From a virus: DNA of 64,000 bases. This document shows positions 1-64,000 of this stretch, piece by piece. The position numbers were made by a program, and so were the translations under genes. How positions within the stretch are numbered: the first letter of the stretch is position 1; every line of letters begins with the position of its first letter. The DNA is taken from IMG/VR virus record IMGVR_UViG_3300042691_005581, positions 13,360 to 77,359 of that record; one strand, given 5' to 3'. Under the pieces are notes generated by a model, which was not told the origin of the DNA, did no database searches, and worked only from the letters and a program-made list of their open reading frames with translations.

Positions 1-1054
1 GGGTGGCCTCACACTGCACGGCACAACTGACAAAACATTAACTTATAACAACTCTGCTACAGCATGGACTTCAAACATCAATTATAATATTGCTGGTACC
101 GGAACTTATAAAATTAATGCCGTTAATGTGTTGTCGTCGAGTACATTAGGCACCGGAGTTACTCAAACATCAATTACTAGAGTAGGAGTTCTAGAAGAAC
201 TAACAGTTACTAATGTATTGATTAAAGGCAATGCTATTTCTAGCACACGGGCACAATATGCTATTACTTCAATTGGTGCTACTACTGCAACCAGTATAAC
301 TACTGGATCGTCAATTACTGTAAATGTAAGTGGAGTAATACCGTTCTTGAGTACAGGCTCTACAATTACAGTTGATGGTATTATTCAAACTGAATTTAAT
401 CAAGTATATCTAGTTAATACAGTTACTAATGTAACAGCTTCGACTACTCAATTTACAGTTAGTGCAACAACAAATCTAACAACATCGTCTACAGCCAATC
501 TTGGTGCAAATCCTATTGTTATTATGGATGATTTGATGTTACATGCAAGGACTGGCGCAGATATAGATGTAACTGGGCAACGAGTTAAAAATCTAGCGTA
601 TTCTTTAGTACCTTCAGATGCGGCTACTGTACAATTAGTCTATGACACTCAGGCCATTAACTTATTAAAAGGATTTTCTGTCACGTTGGACATTACTTAT
701 ATGACCAACCCGGATAACATAGAAATTCCTAACATATTAGAAAAATTGTTACCACCTACAAATGCAAACATTGCTCCTTATTCTAACGAATCGGCATACG
801 ATTTAGCATTAGGAACCCGAGCAAGAGTATTGTGTGTAACTAATCAAGTAACGGTAAGAAATGTTCCTATTAACGTAGTCACTACTTCTACTACAGTTTC
901 AGATTGGCCTGCTGGTGCACCAACAGATGTATTGCAATATATTTCAGTAACATCGGGTGTATTAACAACTGCTACTGTTTCAACTTATACAGTAAAAGAA
1001 TTTAGAGTAACTGGTAGTCCCAAAATATGGACTTGGTTTAGAAATATACCCTAA
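1..1054 (+). CDS. Virion structural/tail fibre-associated protein, 5'-truncated by window edge
   Basis: Frame is open from position 2 (GGLTLHGTTDKT...) into the 128..1054 ORF; Thr/Ser/Val-rich beta-type sequence; next to tail fibre genes. Confidence 0.6.
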   Translation, partial: GGLTLHGTTDKTLTYNNSATAWTSNINYNIAGTGTYKINAVNVLSSSTLGTGVTQTSITRVGVLEELTVTNVLIKGNAISSTRAQYAITSIGATTATSITTGSSITVNVSGVIPFLSTGSTITVDGIIQTEFNQVYLVNTVTNVTASTTQFTVSATTNLTTSSTANLGANPIVIMDDLMLHARTGADIDVTGQRVKNLAYSLVPSDAATVQLVYDTQAINLLKGFSVTLDITYMTNPDNIEIPNILEKLLPPTNANIAPYSNESAYDLALGTRARVLCVTNQVTVRNVPINVVTTSTTVSDWPAGAPTDVLQYISVTSGVLTTATVSTYTVKEFRVTGSPKIWTWFRNIP

Positions 1055-1067
1055 TTAAGGATTTAGA

Positions 1068-1982
1068 ATGACATATCAAATTAGAAAAACTGACGGAACT
1101 TTGGTGTTATCTCTAGCGCCTGGCCTAACCGATAAAACTAAAACAAGTATTGCTCTAATTGGAAAAAATGTTCCCGAATTTGGTAAGGATCAAAATGAAA
1201 ATTTTGTAAAACTCCTTGAAAATTTTTCAAATAATTCGGAACCAGGTAATTCTATAAAGGGTCAATTGTGGTTCAACACTGCACAAGATCAAATTTATGT
1301 TAAAACTTCAACAGGATTTAAATCTATTGGACCTTTTGCAGATATTTCCACACCTAATTTAACTAATATAGGTGAAACTCCGGCTACTACTGCATATGTT
1401 CATAGTGTGTTGCCTAAAGGTTCTATAATAATGTGGAGCGGCATATTAGAGACTATCCCTGCTGGATGGGCATTATGCGATGGTAATTCGGGGGCGTCTA
1501 TAAATGGTCAACCTATACCCGATTTACGAGACAGATTTGTTATGGGTGCAGGAAACACCTACGACGTATTGATAGCAGGAGGCACTAGGACGCTAACTGA
1601 AATACCATTACACTCTCATGGAATTTCTGGATCAACAACAGCTAACGATAGAGGACATACTCACGGCGGCATCACTACCAATGCAGGACTTCATCATCAT
1701 GTGTTTCCTGGAGATGATCAATTGTTTAATGCAGATAACCAAGGTGGATGGACTGCTATTCCTGTTGCTCCTTTTAATTATGATGCTAGATCTGTATTAG
1801 GTGGCGGTGGCCAAATTTGGCAGACGTCCCAGGCTGGTACGCACAATCATACATTTACCACAGCCGGAGAATCAACTAATCATATACATTCTTTTACTGG
1901 GAATACTTCTAATGCAGGTAGTAGTTCTGTAGATATTACAAATCCATATGTTGCATTGGCCTTCATCATAAAAGTAATCTAA
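1068..1982 (+). CDS. Tail fibre/baseplate protein with tail-collar-like domain
   Basis: GSIIMWSG..IPAGWALCDG..PDLRDRFVMGAG collar motif, HxH repeats, C-terminal PYVALAFIIK; N-terminus (LIGKN..G..QNENFVKLLENF) shared with next ORF. Confidence 0.75.
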   Translation: MTYQIRKTDGTLVLSLAPGLTDKTKTSIALIGKNVPEFGKDQNENFVKLLENFSNNSEPGNSIKGQLWFNTAQDQIYVKTSTGFKSIGPFADISTPNLTNIGETPATTAYVHSVLPKGSIIMWSGILETIPAGWALCDGNSGASINGQPIPDLRDRFVMGAGNTYDVLIAGGTRTLTEIPLHSHGISGSTTANDRGHTHGGITTNAGLHHHVFPGDDQLFNADNQGGWTAIPVAPFNYDARSVLGGGGQIWQTSQAGTHNHTFTTAGESTNHIHSFTGNTSNAGSSSVDITNPYVALAFIIKVI

Positions 1983-2014
1983 TCAGTAAATATTTTAAAA
2001 TTTGGGGAACATGA

Positions 2015-3220
2015 ATGCCATATACAATATATAAAACAAACGGTGTGCGATTAACTACTATTGAAGATGGTAAATTAAATTTAGCAACCGATTTACAATT
2101 AGTAGGTAAAAACTATGCTGGATATGGACAGATAGTAAATGATAACTTAGTTAAGTTGTTAGAAAATTTTGCTAATGGAACTGCACCCTCAAAGGCATTG
2201 ACTGGTCAAATATGGTATGATACTCTTAACAAAAAATTAAAAGTTTATAACGGATCTAAATGGAGTCAAGTTTTACCTACCACTATTTCGGCAATTCGTC
2301 CAGTTGATTTATCTGATAATGAATTTTGGTTTGATTCTGTAAACTTTAAATTATATTTAAAACATGGTGATACTTTTAGATTAATAGGTCCTAGCACTAC
2401 AACGTCTGGCCCAGGCTCGGGATCTACACTAACTACTACAGAAGTAGTATCTAGCACAGAAGTTACTTACGACATTATTAAATTAGTAATTGGTGAAGCA
2501 ACAGTTGCAATTATTTCTGATCAAACTTTTGATGTTAAAACAACTGATCCTACTTATGCAGAAACTACTAAAATAGTTAAGGGGATAACGTTAATAGGAG
2601 CAGATCCGTTAACTGGAGTTTCTTCAGACAGCGAATCATTTTTTTGGGGAACTGCTGCCGATTCTGAAAAGTTAGCCGGGCGCCCCTCTACTGATTTTTT
2701 ATTAGCTTCTGCAATTAACGATATTGCAAGTGAGATCACTCAACTAACTGATATTACATTTATAAGTTCGGGATCACCTTCTACACCTGGCATTATTGAA
2801 GGTGCTTGGTCATTAAGTTCTGGATCTACATTAAACGCAACCTATGCCGACTTGGCAGAAAGATACGAAGCAGATGCAGTATACGAACCTGGCACTGTTT
2901 TGGTATTAGGTGGCAATAAGGAAGTAACAATTAGTCAATCTTTAGGTGATACTGCTGTTGCTGGAGTTGTTAGCACTGCACCTGCATTCAAACTGAATTC
3001 TTCTGCAGGCAATGACGAAACGCATCCCTATATTGCATTGACTGGTAGAATACCTTGTAAGGTAATCGGCGAAATTAAAAAGGGAGACCTGCTTATTACC
3101 AGTAATACTCCGGGAGTTGCTACATCAGGTAAGAAGCAGGCTGATCCAAACTCTGTAATTGGAAGAGCAATGCAAGATTACTCATCCAATGAAATTGGAC
3201 TAATAGAAATTAAAGTTTAA
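2015..3220 (+). CDS. Tail fibre/baseplate protein with C-terminal autoproteolytic (peptidase G2/IMC-like) domain
   Basis: LVGKNYAGYG..NLVKLLENFA..GQIWYD N-terminus; YADLAERY..GVVST.P..ALTGRIPCKV.G...KGDLL C-terminal domain. Confidence 0.7.
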   Translation: MPYTIYKTNGVRLTTIEDGKLNLATDLQLVGKNYAGYGQIVNDNLVKLLENFANGTAPSKALTGQIWYDTLNKKLKVYNGSKWSQVLPTTISAIRPVDLSDNEFWFDSVNFKLYLKHGDTFRLIGPSTTTSGPGSGSTLTTTEVVSSTEVTYDIIKLVIGEATVAIISDQTFDVKTTDPTYAETTKIVKGITLIGADPLTGVSSDSESFFWGTAADSEKLAGRPSTDFLLASAINDIASEITQLTDITFISSGSPSTPGIIEGAWSLSSGSTLNATYADLAERYEADAVYEPGTVLVLGGNKEVTISQSLGDTAVAGVVSTAPAFKLNSSAGNDETHPYIALTGRIPCKVIGEIKKGDLLITSNTPGVATSGKKQADPNSVIGRAMQDYSSNEIGLIEIKV

Positions 3221-4101
3221 ACAGCCATGTCTGCCTTAATTGGCTCGTGACTTTGATAATTTTCTAATGTAATATCGGACATTTCGAAGTGTGTGATAAC
3301 ATCGATATCGTCAGTTAATTTAAGTTCGGCCAACGGCAAGGGCTTTCTAGATAGTTGCTCTTTTACTTGCTCTACGTGATTTTCGTAGATGTGCGCATCT
3401 CCAACAGCAATAATTAATTCACCAACTTCTAAATTGCATACTTGTGCAACCATATGAGTGAATAATGCATAAGATGCAATATTAAAAGGCATGCCAAGAA
3501 ACATATCTGCACTACGCTGATACATTTGGCAACTTAGTTTACCGTTGCTAACATAAAATTGAGCCATCATATGACAGGGCGGCAAAGCCATCATGTCTAG
3601 TTCTCCGGGATTCCATGCTGAAATAATATGTCTTCGGCTGTAAGGATCTTCCTTAATTCCGTTAATTAATTCAATCAACTGATCGTGATTTTGTAATACA
3701 ACTTTGTTAATACGTACCAAAGGTTTACGCCATTTGCGCCATTGAACTCCATAAATTCTACCTAGATCGCCGGCGTGTCGCTGAAGTCGTTTTTCTACCC
3801 AATAAGGTGCAGTTGCATTGTCTGACCAAATTGTTTTCTTGTCAGTGTAACGTTCACCGTGTAAAATTTCTCTCAAACGATTCTCATCACCACTGCCTTC
3901 GATGAACCAAAGTAATTCAGATACTACTGCCTTCCATGCGAGTTTTTTAGTAGTAACGGCCGGAAATCCAGCCGCTAAATCAAAACGCATTTGCACTCCA
4001 AATTTACTGATAGTTCCTACACCTGTACGATCTGGCCGGTGCTCTCCGGATTCTAAAATATCTTTTAGTGCATTTAGATAAGCGTGTTCTGGATGTTTCA
4101 T
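3217..4101 (-). CDS. thyA: Thymidylate synthase
   Basis: DRTGVGT, ELLWF, YGVQWR, MALPPCH, YQRSAD, PFNIASY, GDAHIY motifs. Confidence 0.98.
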   Translation of the reverse strand: MKHPEHAYLNALKDILESGEHRPDRTGVGTISKFGVQMRFDLAAGFPAVTTKKLAWKAVVSELLWFIEGSGDENRLREILHGERYTDKKTIWSDNATAPYWVEKRLQRHAGDLGRIYGVQWRKWRKPLVRINKVVLQNHDQLIELINGIKEDPYSRRHIISAWNPGELDMMALPPCHMMAQFYVSNGKLSCQMYQRSADMFLGMPFNIASYALFTHMVAQVCNLEVGELIIAVGDAHIYENHVEQVKEQLSRKPLPLAELKLTDDIDVITHFEMSDITLENYQSHEPIKADMAV

Positions 4102-4574
4102 ATGTTATATTCTTTCATTGTATATCTTACTGGATCAGTAACTGTAGCATGTTCTTTGACTTTTGTAAAGTTTTCTTTTACATAAGAAAGATCAAAAAAC
4201 TTATCACACTCATAGTCGGCATCAATTTCTGTTACATAAAATCTATCAATAATATCTAAGTATTGCTGATAAACGGCACTTCCGCCAATGATGAATATAT
4301 CCTTATCGGGGTACTCTACTGAACAAAAATCTAATGCTTCTCCGCAGTCGCTAAACGTATGATCGCCTAATTCACGTTTTCTACTGATTACTACGTTGAC
4401 ACGATTGGGTAACGATTTACCTAAACTGTCATATGTAGTTGATCCCATGATAACAACATTACCAGTAGTTAGTTGTCTAAACCATTGCATATCACCTTTA
4501 AGGTGAGGCCAGGGCATTTGACCATTAAATCCAATACCCTGACTACGCTCTACTGCCACAATACAGTTGATCAT
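4098..4574 (-). CDS. folA: Dihydrofolate reductase
   Basis: GIG..GQMPW.HLKGDM, VIMG, LPNRVNVVISR, IIGG, DKFF; translationally coupled to thyA. Confidence 0.95.
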   Translation of the reverse strand: MINCIVAVERSQGIGFNGQMPWPHLKGDMQWFRQLTTGNVVIMGSTTYDSLGKSLPNRVNVVISRKRELGDHTFSDCGEALDFCSVEYPDKDIFIIGGSAVYQQYLDIIDRFYVTEIDADYECDKFFDLSYVKENFTKVKEHATVTDPVRYTMKEYNI

Positions 4575-5164
4575 TCTGCAACGACTTTTTCTACTTTCTC
4601 TTTTTTCTTGGGAGGATCGATTTCGTCTGCTTTCTTTCGAAGTTGTTGAGCTTGCTTAAACAATGCATCAGCCTTACTTCTCAATTCTGCGGGACTTAGG
4701 TCTAGACTCTGACCAGTATCGTCTGTAATAACAATAGAGGACTCTTCTTTAGCAACAGATTTCTTTTCTGCTTTTTTCTGAGCACCATCTGACACTGCAA
4801 GATCTTCTAGAGAAATTCCTTTTTGATCTGCAATGATTGCATTTAGCTCGTCTAACGGAATTTGTGTTTGTGCATCCGGAGTCATCATCACCATACTTGT
4901 TTTTACTTTAATAAGGTGCTTGTTCGAGTGAAGATAACCTAACATGTTAGATCCATCTGGAAATCTTCTAGCCGAAAGAATATCGGCTAATTCGTTTGCT
5001 TGTTGCCCGCTGTCGCCTTCGATTACATTCATCAACGTATCGTGATAACTGTCGCCGAGTCCGTGAGTTCCTACAACAAGACAACTAGTATGATCTCCAG
5101 GTAGTGTTCTGTACACTACTGCAACTCTTGCAGAGTTATTTTTCATTTTACCAACATGTTTCAT
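4571..5164 (-). CDS. Hypothetical phage protein
   Basis: 197-aa ORF with AAGGA RBS, coupled to folA. Confidence 0.6.
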   Translation of the reverse strand: MKHVGKMKNNSARVAVVYRTLPGDHTSCLVVGTHGLGDSYHDTLMNVIEGDSGQQANELADILSARRFPDGSNMLGYLHSNKHLIKVKTSMVMMTPDAQTQIPLDELNAIIADQKGISLEDLAVSDGAQKKAEKKSVAKEESSIVITDDTGQSLDLSPAELRSKADALFKQAQQLRKKADEIDPPKKKEKVEKVVAE

Positions 5165-5181
5165 GTTATTTCCTTTTTAAT

Positions 5182-5391
5182 TTATTCTGTAGGTGCTTGT
5201 TCAGCCGGTGCCACAGCATTTAAAAATGCATCTAGACGATTGAACGTATTACCCACAGCGGCCATTTCACCGGCATTAAAAGCACCACGACGACTTGCGG
5301 CGTCAATAATAGCTCTAATATTTTGAAGATCTGTAATTGTAAGATCTGGGCCTTGCGGCTGTTGGGTTTCTTGAGTTTCTTGATTTTCCAT
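5182..5391 (-). CDS. Small hypothetical protein
   Basis: AAGGAGA RBS; in operon order. Confidence 0.6.
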   Translation of the reverse strand: MENQETQETQQPQGPDLTITDLQNIRAIIDAASRRGAFNAGEMAAVGNTFNRLDAFLNAVAPAEQAPTE

Positions 5392-5400
5392 AATATCTCC

Positions 5401-5682
5401 TTAATTTTTATATAGGAACGGGCATCCTAAACTTAACATAGTAAGCTCTTTAGGATCCTCGACCCCAATTTCGCATACTTCTGCTATTTTACTATTTTTA
5501 TCTAACATATGAGATTTTTTGACACAGTATCGACTGTTTAAATTAACATAAATCCATTGGTCGATCTCTGCCATATATCTCGTATTTTCGGTATACGTTT
5601 TTGCAAAATGAAAAGGTATGTGCGTAACAATACGCACCCCTAGAACATTTAACGGATTAACTGTTCCTCTTATTAATGCCAT
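5401..5682 (-). CDS. Hypothetical protein
   Basis: ORF fills the gap in co-oriented gene run. Confidence 0.55.
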   Translation of the reverse strand: MALIRGTVNPLNVLGVRIVTHIPFHFAKTYTENTRYMAEIDQWIYVNLNSRYCVKKSHMLDKNSKIAEVCEIGVEDPKELTMLSLGCPFLYKN

Positions 5683-5705
5683 AATATACCTACTTTATAC
5701 GTCTT

Positions 5706-6962
5706 TTATTTATAGTGCGCGGTCTGGCCGAATGGTGCAATTATGGAATCATTTCCGTGAATAATGAACAATGATTCGCAATAATTTTCGTCACCCCAAC
5801 TGCCGCAAGGATACCCGTCTGTAAACATAATAAAACGTTTTGGTTCAATGCCTTCATGTTTCATAAAATCGTAGTTGGCATCAAAATCTGTTCCACCGCC
5901 ACCTTTGCATTCGTATTCCATAATTTCATCGGCAGTGTCGCCTGTGAACTGTTTATATCCGTACACTTCTGTATCGAAGCACCAAAGATCTAGTTTAAAA
6001 TCTTGATACTCATCCATAATACCTTTGACTTCGCTCAAGAAATCCATAGCCTGTTGATTTGAGATAGACCCTGACATGTCAATTGCTACAGATACATCGA
6101 TAGTTTCTTCATTCATCATGCCTGGCAAGATGGCTCCGCAATGTTGGCTCTTGCGGTTAGGACGACTGAAGCTAAAATTGCTCTTCATAATACTTTGAAT
6201 ATTCATTCGAAGCATCTGTCTCCAGTCCATTTTAGGTTCTGTAAAATCTGTAATAAGTCTTTGAAGGGAAGCAGGTACTCGGCCAGCGCCTGCACTTTGT
6301 GCCGCCGCAATCATAGCCTCTTTGATCTCGTCACGGATCTGTTTCTTTTCTTCGGCAGTCAATGTAGGACGACCCTTGCCTTGTTTATCTCCATCTTCTC
6401 CTTCGCTATCACCATCGCCTTCACCGTCCAGGTGCTCGTCGAGCAATTCGCCAAGTTGACTCAAATCAATCTTTTCAGCTTTTTCGTACAGCTCATTATA
6501 AATCTGTTCGTAGCTCCAGCCTCGGTATTTGTTGTCTTGATAGATCTTGATGAAATTAGGCACTTCGCCAATCTTCTCATCTTTAAGAATTTGGTTAGCC
6601 GCATAGTCAGCCGCAATATTAGACAGTTGGGGATCACGGCCTTCGCGGCGTCCCATGTGATCAAACACATTGTGAAGAACTTCGTGTGCAAAGCCAAACT
6701 CTGCTTCTTTGGGTTTGAGTTTGTCAACAAATTCGTTGTTGTAATAAAAATTGCGACCATCTGTAGCCAGTGTTGAGCACCAGTCAGATGCATCAATCAG
6801 TTGCATTCGAGTGGCAAGATTGCCAAAGAAAGGATGACGCAACAGCAGACCTACTCGTGCTGTAATTAGCTTATCCAGAATTTTATTTTTTTCTGCTGGA
6901 GAAAATTCTTTTGGCGCGGCAGACTTTTTAACTTTTTCCTGTTTCATTACAGTGTTAGACAT
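5706..6962 (-). CDS. Metallopeptidase-like + vWA domain protein (DUF2201-type), MoxR partner
   Basis: ATDG, HEVLH zincin motif, N.AADY..N, MIDAS DMSGS, GGGGTDF, FTDGY. Confidence 0.9.
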   Translation of the reverse strand: MSNTVMKQEKVKKSAAPKEFSPAEKNKILDKLITARVGLLLRHPFFGNLATRMQLIDASDWCSTLATDGRNFYYNNEFVDKLKPKEAEFGFAHEVLHNVFDHMGRREGRDPQLSNIAADYAANQILKDEKIGEVPNFIKIYQDNKYRGWSYEQIYNELYEKAEKIDLSQLGELLDEHLDGEGDGDSEGEDGDKQGKGRPTLTAEEKKQIRDEIKEAMIAAAQSAGAGRVPASLQRLITDFTEPKMDWRQMLRMNIQSIMKSNFSFSRPNRKSQHCGAILPGMMNEETIDVSVAIDMSGSISNQQAMDFLSEVKGIMDEYQDFKLDLWCFDTEVYGYKQFTGDTADEIMEYECKGGGGTDFDANYDFMKHEGIEPKRFIMFTDGYPCGSWGDENYCESLFIIHGNDSIIAPFGQTAHYK

Positions 6963-7020
6963 GATATATTCCTTTACAAAGCAATAACAATTATATACTC
7001 AAAATGAAAAAATAGCAAGT

Positions 7021-7041
7021 AAAAAGGGCCCCGAAGGGCCC
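7021..7041 (-). terminator. Rho-independent terminator with C(UUCG)G tetraloop
   Basis: Minus strand reads GGGCCC-TTCG-GGGCCC-TTTTT directly after the MoxR stop. Confidence 0.85.
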
Positions 7042-7045
7042 AATT

Positions 7046-8128
7046 TTATCCTTCCATTGCTTGGATAATGTATTTTCCATACTTGTCATGGAACTTATCA
7101 AAATGCTTCAACTTTGAGGCATCAAATGGCAAGTTGTAATTAGTCAATGCAACCTTAGCACCCATAACAACCAATTCAGTTGGGAAATTATCCATCATGA
7201 ATTTGAAGAAGCAGTCTGCCATTTCGTCCCAGTTCTTGGCCTTCTTGCGGTCAGCCTCTTGAAGCTCGTAGCACAGACTAATGGTCAAAGAGTACATTGC
7301 AGAGATTTCTTTGATATCGCATTTGGCTACCTTACCCGACAAAATGTCTTCGGGCTTAGGCATTTGTTTAGCAACCTTACGGTGAGCCATAAACTTAACA
7401 GCAAGGCCCTCACCGATAGCACCAGCTACTAGATCTGTCAATGTGCCTTCATCTAGATCGTCATCTGTCAACAACTCGCTAACAAATGACCAGCTACGTG
7501 GAGTGGCAAATGCACGGCTTGAACTCTTTGGATCAAAGTCGTAAAGATCTTGTTTTGCAAAACCAACATAACCAACAACCTGTTCGTGAACACGATTGTT
7601 AGTAGCCCATTGCATCCAATCTTCGTAATCAGTTTTAAGTTCCAAGTGGACGAAACGATTAGCCAACGGAGCAGGCATACGATAAGTTACACCCTTGTCA
7701 GTTTCACGGTTACCTGCGGCAACAATTGCAACACCTTTGGGCAGTACATAAGTACCTACACGACGATTAAGCACCAACTGGAATGCCGCCGCCTGTGTAG
7801 CAGGAGCCGCAGAATTTAACTCGTCCAAGAACAAGATTGCAGTAGATTCCGGATCAGTGGGCAGTTCTGCTGGAGGGGCCCAAGTCATTGTATTAGAATT
7901 GGAATTGTAATATGGAATACCTTTGATATCGGTAGGTTCCCACAATGACAGTCGAACGTCAATAACTTCGCGATCAGATTCGTCACCGATTTGTTTAACA
8001 ATATCAGACTTACCGATACCTGGGGGACCCCACATAAACACGGGACGTTGGATTTTAACACATTTACGAAGACTACGTTTTGCTTCGTTTGGGGTAACGG
8101 TGCGATTAGCACTCATTTTTTCAGCCAT
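7046..8128 (-). CDS. MoxR-type AAA+ ATPase
   Basis: Walker A GPPGIGKS, Walker B LFLDE, AAGN, LANRF, TPRSW; adjacent vWA gene. Confidence 0.92.
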   Translation of the reverse strand: MAEKMSANRTVTPNEAKRSLRKCVKIQRPVFMWGPPGIGKSDIVKQIGDESDREVIDVRLSLWEPTDIKGIPYYNSNSNTMTWAPPAELPTDPESTAILFLDELNSAAPATQAAAFQLVLNRRVGTYVLPKGVAIVAAGNRETDKGVTYRMPAPLANRFVHLELKTDYEDWMQWATNNRVHEQVVGYVGFAKQDLYDFDPKSSSRAFATPRSWSFVSELLTDDDLDEGTLTDLVAGAIGEGLAVKFMAHRKVAKQMPKPEDILSGKVAKCDIKEISAMYSLTISLCYELQEADRKKAKNWDEMADCFFKFMMDNFPTELVVMGAKVALTNYNLPFDASKLKHFDKFHDKYGKYIIQAMEG

Positions 8129-8180
8129 TTTATACCTTTCAAAAATTAAACAGCGGACGGAAACTTGTTAAGTTGTTACT

Positions 8181-8209
8181 ATTGTAGCTGAAATATTGAA
8201 AGTTGTCAA
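8181..8209 (-). promoter_or_regulatory. sigma70-type promoter TTGACA-17-TACAAT
   Basis: Consensus hexamers with 17-bp spacer upstream of MoxR gene. Confidence 0.8.
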
Positions 8210-8604
8210 GAGTTAGAACTGTTGTTTTTTTGCGACATTGTTTTAGCTAGTGTGTACTTTTGGAGATCTCCGCTAAAAAGTACCAATTGGATAGCCATTT
8301 TTTCCGTAAACACTTTGATATAATTTCTGGAAACAAAATACGGACCGTCTATAAATCTTTCTAGATCTAAAATAAATTGATTTGTAACAGTTTCTAAAGG
8401 TGTTGGGAATATAATTTTATATGTTTTTAATTTTAATTTCTCTTCAAAATCCTCACACCCTCTATCAGTTAGGCGCATACTTTGAAAATTATTAGGCCTT
8501 GGGTTTACCCACCAAAGTCTGTACCAATCTTTTAATGATTTTTGGTCAGTTGAAATCTCTAGTTGTTCAAGAAGAGTCTTAGTTAATTGAGTCTTTTGAT
8601 CCAT
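8206..8604 (-). CDS. Hypothetical protein
   Basis: 132-aa ORF overlapping upstream gene end. Confidence 0.6.
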   Translation of the reverse strand: MDQKTQLTKTLLEQLEISTDQKSLKDWYRLWWVNPRPNNFQSMRLTDRGCEDFEEKLKLKTYKIIFPTPLETVTNQFILDLERFIDGPYFVSRNYIKVFTEKMAIQLVLFSGDLQKYTLAKTMSQKNNSSNS

Positions 8605-8890
8605 TTAAATCTACCTGTTCTCCGGTAGTCAACTTAACCACTGCAAAGTCTTTGCAATTGAATAATTTATTAAGTTTTTCAGCAAGATTAAATGCATGTC
8701 CGCTATTTGAAAAACTTACTTTTTTATATTTAGGACCCAATTGTTGGGCAATAATACTGGTTGTTTTTAAGTTTACAGGTTTTAGTTTATAGAATACAGC
8801 CCAGATAGCATCAGCCTCTAAAACCTGTTCTGTTTTATAGGTTTTTTTATTTGTAACTTCTAATAATACCTTTGGCTTAGGCCTAGACAT
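8579..8890 (-). CDS. Hypothetical basic protein
   Basis: GGAG RBS, upstream TAAATA. Confidence 0.65.
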   Translation of the reverse strand: MSRPKPKVLLEVTNKKTYKTEQVLEADAIWAVFYKLKPVNLKTTSIIAQQLGPKYKKVSFSNSGHAFNLAEKLNKLFNCKDFAVVKLTTGEQVDLNGSKDSIN

Positions 8891-8935
8891 ATGCGTATCT
8901 CCGATTTTATACGCATATATTTATTAGAAGTTTGA

Positions 8936-9160
8936 TTAAAGTTGACCGCCGTCCATTTTAATAGAAATGTTTCCGTCAATTTGTTGTACAGTTTGTCCAA
9001 TTTGGCTAGTATTGGCTAACCGTGTCATAGTTACCGCAAGACAATCATACAATGCTTCTACATCTTTTATGTCTAAATTTAGACTCTTTTGATTAGTTTT
9101 TAAGGCAATTCTGGCCTTTTCTAAAAAGATTTCTATTGGAAATGTGTTTAAATTATTCAT
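8936..9160 (-). CDS. Hypothetical protein
   Basis: ATGA-coupled to upstream ORF. Confidence 0.55.
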   Translation of the reverse strand: MNNLNTFPIEIFLEKARIALKTNQKSLNLDIKDVEALYDCLAVTMTRLANTSQIGQTVQQIDGNISIKMDGGQL

Positions 9161-9645
9161 TTATCTTTGCTCAACTGCACTAGTGCTTGTTTCATATCTT
9201 CTTCTGTTTTAAAAGGGCCTTTAAATGCATACCGTTCTAATGTAATCAGTTTAGGACAGAAACTTTTAACCCAACCTTTTCGAAACTGTATAACATAATA
9301 TCCTGCACAATATAAACTTTTACTTTTGCCGCTCTTAGAATAGATTGGAAGTTTTTTCTTAATATTATATACAGGATTATGTGGTTTGCTACTACATAAA
9401 AATTCGTAAACACTATTTTCGGTAGTAGTTTTAGTCTTAGATACTTTGACGATTTTTTCAACTTCCTTAGTTACATCGTCACCAAATTGATTTTTAATAT
9501 CTTCTTTTGATACTAGATCTATCTTTTCTCCGCGTCGATAAAAACTAAAACCTTTCTTTTCTTTATTCAAAGTTCCTAGTTTCTTTCCACCGTCTTCGAC
9601 TATCCAAATTTTATTTGGGACTAATACTTTAGCAACTGCATTCAT
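9157..9645 (-). CDS. Hypothetical protein
   Basis: ATGA-coupled to nuclease gene. Confidence 0.65.
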   Translation of the reverse strand: MNAVAKVLVPNKIWIVEDGGKKLGTLNKEKKGFSFYRRGEKIDLVSKEDIKNQFGDDVTKEVEKIVKVSKTKTTTENSVYEFLCSSKPHNPVYNIKKKLPIYSKSGKSKSLYCAGYYVIQFRKGWVKSFCPKLITLERYAFKGPFKTEEDMKQALVQLSKDK

Positions 9646-10628
9646 TTTGTATACCTTGCATTTAGTGCATCTGCATATGCCTGCACATTATCACTAACTC
9701 GTTGTAAATCATATTCTGCACAAAATTTTAACAATCTAATTCCTACTTGTGAGATATTTTTCTCTTTGTTTAATTCTGTAGTGATAGTTTCGTTAATAAT
9801 TTTTCGAATTTCTTCGGGCTGTGCAGCCAAATCGCACAGCAATTTATTGCGTTCGTAGCACTCTTTAACTCGCTGTTCGACACCTTCGTGGTCAGTCCAA
9901 CGTTGTAACATCATGTTGTTCCAATTGTAGCCTTTGTTGTCACGATCGGAAAATGCTTCGCGCAAACCTATTTTATTCTTTGTGCCCTTTTCTCTTACAC
10001 CTGGGTATGCACTAAAGATGTTGTCGCTTGTATCACCGCGCATACACTTCTCAAAAAGCATCCATTCTGGTTCAGGAGCAGGCTTAACTGTTTTAGTTTT
10101 TTTGTCAATAACAGGTTTATTTTTTTCGTCAAAATATCCTTCGTGTGTTATTGTGACACCCGATACTCCGTTATATTGTTTCACATTAGGAGCAATTAGT
10201 TGTGCAAAATCTCCGTCTGTTGAAATAATTACATGATTGTCATTCGGGTGACTTTGAATAAAACCTGCAATGAGATCGTCTGCTTCTAGTTGTGCATGTC
10301 TAAGAACTGTGCAATTAGTTTTAGTTTCAATGAAGTCTTTAAATTGATCAAATGTTTCCCAAAACAGTTTTTCTTCTTCTGCTTCTCTAGGGCTGTGTGC
10401 TGCTCTAGCTTCGGCTCGTTGTCTTTTGTAAGGTGCATAGTGATCCTTTCGCCAGCTACGCCCCTCCAATGCAAAGATAACATGAGTTCCGTTAAAGTCC
10501 TTCCATGCTTTCTTAACCGAGTTAAGAATAATATGCATAGCCATGCCGACTTTTTCGTCGGCATTGCCTCGAACTACGTGTCTTGCACGAAAGAATGTAT
10601 TTGCTGTATCTACTAGAATATATGTCAT
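9642..10628 (-). CDS. 5'-3' exonuclease / RNase H (T4 Rnh/FEN family)
   Basis: ILVD..N, SWRK...PYK..R, EADDLI, IISTDGDF.QL, GDTSDNI. Confidence 0.92.
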   Translation of the reverse strand: MTYILVDTANTFFRARHVVRGNADEKVGMAMHIILNSVKKAWKDFNGTHVIFALEGRSWRKDHYAPYKRQRAEARAAHSPREAEEEKLFWETFDQFKDFIETKTNCTVLRHAQLEADDLIAGFIQSHPNDNHVIISTDGDFAQLIAPNVKQYNGVSGVTITHEGYFDEKNKPVIDKKTKTVKPAPEPEWMLFEKCMRGDTSDNIFSAYPGVREKGTKNKIGLREAFSDRDNKGYNWNNMMLQRWTDHEGVEQRVKECYERNKLLCDLAAQPEEIRKIINETITTELNKEKNISQVGIRLLKFCAEYDLQRVSDNVQAYADALNARYTK

Positions 10629-11068
10629 TAGCTGATCTCTGATTTGCCTTGGCCTAAGTTGTTAACATTGATATAGCCCGAACCTCTCCGGTCCATATCA
10701 ACTCCTGATTCAGCTCCGATATTCCGGCACAAATCTTGAAACCATTTGTCGACAATTTCTTCATCTGTTTCACCGTAATAACCTGCTAGTCTTAATTCTA
10801 CTATAAAAAGCTCGTTCCAGTCAAGTTCAAAAAATCCATTCTTAACATTGTCCTTATTGACTTTGGTATCCAATACAGCAATATAAGATTCATTGCGTTC
10901 GGTTGCTAACTCTTTTGGACTCAGTTTAGATAATCTTTCTGCTTCTGCGGCATCTGCAATTACTTTGGCAGCTCTTTCAGTAGCTTCCTGAAGTTTTTTT
11001 TCTGCTTCGACAGTAGCCTGCTCTAGTTTATCAATTCCGAATATTTTTTTAATAAATTTTTTCATCAT
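10628..11068 (-). CDS. Hypothetical protein
   Basis: Coiled-coil N-terminus and GFFELDWN motif; start placed at the ATGA overlap with the queE stop. Confidence 0.6.
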   Translation of the reverse strand: MMKKFIKKIFGIDKLEQATVEAEKKLQEATERAAKVIADAAEAERLSKLSPKELATERNESYIAVLDTKVNKDNVKNGFFELDWNELFIVELRLAGYYGETDEEIVDKWFQDLCRNIGAESGVDMDRRGSGYINVNNLGQGKSEIS

Positions 11069-11925
11069 GTACCCCACTCATTCTTAAACAATGGAACTTG
11101 TAAACGATCACTATATCGCAAGCCTGCTCGCATGGCCAAATCTGCCACACGTCGATTGTTTAGGGAATAGACACTTTCTACTCCACCAACTGGCATTAGA
11201 TATACATGACCTTTGAATCCGGCAGCACGATACGCACCGATAGCACATTCAGCATCTGCAAAGTCTTGTTCAGTAGCAATAACAAATTTTAGATATACAG
11301 TGCCTACAGTTTCATAATTGCAAACAACATCTGGTTTGATAGCATCGTCCCACGGTTCTCCGGAACATGGAAGTTTGGCACTAACTGAGAATGTAACTTC
11401 TCTTTCTAGCTTATGGTCTTGATTTTGCCACATACCTAAATATGTTTTAAATTCTTTTGTTAGACGCATAGTGCCGTTGGTTTCAAATGTAATCTCTTTG
11501 AGACCTGCCATCTTTGGATTATTCAGAAGTTCTGGATAGGCTTTTTGCCAACCTAACAATGGCTCACCTCCAGTGATAACCAAGTGCTCATCCTTCCACT
11601 CACCGTGCGGAATAATTTCCATAATACGATCTGCAATAGCATCAGTAGTCAGCATAGGACTTAGATCTTTAAATTCGGGCATCCAGCTGGCGTAGCTGTC
11701 ACAACCTGTACTAACTAGTGGTAACATCTTGTAGTCTGCATAGGGTGTAATCTTGTGAGCTTTTGCAATGTCTTCGGCTTCTGCACTCAATTCTCCGCGA
11801 GACATGCCAAACCCTTGACATTTAAAGTTACATCCAAATGTACGTAAGAAGACGGAAGGTACTCCCATGTACCTTCCTTCACCTTGAATACTGTAAAAAA
11901 GTTCTGATATTTTAATTTTATTCAT
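11065..11925 (-). CDS. queE: 7-carboxy-7-deazaguanine synthase (radical SAM)
   Basis: SELFYSIQGEG, FLRTFGCNFKC...GCDS (insert in the CxxxCxxC motif), ITGGEPLL, ETNGT; near folE. Confidence 0.88.
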   Translation of the reverse strand: MNKIKISELFYSIQGEGRYMGVPSVFLRTFGCNFKCQGFGMSRGELSAEAEDIAKAHKITPYADYKMLPLVSTGCDSYASWMPEFKDLSPMLTTDAIADRIMEIIPHGEWKDEHLVITGGEPLLGWQKAYPELLNNPKMAGLKEITFETNGTMRLTKEFKTYLGMWQNQDHKLEREVTFSVSAKLPCSGEPWDDAIKPDVVCNYETVGTVYLKFVIATEQDFADAECAIGAYRAAGFKGHVYLMPVGGVESVYSLNNRRVADLAMRAGLRYSDRLQVPLFKNEWGT

Positions 11926-12190
11926 AAATTCCTGACCATTGTTTTAATTTTTCGATCTTAGCCTGCTTGGCAGTGTTAAGACCTTCTTCTGTTATAATAC
12001 TATAAGATTTTAACAGATCTACCATAGCAAGTACATCCCCAATTTCACCTTCTAAGTGCTGTGCATTAGTCAACGGCTTACCGGGTTTAAAATTGTTTAA
12101 ACCAAATCGGTGACATTTACTTACTGCTTGAATTACTTCTGCACATTCCTCACTGAGGATGTTCATTACTTCGTGTAGTTTATTATCCAT
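11918..12190 (-). CDS. MazG-like nucleotide pyrophosphohydrolase
   Basis: EECAEVIQA..K and LEGEIGDV motifs. Confidence 0.75.
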   Translation of the reverse strand: MDNKLHEVMNILSEECAEVIQAVSKCHRFGLNNFKPGKPLTNAQHLEGEIGDVLAMVDLLKSYSIITEEGLNTAKQAKIEKLKQWSGIYE

Positions 12191-12644
12191 TATTTGCTCT
12201 TTCTGTTAGGTACGTTTCATTGTGTACCCATTTGTTGTTTACTAGGAAACCCCATTCTCTACGTTGTGGACCAGGCATGAACATTGTCCAGCAGTCTGTT
12301 CCTTCTTTAAGCTCAACACGGTGATAGCTATTAGCAGGGCAAATACGGAAGTGCCCAGGACCACGCCAATGCCGTGTTTCACTGATCTTGGCACCTTGTG
12401 AATCAAAGTTAGGAGTCCATTCATAATAACCACCTTTAAGTATTAGAGTAGCGTAAGGCCATGGATGATCATGTACATCATCTGGATCTGACTTAAGAAA
12501 CTTGTGTAAGAATACATTGAATGGAAATCGCTTCCTATCTTTAAGAAAGAGATAGTAACGTTCTAAGTAAGGTTCGCTGTTCACACGATCCATTACAATA
12601 CGTTTCCGATCTAGCAGTTCTAGAAGTTTAAGCAGAACCTTCAT
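12183..12644 (-). CDS. Cupin-fold protein
   Basis: LHKF..SD...HDHPW...LKGGYYE...HRVEL metal-binding cupin motifs. Confidence 0.75.
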   Translation of the reverse strand: MKVLLKLLELLDRKRIVMDRVNSEPYLERYYLFLKDRKRFPFNVFLHKFLKSDPDDVHDHPWPYATLILKGGYYEWTPNFDSQGAKISETRHWRGPGHFRICPANSYHRVELKEGTDCWTMFMPGPQRREWGFLVNNKWVHNETYLTERANNG

Positions 12645-12891
12645 CTTTGATTGCTTTCTTTTTACGAGTGGTAGTTTTTGCGGGAATTGCGCTTTCCGCT
12701 TTTAGTATAGCAGCTCTGACGTCTCTTGTCAATGCTTCGTCGTCCCATTCTAATTCAGTGCGACCGTCCGGGTATGTAGTCACAGTTAAATGACTGCCCT
12801 TTTCCACTTTGGGCAGAATAATTTTAGCAGAACCTGTAGTTCCGGGCATGTCCAAAATTGCACTGTCTGATTTCTTTTTACGTGTTGCCAT
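12628..12891 (-). CDS. Hypothetical protein
   Basis: AAGGA RBS; basic termini. Confidence 0.55.
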   Translation of the reverse strand: MATRKKKSDSAILDMPGTTGSAKIILPKVEKGSHLTVTTYPDGRTELEWDDEALTRDVRAAILKAESAIPAKTTTRKKKAIKDEGSA

Positions 12892-12903
12892 TATTTTTCC
12901 TTT

Positions 12904-13407
12904 TTAAAAAGGCCATTGATTGCTAGGAGCAGGCCTTGATTTTAATTTAACATTTTCTTCGATTACAGTACCGTCGTCCTCACATAGATCTACTTGATAC
13001 GGAGCATCGATTACTAGATATTCATCTTCGAGTTGCCAATCGTGCTCTGCATCAAATAACCAGGCAGCACCTGATCGTTCAAATTCTTCATTACCATCGC
13101 CTTCTAAATAACACCGCTTAATTTCTTCTTGTTCTTCTTCGCTAATGTCATCACTAAAATCGAACCAACAAGCATGTTGGTCATCTAATTCTGCACCCCA
13201 GCCGCAATCTGTTTTAGCATGGGCCTGCTCGTCTCCCTCGTAAGGCAAATTGCAGTCAAGTTCTTCTTCAACAAAGCCTTGTCCCCAACGATAGTGATCA
13301 TCAATGTTAAACCAACTGATACTACCGTCCGCATTTTCGCGGAACATTTCAATGTGCCAGCAAATGCTTTTCTTATGTAACGGTTTAATTAGATAAACTT
13401 TAGACAT
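12904..13407 (-). CDS. Highly acidic hypothetical protein (paralog of next ORF)
   Basis: D/E-rich 167 aa; KKS and D.YR motifs shared with neighbour. Confidence 0.65.
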   Translation of the reverse strand: MSKVYLIKPLHKKSICWHIEMFRENADGSISWFNIDDHYRWGQGFVEEELDCNLPYEGDEQAHAKTDCGWGAELDDQHACWFDFSDDISEEEQEEIKRCYLEGDGNEEFERSGAAWLFDAEHDWQLEDEYLVIDAPYQVDLCEDDGTVIEENVKLKSRPAPSNQWPF

Positions 13408-13910
13408 TAGTCTTCCTTGAAATCACTTACATTGCCATCTTCGTCTGCAATGATAATACGAATATTAGTTTCGTCGTCTTCGTTGGTAACTTCAATTGGG
13501 CCCCAGATATAAACTTCGGTATCTTCCAAGTACCAATCACCTTCATCTTCTAACGCATAAGCACCGTTTTCGTCAATAAATTCTTGTAACTCTTCAATTT
13601 CGTTGTCATCTTCGATGCCTTCAATTTCTGTATCACCCCAGCAACCGCCATCGAACATATCGATCATTTCGGAACTGATAATGTTGTTAGCTTCGCATGA
13701 ATACATATCTAAGCTGTCAGTTTTACCATCGCCGCCGGGTACTTGAACAAACTCAAACTCTGGAAAATTATCGTCTTCAGTTTCTACTCTGAAAGTACAA
13801 AAACGGTATCCGTCTTTAACCGTAATTCGCCCTGTGCCGTTGCGTTGAACATAGTGTTCATGCTGTTCGCATGATTTTTTATAGTGTGTTTTAACAATCC
13901 AAAATGCCAT
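13407..13910 (-). CDS. Highly acidic hypothetical protein
   Basis: Start reassigned to MAFWIV (GAGG RBS at end of folE); 167 aa, D/E-rich. Confidence 0.65.
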   Translation of the reverse strand: MAFWIVKTHYKKSCEQHEHYVQRNGTGRITVKDGYRFCTFRVETEDDNFPEFEFVQVPGGDGKTDSLDMYSCEANNIISSEMIDMFDGGCWGDTEIEGIEDDNEIEELQEFIDENGAYALEDEGDWYLEDTEVYIWGPIEVTNEDDETNIRIIIADEDGNVSDFKED

Positions 13911-13914
13911 AATA

Positions 13915-14613
13915 TTACCTCGGAGCAAAGTCTTGTTGCAATTTAATGTTATCAAAGAATTCTTTCTTTGTACTTTGATCGTCTTTAAATGCACCTTTTA
14001 ACACAGTAGTCTGTGTCAATGAACTATGTGCCATGATGCCGCGATTCTCACAGCATCCATGAACAGCCTGTACATAAACGCCTACGTCTGTTGCGTCTGT
14101 TGCTTTTTGGATTTCCCTAGCAATATCATTACAAAGTTCCTCCTGGAGAGTCCCTCGTCTTGCACACCACTGGGCGATTCGTGTGTACTTTGATAATCCA
14201 ATAAGTTTGTTAGCAGCCAAAATGCCAATATAAGCAACGCCACTAACGGGTTGGTGATGATGACTACACATACTGCGAAGCTCACTACGAACAACCAGCA
14301 TACCTTCGTAGCGGTCCTGCGAATCATTTGGAAATGCTGTTGCGTCTGGTGCTTGTTCATATCTACCTGCCATTATTTCGTTGAAATACATTTTAGCCAA
14401 CCGGCGTGCTGTACCTTTTGAGTTAGGATCATTTTCACGATCAATTAGCAATGTATCTAGCACTTGTTCAAATGCCGCAGTTGCTTCGTCAATTAGTTCT
14501 GGCAACACATTGTCATCAACATATTCGCTAATGTTGTCTCCTGCCCAGAAACGTTTGTTATCGCTACGCATTCTATTACGAATTACCTGCGATAGGTTCT
14601 TACTTGTATCCAT
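13915..14613 (-). CDS. folE: GTP cyclohydrolase I
   Basis: T..RLAKMY, SMCSHH, IGLSKY.R, LQEEL, HGCCENRG. Confidence 0.95.
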   Translation of the reverse strand: MDTSKNLSQVIRNRMRSDNKRFWAGDNISEYVDDNVLPELIDEATAAFEQVLDTLLIDRENDPNSKGTARRLAKMYFNEIMAGRYEQAPDATAFPNDSQDRYEGMLVVRSELRSMCSHHHQPVSGVAYIGILAANKLIGLSKYTRIAQWCARRGTLQEELCNDIAREIQKATDATDVGVYVQAVHGCCENRGIMAHSSLTQTTVLKGAFKDDQSTKKEFFDNIKLQQDFAPR

Positions 14614-14653
14614 TATAATTTCTCCGAGTTATTGTCGTGGATGACTTTTGTAC

Positions 14654-14683
14654 ATTGTAACTTTATTTAGGCAAGTTGGTCAA
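14654..14683 (-). promoter_or_regulatory. sigma70-type promoter TTGACC-18-TACAAT with nested TAAATA (14664-14669)
   Basis: Hexamers upstream of folE leader. Confidence 0.55.
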
Positions 14684-15469
14684 CCTCAGCAGTAAATTCT
14701 TTTTTACTGCGGAGTCTATTACGTTGAGATTTGCATCATGACATTCTGCATATCTTATTAATGCAGACGTGTCTTTAGGAAAACACATACCGCCAAATCC
14801 TAATGCGCCATCTGGACCTGGGACTCTAAAATGGCTATTTCCTAGTCGAGGATCTAATTGCACTAATTCTGCAATTTTATTATAATCTTCTCCTGTGTTT
14901 TTGCACAATTGAAATATCTCATTCATAAACACAACTTTGGTAGCTAAGAAACAGTTAATTGTATATTTGGCAAAACTTGCCTGTGCCGGTGTGCAATATT
15001 TTATATCTGTTAATAGTTTTTGTCCCATTCTAATAAGACGTTCTGCTTCTCTAATCCAAGCAGGAATTGAACCACCGATGATGGCAAATTTGCCATGTGC
15101 ATAATCTCTACTGGCATTTGCAGCCGTTAAAAATTCCGGAGCATGAACTAAATTTTTATGTTTTATTGATAAACGTTCGTATACGTTTGGAGGTGCAGTA
15201 GTTTTACTAATGATGACACCTGCAAAGTCTTTCAATTCTTCTAATACTGATTCGAGAATAGTAGTGTCGCAGCTTCCGTCATCTTTTGATGGGCTGGGTA
15301 CACATACAAATACTCCCTCACAATCTTCTAAATCTTTATAGGTATTAGGCAGTCCTTTTGGAGGATCAACTAATACCAATTCGCAAAATAAATCATCTAA
15401 ACTGTCACGAACAGCAGTACCTACAAATCCTAATCCTACGATTCCTATTTTTGTTTTTTCTTTAAACAT
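14663..15469 (-). CDS. UDP-glucose/GDP-mannose dehydrogenase family protein (short, lacks C-terminal domain)
   Basis: GLGFVG Rossmann motif, CVPSP, KTT.PP, PEFL, K...N.FLA.KV.F.NE, GFGGMCFPKD catalytic Cys. Confidence 0.88.
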   Translation of the reverse strand: MFKEKTKIGIVGLGFVGTAVRDSLDDLFCELVLVDPPKGLPNTYKDLEDCEGVFVCVPSPSKDDGSCDTTILESVLEELKDFAGVIISKTTAPPNVYERLSIKHKNLVHAPEFLTAANASRDYAHGKFAIIGGSIPAWIREAERLIRMGQKLLTDIKYCTPAQASFAKYTINCFLATKVVFMNEIFQLCKNTGEDYNKIAELVQLDPRLGNSHFRVPGPDGALGFGGMCFPKDTSALIRYAECHDANLNVIDSAVKKNLLLRLTNLPK

Positions 15470-16545
15470 TATTTTAAATTCTCCAATAATTTATTTGCAC
15501 TAAAGAATCGTTCAGTTAGATCGGCAACTTGTTTGCGAATAGTAGGAACCCTGCTATGATAATTGTCCATGTGTTGCATAATAGCAAAACATAGATTAGG
15601 CCTATGTTCTTCATATGCTGCAAACGATTCAGTCCATTTACTAGGATACTTAAAAGTATCATAATACATTTCAGTATAACTTAGTCTGTCCGGCACCATA
15701 GGAATAGCATCTACTAACGCACCTTCGTAGCAACTAATGCCCAAAGTTTCTTGTAGATTAGCACTAAACACTAACTTAGCTTCGCCTAGCAAATTATGAT
15801 ATTCATTTTTAGTCAGTTGTTGATCCTGACAAACAACAAATTCATACTGTGGCAAATGTTCTTTTAGATTGCGGAAGATCTCAACTTGTTTCTCTGGAGC
15901 AATACGATGCGGGAACAGAATAAGATCACGCTTAGGCATGTTCTTGTATGCTGTCAAAGTATTGTCCATATACTCCATAGGCCATCCTGTTCGTACAATA
16001 TCACCATTAGCCATATAGCGAATACGACCTGTTCGAGCATCGACTTTTAATAAATTTTCTAGAAACAAATTGATATGAAAGTCTGTAGCAAAGTAGTTGT
16101 GATCAATAGCATGGAAGAAGCTAGCCTCGGCATTACGTACCCAAGGAGCATCCCCGATAAGACGTCCTAGGAAGTCTTGGGGATCATAACTGCCAGCATG
16201 CCAAAGAGCGTGGATAGTTACAGGAATTCCGAGAAGCCCGGCCATGTATTTGAGATTGATGATACCAGGGTGCCAAGCATCAGTGAATACAAAATGATCA
16301 CCTGGGCAAACGGCTCCGTTGCAAAATAGCCTACCCATGTGTTCAACCTGTGCTGCCTTATATATGTTGGTACCGCCAAAATTAAGGAAAGCACCAGGCG
16401 TAGTGGCAGCAGGAATATCTGTAGGGCCAGAGATAATTTGAACATTGTGTCCTGCCTTTTTAAGTAGAGAAGGAACGTGAAGTTTCCACTCACCTGTATA
16501 GCGAGTGGAAACAGCCTCTAAATCAATTAGAAAAACGTTCGCCAT
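15469..16545 (-). CDS. GT-B fold glycosyltransferase
   Basis: HRIAPEKQ and ETLGIS..EG (ExFG...E-like) donor-binding motifs; start reassigned to MANVFL. Confidence 0.8.
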   Translation of the reverse strand: MANVFLIDLEAVSTRYTGEWKLHVPSLLKKAGHNVQIISGPTDIPAATTPGAFLNFGGTNIYKAAQVEHMGRLFCNGAVCPGDHFVFTDAWHPGIINLKYMAGLLGIPVTIHALWHAGSYDPQDFLGRLIGDAPWVRNAEASFFHAIDHNYFATDFHINLFLENLLKVDARTGRIRYMANGDIVRTGWPMEYMDNTLTAYKNMPKRDLILFPHRIAPEKQVEIFRNLKEHLPQYEFVVCQDQQLTKNEYHNLLGEAKLVFSANLQETLGISCYEGALVDAIPMVPDRLSYTEMYYDTFKYPSKWTESFAAYEEHRPNLCFAIMQHMDNYHSRVPTIRKQVADLTERFFSANKLLENLK

Positions 16546-16765
16546 TGTTTCGATTTTCGTAGCGTGGGTTCTTACCCTTGTATCCTTCACGCGGCTTACC
16601 ACGATTTGAAAAATACCGATACTCTTGAGAGCGATATAAGTCTGCAGGATTAAAATCTAATAGATTAAATCGGCAGTGGTCGAGCCATGCTTCTAAGTCG
16701 TCGAAGATTTTAGATACTTCGGGTTTCATGCGGAGAGTTTTTTGAATATAGGCAGGTTGTGCCAT
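16523..16765 (-). CDS. Hypothetical protein
   Basis: AAGGA RBS; within modification cluster. Confidence 0.6.
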   Translation of the reverse strand: MAQPAYIQKTLRMKPEVSKIFDDLEAWLDHCRFNLLDFNPADLYRSQEYRYFSNRGKPREGYKGKNPRYENRNNGERFSN

Positions 16766-16774
16766 GTTTTTTCC

Positions 16775-17149
16775 TTAATTGGAAGTTGTTGATAAAGTTG
16801 GAATATACTCTACAATACCATCTGATTCGCCGTCTTCGGAGACTACAATCTCGTAAGATCGATTAGTTCCGTATGAGGGAATTAAATGGTTCTGCAAAAT
16901 ATCTGTTGCTATCATTTCGCAGGATTTATGATTTTGATTACCTGCTTTGATAAAATCTTGTAATGCCCACTTGACAAGGAAGAATTCTAATTCTCTATCA
17001 AGATGAGTGACTGAAATTTTTACTTCAACTTTGAACATGTGACGATGTTCGTTTTCTAAAAACTGAATACGAGGATCAATTGATCCTGCGTTCGGATAAA
17101 AGTGAAATCCTTGAAATTCAGTACGAATTTTAATATATGTATTTGTCAT
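16775..17149 (-). CDS. QueD-like T-fold protein, DpdL-like (putative CDG decarboxylase)
   Basis: LENEHRHMF (LxxxHRHxF instead of QueD CxxxHGH), SCEMIA, VSEDGE. Confidence 0.7.
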   Translation of the reverse strand: MTNTYIKIRTEFQGFHFYPNAGSIDPRIQFLENEHRHMFKVEVKISVTHLDRELEFFLVKWALQDFIKAGNQNHKSCEMIATDILQNHLIPSYGTNRSYEIVVSEDGESDGIVEYIPTLSTTSN

Positions 17150-17664
17150 TTGATAATCTTATCGTTTTTATATTGTGACCAGTCTGTAAAATTTTTACGA
17201 TCCATTAGTGTGTGCAAACTGTGACTCCACACACCAGGGTTAGTTGCATTAAAATCTTTGTCGTCAATTTTAATCATCGTATTATAATTCCAAAGTTTTA
17301 CATATGGAATAGGCACACGAATTTGAGGAATAAAATTTGAATGTTCGTTTAGACTGCCATCGTGAAATTCTTCCACTGCACTTAGTGGAATGTCAAGACT
17401 GCATAGATAACCTTTTTCTAGGAAGAATTCGATCATATCTTCCCAGGCCTTCCAACCGTCGTAATCATTGAAGGCAGGATTGAAGCTGTGATTTGCACCA
17501 AAGAAAATATGCTCGCAACCTTGCAAGTTTATAGCAATAGTTTCTACAGGTTGAACACCTACTACAAACAGAGTTTTGAGTCCGTATGCAGGAGTATGTT
17601 CAATTTCGGTGCCAGTAAAGAATATCACTTCTTCTTTAATACCAGTATCATAATCTCGTTTCAT
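17146..17664 (-). CDS. Hypothetical protein between DpdA-like and DpdL-like genes
   Basis: 172-aa ORF; G.EIEHTP, HIFFGANHSF, NPGVW.H. Confidence 0.65.
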   Translation of the reverse strand: MKRDYDTGIKEEVIFFTGTEIEHTPAYGLKTLFVVGVQPVETIAINLQGCEHIFFGANHSFNPAFNDYDGWKAWEDMIEFFLEKGYLCSLDIPLSAVEEFHDGSLNEHSNFIPQIRVPIPYVKLWNYNTMIKIDDKDFNATNPGVWSHSLHTLMDRKNFTDWSQYKNDKIIK

Positions 17665-17670
17665 ATGTTA

Positions 17671-17699
17671 ACTATAGCAGACTTTATATTAGATGTCAA
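17671..17699 (-). promoter_or_regulatory. sigma70-type promoter TTGACA-17-TATAGT (leaderless transcript)
   Basis: -10 box lies 6 nt upstream of the ATG at 17664. Confidence 0.7.
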
Positions 17700-19320
17700 T
17701 ACTTTTTTCTAATGCACGTAGCTCGTCATCGTCCGGATTTTCTAAATCGATTTCTGCAGATTTGGTAACCGTTTCGATTTCAAACAGTCCATTGAAAGTA
17801 TTTTGGGCAGGTCCACCTTGCAAACGAGATCCTTCCAAACTGCGTAAAAATGGGCCAGCATCGTCGATAATGGCAAATGCTTCTTCTTTGGATTTAGTAT
17901 TAAATAGATCTTCGATAAAAGAACTAAAATACAAAATGTTACGTGGAACCCAATCACTGTACTCGTCGCTCATATCGCTAGCTTTGACCTTCTTCCAATG
18001 TTTCCAAGTTAACTTATCTTTAGTCTTTGCAATTTCAATGTCCATTAACTGTTGAGCACGTTGTACAGCAACAATATGACATTCTACATTGTGACCCATC
18101 ATTAATGCATAGGCAAAACTATCCCAAGATGTTTTATTAGGAATCTTACCTAGTTTATTAAGTCTAGGCACAACATGATAGTGTTCTGTATTCAAGTGAT
18201 CAAACTTAGCACCATTTAACTCTGCATCAGTTTTGCGTTTGCCTAAATCATAATAGGCAATGTCTGCCATTGTTAAGCGTCTGCCGATTGACGATTCGAA
18301 TGGGAATGGAATGTCGCTTCCTGCAAGTGCTTTGTTGTCTGGGGCCTTGTCCATAATAACACTCCACCTTTTTGGCGTGTGGACTGCGTTTGTGTAGACA
18401 AGTCCGTGCGCTGTTGCGATGAACGGTGAGGCGCAGTCAAAAGATATGGTAAGCTCTTCATTGATATGTTTCCTAATTTGTCTTTGAATTAACGTTAAGT
18501 AACAACTCCAGTCAAGTTGCGCTGTACCCAAGAAGTGGATCCAGTTTTTGCCCTTCAGCAAACCATCTTCTCTAAGCGTCATCATACGCTTGAGAGTAAT
18601 ATCCATCTTGCACATGTTAGCACCACCAAAGGCCCAACCTTCTGCTTCACGCCCTGCATACTTGCCTTTAGGGTCGCTAAATTCTTTTACACCTGCATAC
18701 CACTTTTCAGCAGTGTCCCAATCACCGCCTTGAAGAACGTTAAGCCATTTAGTATGACCTAAACGATTCATTAGGAAGTAATCGTTATTGAATCGTGTCT
18801 TGTCTAGACAGTCTTCAAATGTTTTCAATCCAGTCTTAGGACTGTGAATGTGATCACATGCCCAAGTAGGCACGTCTAGCATCATTGACCAATCAGCAGT
18901 TAGTTCTAACCACTCAAGAATCTTTTGACGAGTTTTAGTAGCTTCTTTGCCTTCAAAGTCGAGCCAGTCAAACTTAAGAACGCCCTTACCAATTTGGTAT
19001 CCGCCGGAGTCTCCCAGAATCATTGTATTCCCGCGATCACGTTGTTGGATCATTGACTCCTGCGTCATACTCTTTTGTAAGTCTAACTGTGCGTGACCCG
19101 CAGAGTACAGACCATACTTATATGTGAAATATCCTTCTTCAGGATTTAGAAAGTTCATACCTTCAATGCCACGATCAAATCCTGCTGGAATTCGATCGTC
19201 AGAAATAAACTTTTCAAGCCTTTGTTTAGCGATGTATGTACTATAGAAACTACTAATTGCTGGCAAATACACAGCATAGTCTTTCTGTAGTGGTGTTAGG
19301 TTAAGTTGTTGTTTGCTCAT
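17689..19320 (-). CDS. TGT-family guanine transglycosylase, DpdA-like (7-deazaguanine insertion into DNA)
   Basis: DSGGYQ, MMLDVP, VLQG, GWAFGG, IHFLG, SFDCASP TGT motifs; clustered with folE/queE and replication genes. Confidence 0.8.
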   Translation of the reverse strand: MSKQQLNLTPLQKDYAVYLPAISSFYSTYIAKQRLEKFISDDRIPAGFDRGIEGMNFLNPEEGYFTYKYGLYSAGHAQLDLQKSMTQESMIQQRDRGNTMILGDSGGYQIGKGVLKFDWLDFEGKEATKTRQKILEWLELTADWSMMLDVPTWACDHIHSPKTGLKTFEDCLDKTRFNNDYFLMNRLGHTKWLNVLQGGDWDTAEKWYAGVKEFSDPKGKYAGREAEGWAFGGANMCKMDITLKRMMTLREDGLLKGKNWIHFLGTAQLDWSCYLTLIQRQIRKHINEELTISFDCASPFIATAHGLVYTNAVHTPKRWSVIMDKAPDNKALAGSDIPFPFESSIGRRLTMADIAYYDLGKRKTDAELNGAKFDHLNTEHYHVVPRLNKLGKIPNKTSWDSFAYALMMGHNVECHIVAVQRAQQLMDIEIAKTKDKLTWKHWKKVKASDMSDEYSDWVPRNILYFSSFIEDLFNTKSKEEAFAIIDDAGPFLRSLEGSRLQGGPAQNTFNGLFEIETVTKSAEIDLENPDDDELRALEKSIDI

Positions 19321-19666
19321 CTTTACTCAATATTATTGTTGCTTTTAATTGTTCAGCGGCCCGTTTCATATTTTCATATGCTGCCTTAACAGCAGGATGA
19401 CTTTCTGACAATTTTTCCAATGCCGCTTCTTCAGATATTTTATTCATTGCCCATGATATTGCAGATTGGGCACTGCTGCTTAGACTTATAGTGGTATAGC
19501 TGGCAGCTATTTGCACCCAGTTACTTCCACTCCATACTTGCAAATCATTTCCATGAATACGGACCATACCCTGCATTGGATTATCTATGTTAGTAGGAAT
19601 GTAAGGCATTGGTGATGTACCACCCCCTACCTCAATAAACGCACCACCGGCTATATCTTTTATCAT
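19301..19666 (-). CDS. Hypothetical protein
   Basis: Coupled between clamp and DpdA-like genes. Confidence 0.6.
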   Translation of the reverse strand: MIKDIAGGAFIEVGGGTSPMPYIPTNIDNPMQGMVRIHGNDLQVWSGSNWVQIAASYTTISLSSSAQSAISWAMNKISEEAALEKLSESHPAVKAAYENMKRAAEQLKATIILSKDEQTTT

Positions 19667-20397
19667 GCCTGTGCTGGAATAATATACTTGTAAGTTGCAA
19701 TACCACTATCCATGGTGATCTGCATAGCACCTTCGTTTGAGAAACTAACTTTTGCATTATTAGAATCTGCAATCTTAAGGATGCTCAACACACTACTTAC
19801 CGGCCATGTCCATGCTTTATTTAGGTTACCAGTAACTCCACTTGCAAAAATAAATTCACCACCGTGTGTGCTTTGATCACCGAATACAAATTTCAAATTA
19901 CCGTTATCTGTCTTGGCAAGGAATGTAGTGTGCTCATTATTTGCACTGGCTTGAAAGTTAAACCGTTGAACAGATTGCAGTGTAGGCACTACTTCTACAT
20001 CCCATTTAACACCTTTAAACTTGATAGTTTTAAGTTTTTCATTGATGATGTCAGTGTTCATAAAACGATAGTCGTTTTTAAAATCGCCAGTCTTATTTTC
20101 AAAATGCAGTCCTACTGGAATAGTGTCGCCGTTTCTATCAGCAGTAATAACTTCGATAGTTGCATCTTCTTTGTATTCTGGGCAATCCAAATGATACTTT
20201 AGTTTGTTAAGTTGTGGCATGCCGAATACACCAATCATATCTGGGTTTGGATTAGTAGTCTCTGCATACATGATAACGCTACGGTCATCGGCCATTGAAT
20301 CGATCGCTGTTTTCTTTTCATCACCAGTAATCTTAACAATGTTAAGAAAACCTAAATTGTGTGTATGCGATACGATATCTTGTAAAATGTCTTTCAT
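19663..20397 (-). CDS. Putative DNA sliding clamp (gp45/PCNA-like)
   Basis: About 245 aa alpha/beta protein ending KYIIPA, directly downstream of the polymerase, whose C-terminus (TFGSLFTFE) resembles a clamp-binding peptide. Confidence 0.65.
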   Translation of the reverse strand: MKDILQDIVSHTHNLGFLNIVKITGDEKKTAIDSMADDRSVIMYAETTNPNPDMIGVFGMPQLNKLKYHLDCPEYKEDATIEVITADRNGDTIPVGLHFENKTGDFKNDYRFMNTDIINEKLKTIKFKGVKWDVEVVPTLQSVQRFNFQASANNEHTTFLAKTDNGNLKFVFGDQSTHGGEFIFASGVTGNLNKAWTWPVSSVLSILKIADSNNAKVSFSNEGAMQITMDSGIATYKYIIPAQA

Positions 20398-20474
20398 GAT
20401 TAATTCCTTTTGTTTAGTTTATTTAGATTTAGCAACAATGTCAAATATTTTTTTGCCTAAAATTGCCATTTAGA

Positions 20475-23144
20475 TTATTCGAATGTAAAAAGAGAACCGA
20501 ATGTGTTGGTCTGAGTTGTGGAATCTAAATCCCATTCTAACACACCGATTAAATTATCAATTTTGTTATTGATAATAGTTGCCTCCATCTCTGCGTGGTT
20601 AAATGGTAATTCTTGAAACCATTTAGGCAATCGTAATTCATCGACTGGATATGCTACTGAAGTGTATCCTAACGGATTTTCTTTTACCTTACAAACAATA
20701 ACTTTCATGCCGTCGACAATACCCATCGAGTATTTGTCACCATTCATGCGTTTTAAGGTATTCCAGTTAATAGCTGCTCGAACGTGTCCGGGCATGTTTG
20801 CTTTGCCAGCTTTTACTTCCTTGGCTTGATATTCAGCAATGTTGTTGGCACGTTTTGGACTTCCTTTTTCCCATCCTGGCCGGGCCTTAAATTCAGTTCG
20901 GAATTCGCTAATACGGTCTAGAATTTCTTTTTCTTGAGCACCATTAAGCACCTTAGTTAGAATTTCTGTTAAGAATTCTTGCATAAATTCTGGAGTATCT
21001 GAACGCTTCAAATCTAATCCCATAGCCTTGATCTTGCCCGGTTTGCCATCTAAGTCCTGACGTTTTCCTTCCTTGTCATAGTAAAGAATTGCGTATCTTT
21101 TCTTAGTCATGTAGATACCTTTGATTGCTACAAATTCTCTACCAGCTTTGATAACTTCTCCTCGACTTTTAGGACAGTGAAATGAGTCCAACATAAATTG
21201 AGAAAATGTTCCGTTAACTTCATTAGCGATAGAGTCATATAGTTGAACAACGGTATCTTTGGTCCAAGGAATTTCTCCCTTATCGATTTCTTTCCTTAAG
21301 GAAGTATAAGCACTAAAATATGCAGAGTCAGTGTCACCGTAGATAATAGCCTTACCTACATGATCATATTCTCCAGTAATTACTTCGTTAATTTTTGAAG
21401 CCATGTGTCTAGCAATTGCACGACCGGTAAGAGTGGTAGATTGACCAATACGGTTATCGAAGAAGCGGCATCCTGCATTAAGAATAGCACCATACAAACT
21501 GTTCAAGTTAATTTTCTTAACTAGCTGACGTTTGTCCCAGTATTCTTCTTCAATTTTATTACCGGCAGTAATGGCTGCTTTAAGTTTTGCCTGCATCTCT
21601 TTACGCTCAGCATACCAACGTTTCAACAATCCTGGAATAACACCTTCGTGTTCGTGTGTGAAAATAGTACCGTTGGCACTGAGCATCCAGGGCTTGCCGC
21701 TGTTAAAAATTAACTCAAATATTTGAGCGCCACTCATTACATCAGTTTCGCCGTTTTCCCAATCAATAATGATGTCGTGCGTCTTGTCTTGACTCATTAC
21801 AAATTCATATTCGTTGGCTCCAAATTTGCCTTCCCATGCTGCTGCAAAACTATTTCCCTTGGCAATTTTAGTTTCAATTTCTGCTTTGGTATAGTCCTGA
21901 CGCAACTGTCCAACAATAGTCTCTGGACCCATATTCAATGCACGAATAACTGAAGGATACAAACTGTTAATGTCCATTGAGCCAATCCAATCATGCAGAC
22001 CTTTTTTAGGATATGCAACATATGCACCTGCGGCTTGAGTATCAACAAGGTCGTCCCTGTTCTTACGACTAGGAACAATCATTCCACGGTGATGTGCTTC
22101 ATTTACAATGGCCTGCTCTGTAACTGCTACAGCACCCATAGTGGTCTGTAACAACACTGTACATTCATGTGCTAGTGTATTTGCTAGGTCAATAAATTTT
22201 AATTTATTATCTAGTTTATTCAGCAATGCAGTATCTTGTCTGTTGTATTCGATAAACTTTTTAAAATCATTGTTATACAATTGATCCAATGTGCCTTCGT
22301 AAACAGTTTTACTTTCGCCTACTTCCATTTCTCCAATGGCATCCAATCGGTATGTGTGGCGTTCTTCATAGGTGTATTTGCGGTACAGCTCGAGACTGTC
22401 CAGATGAACACGACCAACCAAATCATAAGTAACAGCCGCTTTTCCATATTTTTCATACTCCCTTTTCTTAGGAAATTGATCCCATAGGCAAAATCTACGA
22501 GTATCTTCTTTGCTCAACACTTTAGTAACTCGATTGACAGTATAAGGCATATCGAATCCTTCACTGTTCCAACCGCTTAAAATATCAGCATCTTGAATTA
22601 AGTTTAGAAATGTATCTAACATGTCTGCTTCGTTATCAAACAGAATTGTGTTAGGAAAATCTTTAATTTGTTCCTGTGCCTGTTCCATAGTTAGTGTCTT
22701 GGGCGGAACTGCAAGACATACTAATGTGTCCAACCATTGTAGATGAACGGCAATGGCAGTAATTGGCATGAAGGCATCATCGGGTGATGCATATCCACGT
22801 TCTGGATCGAAGTCTACCTCAATATCCCAAAACGCTACGTTTAGTTTTGGAGGCTCTTTGCCTAGATAGTTTTCTTCTAATGTACGAAAGACTACGTTAA
22901 TATCACTTTCGAACAGTCGTTGATTACTGTGGATTCTTTGTTCTTTTTGAAATTCTTTGTGGTTTTTACATACCACTTTTGACAGGCTTTCGCCGTGAAT
23001 CGATCTATATTTTCCCTTAGGGTCAGGGTAGTAAAAAATATATCTTGCAGGGTACTCCTGATATATTCTTCCTTTTTTTGGATCCCGTTCGACAATCTTA
23101 ATGACGTCGTTGTCTTTATTCCAAATGGCGTCGACATAACTCAT
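20475..23144 (-). CDS. Family B DNA polymerase
   Basis: Exo DIE, GWNSEGFD, YNRQD; pol DINSLYPS, K..LNSLYG, YGDTDS, KKRY. Confidence 0.98.
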   Translation of the reverse strand: MSYVDAIWNKDNDVIKIVERDPKKGRIYQEYPARYIFYYPDPKGKYRSIHGESLSKVVCKNHKEFQKEQRIHSNQRLFESDINVVFRTLEENYLGKEPPKLNVAFWDIEVDFDPERGYASPDDAFMPITAIAVHLQWLDTLVCLAVPPKTLTMEQAQEQIKDFPNTILFDNEADMLDTFLNLIQDADILSGWNSEGFDMPYTVNRVTKVLSKEDTRRFCLWDQFPKKREYEKYGKAAVTYDLVGRVHLDSLELYRKYTYEERHTYRLDAIGEMEVGESKTVYEGTLDQLYNNDFKKFIEYNRQDTALLNKLDNKLKFIDLANTLAHECTVLLQTTMGAVAVTEQAIVNEAHHRGMIVPSRKNRDDLVDTQAAGAYVAYPKKGLHDWIGSMDINSLYPSVIRALNMGPETIVGQLRQDYTKAEIETKIAKGNSFAAAWEGKFGANEYEFVMSQDKTHDIIIDWENGETDVMSGAQIFELIFNSGKPWMLSANGTIFTHEHEGVIPGLLKRWYAERKEMQAKLKAAITAGNKIEEEYWDKRQLVKKINLNSLYGAILNAGCRFFDNRIGQSTTLTGRAIARHMASKINEVITGEYDHVGKAIIYGDTDSAYFSAYTSLRKEIDKGEIPWTKDTVVQLYDSIANEVNGTFSQFMLDSFHCPKSRGEVIKAGREFVAIKGIYMTKKRYAILYYDKEGKRQDLDGKPGKIKAMGLDLKRSDTPEFMQEFLTEILTKVLNGAQEKEILDRISEFRTEFKARPGWEKGSPKRANNIAEYQAKEVKAGKANMPGHVRAAINWNTLKRMNGDKYSMGIVDGMKVIVCKVKENPLGYTSVAYPVDELRLPKWFQELPFNHAEMEATIINNKIDNLIGVLEWDLDSTTQTNTFGSLFTFE

Positions 23145-23158
23145 ATTTTTTTCTCCTT

Positions 23159-23211
23159 ACCGTTTATGGCCGGCAAACCTTCATAATACGATTTGTGGCT
23201 CGTTAAACCTT
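23159..23211 (-). promoter_or_regulatory. Tandem repeated structured RNA element (candidate pseudoknots) abutting polymerase RBS
   Basis: Two copies of AAGGUUU-(A)-[stem]-GCCAYAAA-[stem'] with different but complementary stems ACGA/UCGU and GCCG/CGGU. Confidence 0.6.
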
Positions 23212-23224
23212 TATTCTTATATAT

Positions 23225-23512
23225 TTACATCAACATTCGAATTAAACCCACAGCATCGATTGTGGTAAGTAAAAGATAATTTGCGAGCATTCCGAAGGAT
23301 CGACGAGTGTAAGCAGCCCAAGCGTACATAGCGCAGCCTGTAATCCAAAGAGGATATAGAATAAGTAGCGGCGGATTTGGGACTGTTGCTGCCATTGTAA
23401 TTGAACAACCAATAGATATCGCCCAAGCAACCAACTCAATAGTGAAGCGAAAAGGATAAGACTTAAAGTCATCTCGAATCCAAGAAAAGATTCCTTGTAG
23501 TATATTGTTCAT
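23225..23512 (-). CDS. Small membrane protein (about 3 TM)
   Basis: Three hydrophobic segments. Confidence 0.7.
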   Translation of the reverse strand: MNNILQGIFSWIRDDFKSYPFRFTIELVAWAISIGCSITMAATVPNPPLLILYPLWITGCAMYAWAAYTRRSFGMLANYLLLTTIDAVGLIRMLM

Positions 23513-23781
23513 TAATCATCGCGTCGGTTAGCGTGACCTGCAATATCAACAATAGTTTCGAGATCGTCAAATTCGCGGAATACTTGATCCCATTGATCTT
23601 TTTGTGCGATTTTAATTGCTTTGCGAATGACACTAGGTTTTACCTCTAGTTCTTCTGCTACTGCTTTGATAGTTTCGTTCAATCCTTCTGTAAGGTCTTG
23701 AATTTCCTGCATAACAGTCATTCCTTCCGAAACGATCTGTTTAATTTTTGCCTGCTCTGGGGCGCCGAATGCTTTGCTCAT
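23512..23781 (-). CDS. Putative dsDNA-binding protein (T4 DsbA-like)
   Basis: Helical 89 aa, IKAVAEELEVKPSVIRKAIKIA; AAGGAG RBS. Confidence 0.55.
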   Translation of the reverse strand: MSKAFGAPEQAKIKQIVSEGMTVMQEIQDLTEGLNETIKAVAEELEVKPSVIRKAIKIAQKDQWDQVFREFDDLETIVDIAGHANRRDD

Positions 23782-23800
23782 AGTAGTTCTCCTTGTTACT

Positions 23801-23829
23801 ATTGTAACGTGCTACTATTTAAATGTCAA
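23801..23829 (-). promoter_or_regulatory. sigma70-type promoter TTGACA-17-TACAAT
   Basis: Consensus; followed by AGTAACAA, as in the 8181 promoter. Confidence 0.8.
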
Positions 23830-23830
23830 C

Positions 23831-24403
23831 TTATTTTATACCTACTATCATGAAACGGTGATATTTTGTTTCAGGATCTTCCAATTGAACTGTATCTTTA
23901 AACAAAATTTCCGACATAGGAAAATCGTTTTCTAGATCGGATAACTTTTCATGTGGTGTATTATTTGTTTCGTTTCTTGATTGTAACACAACAACAGTTC
24001 CTTTGGGGATGTTGTCCCACCAAGCAGAATCATCGATGTCCAATATACTGGTATTGATAACCATACTGTTTTGATCAATTTGTTGGTAATTTAACAAATT
24101 TACATCTTTTATCATGTGTTCTATAGGAATCTCAATGTTAGCATCGCTAACCATTTTCCTCCCTAATTCGACATGTTTTTTATTTTTGTCTACATTGATA
24201 ATTTTATCAGCGGTTATGCCTAGCTTGCTTAATATAATAGACATGTTACTGTACCAACTGCCTAAAATATATACAGTGCTGAAATTTGTCTTGTTAAGTT
24301 TTTTTAGAGTTTGAACAATCCAGATTTTACTATATAGTAGATCGTCAGTTATACTGCCTTCTGGACTTACTGGACTGCTTTCTAACAGATCATTCACTTT
24401 CAT
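23831..24403 (-). CDS. Class I SAM-dependent methyltransferase-like protein with capsid-targeting-type N-terminus
   Basis: VYILGSWY, INVD, KDVN, VINTS Rossmann MTase-like strands; MKVNDLLES start. Confidence 0.55.
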   Translation of the reverse strand: MKVNDLLESSPVSPEGSITDDLLYSKIWIVQTLKKLNKTNFSTVYILGSWYSNMSIILSKLGITADKIINVDKNKKHVELGRKMVSDANIEIPIEHMIKDVNLLNYQQIDQNSMVINTSILDIDDSAWWDNIPKGTVVVLQSRNETNNTPHEKLSDLENDFPMSEILFKDTVQLEDPETKYHRFMIVGIK

Positions 24404-24686
24404 GTTTGCGCTCTCCAGTAAGATAGGGCAAACTAAACCATAGTTGGAACCATTCTGGTGTTCCCGGTCTTATGTTTTTCTCTCGCATTATTCTTGCATT
24501 TTCTGCTGCGGTGTGCGTTATATTGTTACCGACAGTTTCTTGAAGTTGGGGAGTATGACCTAGTCCCGCAAGATATTGCATTCTTGCTAATTCATATGCA
24601 GGATCGTTTGGCGGCAAAATACAATCATCATCTGAGGGTTTTATCAGATGGGATGCATTTATTTTAACTTGCCGCCATTCGCTCAT
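24390..24686 (-). CDS. Hypothetical protein
   Basis: ELARMQYLAG and PGTPEWF motifs. Confidence 0.6.
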   Translation of the reverse strand: MSEWRQVKINASHLIKPSDDDCILPPNDPAYELARMQYLAGLGHTPQLQETVGNNITHTAAENARIMREKNIRPGTPEWFQLWFSLPYLTGERKHESE

Positions 24687-25543
24687 TTCTTAAGAGTTTC
24701 GTTTAGCATTGTCTGCAATCTTAACTCGTACCAGTTAGATTCCATAGGCACACACTTATCTTTATAAGTACCATCGGCTTTCTTTACCTTACCGGCATAA
24801 CGCTTACCTTTCCAACAAGCCTTTCCGTCCACACCTTTAACTTTTTCTTCTGCCACACCTTGCTCTTTGTTTGATGTTGATTTCTTGACAGGGCCAAAAC
24901 CATGTAAACGATTGTCAGCTTTAACTGCGCCACGAGCACGATTTGCAATTTTTGGAGTAGTTGGTGCGTTATAGTTAGTTGCTCCAGGACTTGCTTGTAC
25001 TTGGGCTCGTGCTTTATTTTTATATGAAGTTAATGTTGCCGGAGACAATTCGTTAACCTGTTTGGAGCTTTCTGACAAACTATCTTCTTCACTTTGCATA
25101 TAATCCCAAACTGTAACTAACATGCTTTTAGCAACTGCAATTTTTTCTTGACACCATTCAGGCAAATTATCGCCGGCATTGATTAATTCATCTAATCCTA
25201 CTACTGCACGATGTAGAGTTTCTAAATTGTTGTCAGCCATGCCTGCTTCGTCGTTGTATTCTGCATCGTCGACGTTTTCATTTTTTTTATTGTTTGCTAA
25301 TGCATTAGCTGCTATACCTCCAACAACTGCTCTACCTACTGCTCCGGCAATGGGAGCCAGTGCTGCAAATTCTGCAAGCTCTTTATTTTTATGTTTTTGC
25401 CCACGAACTTGATCAGCTGATCTCTTTTTATCCTTATGCTCGCCAGATCCTGATCCTACAGTTTGGTGAGCCTTGGCTACTGGATTTTTTGTTTTAAGAG
25501 TGTATTTTACAGCTTTTACACCTTTTTTATGTTCGTTGATCAT
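24683..25543 (-). CDS. Putative internal head protein (modular, Glu-cleavage sites)
   Basis: Modules separated by xxE sites; LPEWCQEKI, ELSPATL.SY..KA, CWKG.R..G...CVP. Confidence 0.55.
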   Translation of the reverse strand: MINEHKKGVKAVKYTLKTKNPVAKAHQTVGSGSGEHKDKKRSADQVRGQKHKNKELAEFAALAPIAGAVGRAVVGGIAANALANNKKNENVDDAEYNDEAGMADNNLETLHRAVVGLDELINAGDNLPEWCQEKIAVAKSMLVTVWDYMQSEEDSLSESSKQVNELSPATLTSYKNKARAQVQASPGATNYNAPTTPKIANRARGAVKADNRLHGFGPVKKSTSNKEQGVAEEKVKGVDGKACWKGKRYAGKVKKADGTYKDKCVPMESNWYELRLQTMLNETLKK

Positions 25544-25553
25544 TTTAAATTCC

Positions 25554-25964
25554 TTAGACTATTAGATTATCTGAATTTCCTGGAGCCGATGCTACGGAAC
25601 CAGAACCTGATGATCCGCCGCTTGCGCTTTCTTGAGATTTAGGTTGCCAAAATTTTCCTCGACCAAAGAACATATTTGCACGTTGATTTTCGAATGGACT
25701 ATACCACTTGCCGCTTTTAGTTCTGAACAGTCCTGCTTTTTCAGCATCAGCTTCTTTCCCTGGCTGCACGTTGTAAAAATACACTCCATTGGCTGGTACT
25801 GATTTAAACTTTTTTTCAAAATTGGGTTGATCTTCGTGACCTAACTCGTGCTCCATTTCTCGACGTTTAAAATCACGTTTATTGGCGTCCATTTGATCCT
25901 GTTGATTACGTTCGTAATCTAAGGGGTTGTATCGATTTTCGCCTAATAGATCTATTATTTTCAT
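25554..25964 (-). CDS. Putative internal head protein
   Basis: MKIIDLLGE N-terminus. Confidence 0.55.
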   Translation of the reverse strand: MKIIDLLGENRYNPLDYERNQQDQMDANKRDFKRREMEHELGHEDQPNFEKKFKSVPANGVYFYNVQPGKEADAEKAGLFRTKSGKWYSPFENQRANMFFGRGKFWQPKSQESASGGSSGSGSVASAPGNSDNLIV

Positions 25965-26329
25965 TTCTTTTTCATCCAGTTTGCAACAGGGCTTGTTGTA
26001 TTTGTGCTCTTTAACTCTTGACTGTTTGAGTCGCCATGATTTAAATCTTGATAATTTGCACCTGCAACCTTATATGCAATTTTTAACATGTCTTCTTCTG
26101 CTTTACTATACGGTGCTGCTAATTTAGATTTTCCTATCCAGCTTTCAGTGTCCATGTCTGGTACTATTTCCCCGTCAGTGCCTGCAACTGCAAGTCCTAA
26201 TCTATATAGTGTATAATCACCGTTCCATCGATCTGCATCTGAAAATTTGTGCAGGCCGCGAGTTGGCTGCTGTTGGCGACTAGTAAGTGTGCCCTTCTTG
26301 CCTTCATCGATGAATTCTTTTGCTCTCAT
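25961..26329 (-). CDS. Putative internal head protein
   Basis: MRAKEFIDE N-terminus. Confidence 0.55.
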   Translation of the reverse strand: MRAKEFIDEGKKGTLTSRQQQPTRGLHKFSDADRWNGDYTLYRLGLAVAGTDGEIVPDMDTESWIGKSKLAAPYSKAEEDMLKIAYKVAGANYQDLNHGDSNSQELKSTNTTSPVANWMKKK

Positions 26330-26781
26330 TATACGCCCTTACTGCTGGCTTTTAACATCCATCCATGCTTTCGATGTGCATCAATTCTGCTGGCTAGAAA
26401 ATCGCTAAAACCTGCTTCCTTATATTTTTCAGATAATTCAAAGATAAGTTTGTAAATGTTAACTAGTTTTTCATTGTCTTCGATTAATTCCGCTAGCATT
26501 CTTTCTTTTGGTGCTACTTCGACTGCATCGTCAATTTGGCTCAACATGTTAAATCGTGAAAGACTACCCGGAACATATGTATCTAATGCTCTAATTTGTT
26601 CAGCATATACGTCGATACTTTCAAATACTTCTTCGTAGATGCCGCCGAATAAATCGTGATACTGCTTAAAATCACTGCCTTCTACGTTCCAGTGAAAGTA
26701 ATGCGCCTTTAAGTAAAAACTAAAAGAACTAGCGAATCCTACTTTAGCAGCTTGTTTTAAATCTTCCATTTTATAATCCAA
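26329..26781 (-). CDS. dps: Dps/ferritin-like DNA protection protein
   Basis: KAHYFHWNVEG..F..YH..F...Y......D..AE.IR, H.K..WML. Confidence 0.9.
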   Translation of the reverse strand: MDYKMEDLKQAAKVGFASSFSFYLKAHYFHWNVEGSDFKQYHDLFGGIYEEVFESIDVYAEQIRALDTYVPGSLSRFNMLSQIDDAVEVAPKERMLAELIEDNEKLVNIYKLIFELSEKYKEAGFSDFLASRIDAHRKHGWMLKASSKGV

Positions 26782-26787
26782 TGTAGT

Positions 26788-28938
26788 TTATTTATTTTCT
26801 AAACGTTTAATAAGATTTTCCATTTGCGATTCTATAGATTCATTTAATGGTAAAAATTTTGATTCGTTTAATGATACAATGGGTACTCTCTTAATCATAA
26901 ACTTCTCAAGTAGATCAAAGTATTCATATCTTTTGTGTTCTGCAACAATTCTTTTATCCGGAGAAACTCCGCTAGATCGTTTAAACGCGGTTTTGTCTTT
27001 GTTGATCAATGCTTGTTTTAACTCTTTGTCATGTCTATAGTAAGGTGTTGCAACTTTTGTAACTTTATCAAAATTAAAATATCCGTGCTTACCGTCATGC
27101 CCGTTATTTTTAAGTATTTCTTTAAAAATGTGATCATGTCTTGTGCAAACTACTAGTTCTATATCTCCGTATTTCTTATAAGCCTTAACAGCCAACGCTA
27201 ACCAATCATCTACTATTTCTAAATGTTCTTTTACCCTAGGCATAGCAGTTTCAAGACATACTAATTTAACTTCGTGCGGTAGTGGATTCTTAGGATCTTT
27301 TTTGACTTTGTTAGTGCCAACCATCCAGTATTTTGTTTTTGCAGCAACTTTCCATCCATCTATACTGTCCTTATCAGGAGGATTGTATTTGTCGAATACA
27401 ATAGATACTTTTGGATCTACACTTTCCGATATAGGCTGCACTGCTGTTGGTAATCCAGGCTTAGGTGCAGAGTTAGTTTTTGCTGATGGTAAAAACTTTT
27501 TAATAGATTTTTTAGTTAATGGTCCGAGATAGCCATCGATGTCTAAATTAGCACCAAATTTATCGTTCAACATCTGTTGAATTTGTCGAACTATAGGATC
27601 GTTGGGTTTGTTGCGTTCTTCTACTTTATCGTGTATCTCAGGCTGTTCATGACCCCCACCGATCTCTTTATATCGCATTTTCAATCTATCTAATTTCTGC
27701 TTCAGCCCTATTAGTTCTTTCTTATCGTATGGAATTATTACCATATCACTGTCACCTTGACCGTACTCATGTGGATCATCGGTGCCTAGTGTAGGATAAT
27801 GCTGTCCTAACTTGTACCAATCTAAATCACCCGGGGTATCAATGACTAATGAATTCTTAGGAGTTGTCAGTAGATCTTTCTGATATCCTTTTGGATCTGG
27901 CTCTACTGCTCTGCCTTCTGCTATCTTTTTTTCATCGTTAGCAAACTGCTTCTTAGTTGCCTTAATAATACCTGAAAATCGTTTATTACCTCGAGCATAG
28001 TCGCCTTCTGCATCTGCCTTCCTGGCATCGGCCCCTGCTGCTTTTTTATATCTTGCTAGTGTATCGTTAGACAACTCTGCAAGGTTAAATGCTTTTAGAT
28101 TTTTTTCTACTTGTCCTGGTCGTACATCTTTAGTCAGGCTTGTGCTATAACGAGGATCCTTTGCTTGCTTTTTACTGGCAATAACACCAACACCGGCAGC
28201 CTCTTCACCTACGGCAGATTTCTTGCCTTTACTTGCAGGCACAGCAGCCATACGTTGTTTAGCTTTAAGCATGAGGTCTTTAACTTCCTCATCACTTAAA
28301 TTATCAGGCATATCTCTACGCCATACTGCAAATTGTTCTTCTTCACTCTTGCTAGGATCTAGCAACACTTGGCGCATCGGAGTAGCTCTAGGACCTTCTT
28401 GATATTCCGGCCCACCCTTTACACTGCTAGGTTCTGTTGTATCTTGTCTAGAAATAATTTCTAAATCTGTTAATCCTGCTCGCTGATATGGAGGAACACC
28501 GGACTTATCAGGTCTAGTTAAAAAGCTAAAAGATGCCTTTTCTTGTTCTCCTACAATTAGGATAACCTTACTAAACCCTTCTCCAGCAATTTTAGCCAAC
28601 ACTTTATCTAATGTACTAGCATCTGGAGTGGCCACACTAAACACTTCTGCATTTTGAGGAAATACCTTACGATATGTTGCTAGTTTTTCTTCGGGCGATA
28701 ACGGATCATCTTTAGTCTTTGTAAATGTAGGTTTGTCGGTCCATGGTTGACCTGTTGCAGGATCTACAAGACTAGTCCTTGATACTACAAAAAACGGTTT
28801 AGCATTTTGTTGTTGTGCATGGTGTATGACAGCCTTAGCTAATAACATATGACCTTTATGTCCCATCCCACGGCCCCATCCTAACACTGCGGTTTTACCG
28901 TTGACTGATATTTCTTCAAATAAATTCTTTAATAGCAT
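26788..28938 (-). CDS. Multidomain protein: HIGH-type nucleotidyltransferase, head-protein modules and PG-binding-like domain
   Basis: GWGRGMGHKGH, DPLSPEEK, ATPMR; QIQQML..KFG..LDIDG.LGPLT..SI; start reassigned to MLLKNLFEE. Confidence 0.65.
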   Translation of the reverse strand: MLLKNLFEEISVNGKTAVLGWGRGMGHKGHMLLAKAVIHHAQQQNAKPFFVVSRTSLVDPATGQPWTDKPTFTKTKDDPLSPEEKLATYRKVFPQNAEVFSVATPDASTLDKVLAKIAGEGFSKVILIVGEQEKASFSFLTRPDKSGVPPYQRAGLTDLEIISRQDTTEPSSVKGGPEYQEGPRATPMRQVLLDPSKSEEEQFAVWRRDMPDNLSDEEVKDLMLKAKQRMAAVPASKGKKSAVGEEAAGVGVIASKKQAKDPRYSTSLTKDVRPGQVEKNLKAFNLAELSNDTLARYKKAAGADARKADAEGDYARGNKRFSGIIKATKKQFANDEKKIAEGRAVEPDPKGYQKDLLTTPKNSLVIDTPGDLDWYKLGQHYPTLGTDDPHEYGQGDSDMVIIPYDKKELIGLKQKLDRLKMRYKEIGGGHEQPEIHDKVEERNKPNDPIVRQIQQMLNDKFGANLDIDGYLGPLTKKSIKKFLPSAKTNSAPKPGLPTAVQPISESVDPKVSIVFDKYNPPDKDSIDGWKVAAKTKYWMVGTNKVKKDPKNPLPHEVKLVCLETAMPRVKEHLEIVDDWLALAVKAYKKYGDIELVVCTRHDHIFKEILKNNGHDGKHGYFNFDKVTKVATPYYRHDKELKQALINKDKTAFKRSSGVSPDKRIVAEHKRYEYFDLLEKFMIKRVPIVSLNESKFLPLNESIESQMENLIKRLENK

Positions 28939-28939
28939 G

Positions 28940-30076
28940 TTAGTCTTTCCTCGGTGCCCATGTTCCTTGATCAATTGCTTTTACAAATTGACCTGGCAAA
29001 TCTTTCTTAAACTGCCCACCTGGATGTGCTTGCACATAACCTTCAGGTTTTGTTTGTCTAATACCACCGTGCGTTCCTGCACTTAATCGTTTAATCAGGT
29101 CACTCTTAGCTAAACTTAATTTTTCTACAGAAGTTAATATAGTGTCTAATGCAGGGTCGTTGATAATCTTAGCTGCTTGCCCGCTAGATAAATTTTGTGC
29201 TGCCCAATCTTTAAACTTTTCTTTAACTCCTGCAACTCTTAAGTTCTGATTAAAAAATTTGTAGAGAACATCGCCCGGCTTACTTAATCCTGGTTTAGGA
29301 GATAGAAAGTTATCAATTGCAGCAGCATTAGTTTCTATGTATCCTTGTGCGTCGTCGATCAATCGATCATCGATTCCTGGTGCTTCACTTACGTGTGTAG
29401 TTCCCTGCACAATAACATCCGGAGTGCTGAGACTTTCAGCATTAGGGTATCGACCTTCTTCACTACTGCCTAGTGTATCATAATAGCCTGTAACAGCTAC
29501 CATTACTTTGGCCTTTGATATCTGTGTTCCTAATTCTGATTTTCTAGGTATGTGAAAACTAGTAATGTTTGGAGTGAAATCGTATTCACCTGTCTTTGGG
29601 TTTAATACTGCGGGTTTACTAGGATAAAATAATAATCCGCCTTCTACATATCCCTTACGAGGACTTACTTTTTCAAAATAGGGCCATAAATCCATCAGTT
29701 CCTGAGCATACGCTGTTCTTTGTGCAGCTTGCTCATCACTACCTGGTTTACCTGTGCCTAAGATAAAGTTTTTAATATCTTCGGGACTATACATAACAGT
29801 CTTAACGCCGTTGTCTAATTCTGTTTTGCCTCGCTTGAGATATTCCCATGCATTCTTTGGAAACATACTGAATCGGCCCTGCTGATCTCGCCCCCAGTAT
29901 ACAACTGGACTTCCGTCCCATTTTAATTCAATAGTTCCGCCCTGTCCGGCCATACTTCGTAACCTCTCAGCGGCATGAACACCACCGTCACTACCATTAG
30001 TAAACACCAAGTCTTCGATATGCTGATACTTTCGACCTACTGCGGCTGCTTCTGATAATAGTTCACGTATTTTCAT
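28940..30076 (-). CDS. ATP-dependent ligase-fold nucleotidyltransferase (KxDG)
   Basis: HIEDL, ELKWDGSP, EGG.LF, FTPN, EGYV, VKAID; MKIRELLSE start. Confidence 0.65.
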   Translation of the reverse strand: MKIRELLSEAAAVGRKYQHIEDLVFTNGSDGGVHAAERLRSMAGQGGTIELKWDGSPVVYWGRDQQGRFSMFPKNAWEYLKRGKTELDNGVKTVMYSPEDIKNFILGTGKPGSDEQAAQRTAYAQELMDLWPYFEKVSPRKGYVEGGLLFYPSKPAVLNPKTGEYDFTPNITSFHIPRKSELGTQISKAKVMVAVTGYYDTLGSSEEGRYPNAESLSTPDVIVQGTTHVSEAPGIDDRLIDDAQGYIETNAAAIDNFLSPKPGLSKPGDVLYKFFNQNLRVAGVKEKFKDWAAQNLSSGQAAKIINDPALDTILTSVEKLSLAKSDLIKRLSAGTHGGIRQTKPEGYVQAHPGGQFKKDLPGQFVKAIDQGTWAPRKD

Positions 30077-30948
30077 TTAACTTGATCCATCATTTGTCTA
30101 AACCATTCACGTGAACCGGGTGTGTAACTTTCTTTTAGTCTATACTGAGTTTTATATTTTACTAAACCGTCGTTGACTTTGGCAACAACATCATTGTACT
30201 TGTCGGGATGTGATTGTTTGAACTTAGCTAATATTGCATTGATGTTGTCTAGATCAGATGCGCTTGCTTTACCGCCAAACAATGCTTTACTGATAGCATC
30301 TGGATCTTGCGGATTGCTATCCGGTATAACTGCTCCACCTGTACTTCTGCTTACCAATCCTGCTTTGTAACTCCACATCCAATCTGGATTGATAGCCTTT
30401 GCAATTTCAGTTTTTAGAATGTGTCTATACGCACCTTTGGCTCTTGCATCTTTAGGCATACCGGGTTCGTTTGGTTCTCCGCGCTTACTCCACTGAGTAA
30501 ATTTGCCCTTACCTGGTTCCGCAATATCTAAATCAATTTGGAACCATTCTTCGCCGCCGGGTATTTGCACACATGCAGTTAGACCGTCACCGGATATTTT
30601 ATAATATTTGTTAGGTTGCGATACAAATGATTTTTTAGGTAACTCTTGATAACCTGCTTTTTGTAATTTTTGTGCTAGCCATGCACGTAATTGATTTTGT
30701 ACTTCTTTGGGATCTTGTACTCTATTATCAACTTTGAGATAATCAGTGGGATCCAATATAGTATCACCATCTCCAGTTTCTGCATTAGGATATATTGCAG
30801 ATCCTGCAAGATGCTTCATAAGATCTATTCCTAATTCTCTGCCCAACGCTTGAACAGCAGATTGTACATCATCAGTAGATGCATTTTGTTTAGTAGCATT
30901 AGTACCATCTTGGTACTTAAATTCGTTGCCGCCTTCTAACAGTATCAT
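30073..30948 (-). CDS. Pol-beta superfamily nucleotidyltransferase-like protein
   Basis: LAGS......TGDGD (GS..DxD), FQIDL third Asp, KGAYRHIL; MILLEGG start. Confidence 0.6.
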   Translation of the reverse strand: MILLEGGNEFKYQDGTNATKQNASTDDVQSAVQALGRELGIDLMKHLAGSAIYPNAETGDGDTILDPTDYLKVDNRVQDPKEVQNQLRAWLAQKLQKAGYQELPKKSFVSQPNKYYKISGDGLTACVQIPGGEEWFQIDLDIAEPGKGKFTQWSKRGEPNEPGMPKDARAKGAYRHILKTEIAKAINPDWMWSYKAGLVSRSTGGAVIPDSNPQDPDAISKALFGGKASASDLDNINAILAKFKQSHPDKYNDVVAKVNDGLVKYKTQYRLKESYTPGSREWFRQMMDQVK

Positions 30949-31340
30949 ACCTTGTATTCCCCTACTTGATAGATGTTTTCTTGAAATTCTTCTATAAATT
31001 TGTCAGAAATTTGCTGGCACAGACCGTCTTTTAATTCTTGATCAAATAACGATTTGGGATTATCTTTTAATTTTTCTTTTTTATGATATAAACTGCATCC
31101 TTTGGCTACCATAGGTGCCCACATTTTAGAAAATCTTTCTTTGTTAAAATCTGCAGATGTTATAGTATCTTTTAATTGCGCCACAAAAGGAAGAACAAAT
31201 TCTTTGTGTAATGCATCATTGTCTAATATAAACCAAAATACTTCGTCTGAAAGTTTTTGTTTATCAATATTAGACGTGCCTATTTTCTTAGGTTTGTTGT
31301 TTTTGTCTATAGGTACGTTAAAAAATTCAAATAGTTTCAT
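30945..31340 (-). CDS. Putative internal head protein
   Basis: MKLFEFF N-terminus. Confidence 0.55.
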   Translation of the reverse strand: MKLFEFFNVPIDKNNKPKKIGTSNIDKQKLSDEVFWFILDNDALHKEFVLPFVAQLKDTITSADFNKERFSKMWAPMVAKGCSLYHKKEKLKDNPKSLFDQELKDGLCQQISDKFIEEFQENIYQVGEYKV

Positions 31341-31355
31341 AGTATTACCAGGCGT

Positions 31356-31436
31356 TTATGACAAATATTTTGCCTTCAAATCCAATGTAACTCTGTAATA
31401 AATGTTTTTGTTATTCAACAGATCGTGGATCTTCAT
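31356..31436 (-). pseudogene. 26-codon ORF/remnant with capsid-targeting-type start (MKIHDLLNNKNIYYRVTLDLKAKYLS)
   Basis: Preceded by TAAATA (31456-31461) and GGAGAG RBS; not in ORF track. Confidence 0.45.
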
Positions 31437-31483
31437 AAAAATACTCTCCATGGAGTATTTATGTAGTTTTAATCAATTGATAA

Positions 31484-31903
31484 TTATCGGTTATAGTTGA
31501 TAACCAGCACTACACCGTTTTGACCTATAGTAGGTCTTTCAACAACAGCTCTAACCCATACAAAATTCCCCGTAAAATTTGCATAGCTGTTTATTGGTGT
31601 AGAAAGCAATTGTGAATAAGTGGCTGTAGTATTGACTATATTAAACCAATCTTCACTGGTGGGTGTTGTTGCAAGACTGCCCTGCATATAAATTGAACCG
31701 GAAAAATTTTGGTCCACTGAATAGGTAACAGTATGAATGCCGTCTCCACTTCCGAAATATCCATCGCCCTTTTGTGGCAGACTGAGAAATACACCAGACG
31801 GAATAGGTCCAGTATTGGCAGTAGCGGTACTGGGAATTGAAACACTGGTGCTAACAGTACCAGTGTTGATCACAAATAGAAATTGTTGGCTTAGATTGGG
31901 CAT
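31484..31903 (-). CDS. Hypothetical beta-rich protein, possibly structural
   Basis: KGDGYFG..DG.HTV, NFTGNFVWVRA. Confidence 0.6.
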   Translation of the reverse strand: MPNLSQQFLFVINTGTVSTSVSIPSTATANTGPIPSGVFLSLPQKGDGYFGSGDGIHTVTYSVDQNFSGSIYMQGSLATTPTSEDWFNIVNTTATYSQLLSTPINSYANFTGNFVWVRAVVERPTIGQNGVVLVINYNR

Positions 31904-32574
31904 GAAGTATTTATCTTAGATCTAGGAATAAATTCTTCTACTTTGCTAACATTGTTGCCTAAATATAAACCGCACATGCTAAGACTATGCTGATCTTTTG
32001 CATAAAAAAACGGATCTTGAATCCAATGTTTTTCGTGTTTTAACCATTTACTTGTATTATTTGCAATATCGTACCGGTCTCCGTACCTTAACAACCATTC
32101 TAAAAATCTCACACGATTGTCTATACTCATCTTGGTTTTAAGATAAACTTTGTATTGATACTGCCCTTTGGGTAACTGATTACAAATTACTTTCTTGTTA
32201 TGACTAACTAGAAATTCTAATTCTTCTGTACTACTAGGCTCAGTAACAATAGTCACCCATTTTTTCATAGACTTAATGATCTTTTCAGAAAGTGCAGCAT
32301 CTTTAACAAATATATTGAAGTGAGAACCTTCTCCTCTTACTCGAATTTCTTGATTTTCATAAGGTTGAAAAGCTAATGCAAATTCACCAATGTCAGATTT
32401 GTTAGCATCTCGCCAATACCAAGCGTTCCAACTTTTGTTAGATTTGTCATCAGCCCATGCAAGAGTTTCGTTAACTCCTACTCTTGCAATGGACCCAGAC
32501 TTTTTAAGAACACATTCTATTTTAATAGGCCATTTATTGTAAAATAGCTTACGTGTTTTCTGTCGCTGCATCAT
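31891..32574 (-). CDS. Hypothetical protein
   Basis: 227-aa ORF overlapping clpA end. Confidence 0.6.
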   Translation of the reverse strand: MMQRQKTRKLFYNKWPIKIECVLKKSGSIARVGVNETLAWADDKSNKSWNAWYWRDANKSDIGEFALAFQPYENQEIRVRGEGSHFNIFVKDAALSEKIIKSMKKWVTIVTEPSSTEELEFLVSHNKKVICNQLPKGQYQYKVYLKTKMSIDNRVRFLEWLLRYGDRYDIANNTSKWLKHEKHWIQDPFFYAKDQHSLSMCGLYLGNNVSKVEEFIPRSKINTSCPI

Positions 32575-34816
32575 TAATCTCTTTGATTGGCAATACTTCT
32601 ATGTAGTTGAGTTTGAGGTTATTATTTTCCACAGTGATCTCAACTACTCCGCCATTGACTAATTTACCAAATAAGATTTCTTTACTGAGAGGTTTCTTAA
32701 TATGTTCGTCAATGGTACGTTGCAACGGGCGAGCACCCATTTTCTTATCAAATCCTTTGGAAATTAAAAATTCAACAGCTTCGACAGATGGTTTAACTGC
32801 AACATTTTTATCTTTGAGAAGGCCGTTAAGTTCATCCACAAATTTCTTAACAATTTTAATCATTGTCTGTTGATCAAGTTTTCCAAATCTAACAATGCCG
32901 TCCAAGCGATTGCGGAACTCAGGAGCAAAGAACTTGTTAACAGCATCTTTAGGATCACCATCACGTTCCAAACTACCAAAACCTACACCATTCTTTTCAG
33001 CATCGGCGGCACCTAAGTTACTGGTCATGATGACAATAGCGTTACGACCGTCAGCTTTTTTACCATTGCTGCCAGTTACAAATCCATTGTCCATTAGCTG
33101 AAGCATCACGGTGAGCACACTAGGATGCGCTTTTTCTACTTCGTCTAACAATAGAACACAGTTAGGATGTTCTTGCAATTTAGTAATAAGTTGTCCAGCA
33201 TTGTCGTCGAATCCCACATATCCTGGAGGACTTCCTAACAATTTTGATACACTGTGCTGTTCTTGATATTCGCTCATATCAAATCTTACAAGCTCAACAC
33301 TTAGTCCTACTGCAAGTTGTTTAGCAACTTCAGTTTTACCTACACCAGTAGGTCCTACAAATAAGAAATTACCAATTGGTCTATTCAAAGATTTTAATCC
33401 TGCCTGTGCAATGAATATCTTATCAAGCAGCATTTCGATAGCATTTTCTTGACCATAAACTTTGCTTCTCAAATTCTTGTCTAAATCTTTTAAATTTTTA
33501 CTTTCTTTTGATGCAATCTGATCTAATGGCAATCCTGTTGCTTTGCTAACTTCGAATAAAATTTCATCGTGGTCAACAATGCCGTTTTCCTCGTCTTTAA
33601 TTTTAAAACGAGCACTTGCACAATCAATAAGATCGATTGCTTTGTCGGGCAATTTTTTATCAGTCATGTATTTGACACTGTATTTTACAGCATCTACTAC
33701 AGCCTGCTTGGTGATTTTAACACCGTGATGTTTTTCGTAATATTTCTTTAGACCCATTAGGATTTTAATGGAAGTAGCTTCGTCTGGTTCTCCTATAACC
33801 ACACGTTGGAATCGACGCATCAATGCGCGATCTTTTTCAAAGTGTTTGCGGAATTCTTCCCAGGTAGTTGATGCAATAACTTTAATAGTGCCCTTGCCTA
33901 ACGCTGGCTTCAACATGTTACTCATGTCATTACTGCCGCCACCTACTGCACCTGCACCACTCATCATATGAGCTTCATCGATGAATAAGATACAATTCTT
34001 TTTCTTTTCAAGAGCACTAACAACCATTTTTAGTCGCTCTTCAAAGTCTCCTCGATATTTACTACCGGCTAGCATAGCACTGATATCGAGATTGTAAACT
34101 GTATGCCCTTGAATAAATTTAGGCACATTGCCTTCTTCAATTTTTCTAGCAATGCCTTCGGCGATAGCAGTTTTACCTACGCCCGGATCACCGATCAACA
34201 TAACATTCGATTTGGTACGGCGAGCCAATACCAATGAGATATCTTCAATTTCTTTTTCACGCCCAATAACTGGATCAATTTTCTTTGCCTTAACTTTTGC
34301 ATTCAAGTTAGTGCAATATTGAACAATAATTTTCTCCAACTGTCGATTGACTACTTCGTCGGACTCTGCTTCGTCGATTGTATTTTCTTCTTTCGACAAG
34401 AAGTCTAAAAATTTATCTCTATCAATTTTGTGTTTTCTCAGGAAGTAAAATGCATAACTCTTTTTTTCACTAAACATACTGACAAAACAGTCTAACGGTT
34501 CAATCTTTGTACGTCCACTAAACAGCACCTGTGTAAATGCTCTGTTTAGCATACGCTCCATTGCGTGAGTTTTTTTAGGTTTATCTTCGAGATCTGGATT
34601 AATAATGTCGAGTAACTCGGTATCAATAAATTGCTTAACTTCTTTTTTTAGTGTCGACAAGTCGGTACCAAAGCTCTTTAAAATTTCTGAGAATTTTTCA
34701 TCGTCCAACAAACTGTGAAGAAAGTGCTCTAGCGTTAAGTATTCGTGATTTCGATCGGCAGCAGCCAACACAGCTTTTTCAAAAATAGCAGCTAGGCTCT
34801 TATCTGGTTCCAACAT
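32549..34816 (-). CDS. clpA: ClpA-type Hsp100 AAA+ chaperone
   Basis: Clp N-domain EHFL, DPVIGRE, GDPGVGKT, KYRGDFEERL, GPTGVGKT, DMSEY, GSPPGYVG, GARP; no ClpB M-domain. Confidence 0.93.
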   Translation of the reverse strand: MLEPDKSLAAIFEKAVLAAADRNHEYLTLEHFLHSLLDDEKFSEILKSFGTDLSTLKKEVKQFIDTELLDIINPDLEDKPKKTHAMERMLNRAFTQVLFSGRTKIEPLDCFVSMFSEKKSYAFYFLRKHKIDRDKFLDFLSKEENTIDEAESDEVVNRQLEKIIVQYCTNLNAKVKAKKIDPVIGREKEIEDISLVLARRTKSNVMLIGDPGVGKTAIAEGIARKIEEGNVPKFIQGHTVYNLDISAMLAGSKYRGDFEERLKMVVSALEKKKNCILFIDEAHMMSGAGAVGGGSNDMSNMLKPALGKGTIKVIASTTWEEFRKHFEKDRALMRRFQRVVIGEPDEATSIKILMGLKKYYEKHHGVKITKQAVVDAVKYSVKYMTDKKLPDKAIDLIDCASARFKIKDEENGIVDHDEILFEVSKATGLPLDQIASKESKNLKDLDKNLRSKVYGQENAIEMLLDKIFIAQAGLKSLNRPIGNFLFVGPTGVGKTEVAKQLAVGLSVELVRFDMSEYQEQHSVSKLLGSPPGYVGFDDNAGQLITKLQEHPNCVLLLDEVEKAHPSVLTVMLQLMDNGFVTGSNGKKADGRNAIVIMTSNLGAADAEKNGVGFGSLERDGDPKDAVNKFFAPEFRNRLDGIVRFGKLDQQTMIKIVKKFVDELNGLLKDKNVAVKPSVEAVEFLISKGFDKKMGARPLQRTIDEHIKKPLSKEILFGKLVNGGVVEITVENNNLKLNYIEVLPIKEINDAATENT

Positions 34817-35307
34817 TAAAATTTCCTTTTTAGTTTATTTGACTTTTTGACGGCCAGGGCCCATTTTAACGGACTTGTTCTATCTTGATAAACTATTCCT
34901 TCTAAATGATCTAATTCGTGTAGAAAGCATCTAGCAGTAAGTCCGTCAAATTCGGCACGTTCCCATTCTCCACTACTGTTTTGCCATCTTGCACTAACAG
35001 TAGTAGGTCTCTTAATTTTAGCATAGATTCCAGGAAAACTCAAGCATCCTTCTTCATCTTCTGTAAAATTTTTAGCCTCTTCAACAACGGGATTAAAAAT
35101 TCCTATAGCATGACCTGCTTTACCCATAACAAACATTCTGGCTTTTACGCCGACTTGGTTGGCAGATAATCCAATTCCGTTGTTATTGACCATAACATCG
35201 ATCATGTCTTGCTCTAATTGTTTTGGATCCACTACAGGATTGCCGAAATCAAATTCTGGCATTTGTTCTCTAAGGATAGTATTGGGAAATTTTGTAATAG
35301 ATAACAT
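34816..35307 (-). CDS. def: Peptide deformylase
   Basis: GIGLSANQ, EGCLS, HELDHLEG. Confidence 0.96.
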   Translation of the reverse strand: MLSITKFPNTILREQMPEFDFGNPVVDPKQLEQDMIDVMVNNNGIGLSANQVGVKARMFVMGKAGHAIGIFNPVVEEAKNFTEDEEGCLSFPGIYAKIKRPTTVSARWQNSSGEWERAEFDGLTARCFLHELDHLEGIVYQDRTSPLKWALAVKKSNKLKRKF

Positions 35308-35310
35308 AGT

Positions 35311-36138
35311 TTAATTTTGATTAAAATTTAATAAAATATTTTTTTGATGTTCTGTAAGATTTGTTGGAATTGAAATTTTTATAGGCATTAACATTCTTCC
35401 ACGAAATCGTTGATCGTGTATGTTAGGCATACCGTAGCCTACAGCACTTAAAATTTGATCATGCTGGATGCCTGGCGGGATGTTTACTTCTAAACTTTTC
35501 CCGTCAATAGATGCTATTGTTTTTTTGCAACCTAGCATAGCATCGACACAACTTAGTGTTATTTCTTTTATAAGATCATCACCTTGTCTGCCAAATTCTG
35601 GGTGAGGTTTAATGGAAACTGTGACGTTTAAATCTCCTCTTTGTGAGTTTGGAATTGTATCGTCGCCGAGACCTGCTAACCTAAGAGTGGTACCATCATT
35701 AATTCCTGCTGGTATTTTTACGTTAACAGTTTGAGGCCTGCCACTAGGTAGAGAAATATTAAACATCATTTCTTTGCCATAGAATGCATCTTCTAACGAC
35801 ACTTCTATATGCATGTTCAAAGTTTTATTTCTCTGTTGTCTATTATGGGAAAATGGATCAAACGGATTCCTGCCCCCAAAAAATTGTCCAAATATATCGT
35901 TCATATCTACTGGACCGTGTCCGCTATGAAAAAACGACTCTGTTTGGGGATGATCGTATTGATTCTTTTTTTGAGGATCACTGAGGGTATCGTATGCTAG
36001 CTGAACTTCTTTGAACTTTTCTGCATCCCCGCCTCGATCAGGATGATGTTTTGCAGCCAATTTTCGATATGCTTGTTTTACCTCTTCGGGCGATGCGTTT
36101 CTTTGAACGCCGAGGGTTTGATAATGATCTGTATTCAT
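35311..36138 (-). CDS. dnaJ: DnaJ/CbpA-type co-chaperone (no Zn finger)
   Basis: J-domain HPD, G/F-rich linker, C-terminal domain. Confidence 0.93.
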
Positions 36139-36143
36139 AAATT

Positions 36144-36180
36144 AAAAAAAGGTATAGTACTTATATAATACTATACCTTT
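36144..36180 (-). terminator. Hairpin terminator after lysis-region transcript
   Basis: AAAGGTATAGTA/TACTATACCTTT inverted repeat followed by T-run on minus strand. Confidence 0.65.
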
Positions 36181-36198
36181 CGGATACTTGTCAAGAAT

Positions 36199-36429
36199 TT
36201 ATTTCTTTTCTGGAACTTTATCACCTTCTACTTTTTTACGGACTTTAATTTTCTTACACTCTTGCACAGGTTTACCGTCTTTGCCGTTTACTACTTTACC
36301 AGCTTTGTCTTTCTTGTCTGTGCATACTTCTTTCATTTCCCCTTTTCCTGGGCCTTCTTTATCATCGGCAGCATATACATTACCCATAAGTGCTAATGCA
36401 AGTCCTGCTACAAAAATAATATTCTTCAT
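36199..36429 (-). CDS. Small secreted/periplasmic protein
   Basis: Signal peptide ending VYA-A; one Cys pair; Lys-rich. Confidence 0.7.
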   Translation of the reverse strand: MKNIIFVAGLALALMGNVYAADDKEGPGKGEMKEVCTDKKDKAGKVVNGKDGKPVQECKKIKVRKKVEGDKVPEKK

Positions 36430-36440
36430 TTTAATTTCCT

Positions 36441-36845
36441 TTAAATTAATGGTTGCGATTCTTGTGGTACTATTAATTTACCACTTGTGGTTGTTGCATA
36501 CGGAGATGCACTGGTACTGCCTGTCGAAGGTACGCCAAATGTTGGAGACCTGCTAGATAGTATGTCGGTTGTTGAGTTGCCATTTATAACTCCTCCTAAT
36601 TTTTCCTGTCCTCTGCTCCATGCAGTAACTCCCACTATAGCACCCATTGCCATATGAAATAGTCCTGCGCCTTGTAGCGTTAGGGGTTGCCATTGAGATG
36701 TTACACTGCCATGGTTTACTGCTTGTAACATACTCCATAAAATTGGAAATATGATAAAATCAGTTACGCACACTAACATATACATCCATCCCATAGCTGG
36801 ACGCCATTTACTATTCATCCAATTTTCTTTGCTATGGGTTGTCAT
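36441..36845 (-). CDS. Holin-like membrane protein
   Basis: WRPAMGW.Y, two TM segments, RGQEK; in lysis cassette. Confidence 0.6.
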   Translation of the reverse strand: MTTHSKENWMNSKWRPAMGWMYMLVCVTDFIIFPILWSMLQAVNHGSVTSQWQPLTLQGAGLFHMAMGAIVGVTAWSRGQEKLGGVINGNSTTDILSSRSPTFGVPSTGSTSASPYATTTSGKLIVPQESQPLI

Positions 36846-36851
36846 AATATA

Positions 36852-37406
36852 TTATAGTTCAGGTTGTGGCTCTTCCGGTACGATCTTCTTACCACTTGCA
36901 GTCATTGCAAATGTTTGATTGAATCCAGTGGGTGCTCCAAAGCCTGTTGATACATTATTTCCAAAACTGCTAGATGGTGTTGCTCCGAACGCTGGCCCTG
37001 CTCCGAATCCAGATGATACAGATCCAAATCCACCGGTGTTTGTTGAAGAAATAGTCTGAGCACCGAACGGTCCACTAATTGTTGTCGATGAACTTTTTGG
37101 TGCTCTATCCCATCCAGAATTTGCCGCCTTTAATGCTTCTTTCTGTGCTTCTTTGTCACCCGGACTGGCTAACATGATACCACTTAGTGTACCCGTCAAG
37201 AATGTAGCAATTGGGATGATCAGTTCAAAGAACTTTTGATCAATTGGACTAATGGCGTTAAGTGGTTGTGTAACAAATATTAAAGAATATAGTACAACAA
37301 ATACAATACCAAATAATGTTAACGATAGACAAATGCCGATGAAAAATTTCAATCGGGCCATTAATTCTTCTTCAGTATAAATGTGTTCAGGTTGGTTATT
37401 TTCCAC
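36852..37406 (-). CDS. Two-TM membrane protein with S/T/G/F-rich tail
   Basis: Two hydrophobic helices; probable GTG start after AAGGAG. Confidence 0.6.
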   Translation of the reverse strand: MENNQPEHIYTEEELMARLKFFIGICLSLTLFGIVFVVLYSLIFVTQPLNAISPIDQKFFELIIPIATFLTGTLSGIMLASPGDKEAQKEALKAANSGWDRAPKSSSTTISGPFGAQTISSTNTGGFGSVSSGFGAGPAFGATPSSSFGNNVSTGFGAPTGFNQTFAMTASGKKIVPEEPQPEL

Positions 37407-37686
37407 AACTAACTCCTTGTGTGTTGGGCGCCCCAGCAGCCGGAGCAGAAATTGTTTTAGTCGGTTCATCTTTTGGTGGTCCTAATCTCGGGTCACGTTG
37501 ACCTTTAAAAATATGTTCGGGACATGTGCGAGTTACGTCACACGTTGGTAACTTGCATATTTGCTTATCCCAGTTTTCTGGATTTTGACAAGGGTAACGA
37601 AAACTGTCACCATTGCTAAAATATGCTAACGCAAGAGGTGCTAATAGTAATACAAACACCCACTTGAGTAATTTTTTATCTTGCAT
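37396..37686 (-). CDS. Membrane-anchored Cys-rich periplasmic protein
   Basis: N-terminal TM; RYPCQNP.NW....C..P.C.....CPE. Confidence 0.65.
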   Translation of the reverse strand: MQDKKLLKWVFVLLLAPLALAYFSNGDSFRYPCQNPENWDKQICKLPTCDVTRTCPEHIFKGQRDPRLGPPKDEPTKTISAPAAGAPNTQGVSCGK

Positions 37687-37708
37687 TACTCGGCTCCTTT
37701 ATATACTA

Positions 37709-37981
37709 TTATTTAACGCTTTCAAAGATTTTTCTTTGCTTGTCATACCACTCGTTCCAGCCATCTACTTTATTAGCACACTCGTAGTATGCGCCATAGT
37801 TCTTAACTACGGTTTTAAGCAAGTCAGTAATAGACACTGCGTTACCAGTATTTTCTATTAGAGATAATTCTGGGCACTTTTCCTGTAGAGCAGGAACAGC
37901 ATCCGGAAAGTTTCTTTTAACTGGAGCAGTTATTGAACAACCCGCTAATAATGCAGCAAACGCTAGAATGATTATTTTCAT
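37709..37981 (-). CDS. o-spanin-like lipoprotein
   Basis: LLAGC lipobox; coupled to i-spanin candidate. Confidence 0.75.
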   Translation of the reverse strand: MKIIILAFAALLAGCSITAPVKRNFPDAVPALQEKCPELSLIENTGNAVSITDLLKTVVKNYGAYYECANKVDGWNEWYDKQRKIFESVK

Positions 37982-38511
37982 TTTCTAGGATCCTTTGCTG
38001 CTTTGTTTAGTATTGCAGCGTCATTGTGTACATTGATTAATTCTTTAGGAACTGGACAACTTTCAATATACTTTATAACTTCTTCTATGCGAACTCTTTC
38101 GGGCCCCTGTACTTCTTTGATAACTTCTTTGGTTTCTAATTTGTCAATATACTTTGTTATATATTCTGTTTTGCCTTTGATAAACTCTTTTTGTTTTACA
38201 ATTTTTTCTTGTATAACAACGTTTTCTTTCTTAGACTCAGCTTCTGCTGCTGCTACTTTGGCTTCTAATTCTTTGACTCGATCACGCCACATCATTTCTG
38301 TAGTGTAGCCACCCTTGAAATAAATTCCTGCAGTTAGCAATACAGCGCTGACAATTTGAATTATCGTTACATATTTTGACAGACTAGGAATTTTGTTTAA
38401 GATTTTGTGCAGTACAAAAAATGCCAAGATGAAACTAATAATCCCTGCAAATAACACTATGTTGACAATGTACATCAACAAGGTATCAGGTAAGAATGAC
38501 AGAAGCCACAT
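37978..38511 (-). CDS. i-spanin-like membrane protein
   Basis: N-terminal TMs, coiled coil, C-terminal Cys; follows endolysin. Confidence 0.7.
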   Translation of the reverse strand: MWLLSFLPDTLLMYIVNIVLFAGIISFILAFFVLHKILNKIPSLSKYVTIIQIVSAVLLTAGIYFKGGYTTEMMWRDRVKELEAKVAAAEAESKKENVVIQEKIVKQKEFIKGKTEYITKYIDKLETKEVIKEVQGPERVRIEEVIKYIESCPVPKELINVHNDAAILNKAAKDPRK

Positions 38512-38512
38512 A

Positions 38513-39148
38513 TTAATGACCTAGAACGTGTAATGCGTGATTATAATGTTTGATACGATCTTCCAACCCAATTGTACCACCATTGATACGCTTAGTTAGT
38601 GTAAGGATGTCGCCCTTGTCTGCCCATTGATTTAAGTTGTTAGCTTCCCAGAACCATGCGGCACTTTGTACACAACCTTCAAACGTTGTTAGATGTTCAC
38701 CAGCTTCTTCGACTGAGATTTCTAAACTTTGTGCATATCGTGTATAGTTGTCTTTTCCAGTTAGCTGGATAAGACCACGACCGCAATATCGAAAACCGTC
38801 TCCCGACGCTTCTGGACCATTGCCCATACGTCCACCGTAGACCTTATTGGCAATCATTTCTGGCTTGCCTGCATATTGGGCAGCAATAGCATCGTCGGGA
38901 AAATACTTAGGAAAAATCTTGCGTAATGTTACGGCACGATAGTTTAAGTTTTCTTTAATAGCACGATAACCACCTGACTCGTGTGCAGTCTGTGCTAAAA
39001 ATGCAGCAACACGTGGTGCTGTTTCGATATCGTAATCTGGAAGAATTTGGCATATTGCCTCATACCAGTGTTCTGCGTGTGGAGGATTTCCGCCCACACA
39101 CTCTTTAAACTTTGCCAATGTAAATTCAAATTTAAATCCGTTACTCAT
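38513..39148 (-). CDS. Glycoside hydrolase family 19 endolysin
   Basis: FLAQTAHESGG, ENLNY, GRGLIQLTGKDNY, SAAWFW, INGG..GLEDR. Confidence 0.92.
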   Translation of the reverse strand: MSNGFKFEFTLAKFKECVGGNPPHAEHWYEAICQILPDYDIETAPRVAAFLAQTAHESGGYRAIKENLNYRAVTLRKIFPKYFPDDAIAAQYAGKPEMIANKVYGGRMGNGPEASGDGFRYCGRGLIQLTGKDNYTRYAQSLEISVEEAGEHLTTFEGCVQSAAWFWEANNLNQWADKGDILTLTKRINGGTIGLEDRIKHYNHALHVLGH

Positions 39149-39170
39149 TTTTTATCCTTTTTAAATTTTT

Positions 39171-39947
39171 TTACCAACTGTCTTTTTCTATAATGATAGC
39201 AGTATCCCCGTTTCTAATTAAAAACTTATCTGCTATTTTTTCAATATCATAATTTCCCAAAAATTTAGTTAAGAACACTACCTGACTTTGGCTAGTTTCA
39301 TCTAAACTTATTTTTCCCTTGACCTTGTTTTTTATTTCTTCGTACGGTCCGATGGCTAATAATTTTGCATCAATTGGTCCAGAATAAGGTCTTGTAAACG
39401 TTAACATATTGCTTTCGCTAATAGCTACATCTACAGATCCTTGATCAAAGAAATTTGTAACTTTGTCTTGTTTTAGTGTTTGCATTTTACTAGTATACAA
39501 TTGTTCGTCTAATGGAATAAATTGCGATAAATTTTCTACAGTAGTTTCATACAAGTTAGAATCTTTAAAATATCTAAAACTCCAATCTTTACAATTAGCT
39601 AACTGTCCAATGCCGCTTAACATTTCTAAAATCTGTTTAGGAACTTCTGAAGTTCTTTCAAGTTCAACAAATACGCTGTATCGGCCATCTCGTTCTTCGC
39701 CGGTACTCATGTCAGCATCAAGAACAAACTTGTAGCCCTTTTCAATGAATTCCATTAAATCGATAGCAGGCATTTTTTCTTTTGTTTTGAATGACACTAC
39801 TACAACGTTTTTATCTTCACCCATCTTACTTTTAAATTGATCGATGGAGAGGATAGGGGAAATCATGTCCTGCAGATCTCCGGCCCGTAGTCCTTCAAAT
39901 AATTTAGGCTTGTGGCGGTGTTGCTGGTTGTTCTGCTGCGACTTCAT
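39171..39947 (-). CDS. Hypothetical phage protein
   Basis: Likely start MKSQQN; long ORF. Confidence 0.65.
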   Translation of the reverse strand: MKSQQNNQQHRHKPKLFEGLRAGDLQDMISPILSIDQFKSKMGEDKNVVVVSFKTKEKMPAIDLMEFIEKGYKFVLDADMSTGEERDGRYSVFVELERTSEVPKQILEMLSGIGQLANCKDWSFRYFKDSNLYETTVENLSQFIPLDEQLYTSKMQTLKQDKVTNFFDQGSVDVAISESNMLTFTRPYSGPIDAKLLAIGPYEEIKNKVKGKISLDETSQSQVVFLTKFLGNYDIEKIADKFLIRNGDTAIIIEKDSW

Positions 39948-40452
39948 CTGTCGGAATCTCCTGTGCTGCTGAATTTTCATCTAATCCCGTGTTGAGATTA
40001 TATCTCATCAAATCGGCGTTAGCTGCATTTTCTTTGTCAATATATCCTTGATAGATATCTTGCATTAATTTTTTAGGCATTGCTACGGTTACAATCCATA
40101 CTGGATGTGCGTCAATTTTACCCTTTTTAGTACCTGGTCTAAAATCATCAGGCGAATATATTTTTCTAGGAATTAACACATGATCTTTTTTGTAACCAAT
40201 TTTACATCCGTAATCAGTTAATCTTGCGCCACCTTCCGGATCTGGCATGTTTTCATAAGGCCACATAAATTTACAGGTTACTGTGTATCTGTCTACATCG
40301 GGACCTGTAACTAGTTCGCCGTCTTCCCAATTTTTAAAAACATAGACGTCTAGTTCGTCGATTACACGTTCAAAGTCTTTTAATACTTTAAACGCACTAT
40401 CGTTACTAGTTAAAGTTTCTAAATTTTTAATAACGTCGATAATGTCGTGCAT
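39904..40452 (-). CDS. Hypothetical phage protein
   Basis: 182-aa ORF; upstream TAAATA at 40473-40478. Confidence 0.65.
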   Translation of the reverse strand: MHDIIDVIKNLETLTSNDSAFKVLKDFERVIDELDVYVFKNWEDGELVTGPDVDRYTVTCKFMWPYENMPDPEGGARLTDYGCKIGYKKDHVLIPRKIYSPDDFRPGTKKGKIDAHPVWIVTVAMPKKLMQDIYQGYIDKENAANADLMRYNLNTGLDENSAAQEIPTDEVAAEQPATPPQA

Positions 40453-40585
40453 GGTTTTCTCTCTACTGCTATTATTTATGTCCTGTTAACACACTCTGCC
40501 CTAACTAAAAATACCGCATTTCAAGCCCGTTTTTTAGTCTCGGTCTTAAATATCTATGCAGGTCGTTCTATAAAGGGGTTAAAAA

Positions 40586-41341
40586 TTGCCTAGAGCACGA
40601 CGAAAAGAACGTGAACAACGTACAGAACGCGATCCGCGTTTCCAATCAACTGGAGCCAACTTGATCGAAATTAAACAATTTCAAAAAAGAAAGCCGCAAG
40701 TCCAGATAGTTCCGAGAAATCTCGCACAAGAGACGTATCTTGAACTACTTAAAAATCCTAAAAAGTTTATTATATTTGCCATCGGTCCAGCCGGCACGGG
40801 TAAAACCATGCTGGGCGTACAAATGGCCATTAAACTTTATCAAGAGGGAGTTATTAATAAAATTATTGTAACTCGACCGGCTGTGTCAGTTGATGAAGAA
40901 CACGGATTTTTACCAGGAGATTTGAATGCCAAAATGGCGCCTTGGACAAGGCCAATTATGGATGTATTTGAAGAATATTATCATCCGAAAGATATTACTG
41001 CCATGTTAGAAGATGGAGTGATAGAAATATCACCATTAGCTTATATGCGCGGCCGTACTTTTAAAAATGCTTTCATCGTTGCAGATGAAATGCAAAACAC
41101 TACACCCTCACAGATGAAAATGCTGTTGACACGTATCGGCAATGGTAGCCGAATGGTTGTTACAGGAGACCTTAATCAAGCCGATCGCCCTGATGCGAAC
41201 GGCCTGCTAGAATTTTGCAATTTATACGGCCAAGGAGGTGAGTATCGTATGATCGCTATGGCACATTTTGAGTCTCGAGACATTGAACGTCATCCAGTTG
41301 TTAAAGAAATTTTAAGTATCTACAAGGAGAGCGATGATTAA
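40586..41341 (+). CDS. phoH: PhoH-like ATPase
   Basis: GPAGTGKT, TRPAV, GFLPGD, YMRGRTF, DEMQN, TGD..QAD, RHP.V. Confidence 0.96.
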   Translation: MPRARRKEREQRTERDPRFQSTGANLIEIKQFQKRKPQVQIVPRNLAQETYLELLKNPKKFIIFAIGPAGTGKTMLGVQMAIKLYQEGVINKIIVTRPAVSVDEEHGFLPGDLNAKMAPWTRPIMDVFEEYYHPKDITAMLEDGVIEISPLAYMRGRTFKNAFIVADEMQNTTPSQMKMLLTRIGNGSRMVVTGDLNQADRPDANGLLEFCNLYGQGGEYRMIAMAHFESRDIERHPVVKEILSIYKESDD

Positions 41342-41365
41342 CTAGTATAGATAACTAACTCGTAG

Positions 41366-41414
41366 AAAACCGCGTAACAATCCCGACCTGCATCTGAAAT
41401 TGTTACGCGGTTTT
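41366..41414. terminator. Bidirectional 16-bp hairpin terminator between convergent phoH and clamp loader
   Basis: AAAACCGCGTAACAAT / ATTGTTACGCGGTTTT with 17-nt loop. Confidence 0.8.
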
Positions 41415-41424
41415 AGTTTGAGTG

Positions 41425-42348
41425 TTAATTTTGCAGCCTAGCCAGTTTGACTAAGGTTGCAGCCAGATTAATTTCTGGATCAGCAATTAACGAATGATCG
41501 ACTAGACCTTGCTTGATAATGAGCAATGCGCTGTCTTTCTTTTCTTCAGTATCACCAAACAAATTTAAATTGTCGTAGCACCAACGATAGATACTTTCCA
41601 TTTCGTCTGGCCTTGCTTTTCCGCATAACAATTTACGTGCTGCCTGAATATTACCTTGTTTAAAAAGCTCAACCATTTCGATCTTATAATCACTAACACC
41701 ACTGTCTTCCATGCGCGGATCATTTAACACACCGTTAATACTGTTAGATTGCAACATTTTGATGCAACTACGCAAATCTGGATAGGCTACCTTAACATAT
41801 GTATCGAGGCGATCTAAATCAAAATCGATACCCTCTTCAACTAAAATAGTTGCAGCTCGGGCAGTAAATTCAGTTTGATCAACACTGGCAAAATGCATCT
41901 GTTGCAATCGACTATGTAATGGCGGCAACACTCTGCTTGGTGTATTACAAGTTAGAATAAATCTAGCATATGCAGAATACTCTTCAATAATGCCTTTTAG
42001 CGAATCTTGAGCCTGCTGACTCAACCGATCTGCTTCGTCTAGAATAACAACCTTAAAAGGACCAAACGGTATCATTGAGATAAACGGAACAATCTTATCA
42101 CGAATGAAATCAATACCTGTTTCACGACTGGCGTTGACTTCTAAAACATCATAATCGGAAATTTCCAATTCGTTTACTAAAATCTTTGCCAGCGTAGTTT
42201 TACCAATACCCGGAGCACCGCTTAACAGCAGATGAGGAATAGTTCCTTCTTTAACCCATGCATTGATTTGTTTTCGATGAGCGTCATCTTTAAAAACATA
42301 ACCGTCTACTGTTTTAGGACGATATTTTTCTACCCATAATTCTTTCAT
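41425..42348 (-). CDS. Clamp loader ATPase (RFC small subunit/gp44-like)
   Basis: WVEKYRP, GAPGIGKTT, NAS, ILDEAD, FILTCN, SR. Confidence 0.93.
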   Translation of the reverse strand: MKELWVEKYRPKTVDGYVFKDDAHRKQINAWVKEGTIPHLLLSGAPGIGKTTLAKILVNELEISDYDVLEVNASRETGIDFIRDKIVPFISMIPFGPFKVVILDEADRLSQQAQDSLKGIIEEYSAYARFILTCNTPSRVLPPLHSRLQQMHFASVDQTEFTARAATILVEEGIDFDLDRLDTYVKVAYPDLRSCIKMLQSNSINGVLNDPRMEDSGVSDYKIEMVELFKQGNIQAARKLLCGKARPDEMESIYRWCYDNLNLFGDTEEKKDSALLIIKQGLVDHSLIADPEINLAATLVKLARLQN

Positions 42349-42596
42349 TTGTTAACCCTGCATATTTTCTTAATTTCAAAATGATTGTACAGTTGATCTG
42401 ATGCCTTTTCTATTGTGCATTTTACTGTACCTAAATCGTGAGTTGTAAATGCGCAATGTGTTGGAGTTGATTCTACAACGTCAATGCATTCCCTAACTAC
42501 TCTTTCAACTAAATTTTCTAAGTTATCGATACCCACCCATTTTCCGCTAATGTCTGTCTTAGTTGACTGTATTAGGTTGTTAATTTTTTCATTCAC
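42345..42596 (-). CDS. Hypothetical protein
   Basis: ATGA-coupled. Confidence 0.55.
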   Translation of the reverse strand: MNEKINNLIQSTKTDISGKWVGIDNLENLVERVVRECIDVVESTPTHCAFTTHDLGTVKCTIEKASDQLYNHFEIKKICRVNK

Positions 42597-43000
42597 TTTA
42601 ACGCTTCCATTGTTATAATTTTATCAATTTCTTTACCAAAATCTTGATCATTGGTAATAACATAAAGACCGGTACTGCTTCGATCCTTGTGGCGATCGTA
42701 TCGTCTAGTTTCTACAACTCTGCCACCATTAGCAACATAGACTGTAAATTGTAAGGCACGTTCTGGTTGATCAATGCTCGGAGGACCAACACTTAAAGAA
42801 CTAGATAACCGATTTATCGATATTGCTGTGTCCCGTTCTTTGTCTTGTCGTCTTGCATCTTCCCATACTTCACGACTCATTTTTGCAAACCAGCGTTTAA
42901 TAAATCCTGGTTTCTTAACTTTCTTCTTTTGTAGTGCAGATTCAATTCTGTGTTCTACAGTTGACTCTTCTACTGCATATGCTTGTCCATAATTATTCAT
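42593..43000 (-). CDS. Hypothetical protein
   Basis: ATGA-coupled. Confidence 0.6.
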   Translation of the reverse strand: MNNYGQAYAVEESTVEHRIESALQKKKVKKPGFIKRWFAKMSREVWEDARRQDKERDTAISINRLSSSLSVGPPSIDQPERALQFTVYVANGGRVVETRRYDRHKDRSSTGLYVITNDQDFGKEIDKIITMEALK

Positions 43001-43461
43001 TTTTTATTCCTTTCTGCTTCCGCTACACGTTTGCGTAGGCTTGACGAACTAAATGAATGATCTCGTCCGTTAAAGATAAGTTCAATTCCTCGCTTCTTGC
43101 AAATTTCTTTGCCTGTAAATTCTTTATCTGCGTACTCTACACCTAATATTCTAACATCAACAGGAAGAATAAGCAATAGATCCTCGAGGTCTTTTTCGGT
43201 TTGATATACAACAACTTCGTCCACATTACGATTTGTACTGACTTGAATTTGGCGTTCAACAATACTTTGAATAGGAGGATTTTTTGTATCCGGTCGATCA
43301 ATCGTTGGATCAGTTTGAATGGCTGCAATTAGATAATCACAATGATTCTTTGCTTCGGCTAACATTGCAATATGCCCTGCGTGTAACAGATCAAACGTGC
43401 TAAATGTTATACCTACTTTTAGTCCGTCTTCTTTAAGTTGTTTAATCTTGTTGAAGATCAT
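42997..43461 (-). CDS. Cytidylyltransferase (TagD-like)
   Basis: FDLLHAGH, R...SSS.LR. Confidence 0.88.
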   Translation of the reverse strand: MIFNKIKQLKEDGLKVGITFSTFDLLHAGHIAMLAEAKNHCDYLIAAIQTDPTIDRPDTKNPPIQSIVERQIQVSTNRNVDEVVVYQTEKDLEDLLLILPVDVRILGVEYADKEFTGKEICKKRGIELIFNGRDHSFSSSSLRKRVAEAERNKK

Positions 43462-43631
43462 ACCAGTTCCTCAACAATGCCTAGAATTTCTGCTAGAATA
43501 AGCAAAGCACCGCACACAACTAATGAACCCATAATAAGTGAGGCACCGGCGGCAATGCGAATAGCACTCTTAGCAAGGCTAACATAAAAATGTCCCTTGC
43601 TTGTATCTTTTGGTTGTACTTCAATTTCCAC
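43458..43631 (-). CDS. Small membrane protein (57 aa, not in ORF track)
   Basis: GTG start after AAAGGA; VEIEVQPKDTSKGHFYVSLAKSAIRI...AEILGIVEELV; ATGA-coupled downstream. Confidence 0.65.
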   Translation of the reverse strand: MEIEVQPKDTSKGHFYVSLAKSAIRIAAGASLIMGSLVVCGALLILAEILGIVEELV

Positions 43632-43773
43632 GTTTGAAAAATCCTTTTATTGTTTGAAATAGATTATAAAATCTAAAATGATAATTTGTCAGCATAGGAG
43701 GATGCATCGGGCATCGACCTTGTTTATAGTCACATTCTGTACTGTATTCTTTATTACATGTATTACATTTCAT
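43621..43773 (-). CDS. Small Cys/His protein (50 aa, not in ORF track)
   Basis: MKCNTC...C...GRCPMH; ATGA-coupled to upstream ORF. Confidence 0.55.
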   Translation of the reverse strand: MKCNTCNKEYSTECDYKQGRCPMHPPMLTNYHFRFYNLFQTIKGFFKRGN

Positions 43774-44042
43774 TCTTCATTCTCCGGTAGTATTAATTCC
43801 ACAATAACATCCTCTCCTGGAAACGTTGTCACGTGATATTCTGTTTCGCCTATCATATAGTACTCTGTAAAACTGTGCTGATTGTTAGTGGCCTTAAATG
43901 GTTCCATTAATGCTAACAGCAGCAGAACATGCTCTCTTTCTTTACCCTCCAGCTTTTTAGTAGGAGGACCCATAACACTTCTTAGGAATGCCTTAAGTCG
44001 CACTGGATCTTGCTGCAATTCTTCTAAAAAATCTTTATTCAT
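43770..44042 (-). CDS. Hypothetical protein
   Basis: Coupled ORF. Confidence 0.55.
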   Translation of the reverse strand: MNKDFLEELQQDPVRLKAFLRSVMGPPTKKLEGKEREHVLLLLALMEPFKATNNQHSFTEYYMIGETEYHVTTFPGEDVIVELILPENEE

Positions 44043-44274
44043 CCTTAAGGTATCTTAAAATCTTTTTTTGCTCTTGTTCTTTAAGCCACTCAGCTTCGGG
44101 GCTAAAAGTCGGGCAATCTTTAAGTAAATCGTCGAGCATCCATTTGACTTGATATAGGTCTTGCTTTATGCCCCATGCAACAAATCCGTCAGTCCGGCTA
44201 TTGCCGCATTCGTAAGCTGCTGCTCGAATTTCGTTTAATGCTCGAACTATGTCGTATGAATAATTATATCCCAT
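44035..44274 (-). CDS. Hypothetical protein (leaderless)
   Basis: Directly behind a perfect sigma70 promoter. Confidence 0.6.
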   Translation of the reverse strand: MGYNYSYDIVRALNEIRAAAYECGNSRTDGFVAWGIKQDLYQVKWMLDDLLKDCPTFSPEAEWLKEQEQKKILRYLKDE

Positions 44275-44279
44275 AGTAT

Positions 44280-44308
44280 ATTATAGTCGTAAAAAAAGGG
44301 TCTGTCAA
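44280..44308 (-). promoter_or_regulatory. Perfect sigma70 promoter TTGACA-17-TATAAT
   Basis: Exact consensus; -35 lies in the loop of the terminator hairpin. Confidence 0.85.
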
Positions 44309-44317
44309 GACCCTTTT
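44291..44317 (-). terminator. Rho-independent terminator
   Basis: AAAAGGGTCT-loop-AGACCCTTTT plus T-run, after BI-1 gene. Confidence 0.8.
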
Positions 44318-44334
44318 GTAGCAAGTGAATAATA

Positions 44335-45021
44335 TTAATCTTTCTTTTCGCCGAACAATTGCAATAGGCTTAAGAACAAATTAATGAAGTTTAGATACAG
44401 ACTCAATGCTCCGCGAACTTCAGCAACACCATCATTTTCAATCGAAACTTCTTGTCTAATTCTTTGTGTATCATAAGCAGTTAGGCCAAGGAATACTAAG
44501 ATAGCAATGGCTGAAATTACCATTTGAAATACTGTGCTACCAACAAAAATATTGATAACGCTGGCAATGATAATTGCAATTAATCCTACCAACAAGAGTG
44601 ATCCAAATTCACTTAGGTCCTTCTTTGTGAAGTATCCGTAGCCACTCATTACACCAAACAATACTGCTCCGCCCATAAACGCCGATACAATACTGCCCAT
44701 GTTGTAAATTACAAAGATTGTAGCAAAGCTCAATCCCATTAGTGCTGAAAAGATATACAAAAATACCTGAGAACCTGTTTTACCAAACTTTTCGCTGGCA
44801 ACACTAAATGCCAAGATTAACAAAAGAGGTGCAAAAATTACAACCCATTTCATAATGCCAGTAAAAAAGAAAGCCATCAGTGCTGCATTAGCACCAACTT
44901 GATAGCTAGTAAACATCGATATTAACACTGCAAGAGCCATATGTCCGTAGACTCGACCCATTGCAGAATTAACCTGCTCTGCGGTTCTATAGAAACTATT
45001 TTCATAAGTTGTTGTATTCAT
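44335..45021 (-). CDS. Bax inhibitor-1/YccA family membrane protein
   Basis: About 7 TM; VYGHM, TKKDLS, TAYDTQRI, ALSLYLNFINLF; start reassigned to MNTTT. Confidence 0.92.
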   Translation of the reverse strand: MNTTTYENSFYRTAEQVNSAMGRVYGHMALAVLISMFTSYQVGANAALMAFFFTGIMKWVVIFAPLLLILAFSVASEKFGKTGSQVFLYIFSALMGLSFATIFVIYNMGSIVSAFMGGAVLFGVMSGYGYFTKKDLSEFGSLLLVGLIAIIIASVINIFVGSTVFQMVISAIAILVFLGLTAYDTQRIRQEVSIENDGVAEVRGALSLYLNFINLFLSLLQLFGEKKD

Positions 45022-45025
45022 AATA

Positions 45026-45418
45026 TTACTCCTTAACAAATGGTTTGAGATCAGGCGGTGTCCAGCCCACAGGCTTGAGTACTTTGCCATCTTCACGCTT
45101 GCGTACCTTGCCTGTTTCTTTGTCGATCTTGGCAAAGTTAGTACGCATGACTTCTTTCCAGGCACCTTCTGCATCGTAGCCTGCTGAATGAATAGCACCG
45201 ATTGTGACCACAATGATATCAATTAGTGCATCGAGTGTTTCAACTGGATCTGCTTCTTTTACGCGGTTGTGATTGTCGTCGAGCCCTTGTGCTACTAACA
45301 ACTCCTTATATTCTTCCCTAATTAGGTCTAAATACATATCAAATTGTTTTTCGTCACCGGCGACACTCTGATCGCAAGCCCGCATAAATTTTTCTTGATC
45401 ACGAAATGGATTTGTCAT
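45026..45418 (-). CDS. MazG/PRA-PH-like nucleotide pyrophosphohydrolase
   Basis: LIREEYKEL, DALID, EVMRTNFAK, REDGKVLKP.GW.PP. Confidence 0.85.
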   Translation of the reverse strand: MTNPFRDQEKFMRACDQSVAGDEKQFDMYLDLIREEYKELLVAQGLDDNHNRVKEADPVETLDALIDIIVVTIGAIHSAGYDAEGAWKEVMRTNFAKIDKETGKVRKREDGKVLKPVGWTPPDLKPFVKE

Positions 45419-45419
45419 A

Positions 45420-45797
45420 TTAAGTTGGTGTTTGATTAGGCACGTTGAGATTAAATGTTCCGGGTGTTACTCGCATAGCATCATTGGGTTCATCGTCACT
45501 GACTAACAGTATAGCATCTAAATCTGCAAGCCGTATATCAAACGTTTCACCATTTTCGGATTCGTATTTGTGCCCGCGACTCCATCTACCGTGCTCTAAT
45601 AAAATCCACTGTCCTACATTTACTTCTCTTTGTTCGGGACCTGTGGCAAATACTTTGCCCCATCTGGGATGTATACCTGAACTTTTTGCGTCATCACTAG
45701 GTAAAACAATTCCACCAGCAGTCTTTTCCATACCGAAATTCATATGTGATATCAGTACTTTATTACCCAATGGGGTCAATTTACCTTTTACGGTCAT
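45420..45797 (-). CDS. groES: GroES-like co-chaperonin
   Basis: PLGNKVLI, TAGGIVLP mobile loop, G.V.A.GP, VG. Confidence 0.8.
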   Translation of the reverse strand: MTVKGKLTPLGNKVLISHMNFGMEKTAGGIVLPSDDAKSSGIHPRWGKVFATGPEQREVNVGQWILLEHGRWSRGHKYESENGETFDIRLADLDAILLVSDDEPNDAMRVTPGTFNLNVPNQTPT

Positions 45798-46099
45798 TTT
45801 GAATCCTTGATTTTTGGTTTGGTAACGTTTGTTGGAACTTCTTCTTGTTCCTTTAGTTGACGTCTTGAAGAAATTTTTACTTTGCCTAAAACTTCTTCAT
45901 CAACAATAGGATTTGGCGAAGTGTCGTAATATTCAGACAATACTGATTCGCGTGTTCTGATAATTCGTCCATCCGGACCTAACTCGTCGCCTCTTGCGTT
46001 AACTCTAACGTTACCTACAGCAGGCATAGTCTCATTTTGTTGGAGCAATCGATCCATGTCGATTTGTTTTCCTTGAAATGTTGTGTAAATTCTTCCCAT
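45794..46099 (-). CDS. Hypothetical protein
   Basis: AVGN.RVNARGDELG motif. Confidence 0.6.
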   Translation of the reverse strand: MGRIYTTFQGKQIDMDRLLQQNETMPAVGNVRVNARGDELGPDGRIIRTRESVLSEYYDTSPNPIVDEEVLGKVKISSRRQLKEQEEVPTNVTKPKIKDSK

Positions 46100-46100
46100 A

Positions 46101-46628
46101 TTATTCTTCCCCTTTGAGAAACTCTCGTATATCTAAATTGTATTTTAGACTGTTTATTTTGTGTATACCAATGAGATACAGCGCATAGCTGGCTACAGAA
46201 CTTCCTCGTCCTACACCCCAAACTATTTTGTTTGCTCTCATTGTGTCTACTAAGTATTTAAGATAAAACAATACATCAAACGCTCCATGCTGGATAAAAA
46301 GCGTTAGTTCTTGATCTATTCTATTCTTTTCCTCTATAGTGTTACATTGGTCATACAACCAATCAACTATGGGAAATTCTTGATATTCTTTGGGCATAAA
46401 CCAACTGCATCGATTGGCTTCGTCAAATAAATCTAAATCTTCGTCATTTACATATTCGGGCAACAATGCCATGTTATCAGCATTTGATTTTACTGACATA
46501 TTGAACTGATCTACCTCTTGAGTATTTTCTAAAAATACACAAGATAGATCTTTGATTTTACCAGAATACAATGCAGCAACTGCATCATCTTCGGAAACAA
46601 TCACTCTACCAAAATTATCAATTTTCAT
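46101..46628 (-). CDS. Truncated DNA polymerase III alpha (DnaE)-like protein
   Basis: RI..EL, VWGVGRGSSVAS..LY.IG...I...KY.L...FL; ends before the PDxD catalytic motif. Confidence 0.7.
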   Translation of the reverse strand: MKIDNFGRVIVSEDDAVAALYSGKIKDLSCVFLENTQEVDQFNMSVKSNADNMALLPEYVNDEDLDLFDEANRCSWFMPKEYQEFPIVDWLYDQCNTIEEKNRIDQELTLFIQHGAFDVLFYLKYLVDTMRANKIVWGVGRGSSVASYALYLIGIHKINSLKYNLDIREFLKGEE

Positions 46629-46659
46629 TAAGTAATTTTAATATCAGCAGATTGTAAAG

Positions 46660-46902
46660 TCAACTCACTTTGATTAGATCATCTAAATTTTTATCTTGAC
46701 TGCTTTGAGTCTTTTTCAACATTTCTCTGCCTCTTCGAAGTTGTTCGTCCTTCAAAGATTCTAGTATGGTAACAATTTGACTGCATACTGCTCCTTGACC
46801 CATTCTTGCAGCAATGTGATATTTTTTAGTTAAATCTAAAATTTTATTTTCTAAATCTGCATCTTTTAGACTTAGAGGATTTTCTAATAACGGGTTGTAC
46901 AT
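46660..46902 (-). CDS. Hypothetical protein
   Basis: Coupled to tail gene. Confidence 0.55.
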   Translation of the reverse strand: MYNPLLENPLSLKDADLENKILDLTKKYHIAARMGQGAVCSQIVTILESLKDEQLRRGREMLKKTQSSQDKNLDDLIKVS

Positions 46903-48245
46903 TATAATCCTAAATGTGCCTTAATAATAGATATTTCTTGTCTTAACTTGTCGTTTTCATCAGCAAGCTCGTGTATACTCTTAATTAACGGACTTATAAA
47001 TTCTGTATAAATTAAGTGCAATTTTCCGTCATCGGCGACTACTAATCCTCCAAATGCAGCATTAAATTCATTTAACACAGACTGTACTTGTTGAGAAATT
47101 AATCCCCAATGATTTCTGGACCCAGATTTTAAATCATAAGATACTGGTTCTAATTTTCTAACAAAATCTAGACCTAACGCTAATGGTTTAATGTTTTCTT
47201 TTAATGTAATATCAGAAGTTTGAATAGTACCGCTGTTTGCAAATACTGCCGACCACGGATGACCAGAACCCCCTAACGCTAAAACACCACTAGCACCACC
47301 TGGTCTAAGTGCTGTTGCAGTTGCTACAACTACGTCACCAGTCAAATAGGATCCGATTATTACCTGCTCAGTTGCAACAAAAGCTGCTACAGGATTTTCG
47401 GCCAAAACTCCATAATAAGTTCCTGGGCTTGTTCCTCCAAGAGTAATTTGTCCAACTCCTAATTTAATATTGGCTGTATCAAATTCGGTTTGATCAATTG
47501 CACCGATCCATACCGTTGAATCAGCGAATCTAATATTTTTTCCCGTACCAAGTATAATATTATCATTAAATGTCGATGTTCCTGCATGGTGTATCGAATT
47601 GTTGTAGTATTTTACAGTTCCGACATTGGTAACTGAACCGCCAGTTCCAATTTCGTATTGAATAAAACTATAATTTTCACCGGCAGCATTACCGCCATGC
47701 GAATTTCTCAATTTAATAGCAGTTGTTTGTGATAACGATCCTACAAAATGTCCAGCAGTTTGATTAGTTGCTGTGGTTGTTACATATAGGTGAGTGCTGG
47801 TAGATCCCGATGCCTGTGCGATAGAAATTTTTCCAGTAAACAAATGATCGTTTGCAATAGTAGGAGCTATGGTATATATAGGAGCACCAAATGTGCCGGT
47901 AACAATTACTTCAGTATTAGTTGAATTAACAACAGTTGAAGTAGTAATGCCACTACTTCCTCCTACATTTAATTGACCACCGACAAACAAGTCTTTTCCT
48001 ATACCGACCCCACCGGCTACTACTATTGCACCTGTTTGGGTGGTAGTTGCTGGAGTAGAATTGCTAAAAAAGTTTTGTGTTATGAGATCGGCTTTTTGAG
48101 CCTGTAACAAACTGATTTCCCCGGCGGCAGTTTCGAGACCAGTTTTAATGGCTCCAAAATTTGTACGGAATGCCTGGCTGTCGTTGTCACGGCCCGGAAT
48201 TGGAAAAGCAGCATTGATATTGGTGGTCGAAATAGCACTAGTCAT
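46902..48245 (-). CDS. Tail fibre protein with C-terminal intramolecular chaperone (peptidase S74)
   Basis: FPIPGRDNDSQAFR.NF N-terminus, GAIVVAGGVGIGKDL repeat, SD..LKENI..GL.SQ.V..Y.EFI.PLIK + coiled coil. Confidence 0.85.
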   Translation of the reverse strand: MTSAISTTNINAAFPIPGRDNDSQAFRTNFGAIKTGLETAAGEISLLQAQKADLITQNFFSNSTPATTTQTGAIVVAGGVGIGKDLFVGGQLNVGGSSGITTSTVVNSTNTEVIVTGTFGAPIYTIAPTIANDHLFTGKISIAQASGSTSTHLYVTTTATNQTAGHFVGSLSQTTAIKLRNSHGGNAAGENYSFIQYEIGTGGSVTNVGTVKYYNNSIHHAGTSTFNDNIILGTGKNIRFADSTVWIGAIDQTEFDTANIKLGVGQITLGGTSPGTYYGVLAENPVAAFVATEQVIIGSYLTGDVVVATATALRPGGASGVLALGGSGHPWSAVFANSGTIQTSDITLKENIKPLALGLDFVRKLEPVSYDLKSGSRNHWGLISQQVQSVLNEFNAAFGGLVVADDGKLHLIYTEFISPLIKSIHELADENDKLRQEISIIKAHLGL

Positions 48246-48250
48246 TTAGG

Positions 48251-51200
48251 TTAAACCTCTCGTTTGGGGAACAGTAAATATTTAGCAGTGCTGTCATCCA
48301 GAGTACTTTGAACAATCAGTCTGTCTATATCAAAATGTATTTTCTTAAAATCAAACTCTGACGAATTTATCTTGTTAATAACTGATTTACTCATTCCTGG
48401 TAAACAGTAGCACAGTGGCATGCATAAAATTCTACCTAATGTAATACCTGACGAATCTTGTACAGTTTTCATAAATTTAGGTTGTAAATAATTATTTGTT
48501 TTAAATTTAGATGCAAGTACAGCTCGCATGTTGTCTATACTGTTGGGATACATTGTTCCTTCAGGAGTATCTATAGTAAAACTGACAGATTTTCCTGTTT
48601 CTAAATTAACAAGATTGTCTATTAATTCCACATAGATTACTTCGTATAATTTGTTATGATTTTCGTCTAGTGCAAACGCAGATTTTACATCACCAAATTG
48701 TAGTTTTTTTCTGTAAAAATAATTTTGCATTTCGTTGACATATTCCGCAACAAACTTTTCTTCAATTGCATGTTCCAACACAAATTCAACATTTTTTCTA
48801 ATATTAAATTCGGGGTCCAAAGATCTATACATTATTGTAGAATCGAATATATTTTGATTGCTAATAAAATTATCAAATAACTGTCTTGTTTCTAATGACA
48901 ACAATGGTTTCATTAATATCTTTGTAAACTGTTTGCCTTCGTATGGATTAATTGCAATTTGAAAATTTCCTAGTACACTAGTTAGTGCTGAATCGGTTGC
49001 TCTAATTACACAGTTATAATTTACAATACTAGTTTGTATAGAATTGTAATCGACTTGACCTTGTATTGCGCCGTCGGATGCTAACGATAATCCTGGAGGT
49101 AAATTGCCAGATTGTAGTGAATACACAATATTTGAAGTACTGTCCTTTTGTACAGCAAGAACTTGTAATTCACTTTGTTCTCCTTGATACAACGTTCCTA
49201 ATAGATAATTTGATTCAAATGTAATACCGCTACGTACTGTGCCTAACACTGTTAAATTGAATGTTCTTTCTCTAAATTTTAATGTATCTGTTATAATGTT
49301 ATTTTTATAAACACGAATTTTAAAAGAATATGTTGTAGTGTGTACAGGTGTATACCCTATATTACCGTGTATTATACCAGTAGTTAAATCTAGTGTCAAG
49401 CCTGGTGGCAACACTCTAGTGTCTCCACCGTTAGCATCAGACCAGTCATATGTAACATCACCTCCGCCCTGATCACAATCGTATGTTTCTAAATTATAGA
49501 TAAAAGATGAATTTGAAATTACAGTTCCTAAATTACCAGAACTGATCCATTGCGGAGGAACAGGATATTGATCGGTATCAACTAAAGATGCAGGATCTCT
49601 AACATCTATAACATATTCAACTTTTCTTGAAGCTGGGCCATTAGATGCACTTAAGAAAAATCTATAAGTTTTATTAATGTATCTTCCTCTGATGCCAAAT
49701 TCTTGTTGACTGTCATGTTCGTATGGTGCAGTATTATAATTTTCAGAATCATATCTTCCGTCACTTCCAGCTTGGTAGGGCAATGCTAAGTCGTCTAACA
49801 CTTGACCATATAATCTTCCATTGGCCGTTAATGTAAGTCCTGGAGGTAAAATTCCATCATTGTCTTCTATATAAAAGAAAACACTTCGGCCTTCTGGAAC
49901 TATGTCTGCAAATGCAGTAAATTGAAAATCTACATATTGACCATTTACAATATAATTTTCTCCACTTGGACCTATAGTAAATCGTGGACCAGGCGTAACA
50001 ATGACAGGTGGTGTTGCACCTCTTACATCAATTCTAAAAGTTCTATCAGTAACGCCATATTGATTCTGTGCTCTTACTACAAATTCAGATTCTGTAGTTT
50101 GCCAAACTAAACTAGGAGTACCTGACACGATACCAGTGCTGGTATTCAATCGCAAACCTTCTGGCAAATCACCACTGATTAATTTATAAGACACTGATGG
50201 ACCAATTGCCAACAGACTTCTCGAAAATGCTATGTTTTCTGTAGCAGTAGTTATAAATCCTGCATTAGTAGTCCATCTTGGTATAGCCTTGACACCAGGC
50301 AATTCATTTGACAGTGCTCCATAGAACGAATTGCCTATAATATAGGGATATGTCTCAGTGGCAATTCCTGTTGCAAAATATGCATAAGTGCCAAACGGAT
50401 ATTCAGGAGTAACGCAATATCTTCCGTTGTGTCGATCTAATGTTGCTGTTTTTGACACATCATAAAAGTTGTCTTCAATAAATGCACCTGGAGGATATAC
50501 TGCAACTAGATTGTATGCAAACGGACCTAAAGATACTGGTTGATTTAATGTTATATAAAAATCAGTAGTGCTGACAGATTTTACAATATAGTTAGTTAAC
50601 GTGCTAAGAGCCTCGCCTCTAATATGCATTCCTACTTTGACATTTGCATGTGTGCTAGATGTTATTTCTATAGAATTTCCAAGTGCGTTACCAGTATATG
50701 TTATTGCAGTATCGGCAGGTCGGTTGGCAATATTATTCCTAATAGAATATCCTGACGTCATTTCTATTACAGAACTAAACGAATTTACCGGATTACTGTA
50801 ACCGTATGGTCCGTAGATGGGATAACCGTCTGCAGAAAAACCTACAATTCTACTATGTCCGTCTGCATGTACCATATCTCCAAACCATGATTCTTTATTT
50901 TTCCAAGAATTAGTTTTGGTGAATAGATTGCTCTTATAATTGTATAATCCAGTTTCAGTTACGTATCCGCCATATTGATCAGATTCAGGAACTGTTGTAC
51001 GAACAGCATCGATAGTCCATGTGCTACTGTTTGCGCCAATGACTGTAATTCCAGCACTAGGGTCATATAATGGAATTCCTGCAAACGTTATTCCCACCAT
51101 ACTGTTGTTGACTCGTAACGGTTTAACAAATGCAGATTCGTTTTTTCCACCACGATATGGATATATCATTTCTAAATTTTGCAAACTAGGTACATTGTTA

Positions 51201-54200
51201 AACGTTTGAAAATTTACATATACAGTATTAACTTTAGTGAATATTCTTAACAAACTGTTATCAACATATGATGCACTGATGTTTCCAGTACTGTCTATTA
51301 AAAATAATTCTGCAGGATCTACTACTCCGTATAGTTCTCTAATAAATTTAACTTGATACACAGTTCTATTAAATCTATCACCTGCATTGATGATTACATT
51401 AATAATGTTTTCGCCAACATTAATGGCTATAGGCTGTGACCATGCTCCTACCGGAACAAATAAATTATTCACATAAATTTCAGATTGTGAATTGTTAACA
51501 ATAGGTCTTAATGAAACACTTGAAATAGCATTTTTAACTGTTACAGAGTACTGAGTTGTATCTTTATTAAAATTTTTATCTAACTGTCCTGAACTAACAT
51601 ATAAATCTTTTAATTTACTATCAGTGCTTCCTATTTTATTAACGGTTATACGGTAATCAGAAAAAGTTGCTCTGTCTTCTGCAGTCACTCGAACAGTAAT
51701 TAAACTGTTTCCTGGAGGCACTTCAATATTGCTTGAAAAATTACCCGAAATTAATACTCCTTCGTTTACAACTTCACCGTTCTTTACAACTGTGAAGGTT
51801 ATAACTGCGTTTGAATCAGCTTTTATTGCTTTTACTCTAATAGTCTGTACTTCGTAGGCTACATCGATATTATAAAATGGAATTACAGGAACCAATGGAT
51901 TAGCGTTAGGGATCAAAGTCTTTGTAATATTACCATAATTTACTTCTAATAAAGTTAATTCAGTATTTCTACTTAATCCCGATGATGCTCTTTGCACGTT
52001 TAAAACATATCTACTGCTGGTCACACCATCGGCAGCAACGCATAAAATTGGTATAGGATTTATACCGACATATAATGTATACGTTGTTGAAGATGTGAAA
52101 GCATTTGGAGGTCTTTCATACACTACATTTGCCAATGGATATCTTGGTGCCGTTGCCAGAACTATAAATCCTGTATCAAATGTAACTGGAAGATAATAAT
52201 TGAATATCTGAGGATCAAAACTAGGAATTAATGTAAGTGGAGGTGGTGGTGGAGGTGGTGGCGGAGCTGGTGGAGGTGGTGCGATGGTTGATATTGTAGC
52301 TGTGGTTACTGTCAAGAATGATAATAGAGAATCAGTACTAGGTCTTCTTGTGATAGATAGATTGTATGTTGATGTATTTTCTTCATCTTCTGCAACTACT
52401 ACAATTGCAAAAGTCGTAGTTCCTAACCAAGTACTACTCGAAATAGATCCGCCTAAATTAACAGTGGTAGTTACGCCACTAGCTGCGATCAATTGATCAT
52501 TAATGTAAATTGCAGAAGCATTTATATCGCTAGTATATGGTGTAATCTCTGCGGTCAATATAGAGAATGCTACTTCGGTTGAATAGTCAAATACATTTTT
52601 ATTAAATTCAGGACTTAGTATTCCCACATTTACATCTAATGCAATAAGTTGAGAATCGTAATTTCCTCTTCTTGTTAAATTTAATTGATATGTTGATTGT
52701 GATACATTGTCTTCGGCAGTGACTACAATTACAATAGAATTTAATCCCACAGTTAATGGAACAGTTTGAGATTCTGTACCTGATATAACAGATACTCCAT
52801 TAACAGTTATTGTTGCAGCAGAACTTGCCGCAATTGGTACTATAGTTGTTGTCTCAGTGTCATAACCAACTGTCTCGTTATATAAAAATACATTTGATTG
52901 AAATATTGGATCTATAACTGCATTGTATGCAAATAACTCAGATAAGATTGAAACAGTACTAGGGGCTCTTGTTACATTTACTGAATATAATTTTGTTGTT
53001 GTTTGATCAGGAGCAGTAACATTGACATTGACAAAATTACTTCCTACTAATAAGTTTGATACCTGCGTAGAAGTTCCACTGTTCACTGGGAGATTATTAA
53101 TGGTCAATCTTCCAGTAGATTCTGCTAAAATTCCTATTACAGAAATTGAAGTAACTGTGTTGGCAACATTGGCAGAATAAGAAACAACATTCTGATTAAA
53201 AGTAGGTGTTAATAGTAGTGACTGATTGTTCGAACTTAAATTCAACGATGTTAAATTTGCTACTGAGCTAAACTGTCTACCTACGATAATTCTATAAAAC
53301 TGAGTATTAGTTAGATCAGACGAAACAACTCTTATAGATATAGGGTTAGATCCAGGATTCAAATTGATCGAATTTGATGGCTGACCGGAATTAAATTGTT
53401 GACCATTTACATAAATCTCAGCTAACGAGTCAATGGCTGTTGCAGTAATCGTTATAGAATTTTGAGAGTTTGGAAAATTTGCGGAATATAAGTATTGTGT
53501 TCCAGAAAATCCAGATAAGGTAACTCCGTTTATTTTTAGATCTGACAGTAGTGTAATATTACTTAATCGAGTGGCATTTATAGTATAGACTCTAACAGAG
53601 CCATTTTCGGCTGTTACAGTCACTGTTATAACGTTTATACCAAATGATAAATTAGTGTTGCTTACTACCACTGTTGAATCTGCATCAGTTCGAACATACA
53701 CAACATTTAATGAGCTAACTGAAGTGTCTACAGTAATAGAATAGGTATTGACAGCAGAATCAAACTCCGGAGTTAAGGTACCTTCTAATACTGTTAACGA
53801 ATCTAATGTATTGATAGATTTTCTAAGTCTATTGACTATTACAGTATATGTGCTGGTTGTAAAATATTCAGATGTAACCTTAATTGTGGAAACGTTTAAT
53901 CCCACAGCCAATGTTACAGGGGAAGAAATTATTCCCGAAGATATTGTAGTAGAGTTTAATACTGCAACACTGTTGACATTGCCTTTAATTACAGTGTATC
54001 TAATGTTGGTAACAGTATTTGCAACATCAATACTATAATTTGTTACAGTTGATGTAAAATTGGGTACAACATTTCCTCGGTTTGTTATTAAGCTAACCAA
54101 AGTAGAATCTGTGCTGTCTATAGCAGTTGAACCGTAGAATGTATTTCCTATGATATAAGGATATACAGAATTTCCTTGAAGATCTTCTGTTAAAAAATAT

Positions 54201-55153
54201 GCGTAAGTACCGTCTGGAAAATCAGGAGTTACGCAGTATCGTCCATTATGCAAATCTAAAGAATTTGCCGAAGGAGGCAAATATGTAAAATCTTCTACAA
54301 AAATTCCAGGTGGATAAGAAGTTGTTAAAATTGCTCCGCTACCAATAGTTATAGGAACATTGATTCGTATAGACAAACCTGTAATCGAAATAACTTTTGT
54401 ATTATTGGGTACGCCGGTGCCTGTTACAGTCATTCCAGGTACGACTCCTGAAGCACTATAGACAATAAAATTGGTTGCAGATACTACACTGCCGTTTAAA
54501 ACTATTGCACGACCTATAGGACGATCGCCTCTTAAACTGATCTGATATCCAGATTCTAATCTAGCAACACTGCTAGCATCATCTAAGGGATCAGTGTATC
54601 CATACGGGCCGTATATAGGATAACCGTCTCTAGACCATCCTATAATTTTACTATGACCGTCTATATGAGTAAAACCGCTAGTCCATGTAGAACTAGAAAC
54701 TGAACCCCACGCATTGTTTTTTATAAAACCGTTATCTTGATAATGGTAAGATCCGCCTGATGTTGGTTTGCCACCGTAGATATCTTCCCCTCTAATACTT
54801 GCGGATATAGAATTTATGTTAAAAACAGATCCAGAAGTGCCTAGCACTGTAATTCCAGACTTAGGACCTTGCAATACGATACCCACTGATGACATACCTA
54901 CTATACCAGCTGGTATAGCGGTTCTTGGCAATTTATTAGGATAATTTCTACCGCCCCTAAACGGCCAGGCAAAATTATAATTTTGATTGGTTATGCTAGC
55001 GGTATTAAATGGGTTAGGAAAAGTTCCAGTTAATACTTGTCCTGGTAAATTTTGAGATATAATATTCCAGGAGGCTGATCCTGTAGAATAGCTGGCTGTT
55101 ACTTGCCCGGGAACGCCGTTACCTGAAATTGTGCTAGTCGGGTTTAACGGCAT
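48251..55153 (-). CDS. Giant virion protein: two YHYH-like domains, cadherin-like beta-sandwich repeats, Ig-like (LPPGL) repeats
   Basis: Duplicated HS.I.G...DGYPIYGPYG...LD.HNGRYCVTP.....Y.YF; repeated L.P.F......Y...V..VTAED...Y; LPxGL.L...G.I.G. Confidence 0.8.
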   Translation of the reverse strand: MPLNPTSTISGNGVPGQVTASYSTGSASWNIISQNLPGQVLTGTFPNPFNTASITNQNYNFAWPFRGGRNYPNKLPRTAIPAGIVGMSSVGIVLQGPKSGITVLGTSGSVFNINSISASIRGEDIYGGKPTSGGSYHYQDNGFIKNNAWGSVSSSTWTSGFTHIDGHSKIIGWSRDGYPIYGPYGYTDPLDDASSVARLESGYQISLRGDRPIGRAIVLNGSVVSATNFIVYSASGVVPGMTVTGTGVPNNTKVISITGLSIRINVPITIGSGAILTTSYPPGIFVEDFTYLPPSANSLDLHNGRYCVTPDFPDGTYAYFLTEDLQGNSVYPYIIGNTFYGSTAIDSTDSTLVSLITNRGNVVPNFTSTVTNYSIDVANTVTNIRYTVIKGNVNSVAVLNSTTISSGIISSPVTLAVGLNVSTIKVTSEYFTTSTYTVIVNRLRKSINTLDSLTVLEGTLTPEFDSAVNTYSITVDTSVSSLNVVYVRTDADSTVVVSNTNLSFGINVITVTVTAENGSVRVYTINATRLSNITLLSDLKINGVTLSGFSGTQYLYSANFPNSQNSITITATAIDSLAEIYVNGQQFNSGQPSNSINLNPGSNPISIRVVSSDLTNTQFYRIIVGRQFSSVANLTSLNLSSNNQSLLLTPTFNQNVVSYSANVANTVTSISVIGILAESTGRLTINNLPVNSGTSTQVSNLLVGSNFVNVNVTAPDQTTTKLYSVNVTRAPSTVSILSELFAYNAVIDPIFQSNVFLYNETVGYDTETTTIVPIAASSAATITVNGVSVISGTESQTVPLTVGLNSIVIVVTAEDNVSQSTYQLNLTRRGNYDSQLIALDVNVGILSPEFNKNVFDYSTEVAFSILTAEITPYTSDINASAIYINDQLIAASGVTTTVNLGGSISSSTWLGTTTFAIVVVAEDEENTSTYNLSITRRPSTDSLLSFLTVTTATISTIAPPPPAPPPPPPPPPLTLIPSFDPQIFNYYLPVTFDTGFIVLATAPRYPLANVVYERPPNAFTSSTTYTLYVGINPIPILCVAADGVTSSRYVLNVQRASSGLSRNTELTLLEVNYGNITKTLIPNANPLVPVIPFYNIDVAYEVQTIRVKAIKADSNAVITFTVVKNGEVVNEGVLISGNFSSNIEVPPGNSLITVRVTAEDRATFSDYRITVNKIGSTDSKLKDLYVSSGQLDKNFNKDTTQYSVTVKNAISSVSLRPIVNNSQSEIYVNNLFVPVGAWSQPIAINVGENIINVIINAGDRFNRTVYQVKFIRELYGVVDPAELFLIDSTGNISASYVDNSLLRIFTKVNTVYVNFQTFNNVPSLQNLEMIYPYRGGKNESAFVKPLRVNNSMVGITFAGIPLYDPSAGITVIGANSSTWTIDAVRTTVPESDQYGGYVTETGLYNYKSNLFTKTNSWKNKESWFGDMVHADGHSRIVGFSADGYPIYGPYGYSNPVNSFSSVIEMTSGYSIRNNIANRPADTAITYTGNALGNSIEITSSTHANVKVGMHIRGEALSTLTNYIVKSVSTTDFYITLNQPVSLGPFAYNLVAVYPPGAFIEDNFYDVSKTATLDRHNGRYCVTPEYPFGTYAYFATGIATETYPYIIGNSFYGALSNELPGVKAIPRWTTNAGFITTATENIAFSRSLLAIGPSVSYKLISGDLPEGLRLNTSTGIVSGTPSLVWQTTESEFVVRAQNQYGVTDRTFRIDVRGATPPVIVTPGPRFTIGPSGENYIVNGQYVDFQFTAFADIVPEGRSVFFYIEDNDGILPPGLTLTANGRLYGQVLDDLALPYQAGSDGRYDSENYNTAPYEHDSQQEFGIRGRYINKTYRFFLSASNGPASRKVEYVIDVRDPASLVDTDQYPVPPQWISSGNLGTVISNSSFIYNLETYDCDQGGGDVTYDWSDANGGDTRVLPPGLTLDLTTGIIHGNIGYTPVHTTTYSFKIRVYKNNIITDTLKFRERTFNLTVLGTVRSGITFESNYLLGTLYQGEQSELQVLAVQKDSTSNIVYSLQSGNLPPGLSLASDGAIQGQVDYNSIQTSIVNYNCVIRATDSALTSVLGNFQIAINPYEGKQFTKILMKPLLSLETRQLFDNFISNQNIFDSTIMYRSLDPEFNIRKNVEFVLEHAIEEKFVAEYVNEMQNYFYRKKLQFGDVKSAFALDENHNKLYEVIYVELIDNLVNLETGKSVSFTIDTPEGTMYPNSIDNMRAVLASKFKTNNYLQPKFMKTVQDSSGITLGRILCMPLCYCLPGMSKSVINKINSSEFDFKKIHFDIDRLIVQSTLDDSTAKYLLFPKREV

Positions 55154-55260
55154 TTTATATTTCTCCGTTAGAATTTTTTTGCAGATTATCTGCTGATATA
55201 ATCCAAAGATTTGCTGTCATAAAGGTATTTACCTAAATTAGTAAACCTTTATGACTTGCA

Positions 55261-56085
55261 TTATTCAGAAAACAATTGTCTAGCTTCTTCTCTTACATCT
55301 TCAAACGGAATAATATCTAATACTCTGTCTCGAACGCTATTGATAATAGTGGTTCTTGCAGCATCATAGGACAATCCTTTGGTTTGCAAATAGTATATTT
55401 TATCTTCACTTATATATTCTGTTACACAACCGTGACTAGATCGTGTGTTGTTGCAGTCAGAATATATATCAGGTTTTGAATGGCAACGCCCATCTTCCCC
55501 AGTAATCAAGTTTATACATTCAATATTTGCTTCGCTACCTTTTGCGTCTACATCTAACACTGTCATTCCTTGAAACACTGTTTGACTGTTTTTATCCGCA
55601 ATTCCCACTATAAATTGATTGCTTGCGGAATTAGGGTGCTTGTGAATAACTTTTGTAATAATTTCGGTGTCGCCACCTACGCCATTGCTCATAAGACCGT
55701 AGGTATTAAACTCAGCACCTTCTTCTAAATAAACTTGAAAAATATGCTTATTAAATTTACCATTTTTAGAAAATATTCCTAAATTAATTCCAGCGCCCAC
55801 TTCTAAATGTATATCATATAGAAAAATTTGCTGTAATTTGCTGTCAGCTTCGTTGAGAATAACTAGATCTAATTTTGCATCTGCTTTGATGTCAATTTTT
55901 AAATGTTTAGCTAACAATTCCCGCTCTGTGGGATTTTGTCTCAACACCATCATATTTGTTTGTTTTTCGGCCAGCTCTACTGTGCTAGCATCGATTAACT
56001 TAAATTCTTTCCCAAAATATTGTTCTGGGGTAAATTGCCAATCTGGATCTCCCTTTTCGGCTTTAAGAAAACTGTGAATAGCCAT
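55261..56085 (-). CDS. SufB/SufD-like beta-helix protein
   Basis: EIITK..H, VFQG, HSKP, SSHG, YYLQTKGL....A; start reassigned to MAIHSF. Confidence 0.8.
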   Translation of the reverse strand: MAIHSFLKAEKGDPDWQFTPEQYFGKEFKLIDASTVELAEKQTNMMVLRQNPTERELLAKHLKIDIKADAKLDLVILNEADSKLQQIFLYDIHLEVGAGINLGIFSKNGKFNKHIFQVYLEEGAEFNTYGLMSNGVGGDTEIITKVIHKHPNSASNQFIVGIADKNSQTVFQGMTVLDVDAKGSEANIECINLITGEDGRCHSKPDIYSDCNNTRSSHGCVTEYISEDKIYYLQTKGLSYDAARTTIINSVRDRVLDIIPFEDVREEARQLFSE

Positions 56086-56788
56086 CTTCGATGATCCTTT
56101 TATAAAGTTCGGTGTTCCCTTGTTCTCTAATTTCACCATCTACAAGAATATGTACATGTGTAGGAACAACCATATCTAACAATTTTTGACTGTGTGTAAT
56201 TAGAATCATAGAATTTTTATTACTGGCATAACTGCTCAATACTGCTCCTATGACTGATAACTCTTCATCATCCATTCCTTGATCAATTTCATCTATAATG
56301 GCCAATGTGGGATTTAATAACAGCATCAACAGTAGTTCATTTTTTCTAAAGTCTAAATCAGACATATCGTCAAAACTCATTATAGCATTGCCGTGATCTT
56401 CTGCTAACTCTAGCATATCTACTAATACTTGATAATCCCTTTCTAAATCATGATTTGATCTAACATCATTGTGTGCTCGTAAGCAACTTTTTGCCAATTC
56501 TAAATTAGTCAATCCAACTAACTCAGGCGGTCCCTGAAAAGACACGTACATGCCCAATTTAGATCTGTCTTCGGCATCGAGATTTTTTAAATTTTTTCCT
56601 TTGTAATGTATAGAACCTTCTGTTTGTATTATCGAAGGATGTCCTGCTATAGCGTGTGCAAGACTGCTTTTACCTGATCTCCTTGGTCCTAAAATTGCAT
56701 GAATTTCGCCAGGATTTACTTCTAGTGAGATATTGCTTAATAGATCTTTAGCATCTATTACTGCGGATAAGTTTTTTATTGTTAGCAT
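56063..56788 (-). CDS. SufC-like ABC ATPase (divergent)
   Basis: GEIHAILGP..SGKS, FQ.P, IIDEIDQGMD, ITH, P..VHIL.DG. Confidence 0.85.
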   Translation of the reverse strand: MLTIKNLSAVIDAKDLLSNISLEVNPGEIHAILGPRRSGKSSLAHAIAGHPSIIQTEGSIHYKGKNLKNLDAEDRSKLGMYVSFQGPPELVGLTNLELAKSCLRAHNDVRSNHDLERDYQVLVDMLELAEDHGNAIMSFDDMSDLDFRKNELLLMLLLNPTLAIIDEIDQGMDDEELSVIGAVLSSYASNKNSMILITHSQKLLDMVVPTHVHILVDGEIREQGNTELYKRIIEDGYSQFS

Positions 56789-56957
56789 TTATTAATTTTA
56801 GTTAAATCTACTTATTAAGTCAAGTACGCATTTTCAACAGTTCTCCGCAAGCCTGCTGAATTATTGAGCTCCTCCTTTGTATGCTAATCAATTTCTTGAT
56901 ATGGTATTTAGTAATGGCTTAAATAAACGTACACATTTTTCAAAGGGAAAAATTAAA

Positions 56958-57308
56958 ATGGAAATTATTATTATTATCGCGGTACTTATTGGTCTTCTTT
57001 GGTGGTTTTTCTTAAGAACACCTGCCGACACAACAACACCTGCACCTTACAAGGTTGAAACACCCCCTACACCGGAACCTACTCCAGTTGTAGAAGTTGC
57101 GCCAACTGAGACTGTAGTTGTAGTTGAAAACGCAGTTGTACCAGAAGCTGTAGTAGCAGAAGCCCCTGCTAAGAAGCCACGTAAACCACGTGCTCCTAAA
57201 GCAGAAACTCCAGCTAAGCCAGCCGTAAAAAAAGCAGCCCCTGTTAAGAAGGCTGCTGCTATCAAAGCTGCTCCAAAAGCTAGAACACCTCGTTCAAAGA
57301 AGGTTTAA
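56958..57308 (+). CDS. Membrane-anchored protein with Ala/Lys/Pro-rich histone-like tail
   Basis: N-terminal TM; upstream TAAATA (56920-56925); start reassigned to MEIII. Confidence 0.7.
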   Translation: MEIIIIIAVLIGLLWWFFLRTPADTTTPAPYKVETPPTPEPTPVVEVAPTETVVVVENAVVPEAVVAEAPAKKPRKPRAPKAETPAKPAVKKAAPVKKAAAIKAAPKARTPRSKKV

Positions 57309-58325
57309 TAGTTTAGCTTGATCGGCAAGAGCAAAACTCGCAAGATTTTTGCCCTTGCTTTCGCACATGATATCATGTGTTGCCAAAAAGCTCAGTGCCC
57401 ATTCATTTACTGCTGTATTCCAGTAGAAGTTTGAATGTGCTCGGAGCTTTTGCTTTTTGTGTCCGGATTCTAGCAATGCTGTATAATCGGGCAGTGTTTT
57501 ATCGCAATGACCGGGCAACCATTCTTCACGACTAACTGAATAGTGTGCTACAGGTCGGCGAGCACCTCGCCATGAATCGATTAGGCGTAGAACTCTATCG
57601 TCGGTGGGCTGAATGTACTCTCCTGTACGGACCCAGTGATGGTGTATATCAAGTACGAGGGCACAGTGTTTGACAAGTTCGAGACTGCTTTCGATTCCCC
57701 ATGCGTTTTCGTCGTTTTCAATGGTAATGCAATTTCTTGCTTCTGGAGTGAGTCGTGAAAGAGCGTCGATGATGCCGGCTGGACCTCTTCGACCCGATAT
57801 GTGGACATTGATTTTAAAGTCCTGAAACGATTTACCGTATCCCATCCAGCGGGCCATATCAACATGATATTCGAACTCCTCTATACTTCGTTTTACAATA
57901 TCGTCTGACTCACTTGCCAAGACAGTAAACTGACCAGGATGAAAAGACAACCTAACGTTATTCTTGCGAGCCAGATCTCCCACGGCTCCAAATGCTCTTT
58001 CGCAATAGGCTCGGACATCGGGATCCCGCCAATGCCTGCTCCAAACTGGCTCAGTATATACAGGTAGTATATCGCTGCTGAGTCGTACCATTCTAAGATT
58101 TTCATCTAGTGCTCCTACACGTTCGACCAACTGCTTAACAGATTCAATGTTGCCTTTCATTAGGTCCCACAATTTTTCTTCTGCCACAGCTGGGCTCTGT
58201 CTATTTAACCAACTGACAGTGGTACTGCTGGTGTTGTAAATTTTACAATCGTCTTTGGGCTTAATACCGTTAACTTGATCCGGACGATCAATCCACTTGC
58301 AGGCGAAACCAATTTTTTTGTGCAT
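57294..58325 (-). CDS. uvsE: UV DNA damage endonuclease
   Basis: IGFAC, RLSSD, RLSFHPGQF.VL.S, IENDE, LVLDIHHH, H.S, HS, IMCESK. Confidence 0.92.
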   Translation of the reverse strand: MHKKIGFACKWIDRPDQVNGIKPKDDCKIYNTSSTTVSWLNRQSPAVAEEKLWDLMKGNIESVKQLVERVGALDENLRMVRLSSDILPVYTEPVWSRHWRDPDVRAYCERAFGAVGDLARKNNVRLSFHPGQFTVLASESDDIVKRSIEEFEYHVDMARWMGYGKSFQDFKINVHISGRRGPAGIIDALSRLTPEARNCITIENDENAWGIESSLELVKHCALVLDIHHHWVRTGEYIQPTDDRVLRLIDSWRGARRPVAHYSVSREEWLPGHCDKTLPDYTALLESGHKKQKLRAHSNFYWNTAVNEWALSFLATHDIMCESKGKNLASFALADQAKLLNLL

Positions 58326-58357
58326 GAGTATATTCTTAACTATGTTTTGGATAGTTA

Positions 58358-58386
58358 ATTATACACGATATCTGACAATTTGTCAA
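58358..58386 (-). promoter_or_regulatory. Perfect sigma70 promoter TTGACA-17-TATAAT
   Basis: Exact consensus upstream of uvsE. Confidence 0.85.
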
Positions 58387-58865
58387 TCAGCTTTTTTACT
58401 AATTGACCAGGACCCATCTTTGTTGTCTTCCCATGACAGTGTATCGCCTTCTTTCCATCCTTGCAATTTTAGCATGTCTTCTGGTAAGGGTAGAATAGTT
58501 TCGCCAGTTTCTGGATCTTCTTCTACGGTGACTGTCCATCTAAGAGGCGCCAATTTAACTGACTTTATATTCATAGTACGCATAGCACGCCAGCCGTTAG
58601 CTTCGGTACTCCATACGGTGATTAACTCGTAATTGATTGTGTTTTGGTGTGCTTCAACAATATCTTCAGCTAGCATTTTTCCCTGTATTGGTAGGAGATC
58701 TTCTCTAAGAGTACATTGCATAGCCCTATCTTCTCCGTTAACTTTGGTAAATTCTACAACGCATTGATATTCAGTTAACAGAGCCATAGTAGCGGCATGT
58801 CGATCTTCTACAGTTAATTCACTATTAACAAAATTTAATTCGGGCGGAGTATATTGATGTTCCAT
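58383..58865 (-). CDS. WYL/Sm-like domain fused to AbrB/MazE-like domain
   Basis: V.FTKVNGE.R.M.CTL...VW......WR; C-terminal ILPLPEDML...GW.EGD.L. Confidence 0.6.
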   Translation of the reverse strand: MEHQYTPPELNFVNSELTVEDRHAATMALLTEYQCVVEFTKVNGEDRAMQCTLREDLLPIQGKMLAEDIVEAHQNTINYELITVWSTEANGWRAMRTMNIKSVKLAPLRWTVTVEEDPETGETILPLPEDMLKLQGWKEGDTLSWEDNKDGSWSISKKAD

Positions 58866-59800
58866 TATAGTTGACCTTTAAAATATTCGATAGTTTTAAT
58901 CAAGCCATGTTCCAAATTGATCTTAGGTTCCCAATTGAGCATTCTTTTAGCCACATCGATGTCTGGCCGGCGCTGTCTTGGGTCATCTTGCGGTAGCGGC
59001 TTTTGTAATATCTGACTATTACTTCCAGTTAGTTCAATGACTTTGTGTGCCAATTCCCACATGGTGAACTCGCCAGGGTTGCCAATATTCACAGGTCCGA
59101 TAAAGTTGTCGTCTGTGTGATTCATCATTGCTTGCATAGCATCCAAAAGATCGTCAACATAGCAGAAGCTTCGAGTTTGCATACCGTCACCGTAGATTGT
59201 AATGTCTTTGCCTTGCAGTGCTTGAACGATGAAATTACTCACAACTCTGCCGTCATTTACAGCCATTCTTGGGCCATAAGTGTTGAAAATACGAACGATT
59301 TTAGCCTTAACATCGTGAGTGCGGTAGTAGTCCATAAACATCGTTTCTGCTGCACGTTTACCCTCATCGTAGCAACTACGGATACCAATTGGGTTTACGT
59401 TGCCCCAATATGTTTCAGGTTGTGGATGTACCTGCGGATCACCGTAAACTTCACTAGTCGATGCTTGCAGAATTTTAGCACCTGTACGTTTGGCTAGGCC
59501 TAACATATTGTAAGCACCTAACACATTAGTCTTCATTGTTTGAATTGGGTCCCACTGATAATAGAATGGGCTTGCAGGGCAAGCAAGATTGTAAATTTCA
59601 TCAACTTCTACATACAACGGAAAACAAATATCTTGACGAATAACTTCAAAACGTTTATTATCCAGCAGATGTACAATGTTGTCTTTGCTGCCTGTAAAAT
59701 AATTATCTACGCACAAGACATGATGTCCTTCGTTAACTAGTCTATCACAAAGGTGTGAGCCTAGAAATCCTGCGCCGCCGGTAACTAATATTTTTTTCAT
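58865..59800 (-). CDS. UDP-glucuronate decarboxylase (UDP-xylose synthase), extended SDR
   Basis: [53 protein letters not shown]. Confidence 0.93.
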
Positions 59801-60282
59801 GTTCTATCTTTCTTAATAAGTTCGGGAGAATATTGGGGTAGTGAAACTTCAGTTTTATTTTTTTTAGAATTTTCTAATTTAGCAACTCTATCTCTAAGCT
59901 CGCTTGATGAATAGATATGCTGTCTTTTATGATAATGTAATTCAATTTCGTTGTCAATACACCATTGCTTGCCGGTAAAGTCTCTATTTAGATATTCATC
60001 GCTAAGAAATCGAATATGTATAGTTTGAGTTTGAAGTAATTGTAATAAATCGTGCTCAGTTTCGTAGATAAGAATTTCATCTACATACTTGCAAGCCTGT
60101 AGCTGTACATATCGTTCATATGCGCTTTGCACAGGTTTATTTTTAATTCCTGGTCGATCAATAGTTGGGTCAATTTGTAACGCTACTATTAGGTAGTCGC
60201 ATAATTGTTTTTCCATTTTAAGCATAGTAACATGCCCTGCATGTAGTAGATCAAAACTACTACAATTAAAACCTATTTTCAT
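59797..60282 (-). CDS. Cytidylyltransferase (TagD-like), second paralog
   Basis: [28 protein letters not shown]. Confidence 0.88.
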
Positions 60283-60767
60283 TCTATATCCTTAGCTGAT
60301 AAAATTGGATTACCTTGAATAGGCCACTCAATCCCATAATTGTTCCAATTAAAATTTTCTTCTTCTTCTTTATTATACGGTCTATCAACTATATATTGTA
60401 CAACCGCAGTTTCTGATAGTACCAAGTACCCGTGTGCATATTGCGGGGGTATTAGCAATCCTTTGTTTTCGTTTAATTCTATGCCAAACCATTTACCTGT
60501 TTTAGGTTCTAATACTGCATCAAATATTCTACCATATACGGGCATTACAAGTTTAAATTGATTTTGCCTGTGCATTCCTCGTAACACATTTTTAGATGAT
60601 GTTGCTATGTTTAATTGACGAAATGGCCATCCATCTCTTATCGGCCCACGCATATTATCGTTGGTAATCTTCCAAAGTTCGCAAAAATCACCACGGGAGT
60701 CTTTATGTTTAGTATGTTCGATTATTTCTAAACCGGGCAATAACTCTCCATAGATAGTTTCGCTCAT
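60279..60767 (-). CDS. rmlC: dTDP-4-dehydrorhamnose 3,5-epimerase-like
   Basis: DSRG.F.E, VLRGMH, AHGY.VLS, Y, I.WP, LSAKD. Confidence 0.85.
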   Translation of the reverse strand: MSETIYGELLPGLEIIEHTKHKDSRGDFCELWKITNDNMRGPIRDGWPFRQLNIATSSKNVLRGMHRQNQFKLVMPVYGRIFDAVLEPKTGKWFGIELNENKGLLIPPQYAHGYLVLSETAVVQYIVDRPYNKEEEENFNWNNYGIEWPIQGNPILSAKDIE

Positions 60768-60904
60768 TGCTTGTCCTCTGGCACAACAATACCATATTGT
60801 TTATAAAGCCAATGTATGTATGCTTCGATATCTTTATTAGGATACGGGTATGCTCTATATGCTATAGTTACTTTTTCTAGCCAATCTTTATCAGTTAGTT
60901 GCAT
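60764..60904 (-). CDS. Small hypothetical protein (46 aa, not in ORF track)
   Basis: MQLTDKDWLEKV...WLYKQYGIVVPEDKQ; overlaps both neighbours. Confidence 0.5.
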   Translation of the reverse strand: MQLTDKDWLEKVTIAYRAYPYPNKDIEAYIHWLYKQYGIVVPEDKQ

Positions 60905-62082
60905 TTTTTAATAAGGTCTGTTACTTGTTTAGCAGTAGCAGGACTTAGTGTCCATCCTAAATGTCCGTGCCCTGCATGATAGAATACCTTTGTATTCTTT
61001 TTGCTTTGTTTAACAACAGGCAACATGTCTGGTGTCATTGGACGTAGACATGCCCATTGTGTATAATCGTGTGTGTTGATATTAGGAAAGTTTTCATGCA
61101 CCCAATTCAAAAGAGGTTCGATGCGATCTCGACGAATGTCGTAGTTTTCTCCCGTCAGTTCCGCAGTGCCTGCAACACGTAATTTATTACCCAATGTGCT
61201 GGTTACAATCTTAGCTTGATCATCTAATAAACTTACTCGGGGCAGATATTTAGGATCAACATTGTTGATGGTAATTGAATATCCCTTAACTGGGTAAATG
61301 TCTAAACTGTCACCTATACTGTTAGCTAACTTTTCAGAACCTACACCTGCTGAAATTACAATAGCATCGTAACAATCATCGAGAATTTCTATATCATATG
61401 CTGATTTGATTTTGTCATGATAACGAAATTCAACCCTGTATTTCTTTTCCAATACATTTGTTAATTCAATACAAAACTTATGTATGTCTCCGGTCCAGTC
61501 GCTAGGAGTCCAAGCACCGCCGACTATGTTTTTTAAACTAGCTAGTGCAGGATCTAAACTAGCAGTCTGCATAGGACTTAACATATTCCATTCACAACCG
61601 TAGGCATTATACAGTTCTTTTACACTAACTGCATTTTCTAGATACTGCGGATCTTTATAAAAATGTAAAATACCGCAATAACTTTGATCAAAGGATAGCC
61701 CTTCTTCTTCGATAATCTTTTTGTAGAGTGCTCTAGATTTAATACCTAGTTGAATAGTAGTTGCAGTATTTCTAACATAATCGCCTTTGACAGTATTCAA
61801 TAGAAACTTTGCCATCCACTTCCATTGTGCCCAATCTAGTCTAGGTCGGATCAACAAAGGAGCATCTTTCTTGAACATCCACTTGAAGCCTTTTTTAACA
61901 TTCCCCCAAGTTGTCCAAACTTCACTGTTGCTAACTGATACTTGTCCGCCATTGGCAAAACTAGTCTTCATTGCAGGATAGCGTTCTGCTTCATAAACAG
62001 TTACGCTATACCCTTCTCGAGCAAGGTAGTAGGCTGTTGTAAGTCCGGCAACACCGGCTCCGATTACTACTACTTTTTTCAT
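60895..62082 (-). CDS. FAD-dependent D-amino acid dehydrogenase-like oxidoreductase (DadA family)
   Basis: GAGVAG, TSFANGG, YPVKGYS, RVAGTAE, LRPMTPD, GHGHLGWT; start reassigned to MKKVV. Confidence 0.88.
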   Translation of the reverse strand: MKKVVVIGAGVAGLTTAYYLAREGYSVTVYEAERYPAMKTSFANGGQVSVSNSEVWTTWGNVKKGFKWMFKKDAPLLIRPRLDWAQWKWMAKFLLNTVKGDYVRNTATTIQLGIKSRALYKKIIEEEGLSFDQSYCGILHFYKDPQYLENAVSVKELYNAYGCEWNMLSPMQTASLDPALASLKNIVGGAWTPSDWTGDIHKFCIELTNVLEKKYRVEFRYHDKIKSAYDIEILDDCYDAIVISAGVGSEKLANSIGDSLDIYPVKGYSITINNVDPKYLPRVSLLDDQAKIVTSTLGNKLRVAGTAELTGENYDIRRDRIEPLLNWVHENFPNINTHDYTQWACLRPMTPDMLPVVKQSKKNTKVFYHAGHGHLGWTLSPATAKQVTDLIKKCN

Positions 62083-62083
62083 A

Positions 62084-62611
62084 TTAGCCTTCGTAAATTG
62101 CCGAGTTGCCTGCGTGTTCAAACACTTCAGCTGATTTTAGTCGAACACCTGCACCTACTGGATAACGTGCTTCAAACACACGACCGTCTGGATGAGTCCA
62201 ACCACGGCCTTCTTGATATGCAGTTAAGATTTCGTTCATAACGCGATAGACCAATTGAGCAAACATTTCACAACCTACTCCGTCTACGATGCGTAGGTCA
62301 ATGATGCCCATGTTTTTAAAACCGCCTTGAATTCGATTTAGTTCTACAAATGTATTGCGCTCTGGGTCATCCTTGGCAATTACCGTGGTGTGATCGAACT
62401 GCCATTCACTCCACTCTTTAAATGCTTTGAGCCCGCCAAAGTCCATGACCCAATTGCGGTCATCTAATGTTTCAGATTCAAAAATTAATTTGATACCAAG
62501 TGAGTACCCGTGTAACATAGCACAATGACTATGCACTGACCGCCACTGTCTAAAACAGCATGACAGCCCTCTGTCGTTACCGTATGTTTTTGTTGAAAGA
62601 TATTTTGCCAT
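62084..62611 (-). CDS. queD: 6-carboxy-5,6,7,8-tetrahydropterin synthase
   Basis: HCAMLHGY, WVMDFG.LK, FDH, CEMFA, VFE...NSA.Y. Confidence 0.88.
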   Translation of the reverse strand: MAKYLSTKTYGNDRGLSCCFRQWRSVHSHCAMLHGYSLGIKLIFESETLDDRNWVMDFGGLKAFKEWSEWQFDHTTVIAKDDPERNTFVELNRIQGGFKNMGIIDLRIVDGVGCEMFAQLVYRVMNEILTAYQEGRGWTHPDGRVFEARYPVGAGVRLKSAEVFEHAGNSAIYEG

Positions 62612-62702
62612 CTCTAGTCTCCTTATTGTATGAGCAAGTTTGACGACATGCAGAATTTATATAGCGGGTTGAATGATCGTGTAAGACCGCTGCCTAACTA
62701 TT

Positions 62703-62731
62703 ATTGTATAGGCAGATATTTATTCTGTCAA
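62703..62731 (-). promoter_or_regulatory. sigma70-type promoter TTGACA-17-TACAAT with nested TAAATA (62717-62722)
   Basis: Consensus hexamers about 90 nt upstream of queD. Confidence 0.8.
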
Positions 62732-62749
62732 GAGTTTATGGAATTTTTT

Positions 62750-63679
62750 TTAGTTTGCAATTAAGCCGAACGGTGCCCAAATTCCGGGAGTACCAGAAGT
62801 TACACAAACCCAACCTATATATTTAGAAGGACCGGGATCGCTATTCCAAATAATGTCGCCTTTGGAAAATGTGCCTTCTGTTGGAGATCCATTGCCGGAA
62901 GAGAATAATTTATTTTGAAATTTAATGTTGCCTTCAACTTCAAAAGACTCTTTTGGATTTTTAATGTTTACGCCAACTTTACCGTATAGGCTAACAACGG
63001 TGTTATTTTTATATTCATGGCCTACAACAATATTACCGTTGGCATGTAATGTTATTCTTGTTTGATCACCGGCAATTAATTCTAAATTTTTATTGTTTAC
63101 GGTTCCAATTTTTCCATGACCGCTTTCACTACCGTCAATTACTAACTCTACATCATTTACTGGATCATAGACTGAGAATGTATTACTAGGATCATCTTTG
63201 TTAATGCTAAATCTTTGAGTAACAGGATTGAAAAATACACTATTTCCTAGATTAACCGAGCCACTTACTTCTAACTTTTGTAGGGTACCTATTTCACGCA
63301 GATTACTTTTGGTAATTGTTGCACCCAATTCTTCGTAAGTTAAAACAGGATTGTTATCAATTAAAAATCCCTTACCGTTGGCTAAGTTTATGTGCTCTGA
63401 TAGAAAAAAGCAATCTGGATTAGTTCTAAATACCAATTGCTTGTTTTGCTGTTTATCGTGCCACAAAAATCCGGTGCCGGACAACTCGCTGTCTTTGGGC
63501 GGCACAAAGGTTAAGAATTTCTTTTCATACTGTTGATCGGCAATAACCTCTACAGATCTTATTAAACCTGCTTCAATTACTCCGTATACTTTAAGATTTC
63601 CTCTTACGATAGTTTTATCGTCCCCTAGTACTAGAACTTCTTGGGTCGAGTTATCTAAAATTCCTTTGATTTCTGGCAT
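62750..63679 (-). CDS. Virion structural/tail-associated protein
   Basis: VL....LG..I..S.L..IG.L motif shared with ORF at 1-1054; C-terminal KGDIIWNS.P.....GWVCV..G.PG.W..FG. Confidence 0.6.
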   Translation of the reverse strand: MPEIKGILDNSTQEVLVLGDDKTIVRGNLKVYGVIEAGLIRSVEVIADQQYEKKFLTFVPPKDSELSGTGFLWHDKQQNKQLVFRTNPDCFFLSEHINLANGKGFLIDNNPVLTYEELGATITKSNLREIGTLQKLEVSGSVNLGNSVFFNPVTQRFSINKDDPSNTFSVYDPVNDVELVIDGSESGHGKIGTVNNKNLELIAGDQTRITLHANGNIVVGHEYKNNTVVSLYGKVGVNIKNPKESFEVEGNIKFQNKLFSSGNGSPTEGTFSKGDIIWNSDPGPSKYIGWVCVTSGTPGIWAPFGLIAN

Positions 63680-64000
63680 TTTCGTATCCTGTTAATAATA
63701 GGCCATCTCGTATTCGAGTCATGGTGTTTCTACTATTTAGCAGGATTATCGCAAGGCGCTTGCCTTGCTCTTGCACAACCATTACTAAGCAGCCGCCGCT
63801 GGCAGTAATCCAACCAGTTTTGCTTAATAAAATGCTGTCAGTTGACACTAGATAATTGGTAGTTCTAAAATTAATGTATTGAGATTTTTTCTTACCCGGA
63901 ATTTTTATCCTTTCTGCATATTGTGTAGAAAGGCTCCTAATATCTGGGTATTGAAATGCGTGATTTACTAATTTAACCAAATCTGTTGCGGTGCTGGTAT
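63651..64000 (-). CDS. D-Ala-D-Ala carboxy/endopeptidase (peptidase S11, PbpG-like), 5' part outside window
   Basis: STATDL, TN.L, SKTGW...SGGCL. Confidence 0.8.
   Translation of the reverse strand, partial: TSTATDLVKLVNHAFQYPDIRSLSTQYAERIKIPGKKKSQYINFRTTNYLVSTDSILLSKTGWITASGGCLVMVVQEQGKRLAIILLNSRNTMTRIRDGLLLTGYENARNQRNFR

Follow-up and report, generated by a model that had tools for sequence, protein, structure and literature searches.

Related modification systems

FolE, QueD and QueE together make 7-carboxy-7-deazaguanine (CDG) from GTP in an established pathway, and the 7-deazaguanine base itself carries no hydroxyl group. Sugar transfer onto a modified DNA base is well known from phage T4, in which alpha- and beta-glucosyltransferases glucosylate 5-hydroxymethylcytosine. 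These are phage GT-B enzymes encoded alongside a base-replacement pathway, as the glycosyltransferase (GT) discussed here probably is too, and the two systems presumably follow a common logic, in which a sugar is placed onto the modified base after replication and counters host defence. In the present locus, however, the base would be a purine, whereas that of T4 is a pyrimidine, and the hydroxymethyl acceptor is missing; no sequence relationship between the GT and the T4 enzymes was detected.

The Cellulophaga phage phiST encodes DpdL and has all of its G replaced by dDG (Cui, Hutinet et al. 2023, PMC10516641), and in DpdL the signature LxxxHRHxF replaces the QueD motif CxxxHGH (PMC10516641). 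The phiST DpdL/DpdA3 system resembles the present locus in having FolE, QueD, QueE, a DpdL with the LxxxHRHxF signature and a remote TGT-fold transglycosylase, in lacking QueC, and in the MazG and cupin genes nearby, of which MazG lies in the phiST cluster. In contrast, phiST has no GT and its DNA contains plain dDG, while the cluster described here adds the GT and two further proteins, u172 and u80. The DpdA proteins also belong to different subfamilies, as the profile of the family found here (A1) misses the phiST protein and matches that of phage ACP17 only at 1e-9. The bacterial Dpd system, consisting of DpdA, DpdB and DpdC with restriction genes, has a TGT-like DpdA for putting a 7-deazaguanine into DNA beside nuclease-like genes in chromosomal islands, as do the bacterial islands described below, but neither DpdB nor DpdC was seen here and the partners are instead DpdL, the GT and QueD.

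Finally, QTMAN/GTDC1 is the queuosine-tRNA mannosyltransferase, which uses the cyclopentenediol of queuosine in tRNA as its acceptor (PMC11755703). QTMAN/GTDC1 and the bacterial PF12038 proteins are of the GT-B/GT4 type and linked to a 7-deazaguanine nucleoside in nucleic acid, as the GT described here probably is too, although the pathway encoded here cannot make the queuosine acceptor and the partner of the GT is a DNA-type DpdA.

Organization of the locus

The window, the whole stretch of 64,000 nt that was analysed, is a fragment of a giant (jumbo) freshwater phage with a genome of roughly 350 kb or more. The gene run noted in a preliminary description is genuine and the names given to its genes are mostly right, with every gene lying on the minus strand at the bounds first assigned. 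The polymerase and clamp that had been placed ahead of the run are a family B DNA polymerase (PolB; 20475..23144; Pfam DNA_pol_B 2.3e-37; 51% identity to PA5oct PolB), which heads it, and a 244-aa sliding-clamp-like protein (19663..20397), which has no Pfam match and is named after a Phosso homologue annotated as a sliding clamp.

The 7-deazaguanine DNA-modification cluster suggested for the region is likewise borne out, with a TGT-type fold, a DpdL motif, FolE, QueE, QueD, MazG and a cupin all present. A 543-aa DpdA-like guanine transglycosylase (17689..19320), assigned by its AlphaFold/Foldseek fold, motifs and gene context, is separated from DpdL by u172 (17146..17664), a conserved protein for which family searches gave no family; nearly all of the 80 related loci with upstream flank have it, and in ACP17 its homologue (6.6e-16) lies directly upstream of DpdA. 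DpdL (16775..17149; phrog_17812), a 124-aa QueD-like T-fold protein and proposed CDG decarboxylase, carries the sequence LENEHRHMF, which fits the DpdL signature, and is homologous to the DpdL of phiST and ACP17. The GT (15469..16545) follows, its start overlapped by the gene of u80 (16523..16765), a small basic protein (pI 9.4) of unknown type that immediately precedes the GT in almost all of the 80 loci. Next come a truncated UDP-glucose-dehydrogenase-like (UGD-like) protein (14663..15469), the GTP cyclohydrolase I FolE (13915..14613; Pfam 4.9e-40, NCBIfam 1.3e-40), a cupin shared by most of the 80 loci (12183..12644; phrog_4786, 6e-41, with the PHROG name 'cysteine dioxygenase'), a small MazG-like NTP pyrophosphohydrolase (11918..12190; Pfam MazG 2.8e-6) and the radical SAM CDG synthase QueE (11065..11925), which scores about 1e-14 against the NCBIfam QueE models, under their cut-offs, and is homologous to the annotated QueE of PA5oct, ACP17 and BUCT-ZZ01.

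The genes expected for the second step of each pathway at 58.9-62.6 kb are also there, as a divergent QueD/PTPS (62084..62611; Pfam PTPS 2e-12, NCBIfam QueD 1.4e-8), with CAMLHGY in place of the CxxxHGH of QueD, and a UDP-glucuronate decarboxylase (UXS; 58865..59800). Between them lie a cytidylyl/adenylyltransferase-like gene and an RmlC-like 3,5-epimerase gene (59797..60767; Pfam, NCBIfam), variable sugar-nucleotide genes, of which the former is found in 28 of 80 UXS loci and the latter in 7. DpdL thus occurs alongside FolE, QueD, QueE and a DpdA, and QueC is absent both from the contig and from a 99%-complete relative (G008), which supports the assignment of the region as a QueC-less, DpdL-type 7-deazaguanine module.

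The DpdA-like transglycosylase

The DpdA-like protein has no sequence match in Pfam, PHROG, NCBIfam or the PDB, its profile likewise finds nothing in the PDB, and none of 99 family members matches the Pfam TGT family PF01702. Its AlphaFold (AF2) model is nevertheless good (pLDDT 89.8), and among the Foldseek matches listed from the PDB all 50 of 50 are tRNA-guanine transglycosylases (E 3e-6, prob 1.0), with TM-scores, normalised to the target, of about 0.5, in line with a TIM-barrel fold of the TGT type. The motifs GDSGGYQ, of the DSGGxQ substrate type, and SFDC, of the FDC type with the catalytic Asp, are conserved in an alignment of the 99 sequences, in which D104, S105, G107 and D295 are invariant and Q109 is invariant or nearly so; we take D104 and D295 to match D102 and D280 of the Z. 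mobilis TGT. The family comprises 869 clusters at 50% identity, and homologues are found beside QueE, QueF and QueC in PA5oct, whose protein is 42% identical, and in Vibrio phage 2.275.O. The protein represents a new TGT-fold subfamily outside PF01702.

The glycosyltransferase

The GT starts at an internal ATG, which gives a protein of 358 aa, and is assigned to the GT4 type (GT-B) from sequence motifs, the Pfam matches of its homologues and hhalign comparisons. The window protein itself has no match to Glycos_transf_1-type Pfam models, while among 31 homologues four match PF00534 (best 5.5e-6) and two match PF13692 (2.5e-6), all of them remote members, and a profile search of the PDB reaches WlaC at 0.024. 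The AF2 model is poor (pLDDT 53.5) and moderately confident only in the N-terminal beta-alpha-beta part, so the fold assignment is drawn from sequence. The pair E266-x7-E274, together with R214 and K219 of the Arg/Lys phosphate-binding motif in the C-terminal domain, is invariant in the GT alignments A2 and A4 (26 diverse sequences, 30-89% identity).

Against PF12038 proteins, hhalign aligns the GT with a probability of 98.6 (E 1e-15), and the scores of 20 such proteins (median 72, range 59-102) lie well above those of 25 generic GT4 controls (median 19, range 15-36). The motifs PHR..(E/D)K.PE, FS(A/T)xL..G(I/L)..E and IPxxPDRL(S/A)YxE are shared in the C-terminal part, and by this comparison generic GT4 enzymes are more distant from the C-terminal domain of the GT than the QTMAN relatives are. 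The N-terminal domain is covered at low confidence only and, unlike QTMAN, the window GT has no QTMAN_N match, as the QTMAN_N (PF12038) model gives no match among the 31 members at E<=1, nor any in a genome-wide search at E<=10.

The placement of the GT within the deazaguanine cluster holds well beyond the window. First, it adjoins DpdA or DpdL in all 80 of 80 related IMG/VR viral contigs with enough flank. Next, the same adjacency is seen, in differing gene orders, in the six cultured phage lineages PA5oct, Phosso, ACP17, X1/BUDD, BCSR5 and BUCT-ZZ01, several of the lineages being unrelated. The run DpdA-GT-DpdL-QueE is the same in PA5oct, whose DNA is resistant to enzymes that have G in the sequence they cut, although the study did not establish which modified G it contains (PMC12191111); this is indirect evidence for an exchange of guanine in DNA. 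Finally, the GT lies beside an A1-family DpdA in 24 of 30 loci from prokaryote genomes, including alphaproteobacterial chromosomes; Magnetospirillum has compact GT-DpdL-DpdA-QueD islands, similar GT-DpdA islands occur on Roseobacter-group chromosomes, and in the bacterial islands the GT is paired with nuclease-like and HEPN genes.

So tight an association, with the GT and DpdA genes overlapping in several bacterial loci, might also be expected if the GT-like protein served DpdA as a structural partner with no catalysis of its own, in the way that QTRT2 serves QTRT1 and DpdB the bacterial DpdA. The invariance of E-x7-E, Arg214 and Lys219 speaks against such a role, and across related loci the GT stays 76-82% identical (about 78%) while DpdA varies between 31 and 91%, which argues against a co-evolving interface between the two proteins and makes this explanation very improbable.

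A different question is whether the GT belongs to the module yet acts elsewhere than on DNA, on a free base or nucleotide precursor or on queuosine in host tRNA. Its affinity to the QTMAN family is in keeping with this, as are the ordinary hydroxyl acceptors that the queuosine cyclopentenediol would offer and 7-deazaguanine does not, and the phosphoribosyltransferase and PfkB kinase genes within the module of related phages, together with a xanthine-guanine PRTase gene in the BUCT-ZZ01 cluster, hint at steps at the nucleotide level. However, the GT tracks DpdL and DpdA rather than tRNA genes, its bacterial islands with nuclease-like and HEPN genes have the appearance of a DNA modification-restriction system, and glycosylation at N9 would prevent a base from being a transglycosylase substrate; we consider a non-DNA acceptor unlikely.

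The UGD-like and UXS genes

The assignment of the gene after the GT as a UDP-glucose dehydrogenase is only partly upheld. The 268-aa protein has the NAD-binding domain with GxGxxG and the central domain (Pfam, NCBIfam), and its catalytic residues are kept, as GFGGMCFPKD, containing the GGxCxxKD catalytic Cys, and KYTINCFLA, with the Lys and Asn, align to 4a7p, but the C-terminal UDP-binding domain (PF03720) is missing, and is absent from the whole contig and from seven relatives, including the 99%-complete one. The UXS is genuine, since phmmer against human UXS1 gives 1e-120 and 406 bits over residues 2-310, with the next family at 146 bits.

The preliminary description had joined these genes in one pathway, UGD followed by UXS, and proposed co-occurrence and synteny of both, together with the GT, with DpdA as a check. 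Of these the GT does co-segregate with DpdA, whereas the UGD-like gene occurs in 27 of the 80 related loci, no UXS orthologue is found in any of the five large relatives set apart as UXS-less, and neither gene is present in the six complete cultured phages with a GT module. A single pathway is not supported as it was put forward, as both genes are variable, the UDP-binding domain is missing from the UGD-like protein and other GT1/GT2 enzymes could be the users. A link between the two genes does persist, as the UGD-like gene is present in four of five large UXS-bearing contigs versus one of the five UXS-less ones and QueD immediately precedes UXS in 61 of 80 UXS loci, but neither the UGD-like gene nor UXS is part of the conserved module. 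The UGD-like and UXS genes are optional accessories of a subgroup.

There is almost an even chance that the two serve a separate glycosylation, feeding other GT1/GT2 enzymes that act on virion proteins or the host envelope, in which case the UGD-like gene would owe its position beside the GT to a hot spot of accessory genes. In the UXS-bearing relatives G006, G008 and G009, GT1 and GT2 domains are combined in one protein of about 1,140-1,590 aa, and there are small GT1 and GT2 proteins besides, none of which is found in the UXS-less G001 and G002; in G006 a GT2 and a GT1 gene are located at a distance of 2-4 kb from the UGD-like gene, and the absence of both accessories from the cultured phages fits the same picture. 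Against it, the UGD-like gene immediately follows the GT both here and in G008, each of the 27 loci that have it carries it within the PolB-QueE module, QueD and UXS are mostly adjacent, and G007 and G010, both incomplete contigs, carry UXS and the UGD-like gene with no GT1/GT2 match.

Proposed modification and its implications

The best reading of the locus, to which we would give an even chance, is a DpdA/DpdL 7-deazaguanine DNA-modification module with an integral GT and with the UGD-like and UXS proteins as accessories. In such a module FolE, QueD and QueE would convert GTP to CDG, and DpdL would, as proposed in the literature, decarboxylate CDG to 7-deazaguanine. The TGT-fold DpdA-like enzyme, judged by its fold, motifs and gene context, would then exchange guanine in DNA for the DpdL product. 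The GT, as the integral fourth component, would most likely use a nucleotide sugar to glycosylate the deazaguanine, probably once this has been inserted into DNA, and the product would be a sugar-bearing 7-deazaguanine in DNA. The GT would not be needed for insertion, because phiST, a DpdL phage that lacks it, already has dDG in place of all its G. In a subgroup of the phages, UXS and the truncated UGD-like protein would at most tailor or supply the donor. As 7-deazaguanine has no hydroxyl, no ordinary acceptor site is evident.

A more far-reaching joint reading, for which the chances seem somewhat short of even, would see here the first sugar-bearing purine of DNA, formed from 7-deazaguanine by a QTMAN-related GT4 enzyme, its sugar perhaps tailored by UXS and the UGD-like protein in this freshwater subgroup, with the same module providing the modification side of a restriction-like island in Alphaproteobacteria. 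The sugar would then possibly be C-glycosidically linked at C7 or esterified to the carboxylate of CDG, and the UGD-like oxidase, since its UDP-binding domain is lost, might have the already transferred sugar as its substrate. No description of a sugar-bearing purine in DNA was found in the literature; if the proposed role of the GT is true, its travelling with deazaguanine genes in many phages and some bacteria predicts such a purine in their DNA.

Deazaguanine genes of the cluster

The genes of the cluster at 11065-19320 all lie on the minus strand and have the boundaries proposed in the preliminary description, and its names for PolB, FolE, MazG and the cupin (phrog_4786) were borne out by Pfam, NCBIfam and PHROGs, while QueE also matched in these databases but with sub-threshold scores. 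The 543-aa DpdA-like protein (17689-19320) gave no sequence matches, either on its own or as a profile of 99 homologues. Within the alignment of these homologues the GDSGGxQ and FDC motifs are invariant, the structural model derived from it is confident (pLDDT 89.8), and every structural neighbour among the matches listed is a tRNA-guanine transglycosylase, so the earlier reading of the protein as DpdA/TGT-like appears to be correct. Homologues of the protein adjoin QueE in PA5oct and QueF, QueC and FolE in Vibrio phage 2.275.O. The 124-aa protein at 16775-17149, previously described as DpdL-like, likewise retains this assignment, as its LENEHRHMF motif is the signature that Cui et al. gave for DpdL (PMC10516641), and it matches the DpdL proteins of the Cellulophaga phage phiST and of ACP17. 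No QueC is found in the contig or in a complete relative, so that the pathway ends at 7-carboxy-7-deazaguanine (CDG) or 7-deazaguanine (DG).

The 175-aa QueD/PTPS homologue (62084-62611, minus strand) has CAMLHGY in place of the QueD motif CxxxHGH, a change of His to Tyr, and the QueD alleles among the relatives fall into two identity classes of about 40% and 90%. SufBD-like and SufC-like (ABC ATPase) genes are located at 55261-56788 (minus strand) and near UXS in 8/80 related loci; they possibly constitute an Fe-S cluster assembly pair, which could support the radical-SAM enzyme QueE.

The glycosyltransferase and its relation to queuosine mannosyltransferases

Translation of the glycosyltransferase (15469-16545, minus strand) starts at an internal ATG, which gives a protein of 358 aa. 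The protein itself has no Pfam match; Glycos_transf_1 models match its remote homologues, a profile search made contact with the GT4 enzyme WlaC, and the E-x7-E motif, Arg214 and Lys219 are invariant in sequences as low as 30% identity. The predicted structure is of low confidence (pLDDT 53.5) due to a shallow alignment, and a predicted complex with DpdA had a median score of 0.00 and returned no verdict. The QTMAN_N model (PF12038), representing the N-terminal domain of the queuosine-tRNA mannosyltransferases (QTMAN), does not match the glycosyltransferase, which, judged by the sequence of this domain, is outside the QTMAN family. Profile-profile comparison with 20 bacterial PF12038 proteins gave a probability of 98.6% and an E-value of 1e-15, and in single-sequence template searches the median score was 72 for QTMAN-type proteins versus 19 for generic GT4 enzymes (n=25), which together indicate a distant kinship between the enzyme and the family responsible for mannosylating tRNA queuosine (PMC11755703).

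Linkage of the glycosyltransferase to the deazaguanine genes

The window covers the final 64 kb of one viral contig, which is 77,359 bp long and has a CheckV completeness of 17%, and since relatives are up to 353 kb long (99% complete), the contig is evidently part of a jumbo phage genome. Among the cultured phages searched, none was nearly identical; metagenomes hold more than 8,000 homologues of the glycosyltransferase, 75-89% identical among the best 120, which places the phage in an abundant uncultured group. Giant ORFs are present on the 77-kb fragment at L130:3-7523 (locus L130, plus strand, ~2,500 aa) and at 48251-55153 of the window (minus strand, ~2,300 aa).

The suggestion that the glycosyltransferase belongs with the deazaguanine genes is well supported by adjacency in viral, cultured-phage and prokaryote loci. 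First, the gene order DpdA, a 172-aa protein (u172), DpdL, a small basic protein (u80) and glycosyltransferase is found in 80/80 related IMG/VR loci, across which identity is 76-82% for the glycosyltransferase, 31-91% for DpdA and 32-90% for DpdL. Next, a homologue adjoins DpdA or DpdL in the cultured PA5oct-like phages, Phosso, the T4-like ACP17, X1/BUDD, BCSR5 and the cyanophage BUCT-ZZ01, with varying gene orders; an IMG/VR search with the PA5oct glycosyltransferase as the query found nothing. Finally, in a prokaryote-genome collection, a DpdA protein of the family in the window adjoins the glycosyltransferase in 24/30 loci, and DpdL is present in 22/30; of the six loci outside the 24, five lie on contigs that are short or truncated and one carries DpdL, QueE and FolE.

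Several of the prokaryote loci are compact islands within alphaproteobacterial chromosomes, and two of the three annotated ones contain a QueD/PTPS gene. The Magnetospirillum island (L122:8330-14215), with DpdL and QueD/PTPS beside the glycosyltransferase and DpdA, is flanked by genes for an LA2681-like HEPN protein and a CoiA-like nuclease, while the islands L128:9381-15329, which includes DpdL, and L114:7635-14315 carry proteins of 537-585 aa with no known identity. The three islands resemble a modification-restriction counterpart of the phage module in bacteria.

The glycosyltransferase was not found in the DpdL phages phiST, RHph_I1_18, Bakedbeans, MA9V-3, D479 and Ahp1, nor in the QueC/QueF-type Vibrio phage. 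As the DNA of phiST is fully substituted with the DG deoxynucleoside dDG (PMC10516641), the glycosyltransferase would represent an added step and insertion of the base does not require it.

In this phage group the u172 protein (17146-17664, minus strand) is always flanked by DpdA and DpdL, and a homologue lies immediately upstream of the ACP17 DpdA. Pfam, PHROGs and NCBIfam assign it no family, a homologue search with 6,504 hits gave no annotation, and there is a weak Atlas lead (0.91) to the saccharopine dehydrogenase C-terminal domain. The protein may be an additional, unrecognised component of the module.

Sugar-nucleotide genes

The SDR protein at 58865-59800 is correctly called a UDP-glucuronate decarboxylase (UXS), as its match to human UXS1 (1e-120) is much stronger than to any other SDR; a dTDP-glucose dehydratase, the identity of its best NCBIfam match, was ruled out by comparison with PDB entries. 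The putative UDP-glucose dehydrogenase (UGD; 14663-15469) is UGD-like by family searches and retains both the Rossmann motif and the catalytic residues (Lys, Asn, Cys and Asp), but it stops short of the UDP-binding domain; neither the contig nor any of seven relatives, including a complete one, encodes such a domain. A split gene was ruled out, as there is no C-terminal-domain ORF downstream or elsewhere. Homologues of about 260-300 aa are found repeatedly in the relatives. A D-amino acid dehydrogenase DadA-like gene (60895-62121, minus strand; NCBIfam 6e-137, just below the cut-off) separates QueD from the sugar genes and occurs in 12/80 UXS loci.

The glycosyltransferase, UGD and UXS had been expected to co-occur with DpdA, which holds for the glycosyltransferase (80/80 loci) but not for the other two. 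UGD-like genes are present in 27/80 related loci, in three alternative positions within the PolB-QueE module, and in 4/5 large UXS-bearing contigs versus 1/5 UXS-less ones; a UXS orthologue is absent from all of the first five large contigs (0/5), and neither gene is found in the six cultured phages with the glycosyltransferase module. QueD is directly upstream of UXS in 61/80 UXS loci. With this distribution, UGD-like and UXS look like a co-occurring accessory pair.

The UXS-bearing relatives also encode a protein of ~1,140-1,590 aa that combines Glycos_transf_1 and Glycos_transf_2 domains, along with further small glycosyltransferases, all of which are missing from two UXS-less relatives. 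Proteins with both domains are encoded in the large related contigs at G008:46025-48544 and G009:129721-132984, each with two Glycos_transf_1 domains, and at G006:150976-152199. The large protein is a candidate UDP-xylose user, and the product of UGD-like and UXS could be consumed either by the core glycosyltransferase or by these other enzymes. Further variable module genes of the relatives encode a phosphoribosyltransferase, a PfkB-family kinase, a GFO/IDH/MocA-ADH pair and 2OG oxygenases. The first three of these (at L033:12122-12703, L020:13277-13888, L064:15587-16351 and L033:7072-8837) point to possible steps at the nucleotide level or in sugar oxidation that differ from phage to phage.

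Proposed modification and its implications

In the pathway that can be proposed, FolE, QueD and QueE would produce CDG, as known from the literature, DpdL would convert it to DG, as has been proposed, and the glycosyltransferase would then glycosylate the deazaguanine, probably in DNA. The present data show which genes the cluster holds, the fold of DpdA, that catalytic motifs are conserved and that the genes are linked; the DNA of PA5oct has been reported to contain a modified G (PMC12191111). The main difficulty for the glycosylation step is that DG has no hydroxyl group, and the product could possibly be a C-glycoside at the nucleophilic C7 of DG or an ester on CDG. It is also possible that the acceptor of the glycosyltransferase lies outside DNA and is a precursor or queuosine-containing tRNA.

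To our knowledge, eight 7-deazaguanine derivatives have been described in phage DNA, none of them sugar-bearing. Sugar-bearing DNA bases are known for the pyrimidines hmC and hmU, and no glycosylated 7-deazaguanine in DNA was found in the literature searched. Cui et al. make no mention of any glycosyltransferase in their study, where ACP17 DpdA and DpdL were expressed in E. coli and no dDG was detected (PMC10516641); the missing glycosyltransferase is one possible reason for that result. With six lineages of the module in culture, the predicted sugar-bearing deazaguanine is testable at once. A glycosylated deazapurine, if true, would add a new class to the DNA hypermodifications and would bear on restriction, CRISPR and glycosylase-type defences, sequencing chemistry and enzyme tools, and the link to QTMAN suggests that one enzyme lineage may glycosylate deazaguanine nucleosides in both tRNA and DNA.

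What the first reader, a model, noticed from the sequence alone, without database searches (positions are those of the whole stretch)
23151..23227. Tandem covarying mini-pseudoknots immediately before the DNA polymerase RBS
The minus strand reads AAGGUUU-A-ACGA-GCCACAAA-UCGU ...6 nt... AAGGUUU-GCCG-GCCAUAAA-CGGU-AAGGAG-A7-U-AUG. The two units keep AAGGUUU and GCCAYAAA constant, while the stem changes compensatorily (ACGA/UCGU versus GCCG/CGGU), which is internal evidence of selected RNA structure. GGU can pair with the loop GCC to form an H-type pseudoknot, with UUU and AAA strands suited to base triples. Known analogues are the T4 gene 43 operator hairpin and gene 32 pseudoknot (autogenous repression). 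A tandem pair suggests cooperative binding of a protein or nucleotide ligand. A TAAATA lies just upstream (23222-23227).
Basis: partly seen in the sequence, partly recalled or inferred. Interest (0 to 1): 0.75.

Follow-up and report, generated by a model that had tools for sequence, protein, structure and literature searches.

The report
Twin pseudoknot leader of phage polymerase
The short messenger-RNA leader in front of this uncultured giant freshwater phage's DNA polymerase gene folds into two tiny, strongly conserved pseudoknots set against the ribosome-binding site; Rfam does not list them, and they most likely limit how much polymerase is made, as phage T4 does with a simpler hairpin.

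Summary
The 80-nt gap before an 889-aa T4/RB69-type family B polymerase gene holds two units: GGU, 1-3 nt, a 4-7 bp stem, and an 8-nt loop GCC-NN-AA-N. Unit 2 abuts the Shine-Dalgarno sequence.

- **Conservation:** of 192 distinct polymerase leaders from related IMG/VR contigs, 173 keep the strict tandem. Eight inner stem pairs show 14-52 double changes per 100 sequences and no unpaired cell.
- **Pseudoknot:** every one of 19 leaders with a GCU loop has AGU upstream instead of GGU. This state changes at least 3 times on the polymerase tree. The middle pair is invariant and the third pair does not covary.
- **Distribution:** the element occurs once per genome, has no Rfam match, and is absent from cultured relatives (42-50% identity).
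- **Position:** it sits 0-6 nt from the predicted transcript start and stays there when other ORFs are inserted before the polymerase gene.
- **Function:** untested. My estimates are protein-mediated translational operator, probably autogenous, 0.42; 5'-end stabiliser, 0.25; riboswitch, 0.10.

This scan has reported the same motif at least 8 times on other genomes.

The parts
23222..23227 (-). TAAATA promoter-like element (T4-late-like), overlapping the stop codon of the upstream ORF
   Evidence: TAA[A/G]TA ends 8-12 nt (mode 11) before the first G of unit 1 in 122 of 173 distinct leaders, including loci with a different upstream gene. TAAATA lies within 120 nt upstream of 13 of 78 crude gene calls in the window, mostly at -25 to -40. 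Promoter function is inferred.
23188..23211 (-). Unit 1 (pseudoknot 1), -67 to -44 from the AUG. AA 23211-23210; S1 5' strand GGU 23209-23207; L1 UUA 23206-23204; stem ACGA 23203-23200; loop GCCACAAA 23199-23192 (GCC is the S1 3' strand); stem UCGU 23191-23188
   Evidence: Stem pairs: 0 unpaired cells in 100 sequences and 21-52 double changes per pair. S1 outer pair is G:C, or A:U in 19 of 19 GCU-loop leaders.
23182..23187 (-). Linker between the units (AUUAUG), variable in sequence
   Evidence: The distance from loop start to loop start is 28-30 nt in 170 of 173 leaders.
23159..23181 (-). Unit 2 (pseudoknot 2), -37 to -15. AA 23181-23180; GGU 23179-23177; stem GCCG 23174-23171; loop GCCAUAAA 23170-23163; stem CGGU 23162-23159. 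The hairpin can extend to 7 bp by pairing UUU 23177-23175 with AAG 23158-23156 of the Shine-Dalgarno sequence
   Evidence: Stem pairs: 0 unpaired cells in 100 sequences and 2-45 double changes per pair. Unit 2 is the unit kept in every lineage that has the element.
23153..23158 (-). Shine-Dalgarno AAGGAG, directly after the 3' strand of stem 2
   Evidence: The first GGA or GAG lies 4-11 nt after loop 2 in 170 of 173 leaders.
20475..23144 (-). Family B DNA polymerase gene (889 aa), T4/RB69 gp43 type
   Evidence: Pfam PF00136 at 2.3e-37 and PF03104 at 1.5e-19. Best solved relatives are RB69 and T4 gp43, E = 4e-63.
23225..23512 (-). Upstream 95-aa ORF of no known family; not part of the element
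   Evidence: It is replaced by other genes in several relatives that keep the element.

Best explanation
Shown: the polymerase mRNA leader carries two tandem mini H-type pseudoknots. Each reads 5'-GGU, then L1 of 1-3 nt, then a stem strand of 4-7 nt, then GCC, then a 5-nt loop N-N-A-A-N, then the other stem strand. GGU pairs with GCC, and the two helices can stack with no nucleotide between them. The units are held 28-30 nt apart. The first begins 0-6 nt from the predicted transcript start. The second ends at the Shine-Dalgarno sequence.

Inferred: the pair is a translational operator. A protein, most plausibly the gp43-type polymerase itself when it is not engaged on DNA, binds the two pseudoknots. 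It then blocks the 30S subunit at the adjacent Shine-Dalgarno sequence or traps it there, so polymerase synthesis is self-limiting. Where another ORF has been inserted behind the leader, control would reach the polymerase through coupled translation.
For: Structure:
- 173 of 192 distinct polymerase-anchored leaders have the strict tandem.
- 91-95% of cells pair, against 76% in shuffles and 22-44% in slid controls.
- RNAalifold finds the same two hairpins on its own.
- G-U pairs occur on this strand only: 11-22 at one stem-2 pair, plus the U:G of S1. That makes it RNA of the sense strand.
- The S1 outer pair is compensated in 19 of 19 leaders chosen only by their loop. This state needs 6 changes on the polymerase tree, at least 3 of them forced by supported branches.

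Operator reading:
- The element occurs once per genome, always at the head of the polymerase gene or operon.
- Unit 2 always abuts a Shine-Dalgarno sequence and start codon.
- The polymerase is of the T4/RB69 gp43 type. That type is a known autogenous repressor acting through a hairpin about 40 nt upstream plus the ribosome-binding site. Loop bases -UAAC- or -UAAA- matter for that binding (PMC3014915). Here the loops are 8 nt, with AUAA or ACAA in unit 1.
- The fixed spacing suggests that one partner reads both units.
- No conserved helix sequesters the Shine-Dalgarno sequence, so repression would need a trans factor.
Against: - No binding or expression data exist.
- Cultured relatives with 42-50% identical polymerases lack the element.
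- In one pair of polymerases about 86% identical, one has the element directly before the gene and the other has a 204-aa ORF in between.
- When ORFs are inserted, the element stays with the promoter, not with the polymerase ribosome-binding site. That fits a 5'-end element at least as well.
- In one lineage an opposite-strand endonuclease gene separates the element from the polymerase gene.
- The review states that the T4 operator shows no evidence of forming a pseudoknot, and that some T4-related polymerases do not autoregulate.
- Loop positions 4-5 of unit 2 are free, so sequence-specific loop reading could hold for unit 1 only.
Confidence: 0.42

Rival explanations
1. A 5'-terminal protective and organising structure with no dedicated ligand. 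Pseudoknot 1 buries the 5' end of the transcript and slows 5'-end-dependent decay. Pseudoknot 2 keeps the ribosome-binding region from misfolding. Together they give a stable, well-translated polymerase message.
For: - In 13 leaders a TATAAT-like hexamer, 7 of them with TGn, ends 5-8 nt before the GG, which puts the start at or next to S1.
- In 122 leaders TAA[A/G]TA ends 8-12 nt before it.
- The element stays promoter-proximal when a 46-aa ORF, a 204-aa ORF or an endonuclease gene is inserted before the polymerase gene.
- Other TAAATA-preceded genes in the window have leaders of only 25-40 nt.
- T4 gene 32 mRNA, with a 5' pseudoknot 67 nt upstream of its AUG, is the most stable T4 message (PMC3014915).
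Against: - Simple 5' hairpins suffice for protection (established knowledge). That does not explain the fixed 28-30 nt spacing, the invariant loop AA and A-Y of unit 1, or the constant contact of unit 2 with the Shine-Dalgarno sequence.
- An 11/12 match to a sigma-70 promoter about 660 nt upstream could give longer transcripts in which the element is internal.
- No transcript ends were mapped.
Confidence: 0.25
2. A tandem translational riboswitch. Each marginally stable pseudoknot is closed by a small molecule, such as a nucleotide, dNTP or 7-deazapurine precursor, and the closed form hinders the 30S subunit at the adjacent Shine-Dalgarno sequence.
For: - It is a compact H-type pseudoknot with a 3-bp helix and an A-rich loop, next to the Shine-Dalgarno sequence. 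From my knowledge this resembles the layout of preQ1-I and SAM-II aptamers.
- The arrangement is tandem.
- Stem 2 in the window can extend into AAG of the Shine-Dalgarno sequence, competing with S1.
Against: - Rfam gives no match to any riboswitch family even at E up to 10.
- Outside the paired positions only AA and one upstream A are fixed. L1 and loop positions 4-5 of unit 2 vary freely, leaving little for a pocket.
- It is found only with the polymerase gene, never before nucleotide or deazapurine synthesis genes.
- The third S1 pair, which sits at the helix junction where such ligands usually bind, tolerates mismatches.
Confidence: 0.1
3. A transcription-level element in the nascent RNA. 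It would be put-like or nut-like: two promoter-proximal hairpins that modify RNA polymerase so that it reads through into the polymerase gene and the genes behind it.
For: - It is promoter-proximal, made of two structured units, and stays with the promoter when ORFs are inserted downstream.
- From my knowledge, HK022 put RNA is two stem-loops just downstream of promoters.
Against: - Unit 2 is always pressed against a Shine-Dalgarno sequence and start codon, which a transcription element does not need.
- No conserved terminator to be overcome was identified.
- The hairpins are much smaller than put.
Confidence: 0.07
4. A DNA-level site, such as a protein-binding repeat or origin element, rather than an RNA.
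For: It is two direct repeats of a short motif in an intergenic region next to replication genes.
Against: - The stems vary freely in sequence while keeping complementarity.
- G-U pairs (G-T on the sense strand, which would be A-C on the other strand) are common: 11-22 per 100 at one pair, and U:G in S1.
- The element keeps a fixed orientation and position relative to the Shine-Dalgarno sequence.
Confidence: 0.02

Closest known systems
Translational operator of gene 43 (DNA polymerase) of T4, RB69 and RB49
   Same: - It lies in the leader of a gp43-type family B polymerase gene.
- It has a hairpin a few tens of nt upstream of the AUG, running up to the ribosome-binding site.
- It has an 8-nt loop as in T4, by my own reckoning: the review gives 18 bases for the hairpin-loop, and the 5-bp stem is from memory. 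The loop holds a U/C-A-A core, against -UAAC-/-UAAA- in the known operators (PMC3014915).
   Different: - There are two units, not one.
- Each unit has a loop-to-5'-flank pairing (a pseudoknot), whereas the review says there is no evidence of one in T4.
- No sequence homology has been shown.
- Binding by the polymerase is untested.
- Cultured relatives of this polymerase lack the element.
Autoregulatory pseudoknot of T4/T2 gene 32 mRNA
   Same: - It is a compact H-type pseudoknot with coaxially stacked helices.
- It sits at the 5' end of a replication-gene leader. The T4 pseudoknot lies 67 nt upstream of its AUG. Unit 1 here starts at -67.
   Different: - It lies on the polymerase gene, not the SSB gene.
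- S1 has only 3 bp.
- The A/U-rich unstructured tract that gp32 coats is replaced by a second pseudoknot.
preQ1-I and other small H-type pseudoknot riboswitches
   Same: Similar size (about 25-30 nt), an A-rich loop, a marginal short helix and contact with the Shine-Dalgarno sequence. These points come from my own knowledge.
   Different: - There is no Rfam hit.
- The short helix is formed with the 5' flank, not the 3' tail.
- There is no conserved unpaired C or other pocket nucleotides.
- The gene association is different.
Unnamed candidate structured RNAs from IMG/VR (Fremin and Bhatt 2023, PMC10690425)
   Same: That catalogue was mined from the same kind of data, intergenic regions of IMG/VR. 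It reports 879 candidates within 25 bp upstream of genes with known domains, and 12 upstream of gene 32.
   Different: The main text never mentions DNA polymerase, and the supplementary tables are not held. I therefore could not tell whether this element is among the 8495 candidates.

Membership tests
T4-type gene 43 translational operator | Lies in the leader of a gp43-type DNA polymerase gene, with a hairpin upstream and reach into the ribosome-binding site | tested here: met
   The polymerase is closest to RB69 and T4 gp43. Unit 2 spans -37 to -15 and touches the Shine-Dalgarno sequence.
T4-type gene 43 translational operator | Hairpin loop carrying -UAAC-/-UAAA-, with the 3' AC/AA bases important for binding | tested here: inconclusive
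   Unit 1 has an 8-nt loop G-C-C-A-Y-A-A-N, and the AA is invariant. The register and flanking bases differ from T4. Unit 2 has N-N before the AA.
T4-type gene 43 translational operator | Specific binding by the cognate polymerase and autogenous repression | not testable with these tools
   This needs protein-RNA binding and reporter assays.
T4-type gene 43 translational operator | Simple hairpin without a pseudoknot | tested here: not met
   Loop-to-5'-flank pairing is supported by G:C to A:U co-change in 19 of 19 leaders.
T4 gene 32 autoregulatory pseudoknot | H-type pseudoknot at the 5' end of the leader | tested here: met
   Unit 1 lies at -67 to -44, 0-6 nt from the predicted start. The topology comes from covariation.
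T4 gene 32 autoregulatory pseudoknot | On the SSB gene, followed by an unstructured A/U-rich tract with UUAA(A) repeats | tested here: not met
   The gene is a polymerase, and a second pseudoknot fills the space.
Any Rfam 15 family (including preQ1-I/II/III, SAM-II, guanidine-II/III) | Match to the covariance model | tested here: not met
   cmscan at E up to 10 gave only one chance hit, Clostridium-PBP, at 19.6 bits against a gathering score of 94.4.
Riboswitch (general) | Conserved unpaired nucleotides forming a pocket, and association with genes of one pathway across taxa | tested here: not met
   Only AA and one upstream A are fixed outside helices. The element is found solely at the polymerase gene or operon.
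H-type RNA pseudoknot | Two helices in the order S1a-L1-S2a-S1b-L3-S2b, each supported by covariation | tested here: met
   S2 has 8 pairs with many double changes. In S1, one pair covaries, one is invariant, and one is compatible but does not covary.

The most novel reading that the evidence does not exclude
The twin pseudoknots are a new class of tandem ligand-sensing RNA. It would tune DNA polymerase synthesis to a small molecule such as a dNTP or a 7-deazapurine precursor, in a phage that rewrites its own DNA bases.
Probability: 0.1. Interest if true: 0.9.

Novelty: new variant of a known kind. Interest (0 to 1): 0.6.

Why it matters
Self-limiting synthesis of replication proteins through mRNA operators has been studied in T4 and a few close relatives (PMC3014915). 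[quoted passage not shown]

This element is short (about 70 nt), very well supported by covariation, and widespread in uncultured giant freshwater phages. It sits on the polymerase gene itself.

If it is an operator, polymerase autoregulation extends far beyond the T-even phages and uses a different RNA architecture. If it is a 5' stabiliser or a sensor, it is a compact new part for controlling expression. Either way it is easy to test in vitro, because only an 85-nt RNA and one protein are needed.

Tried and rejected
- **Leader peptide:** the window has a mini-ORF ATG AAG GTT TGC CGG CCA TAA (23184-23164). Relatives lack the ATG or the frame, so I rejected it.
- **Further copies (a regulon):** the tandem model finds one hit per genome in five records of 77-230 kb. 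My own single-unit descriptor over 466 kb gave about twice the shuffled background, but no second convincing family-type unit. The only weak candidate lies in G001 near 129040, 370 nt upstream of that leader.
- **RegA-like global repressor:** Pfam PF01818 was not found in the five partial genomes. The search had no positive control and the genomes are 17-65% complete, so this is inconclusive.
- **Cultured relatives:** Phosso, Atu_ph07, CBB, XbC2 and Ecwhy_1 have other leaders, some with terminator-like hairpins, and no motif.
- **RNA evidence:** one freshwater metatranscriptome run holds a 204-nt contig of a relative covering 22974-23179, that is the 5' coding part, the Shine-Dalgarno sequence and most of unit 2. 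Contigs cannot show ends or strand, so nothing follows from it.
- **Middle-pair variants:** a metagenome scan in the GATCA-stem subfamily gave two coding-sequence hits and no motif.
- **Third-pair covariation:** ACC loops gave one GGU and one GGC, the latter a C:A mismatch, so there is no support.
- **Alternative pairing:** loop 1 could pair with the GGU of unit 2. This is less likely because unit 1 keeps its own upstream GGU, which co-varies with its own loop.
- **Papers:** PMC137073 (Petrov and Karam 2002) is not held, and the supplements of PMC10690425 are not held.

Full report
**What is there.** On the minus strand, a 95-aa ORF ends with TAA at 23227-23225. The next ORF starts with ATG at 23144-23142. 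It encodes 889 aa and carries the family B polymerase and exonuclease domains. Its closest solved relatives are the RB69 and T4 gp43 polymerases, at E = 4e-63.

- Unit 1 (23211-23188) is AAGGUUU-A-ACGA-GCCACAAA-UCGU.
- A 6-nt linker follows.
- Unit 2 (23181-23159) is AAGGUUU-GCCG-GCCAUAAA-CGGU.
- Then come AAGGAG, A7U and AUG.

The composite pattern occurs twice in the window against none expected. It occurs nowhere else in the 77-kb virus record that holds the window. The minimum-energy fold alone is unremarkable, with z = -1.46, and it does not recover hairpin 1. The case therefore rests on comparison with relatives.

**Relatives.** IMG/VR holds many hundreds of contigs with a polymerase 52-89% identical. 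I collected polymerase-anchored loci, which are unbiased with respect to the RNA, and obtained 192 distinct leaders.
- 173 carry the strict tandem, with both stems at least 4 contiguous pairs.
- 6 more carry it with a bulge or a mismatch.
- 4-5 keep unit 2 but have a different hairpin in place of unit 1.
- In most of the remainder the element lies further upstream, because something was inserted before the polymerase gene.

A MAFFT alignment of 69 leaders shows 94.9% of cells paired, against 75.6% in shuffles and 22-44% in slid controls. Its covariation score is 0.62 against 0.26, with 0 of 500 shuffles as high.

A model-based alignment of 100 diverse leaders agrees. The four inner pairs of each stem have no unpaired cell, and each has 2-52 sequences changed on both sides. 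RNAalifold predicts the same two hairpins on its own and finds no other conserved helix. In particular, nothing sequesters the Shine-Dalgarno sequence.

G-U pairs are frequent on this strand, so the selected molecule is RNA of the polymerase-sense strand. Rfam 15 has no match even at E up to 10.

**The pseudoknot.** In 346 units, the GG of GGU and the CC of GCC are almost invariant. I tested the pairing without bias by scanning IMG/VR for unit 1 loops that begin GCU, leaving the upstream flank unconstrained. All 19 true instances, in about nine different leader backgrounds, have AGU where the others have GGU. None of about 340 GCC-loop units has AGU.

On a tree of the first 480 polymerase residues, the AGU/GCU state needs 6 changes, at least 3 of them forced by well-supported branches. 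The double change therefore arose or moved several times and never appears half-done.

The middle pair never varies, even in a metagenome scan aimed at variants.

The third pair is U:G in about 300 units, C:G in 35 and U:A in 7. It has three mismatches (U:U twice, C:A once) and no sign of covariation.

The topology is therefore a classical H-type knot with these parts:
- S1: 2-3 bp
- L1: 1-3 nt, variable
- S2: 4-7 bp
- No nucleotide between S2a and S1b
- L3: 5 nt, N-N-A-A-N

The AA is invariant in the unbiased alignment. The last loop base is never C. A C there would pair with the loop's first G and compete with the knot; that explanation is my inference.

**Anatomy around it.** The two loop starts are 28-30 nt apart in 170 of 173 leaders. 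The Shine-Dalgarno sequence begins 0-5 nt after stem 2.

Upstream, TAA[A/G]TA ends 8-12 nt before the first G of S1 in 122 of 173 leaders, including loci whose upstream gene is different. In 13 leaders a TATAAT-like hexamer, seven of them with TGn, ends 5-8 nt before it. If these are promoters, which is inferred, the transcript starts 0-6 nt before pseudoknot 1.

Other TAAATA-preceded genes in the window have leaders of only 25-40 nt. An 11/12 sigma-70-like promoter lies about 660 nt upstream, so longer transcripts are possible.

**Distribution.** The tandem model hits once per genome in five records of 77-230 kb, always at the polymerase gene. My single-unit descriptor found no convincing second copy.

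A motif-only scan of IMG/VR found true instances only in front of polymerase homologues, with three informative exceptions.
- A 46-aa ORF lies between the element and the polymerase gene.
- A 204-aa ORF (phrog_2954) lies between them. In that case the polymerase starts with TTG 14 nt after the inserted ORF's stop.
- An opposite-strand HNH-type endonuclease gene lies between them.

In all three the element stays at the promoter end, pressed against whatever Shine-Dalgarno sequence comes first.

The nearest cultured phages lack the element. These are Sinorhizobium Phosso at 49.7% identity, Agrobacterium Atu_ph07 at 45.6%, and CBB, XbC2 and 121Q-like phages at about 42%.

**How it most likely works.** The structure is shown. 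The function is inferred.

I favour a protein-bound translational operator at 0.42, for these reasons:
- It is a single-copy element on one gene.
- It is always in contact with the ribosome-binding site.
- Its spacing is fixed, as if one partner read both units.
- No cis helix hides the Shine-Dalgarno sequence.
- The gene product belongs to the one polymerase family known to repress its own translation. That repression works through an upstream hairpin plus the ribosome-binding site, and U-A-A-C/A loop bases matter for binding (PMC3014915).

The main rival, at 0.25, is a ligand-free 5'-end stabiliser and organiser. The promoter-proximal position and its persistence after insertions support it, as does the precedent of the very stable T4 gene 32 message with its 5' pseudoknot.

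A riboswitch, at 0.10, is not excluded. However, few unpaired positions are conserved and there is no association with any pathway gene. A put-like transcription element (0.07) and a DNA-level site (0.02) are weaker.

**Known or new.** The element works like the T4 gene 43 operator and looks like the gene 32 pseudoknot, but it is a member of neither. It is doubled and pseudoknotted, it sits on a different gene from gene 32, and binding is untested.

It may be one of 8495 unnamed candidates mined from IMG/VR (PMC10690425). That paper's text does not mention DNA polymerase, and I could not read its tables.

This scan has already reported the same motif at least eight times on other genomes, with the same reading. 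Four points are added here:
- The unbiased test of the S1 pair.
- The negative result for the third pair.
- The placement relative to promoter-like elements.
- The insertion cases, which tie the element to the transcript's 5' end.

Noticed in passing
window 23801-23829 (minus strand): A near-consensus sigma-70 promoter, TTGACA-17-TACAAT (11 of 12), sits before the 89-aa ORF 23512-23781. That ORF matches phrog_12534 and, more weakly, phrog_639 'transcriptional regulator'. In Phosso the gene two places upstream of the polymerase is annotated as a DNA-binding protein.
   Followed up: partly
L141:2898-3512 (also the contigs of L260, L277 and L283): A 204-aa ORF (phrog_2954, labelled ferrochelatase; no Pfam hit) is inserted between the twin-pseudoknot leader and the polymerase gene. 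The polymerase then starts with TTG 14 nt after the ORF's stop, which suggests coupled translation.
   Followed up: partly
L459:1595-2338 (minus strand in the locus): A 247-aa HNH-type endonuclease gene (phrog_681, phrog_559) on the opposite strand sits between the leader and the polymerase gene in one lineage (L330, L338). It looks like a homing-endonuclease insertion at the polymerase start.
   Followed up: partly
L264, L266, L281, L455 (leaders, about 340-400 in each locus); L253; L460:1520-1580: In some lineages unit 1 is replaced by an unrelated hairpin (GUUGC-CUUAA-GCAAC, or GCCC...GGGC), while unit 2 and its contact with the Shine-Dalgarno sequence are kept.
   Followed up: partly
G001:C1 about 129040 (plus strand), 370 nt upstream of that genome's polymerase leader: A single unit-like element: GGU, a 7-bp stem, and a 9-nt loop ACCUAAAAA. 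It is the only other family-like hit in 466 kb scanned and may be chance.
   Followed up: no
L104 (Agrobacterium phage Atu_ph07, MF403008.1 211877-214846): The polymerase of this cultured relative is annotated as two adjacent CDS (locus 601-2298 and 2317-3570). It is either a split gene or an annotation or sequence break.
   Followed up: no
window 23164-23184 (minus strand): A 6-codon mini-ORF (MKVCRP) overlaps unit 2. It is not conserved in relatives.
   Followed up: yes

Follow-up and report, generated by a model that had tools for sequence, protein, structure and literature searches.

A conserved pseudoknot in the leaders of phage PTPS-family genes, a candidate translational ON switch

The PTPS gene of the window and its leader

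We analysed a 64,000-nucleotide stretch (the window) of a 77-kb IMG/VR virus record. Since these 77 kb are estimated to represent 17% of a complete genome, the record should derive from a very large phage (a giant lake phage). At 62084-62611 on the minus strand lies a gene for a divergent, 175-aa T-fold protein of the PTPS/QueD family (PF01242, E 2e-12), the first of a tightly packed run. As an earlier note on this DNA had proposed when describing an operon, it is followed without gaps by genes for a DAO-type flavoenzyme, an RmlC-like cupin, a cytidylyltransferase-like protein and an NAD-dependent epimerase/dehydratase. The label queD given to the gene in that note turns out to be an approximation: membership of the PTPS family stands, but the protein scores 35 bits with the NCBI QueD model TIGR03367, whose cut-off is 89.25, and the CxxxHGH zinc/catalytic motif of QueD is aligned with C...HGY. 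The sequence suggests an altered metal site in the PTPS proteins of this phage family. Where QueD has its first zinc histidine, the window protein reads SCCFRQW.

On the same strand, and ~48-51 kb from the PTPS gene, the window carries genes for FolE (13915-14613) and for a divergent QueE-like radical-SAM enzyme (11065-11925); no copy of the leader motif described below was found 5' of either gene in the window. A search of five phage records, of which three are 98-100% complete, gave neither a convincing QueC nor a TGT/DpdA-family enzyme, and neither was detected in the record of the window; distant DpdA types could escape the Pfam model used. Phages with FolE, QueD and QueE but without QueC have been described, as have QueD paralogues with a different proposed role, DpdL (PMC10516641). 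In one phage (L175:6750-7172) the motif is immediately followed by a QueD-like gene of the classical kind (141 aa, 80 bits to TIGR03367) and then by a phage-type PTPS paralogue (171 aa), so that the two types may not be functionally equivalent (cf. DpdL, PMC10516641). The genes found 3' of PTPS differ widely among phages and include UvdE, a KdsA-like protein, Fe/Mn superoxide dismutase, an IscA-like protein, a phosphoribosyltransferase, a QueE-like enzyme and sugar-nucleotide enzymes. In some phages the phosphoribosyltransferase stands beside QueE, a hint that a deazapurine base may be converted to its nucleotide.

All elements of the PTPS leader are read on the minus strand. The consensus promoter reported earlier upstream of it is present as a sigma-70-type promoter-like site at 62703-62731, made of TTGACA (62731-62726), a 17-nt spacer and TACAAT (62708-62703), with 11 of 12 consensus matches. 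Transcription is predicted to start at ~62696-62694, that is, 3-5 nt 5' of the first helix (P1), which begins ~12 nt 3' of the -10 box. A 7-bp inverted repeat (CTGCCTA, 62715-62709, and TAGGCAG, 62696-62690, minus strand) flanks the -10 box and enters P1 by two bases. The repeat (62690-62715) looks like a small operator, or like a hairpin given a more upstream transcription start; none was found around the -10 box in the related leaders inspected (e.g. L024), and it may therefore be chance.

P1 has AGCGG (62687-62691) as its 5' strand and CCGCU (62663-62667) as its 3' strand, in agreement with the earlier proposal. Between them run L1, UCUUAC (62681-62686), whose first nucleotide is variable among relatives and whose next two, C and U, are invariant; the 5' strand of the second helix (P2), ACGA(U)CAU followed by UCA (62670-62680); and L2, AC (62668-62669), consisting of A62669 and the nearly invariant C62668 immediately 5' of the P1 3' strand. 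An A-rich linker, AUAUAAAUUCUGC (62662-62650), separates the P1 3' strand from AUGUCGU and comprises the 10-nt L3, AUAUAAAUUC (62653-62662), with A at positions 3, 5 and 7 and U and C at positions 9 and 10, plus the UGC that begins the P2 3' strand (UGC and AUGUCGU, 62643-62652). The core of P2 forms as had been suggested across this linker, through 7 pairs with one bulged U between ACGA(U)CAU (62680-62673) and AUGUCGU (62649-62643). On the junction side C62671 and A62670 extend P2 by the pairs U62652-A62670 and G62651-C62671, with C62650 opposite U62672. Further downstream are the Shine-Dalgarno (SD) sequence GGAG (62619-62622), 7 nt 5' of the AUG, and the start region GAUGGCA (62606-62612), which contains the AUG (62611-62609). 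This start region is also the partner, through 7 pairs of which two are G.U, of an anti-start strand, UGUCGUC (62642-62648), that overlaps the P2 3' strand.

The leader is, as previously remarked, GC-richer than its surroundings (0.45 against ~0.38 for the whole window). Folding of the window sequence by itself is no better than chance. The leader has a minimum free energy (MFE) of -14.5 kcal/mol (z +0.44), with 130 of 200 shuffles folding as well or better, and a longer stretch that includes the promoter (z -1.06) is uninformative; the case for a real structure is comparative. A search of Rfam 15 at E<=10 found no match for the leader, preQ1-I included, with either 1.2 kb or the bare 121-nt leader as search space, and nothing relevant in 16 other leader-bearing loci, so that the earlier wording, reminiscent of preQ1-I but not matching it, is upheld. 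In the overlap of the PTPS and DAO genes (62075-62149, minus strand) there is a weak match to the HDV-like ribozyme family RF02682 (18.8 bits against a gathering threshold of 44, E 0.97), in coding sequence and probably due to chance.

Compensatory changes and phage-only distribution

Relatives of the PTPS protein encoded in viral contigs share the leader, with P1 strands that compensate each other (AGCGG/CCGCU, AGAGG/CCUCU, AGUGG/CCACU and UGCGG/CCGCA; a further type, ACCGG/CCGGU, was found in the enlarged set of 228 cores). A degenerate DNA pattern built from L2, the P1 3' strand and L3 matched at least 120 viral stretches, and 80 of the 80 matches inspected were true copies. When 145 distinct cores were aligned with MAFFT, 99.4% of P1 proved to be paired, with two covarying positions, and P2 showed double changes at 7 of 7 pairs in spite of mis-registration in some rows. 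The covariation score was 0.258, compared with 0.105 for shuffles (0 of 500 reached the observed value), a statistic that overstates independence because many of the sequences are close relatives, and with at most 0.077 for slid partners (~3-fold lower or more). Since MAFFT places P2 in the wrong register wherever the 3' strand of a row is shorter, we used an anchor-based count instead, in which the bases just 5' of UCA are compared, with no fitting, with the bases just 3' of CUGC. By this count 4.37 of 5 positions pair, compared with 3.37 +/- 0.07 when partners are permuted (1000 permutations, maximum 3.60), with 76 distinct strand combinations.

To counter the bias of the pattern, three further PTPS subfamilies were gathered by protein similarity only. 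With loci collected in this way, the motif was directly 5' of the PTPS gene in 73 of 80, 38 of 79, 76 of 80 and 73 of 80 cases in the four subfamilies, through which a total of 228 distinct cores was assembled, almost all from uncultured phage contigs. Among these cores the first P1 pair is A-U in 201 and U-A in 14, the second G-C in 218 and C-G in 9, and the third C-G in 121, A-U in 63 and U-A in 43. The first pair of the P2 core is U-A (111), C-G (43), A-U (26) or G-C (18); every position of the core takes several pair types, and all four Watson-Crick types are found among the core pairs. The earlier note had asked for covariation in related leaders and had named its absence as a refutation. 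Both helices are kept and covary across the 228 distinct leaders. Comparison of the relatives therefore confirms the leader as a structured RNA pseudoknot maintained by compensatory changes.

The 228 cores also show a P2 that is longer than in the earlier model. The UCA of loop 2 faces the UGC that ends the linker, and both are nearly invariant. The loop-2/linker pair is A-U in 221 of the 228 cores and G-C in the other 7, with no A/C or G/U combination, and the G-C form is spread over three or more sequence contexts (L314 and L344; L333 and L336; L484, L489 and L533). The neighbouring pair is C-G in 228 of 228, and next to it a U stands opposite a C in 226, with U-A in two L333-type cores. As this CA/UG covariation occurs without half-changes, P2 extends to the P1/P2 junction, a lengthening that was absent from the model of the earlier note.

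Among the unpaired bases, the L1 C and U, the L2 C, and the three A's and terminal UC of L3 are identical in all parsed copies, as in ligand pockets, an invariance that is partly imposed, since the search pattern and the parser fixed parts of these loops. L1 begins with ACU in 93 cores, UCU in 77 and CCU in 58. L3 carries its A's (positions 3, 5, 7) and its U and C (positions 9, 10) in each of the 226 linkers that are 13 nt long. The last letter of L2 is C in 226 of 228 cores (UC in 156, CC in 35, AC in 31, and in four more at the end of an L2 of 3 nt); one lineage (L345, 1435-1486; L346; L347), sampled in three metagenomes, has U. The closest relatives of this lineage, L349 and L351, retain the C. 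The helix junction is where three of these elements lie: the C of L2, the beginning of L1 and the UC at the end of L3. By analogy with preQ1-I, C62668 would be a candidate specificity base, and the C-to-U lineage could be a natural specificity variant. From the general architecture of H-type pseudoknots, L3 is expected to dock in the P1 minor groove. Base triples of L1 with the junction pairs found no support, the L1 C and U being unchanged in the G-C variants.

With a covariance model of the leader alignment, a single copy is found in the window (55.9 bits, E 2e-20), the next match scoring 11.9 bits. In the five phage records, strong copies (55.9-64 bits) number one per record and lie immediately upstream of the sole PTPS-family gene in every case, and all weaker matches score 20.8 bits or less. 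The best of these (G002:C1:174031-174063, E 1e-5), far from the PTPS gene in the 300-kb relative whose leader is L050, could be a degenerate copy or chance. Over the wider collection, the gene right after the motif belongs to the PTPS family in ~150 of 154 cases; in the exceptions, where a cupin, a CmoB-like methyltransferase or an unknown gene comes first, the PTPS gene comes second. Boxes resembling a -10 element (sigma-70) or the T4 late promoter (WAAATA) lie 3-16 nt 5' of P1 in 90 of 151 distinct upstream regions, which would place the knot at the extreme 5' end of the mRNA.

Across bacterial and archaeal genomes totalling 596 Gb, the pattern matched 108 times, against ~140 matches expected by chance (a hand estimate from the information content of the pattern). 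We judged ~7 of the 108 to be true; they lie on short to mid-sized MAG contigs, with a PTPS-type reading frame next wherever downstream sequence could be seen, and are probably mis-binned phage DNA. Given a match rate at about chance level, so few true copies and their location in MAG contigs, we rejected a cellular origin. The distribution of the element is phage-only, and its linkage is exclusively to PTPS-family genes.

Predicted competition between the knot and the ribosome-binding site

The P2 3' strand sits 20-40 nt 5' of the SD. Among 131 distinct platforms, the best computed duplex between this segment and the ribosome-binding site (RBS) region includes the AUG in 79 cases and the SD in the remaining 52, and hence one or the other in all 131; its mean energy is -8.8 kcal/mol (z -2.6 relative to shuffles). 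The sequences that pair differ between platform types: GUC(A/G)UC with GAUGGC in the type to which the window belongs, GCCAUUGUU with AACAAUGGC in another, GCCUAUG with CAUAGG of the SD in a third, and AAGUCAUC with GAUGACUU where the protein starts with MTYY instead of MAKY. To judge from these complementarities, the P2 5' strand mimics the start region. Since the P2 3' strand can also pair with the start codon or the SD, the knot and an RBS-masking hairpin are mutually exclusive, and stabilisation of the knot should open the start site, which amounts to an ON output. In folding predictions with the P2 strands blocked, the unpaired probability of the RBS goes from 0.43 to 0.57, with an increase in 129 of 154 leaders, compared with 0.45 for a mock block.

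In the window, the anti-start duplex UGUCGUC/GAUGGCA is part of the MFE structure and is predicted at -9.0 kcal/mol, against -3.8 for the P2 core duplex alone, from which a masked default state would follow. In the window by itself, the AUG gains little accessibility when P2 is blocked (0.02 to 0.06-0.09), as a downstream coding segment can pair with it in turn. The anti-start helix of this platform type shows one-sided changes only, as its partner is coding sequence. A putative inner helix in window-type platforms (CUUGC/ACUAG, CUUAC/GCAAG) co-varies in blocks, without clean Watson-Crick compensation.

The platforms of the form GCCUAUG...CAUAGGAG (e.g. L021:2350-2386, L035:2960-3003) have one more feature: the loop of their anti-SD hairpin carries TGnTAnnnT, which resembles an extended -10 element. 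Its variants (TGCTATAAT, TGCTAAAAT, TGATATAGT and TGCTATACT) show a promoter-like pattern of variation. A second, aptamer-less transcript, starting from just 5' of the SD, seems possible in these relatives.

Possible triggers and comparison with known RNA switches

Two properties by which riboswitches are recognised are found here: a conserved, covarying leader domain that precedes functionally related genes, and alternative pairings that exclude one another and connect the aptamer with the RBS, the latter with a weak signal for the window alone. Our favoured reading, which we consider reasonably probable, is that the leader belongs to a phage-specific class of translational RNA switches and is most likely a small-molecule ON riboswitch. 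Its aptamer would be an H-type pseudoknot with a P1 of 5 pairs and a P2 of ~10 positions, the latter made up of a variable core of 4-7 pairs, the conserved U.C, and then C-G and A-U at the junction; the A-rich, 10-nt L3 would lie in the P1 minor groove, and the 2-nt L2 would end in the nearly invariant junction C. As long as the knot is not stabilised, the stronger anti-start hairpin would mask the AUG. Locking of the knot, presumably through a ligand that binds at the junction, would capture the P2 3' strand and free the start site.

We infer that the trigger is a small molecule bound at the junction C. Taken together, this cytosine and the pathway suggest an effector with a guanine-like face, such as guanine, GTP, a pterin like H2NTP, or 7-deazaguanine, and a compound of this kind from the route that leads from GTP through pterin to 7-deazaguanine is our leading guess. 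Against the ON reading, it would be unusual for the product of a pathway to switch ON a biosynthetic gene. The full proposal, a new phage-confined riboswitch class that senses a purine-, pterin- or 7-deazapurine-type metabolite via the junction C and turns ON translation of the T-fold enzyme, is put forward as tentative, with a chance of being right that we would not call even. If it is true, it represents a second, independently wired solution on a preQ1-I-like scaffold, in which switching ON the T-fold enzyme commits GTP-derived pterin to a phage deazaguanine pathway, and the C-to-U variant hints at altered specificity.

The same RNA switch might instead be set by a protein, a phage or host factor (for example a translational regulator, or the PTPS-family enzyme itself) that tips the balance between knot and hairpin, much as T4 gene 32 protein makes use of the knot in its own leader; a protein operator was also among the options of the earlier note. 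The architecture fits a protein as well as a small molecule, and many carriers look T4-like, with the late-promoter-like WAAATA boxes before P1. We nevertheless regard a protein trigger as unlikely. The element is as short as ~50 nt, and the unpaired bases that it conserves are concentrated at the junction, as is typical of metabolite pockets. It is kept before four PTPS subfamilies that diverge widely in sequence and come from many metagenomes, so that the partner would have to co-occur everywhere, and no conserved neighbouring regulator showed up among the downstream gene clusters.

A device that works without any ligand is likewise improbable, and somewhat more so. Ion- or temperature-driven pseudoknot switches exist, and here the 5' knot is transcribed before the RBS while the masking duplex of the window is thermodynamically the stronger; the knot might form first and leave the RBS briefly open until the masking hairpin takes over. 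Such an element could act as a kinetic timer, or respond to temperature or Mg, limiting translation per late transcript. A timer, however, needs only competing strands, and would leave the identical positions of L1, L2 and L3 and the conserved U.C in 228 cores unexplained.

That the leader is a bona fide, if divergent, preQ1-I riboswitch, sensing preQ1 and repressing translation like its cellular members, is in our view very improbable. Both the phage element and preQ1-I (RF00522; types I-III, e.g. B. subtilis queC, T. tengcongensis and E. coli) are small H-type pseudoknots with a 5-bp P1 and an adenine-bearing L3 after it, both occur in leaders of genes of the GTP-to-7-deazaguanine route (here a queuosine-pathway-type gene), and in both translation control is proposed to act through P2. 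In preQ1-I, U or A precedes the specificity cytosine, which is the last base before the P1 3' strand (PMC11625349), and a dinucleotide of a pyrimidine or A followed by C occupies the same place in the phage element. On the other hand, four of the six testable features taken from PMC11625349 fail. The covariance model RF00522 does not reach its gathering threshold, with no match at E<=10 even in the 121-nt search space or in the 16 other leaders. Instead of the conserved U or UU atop P1, L1 begins with A, U or C followed by the invariant C and U. P2 spans ~10 positions including the conserved U.C, compared with 3-4 pairs in preQ1-I, while topology and P1 are alike; L2 has 2-3 nt, and L3 is longer, with 10 nt ending in UC. 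In preQ1-I the P2 3' strand holds the SD or drives a terminator, giving an OFF output, whereas in the phage element it is the complement of the SD, an anti-RBS strand with a predicted ON output and hence the opposite logic. QueC and TGT-family enzymes went undetected in the five phage records mentioned above, and the element, unlike the cellular members of preQ1-I, occurs almost only in uncultured phages.

Finally, the idea that there is no functional RNA here, only a conserved promoter-proximal sequence or a chance hairpin, agrees with the no-better-than-chance folding of the window sequence alone and is almost certainly wrong, since it is contradicted by compensatory changes at 5 + 9 pair positions in 228 variants and by the strand-specific and position-specific placement of the element before one gene family.

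The sequence comparisons thus support what the earlier note had seen in this leader, a structured H-type pseudoknot and riboswitch-like candidate, and add to it the extension of P2, the anti-RBS role of the P2 3' strand and the divergent identity of the PTPS protein. We know of no riboswitch class that is essentially phage-only, and our literature search found no description of this motif. Riboswitches have been called rare in phages (PMC9004378). The element is abundant, being present in hundreds of uncultured freshwater and marine phage contigs, including genomes of 300-380 kb, and its ~50 nt bring it within reach of direct biochemistry and crystallography. The identity of its ligand would reveal which signal large phages monitor before they commit GTP-derived pterin to the T-fold/QueE pathway, and the element could serve as a compact ON switch for engineering.

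Among known RNAs, the T4 gene 32 leader shares the phage setting. It has an H-type pseudoknot at its 5' end that nucleates cooperative binding of gp32 and leads to translational repression; it is triggered by a protein and has neither the competition of an anti-RBS strand nor a junction conservation comparable to that of the phage element. SAM-II and SAM-V riboswitches are H-type pseudoknots with a triplex, in which a pyrimidine-rich L1 lies in the major groove of a long second helix and an A-rich L3 in the minor groove of P1. They control translation of methionine/SAM genes by masking the SD upon ligand binding (OFF), and SAM-V is found in aquatic bacteria. The H-type knot and the translational control are alike in the phage element, which has no Rfam match to either family, and by analogy with them a triplex in the phage element is a conjecture. 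The logic predicted here is that of the adenine riboswitch of Vibrio vulnificus add, in which a strand of the aptamer pairs with the RBS when ligand is absent and is captured when ligand binds, freeing the start site; there the aptamer is a three-way junction rather than a pseudoknot, and the gene class and hosts are others. The phage element would thus join this ON logic to the topology and the junction cytosine of the smallest known aptamer family, yet apparently with the opposite output to that family.
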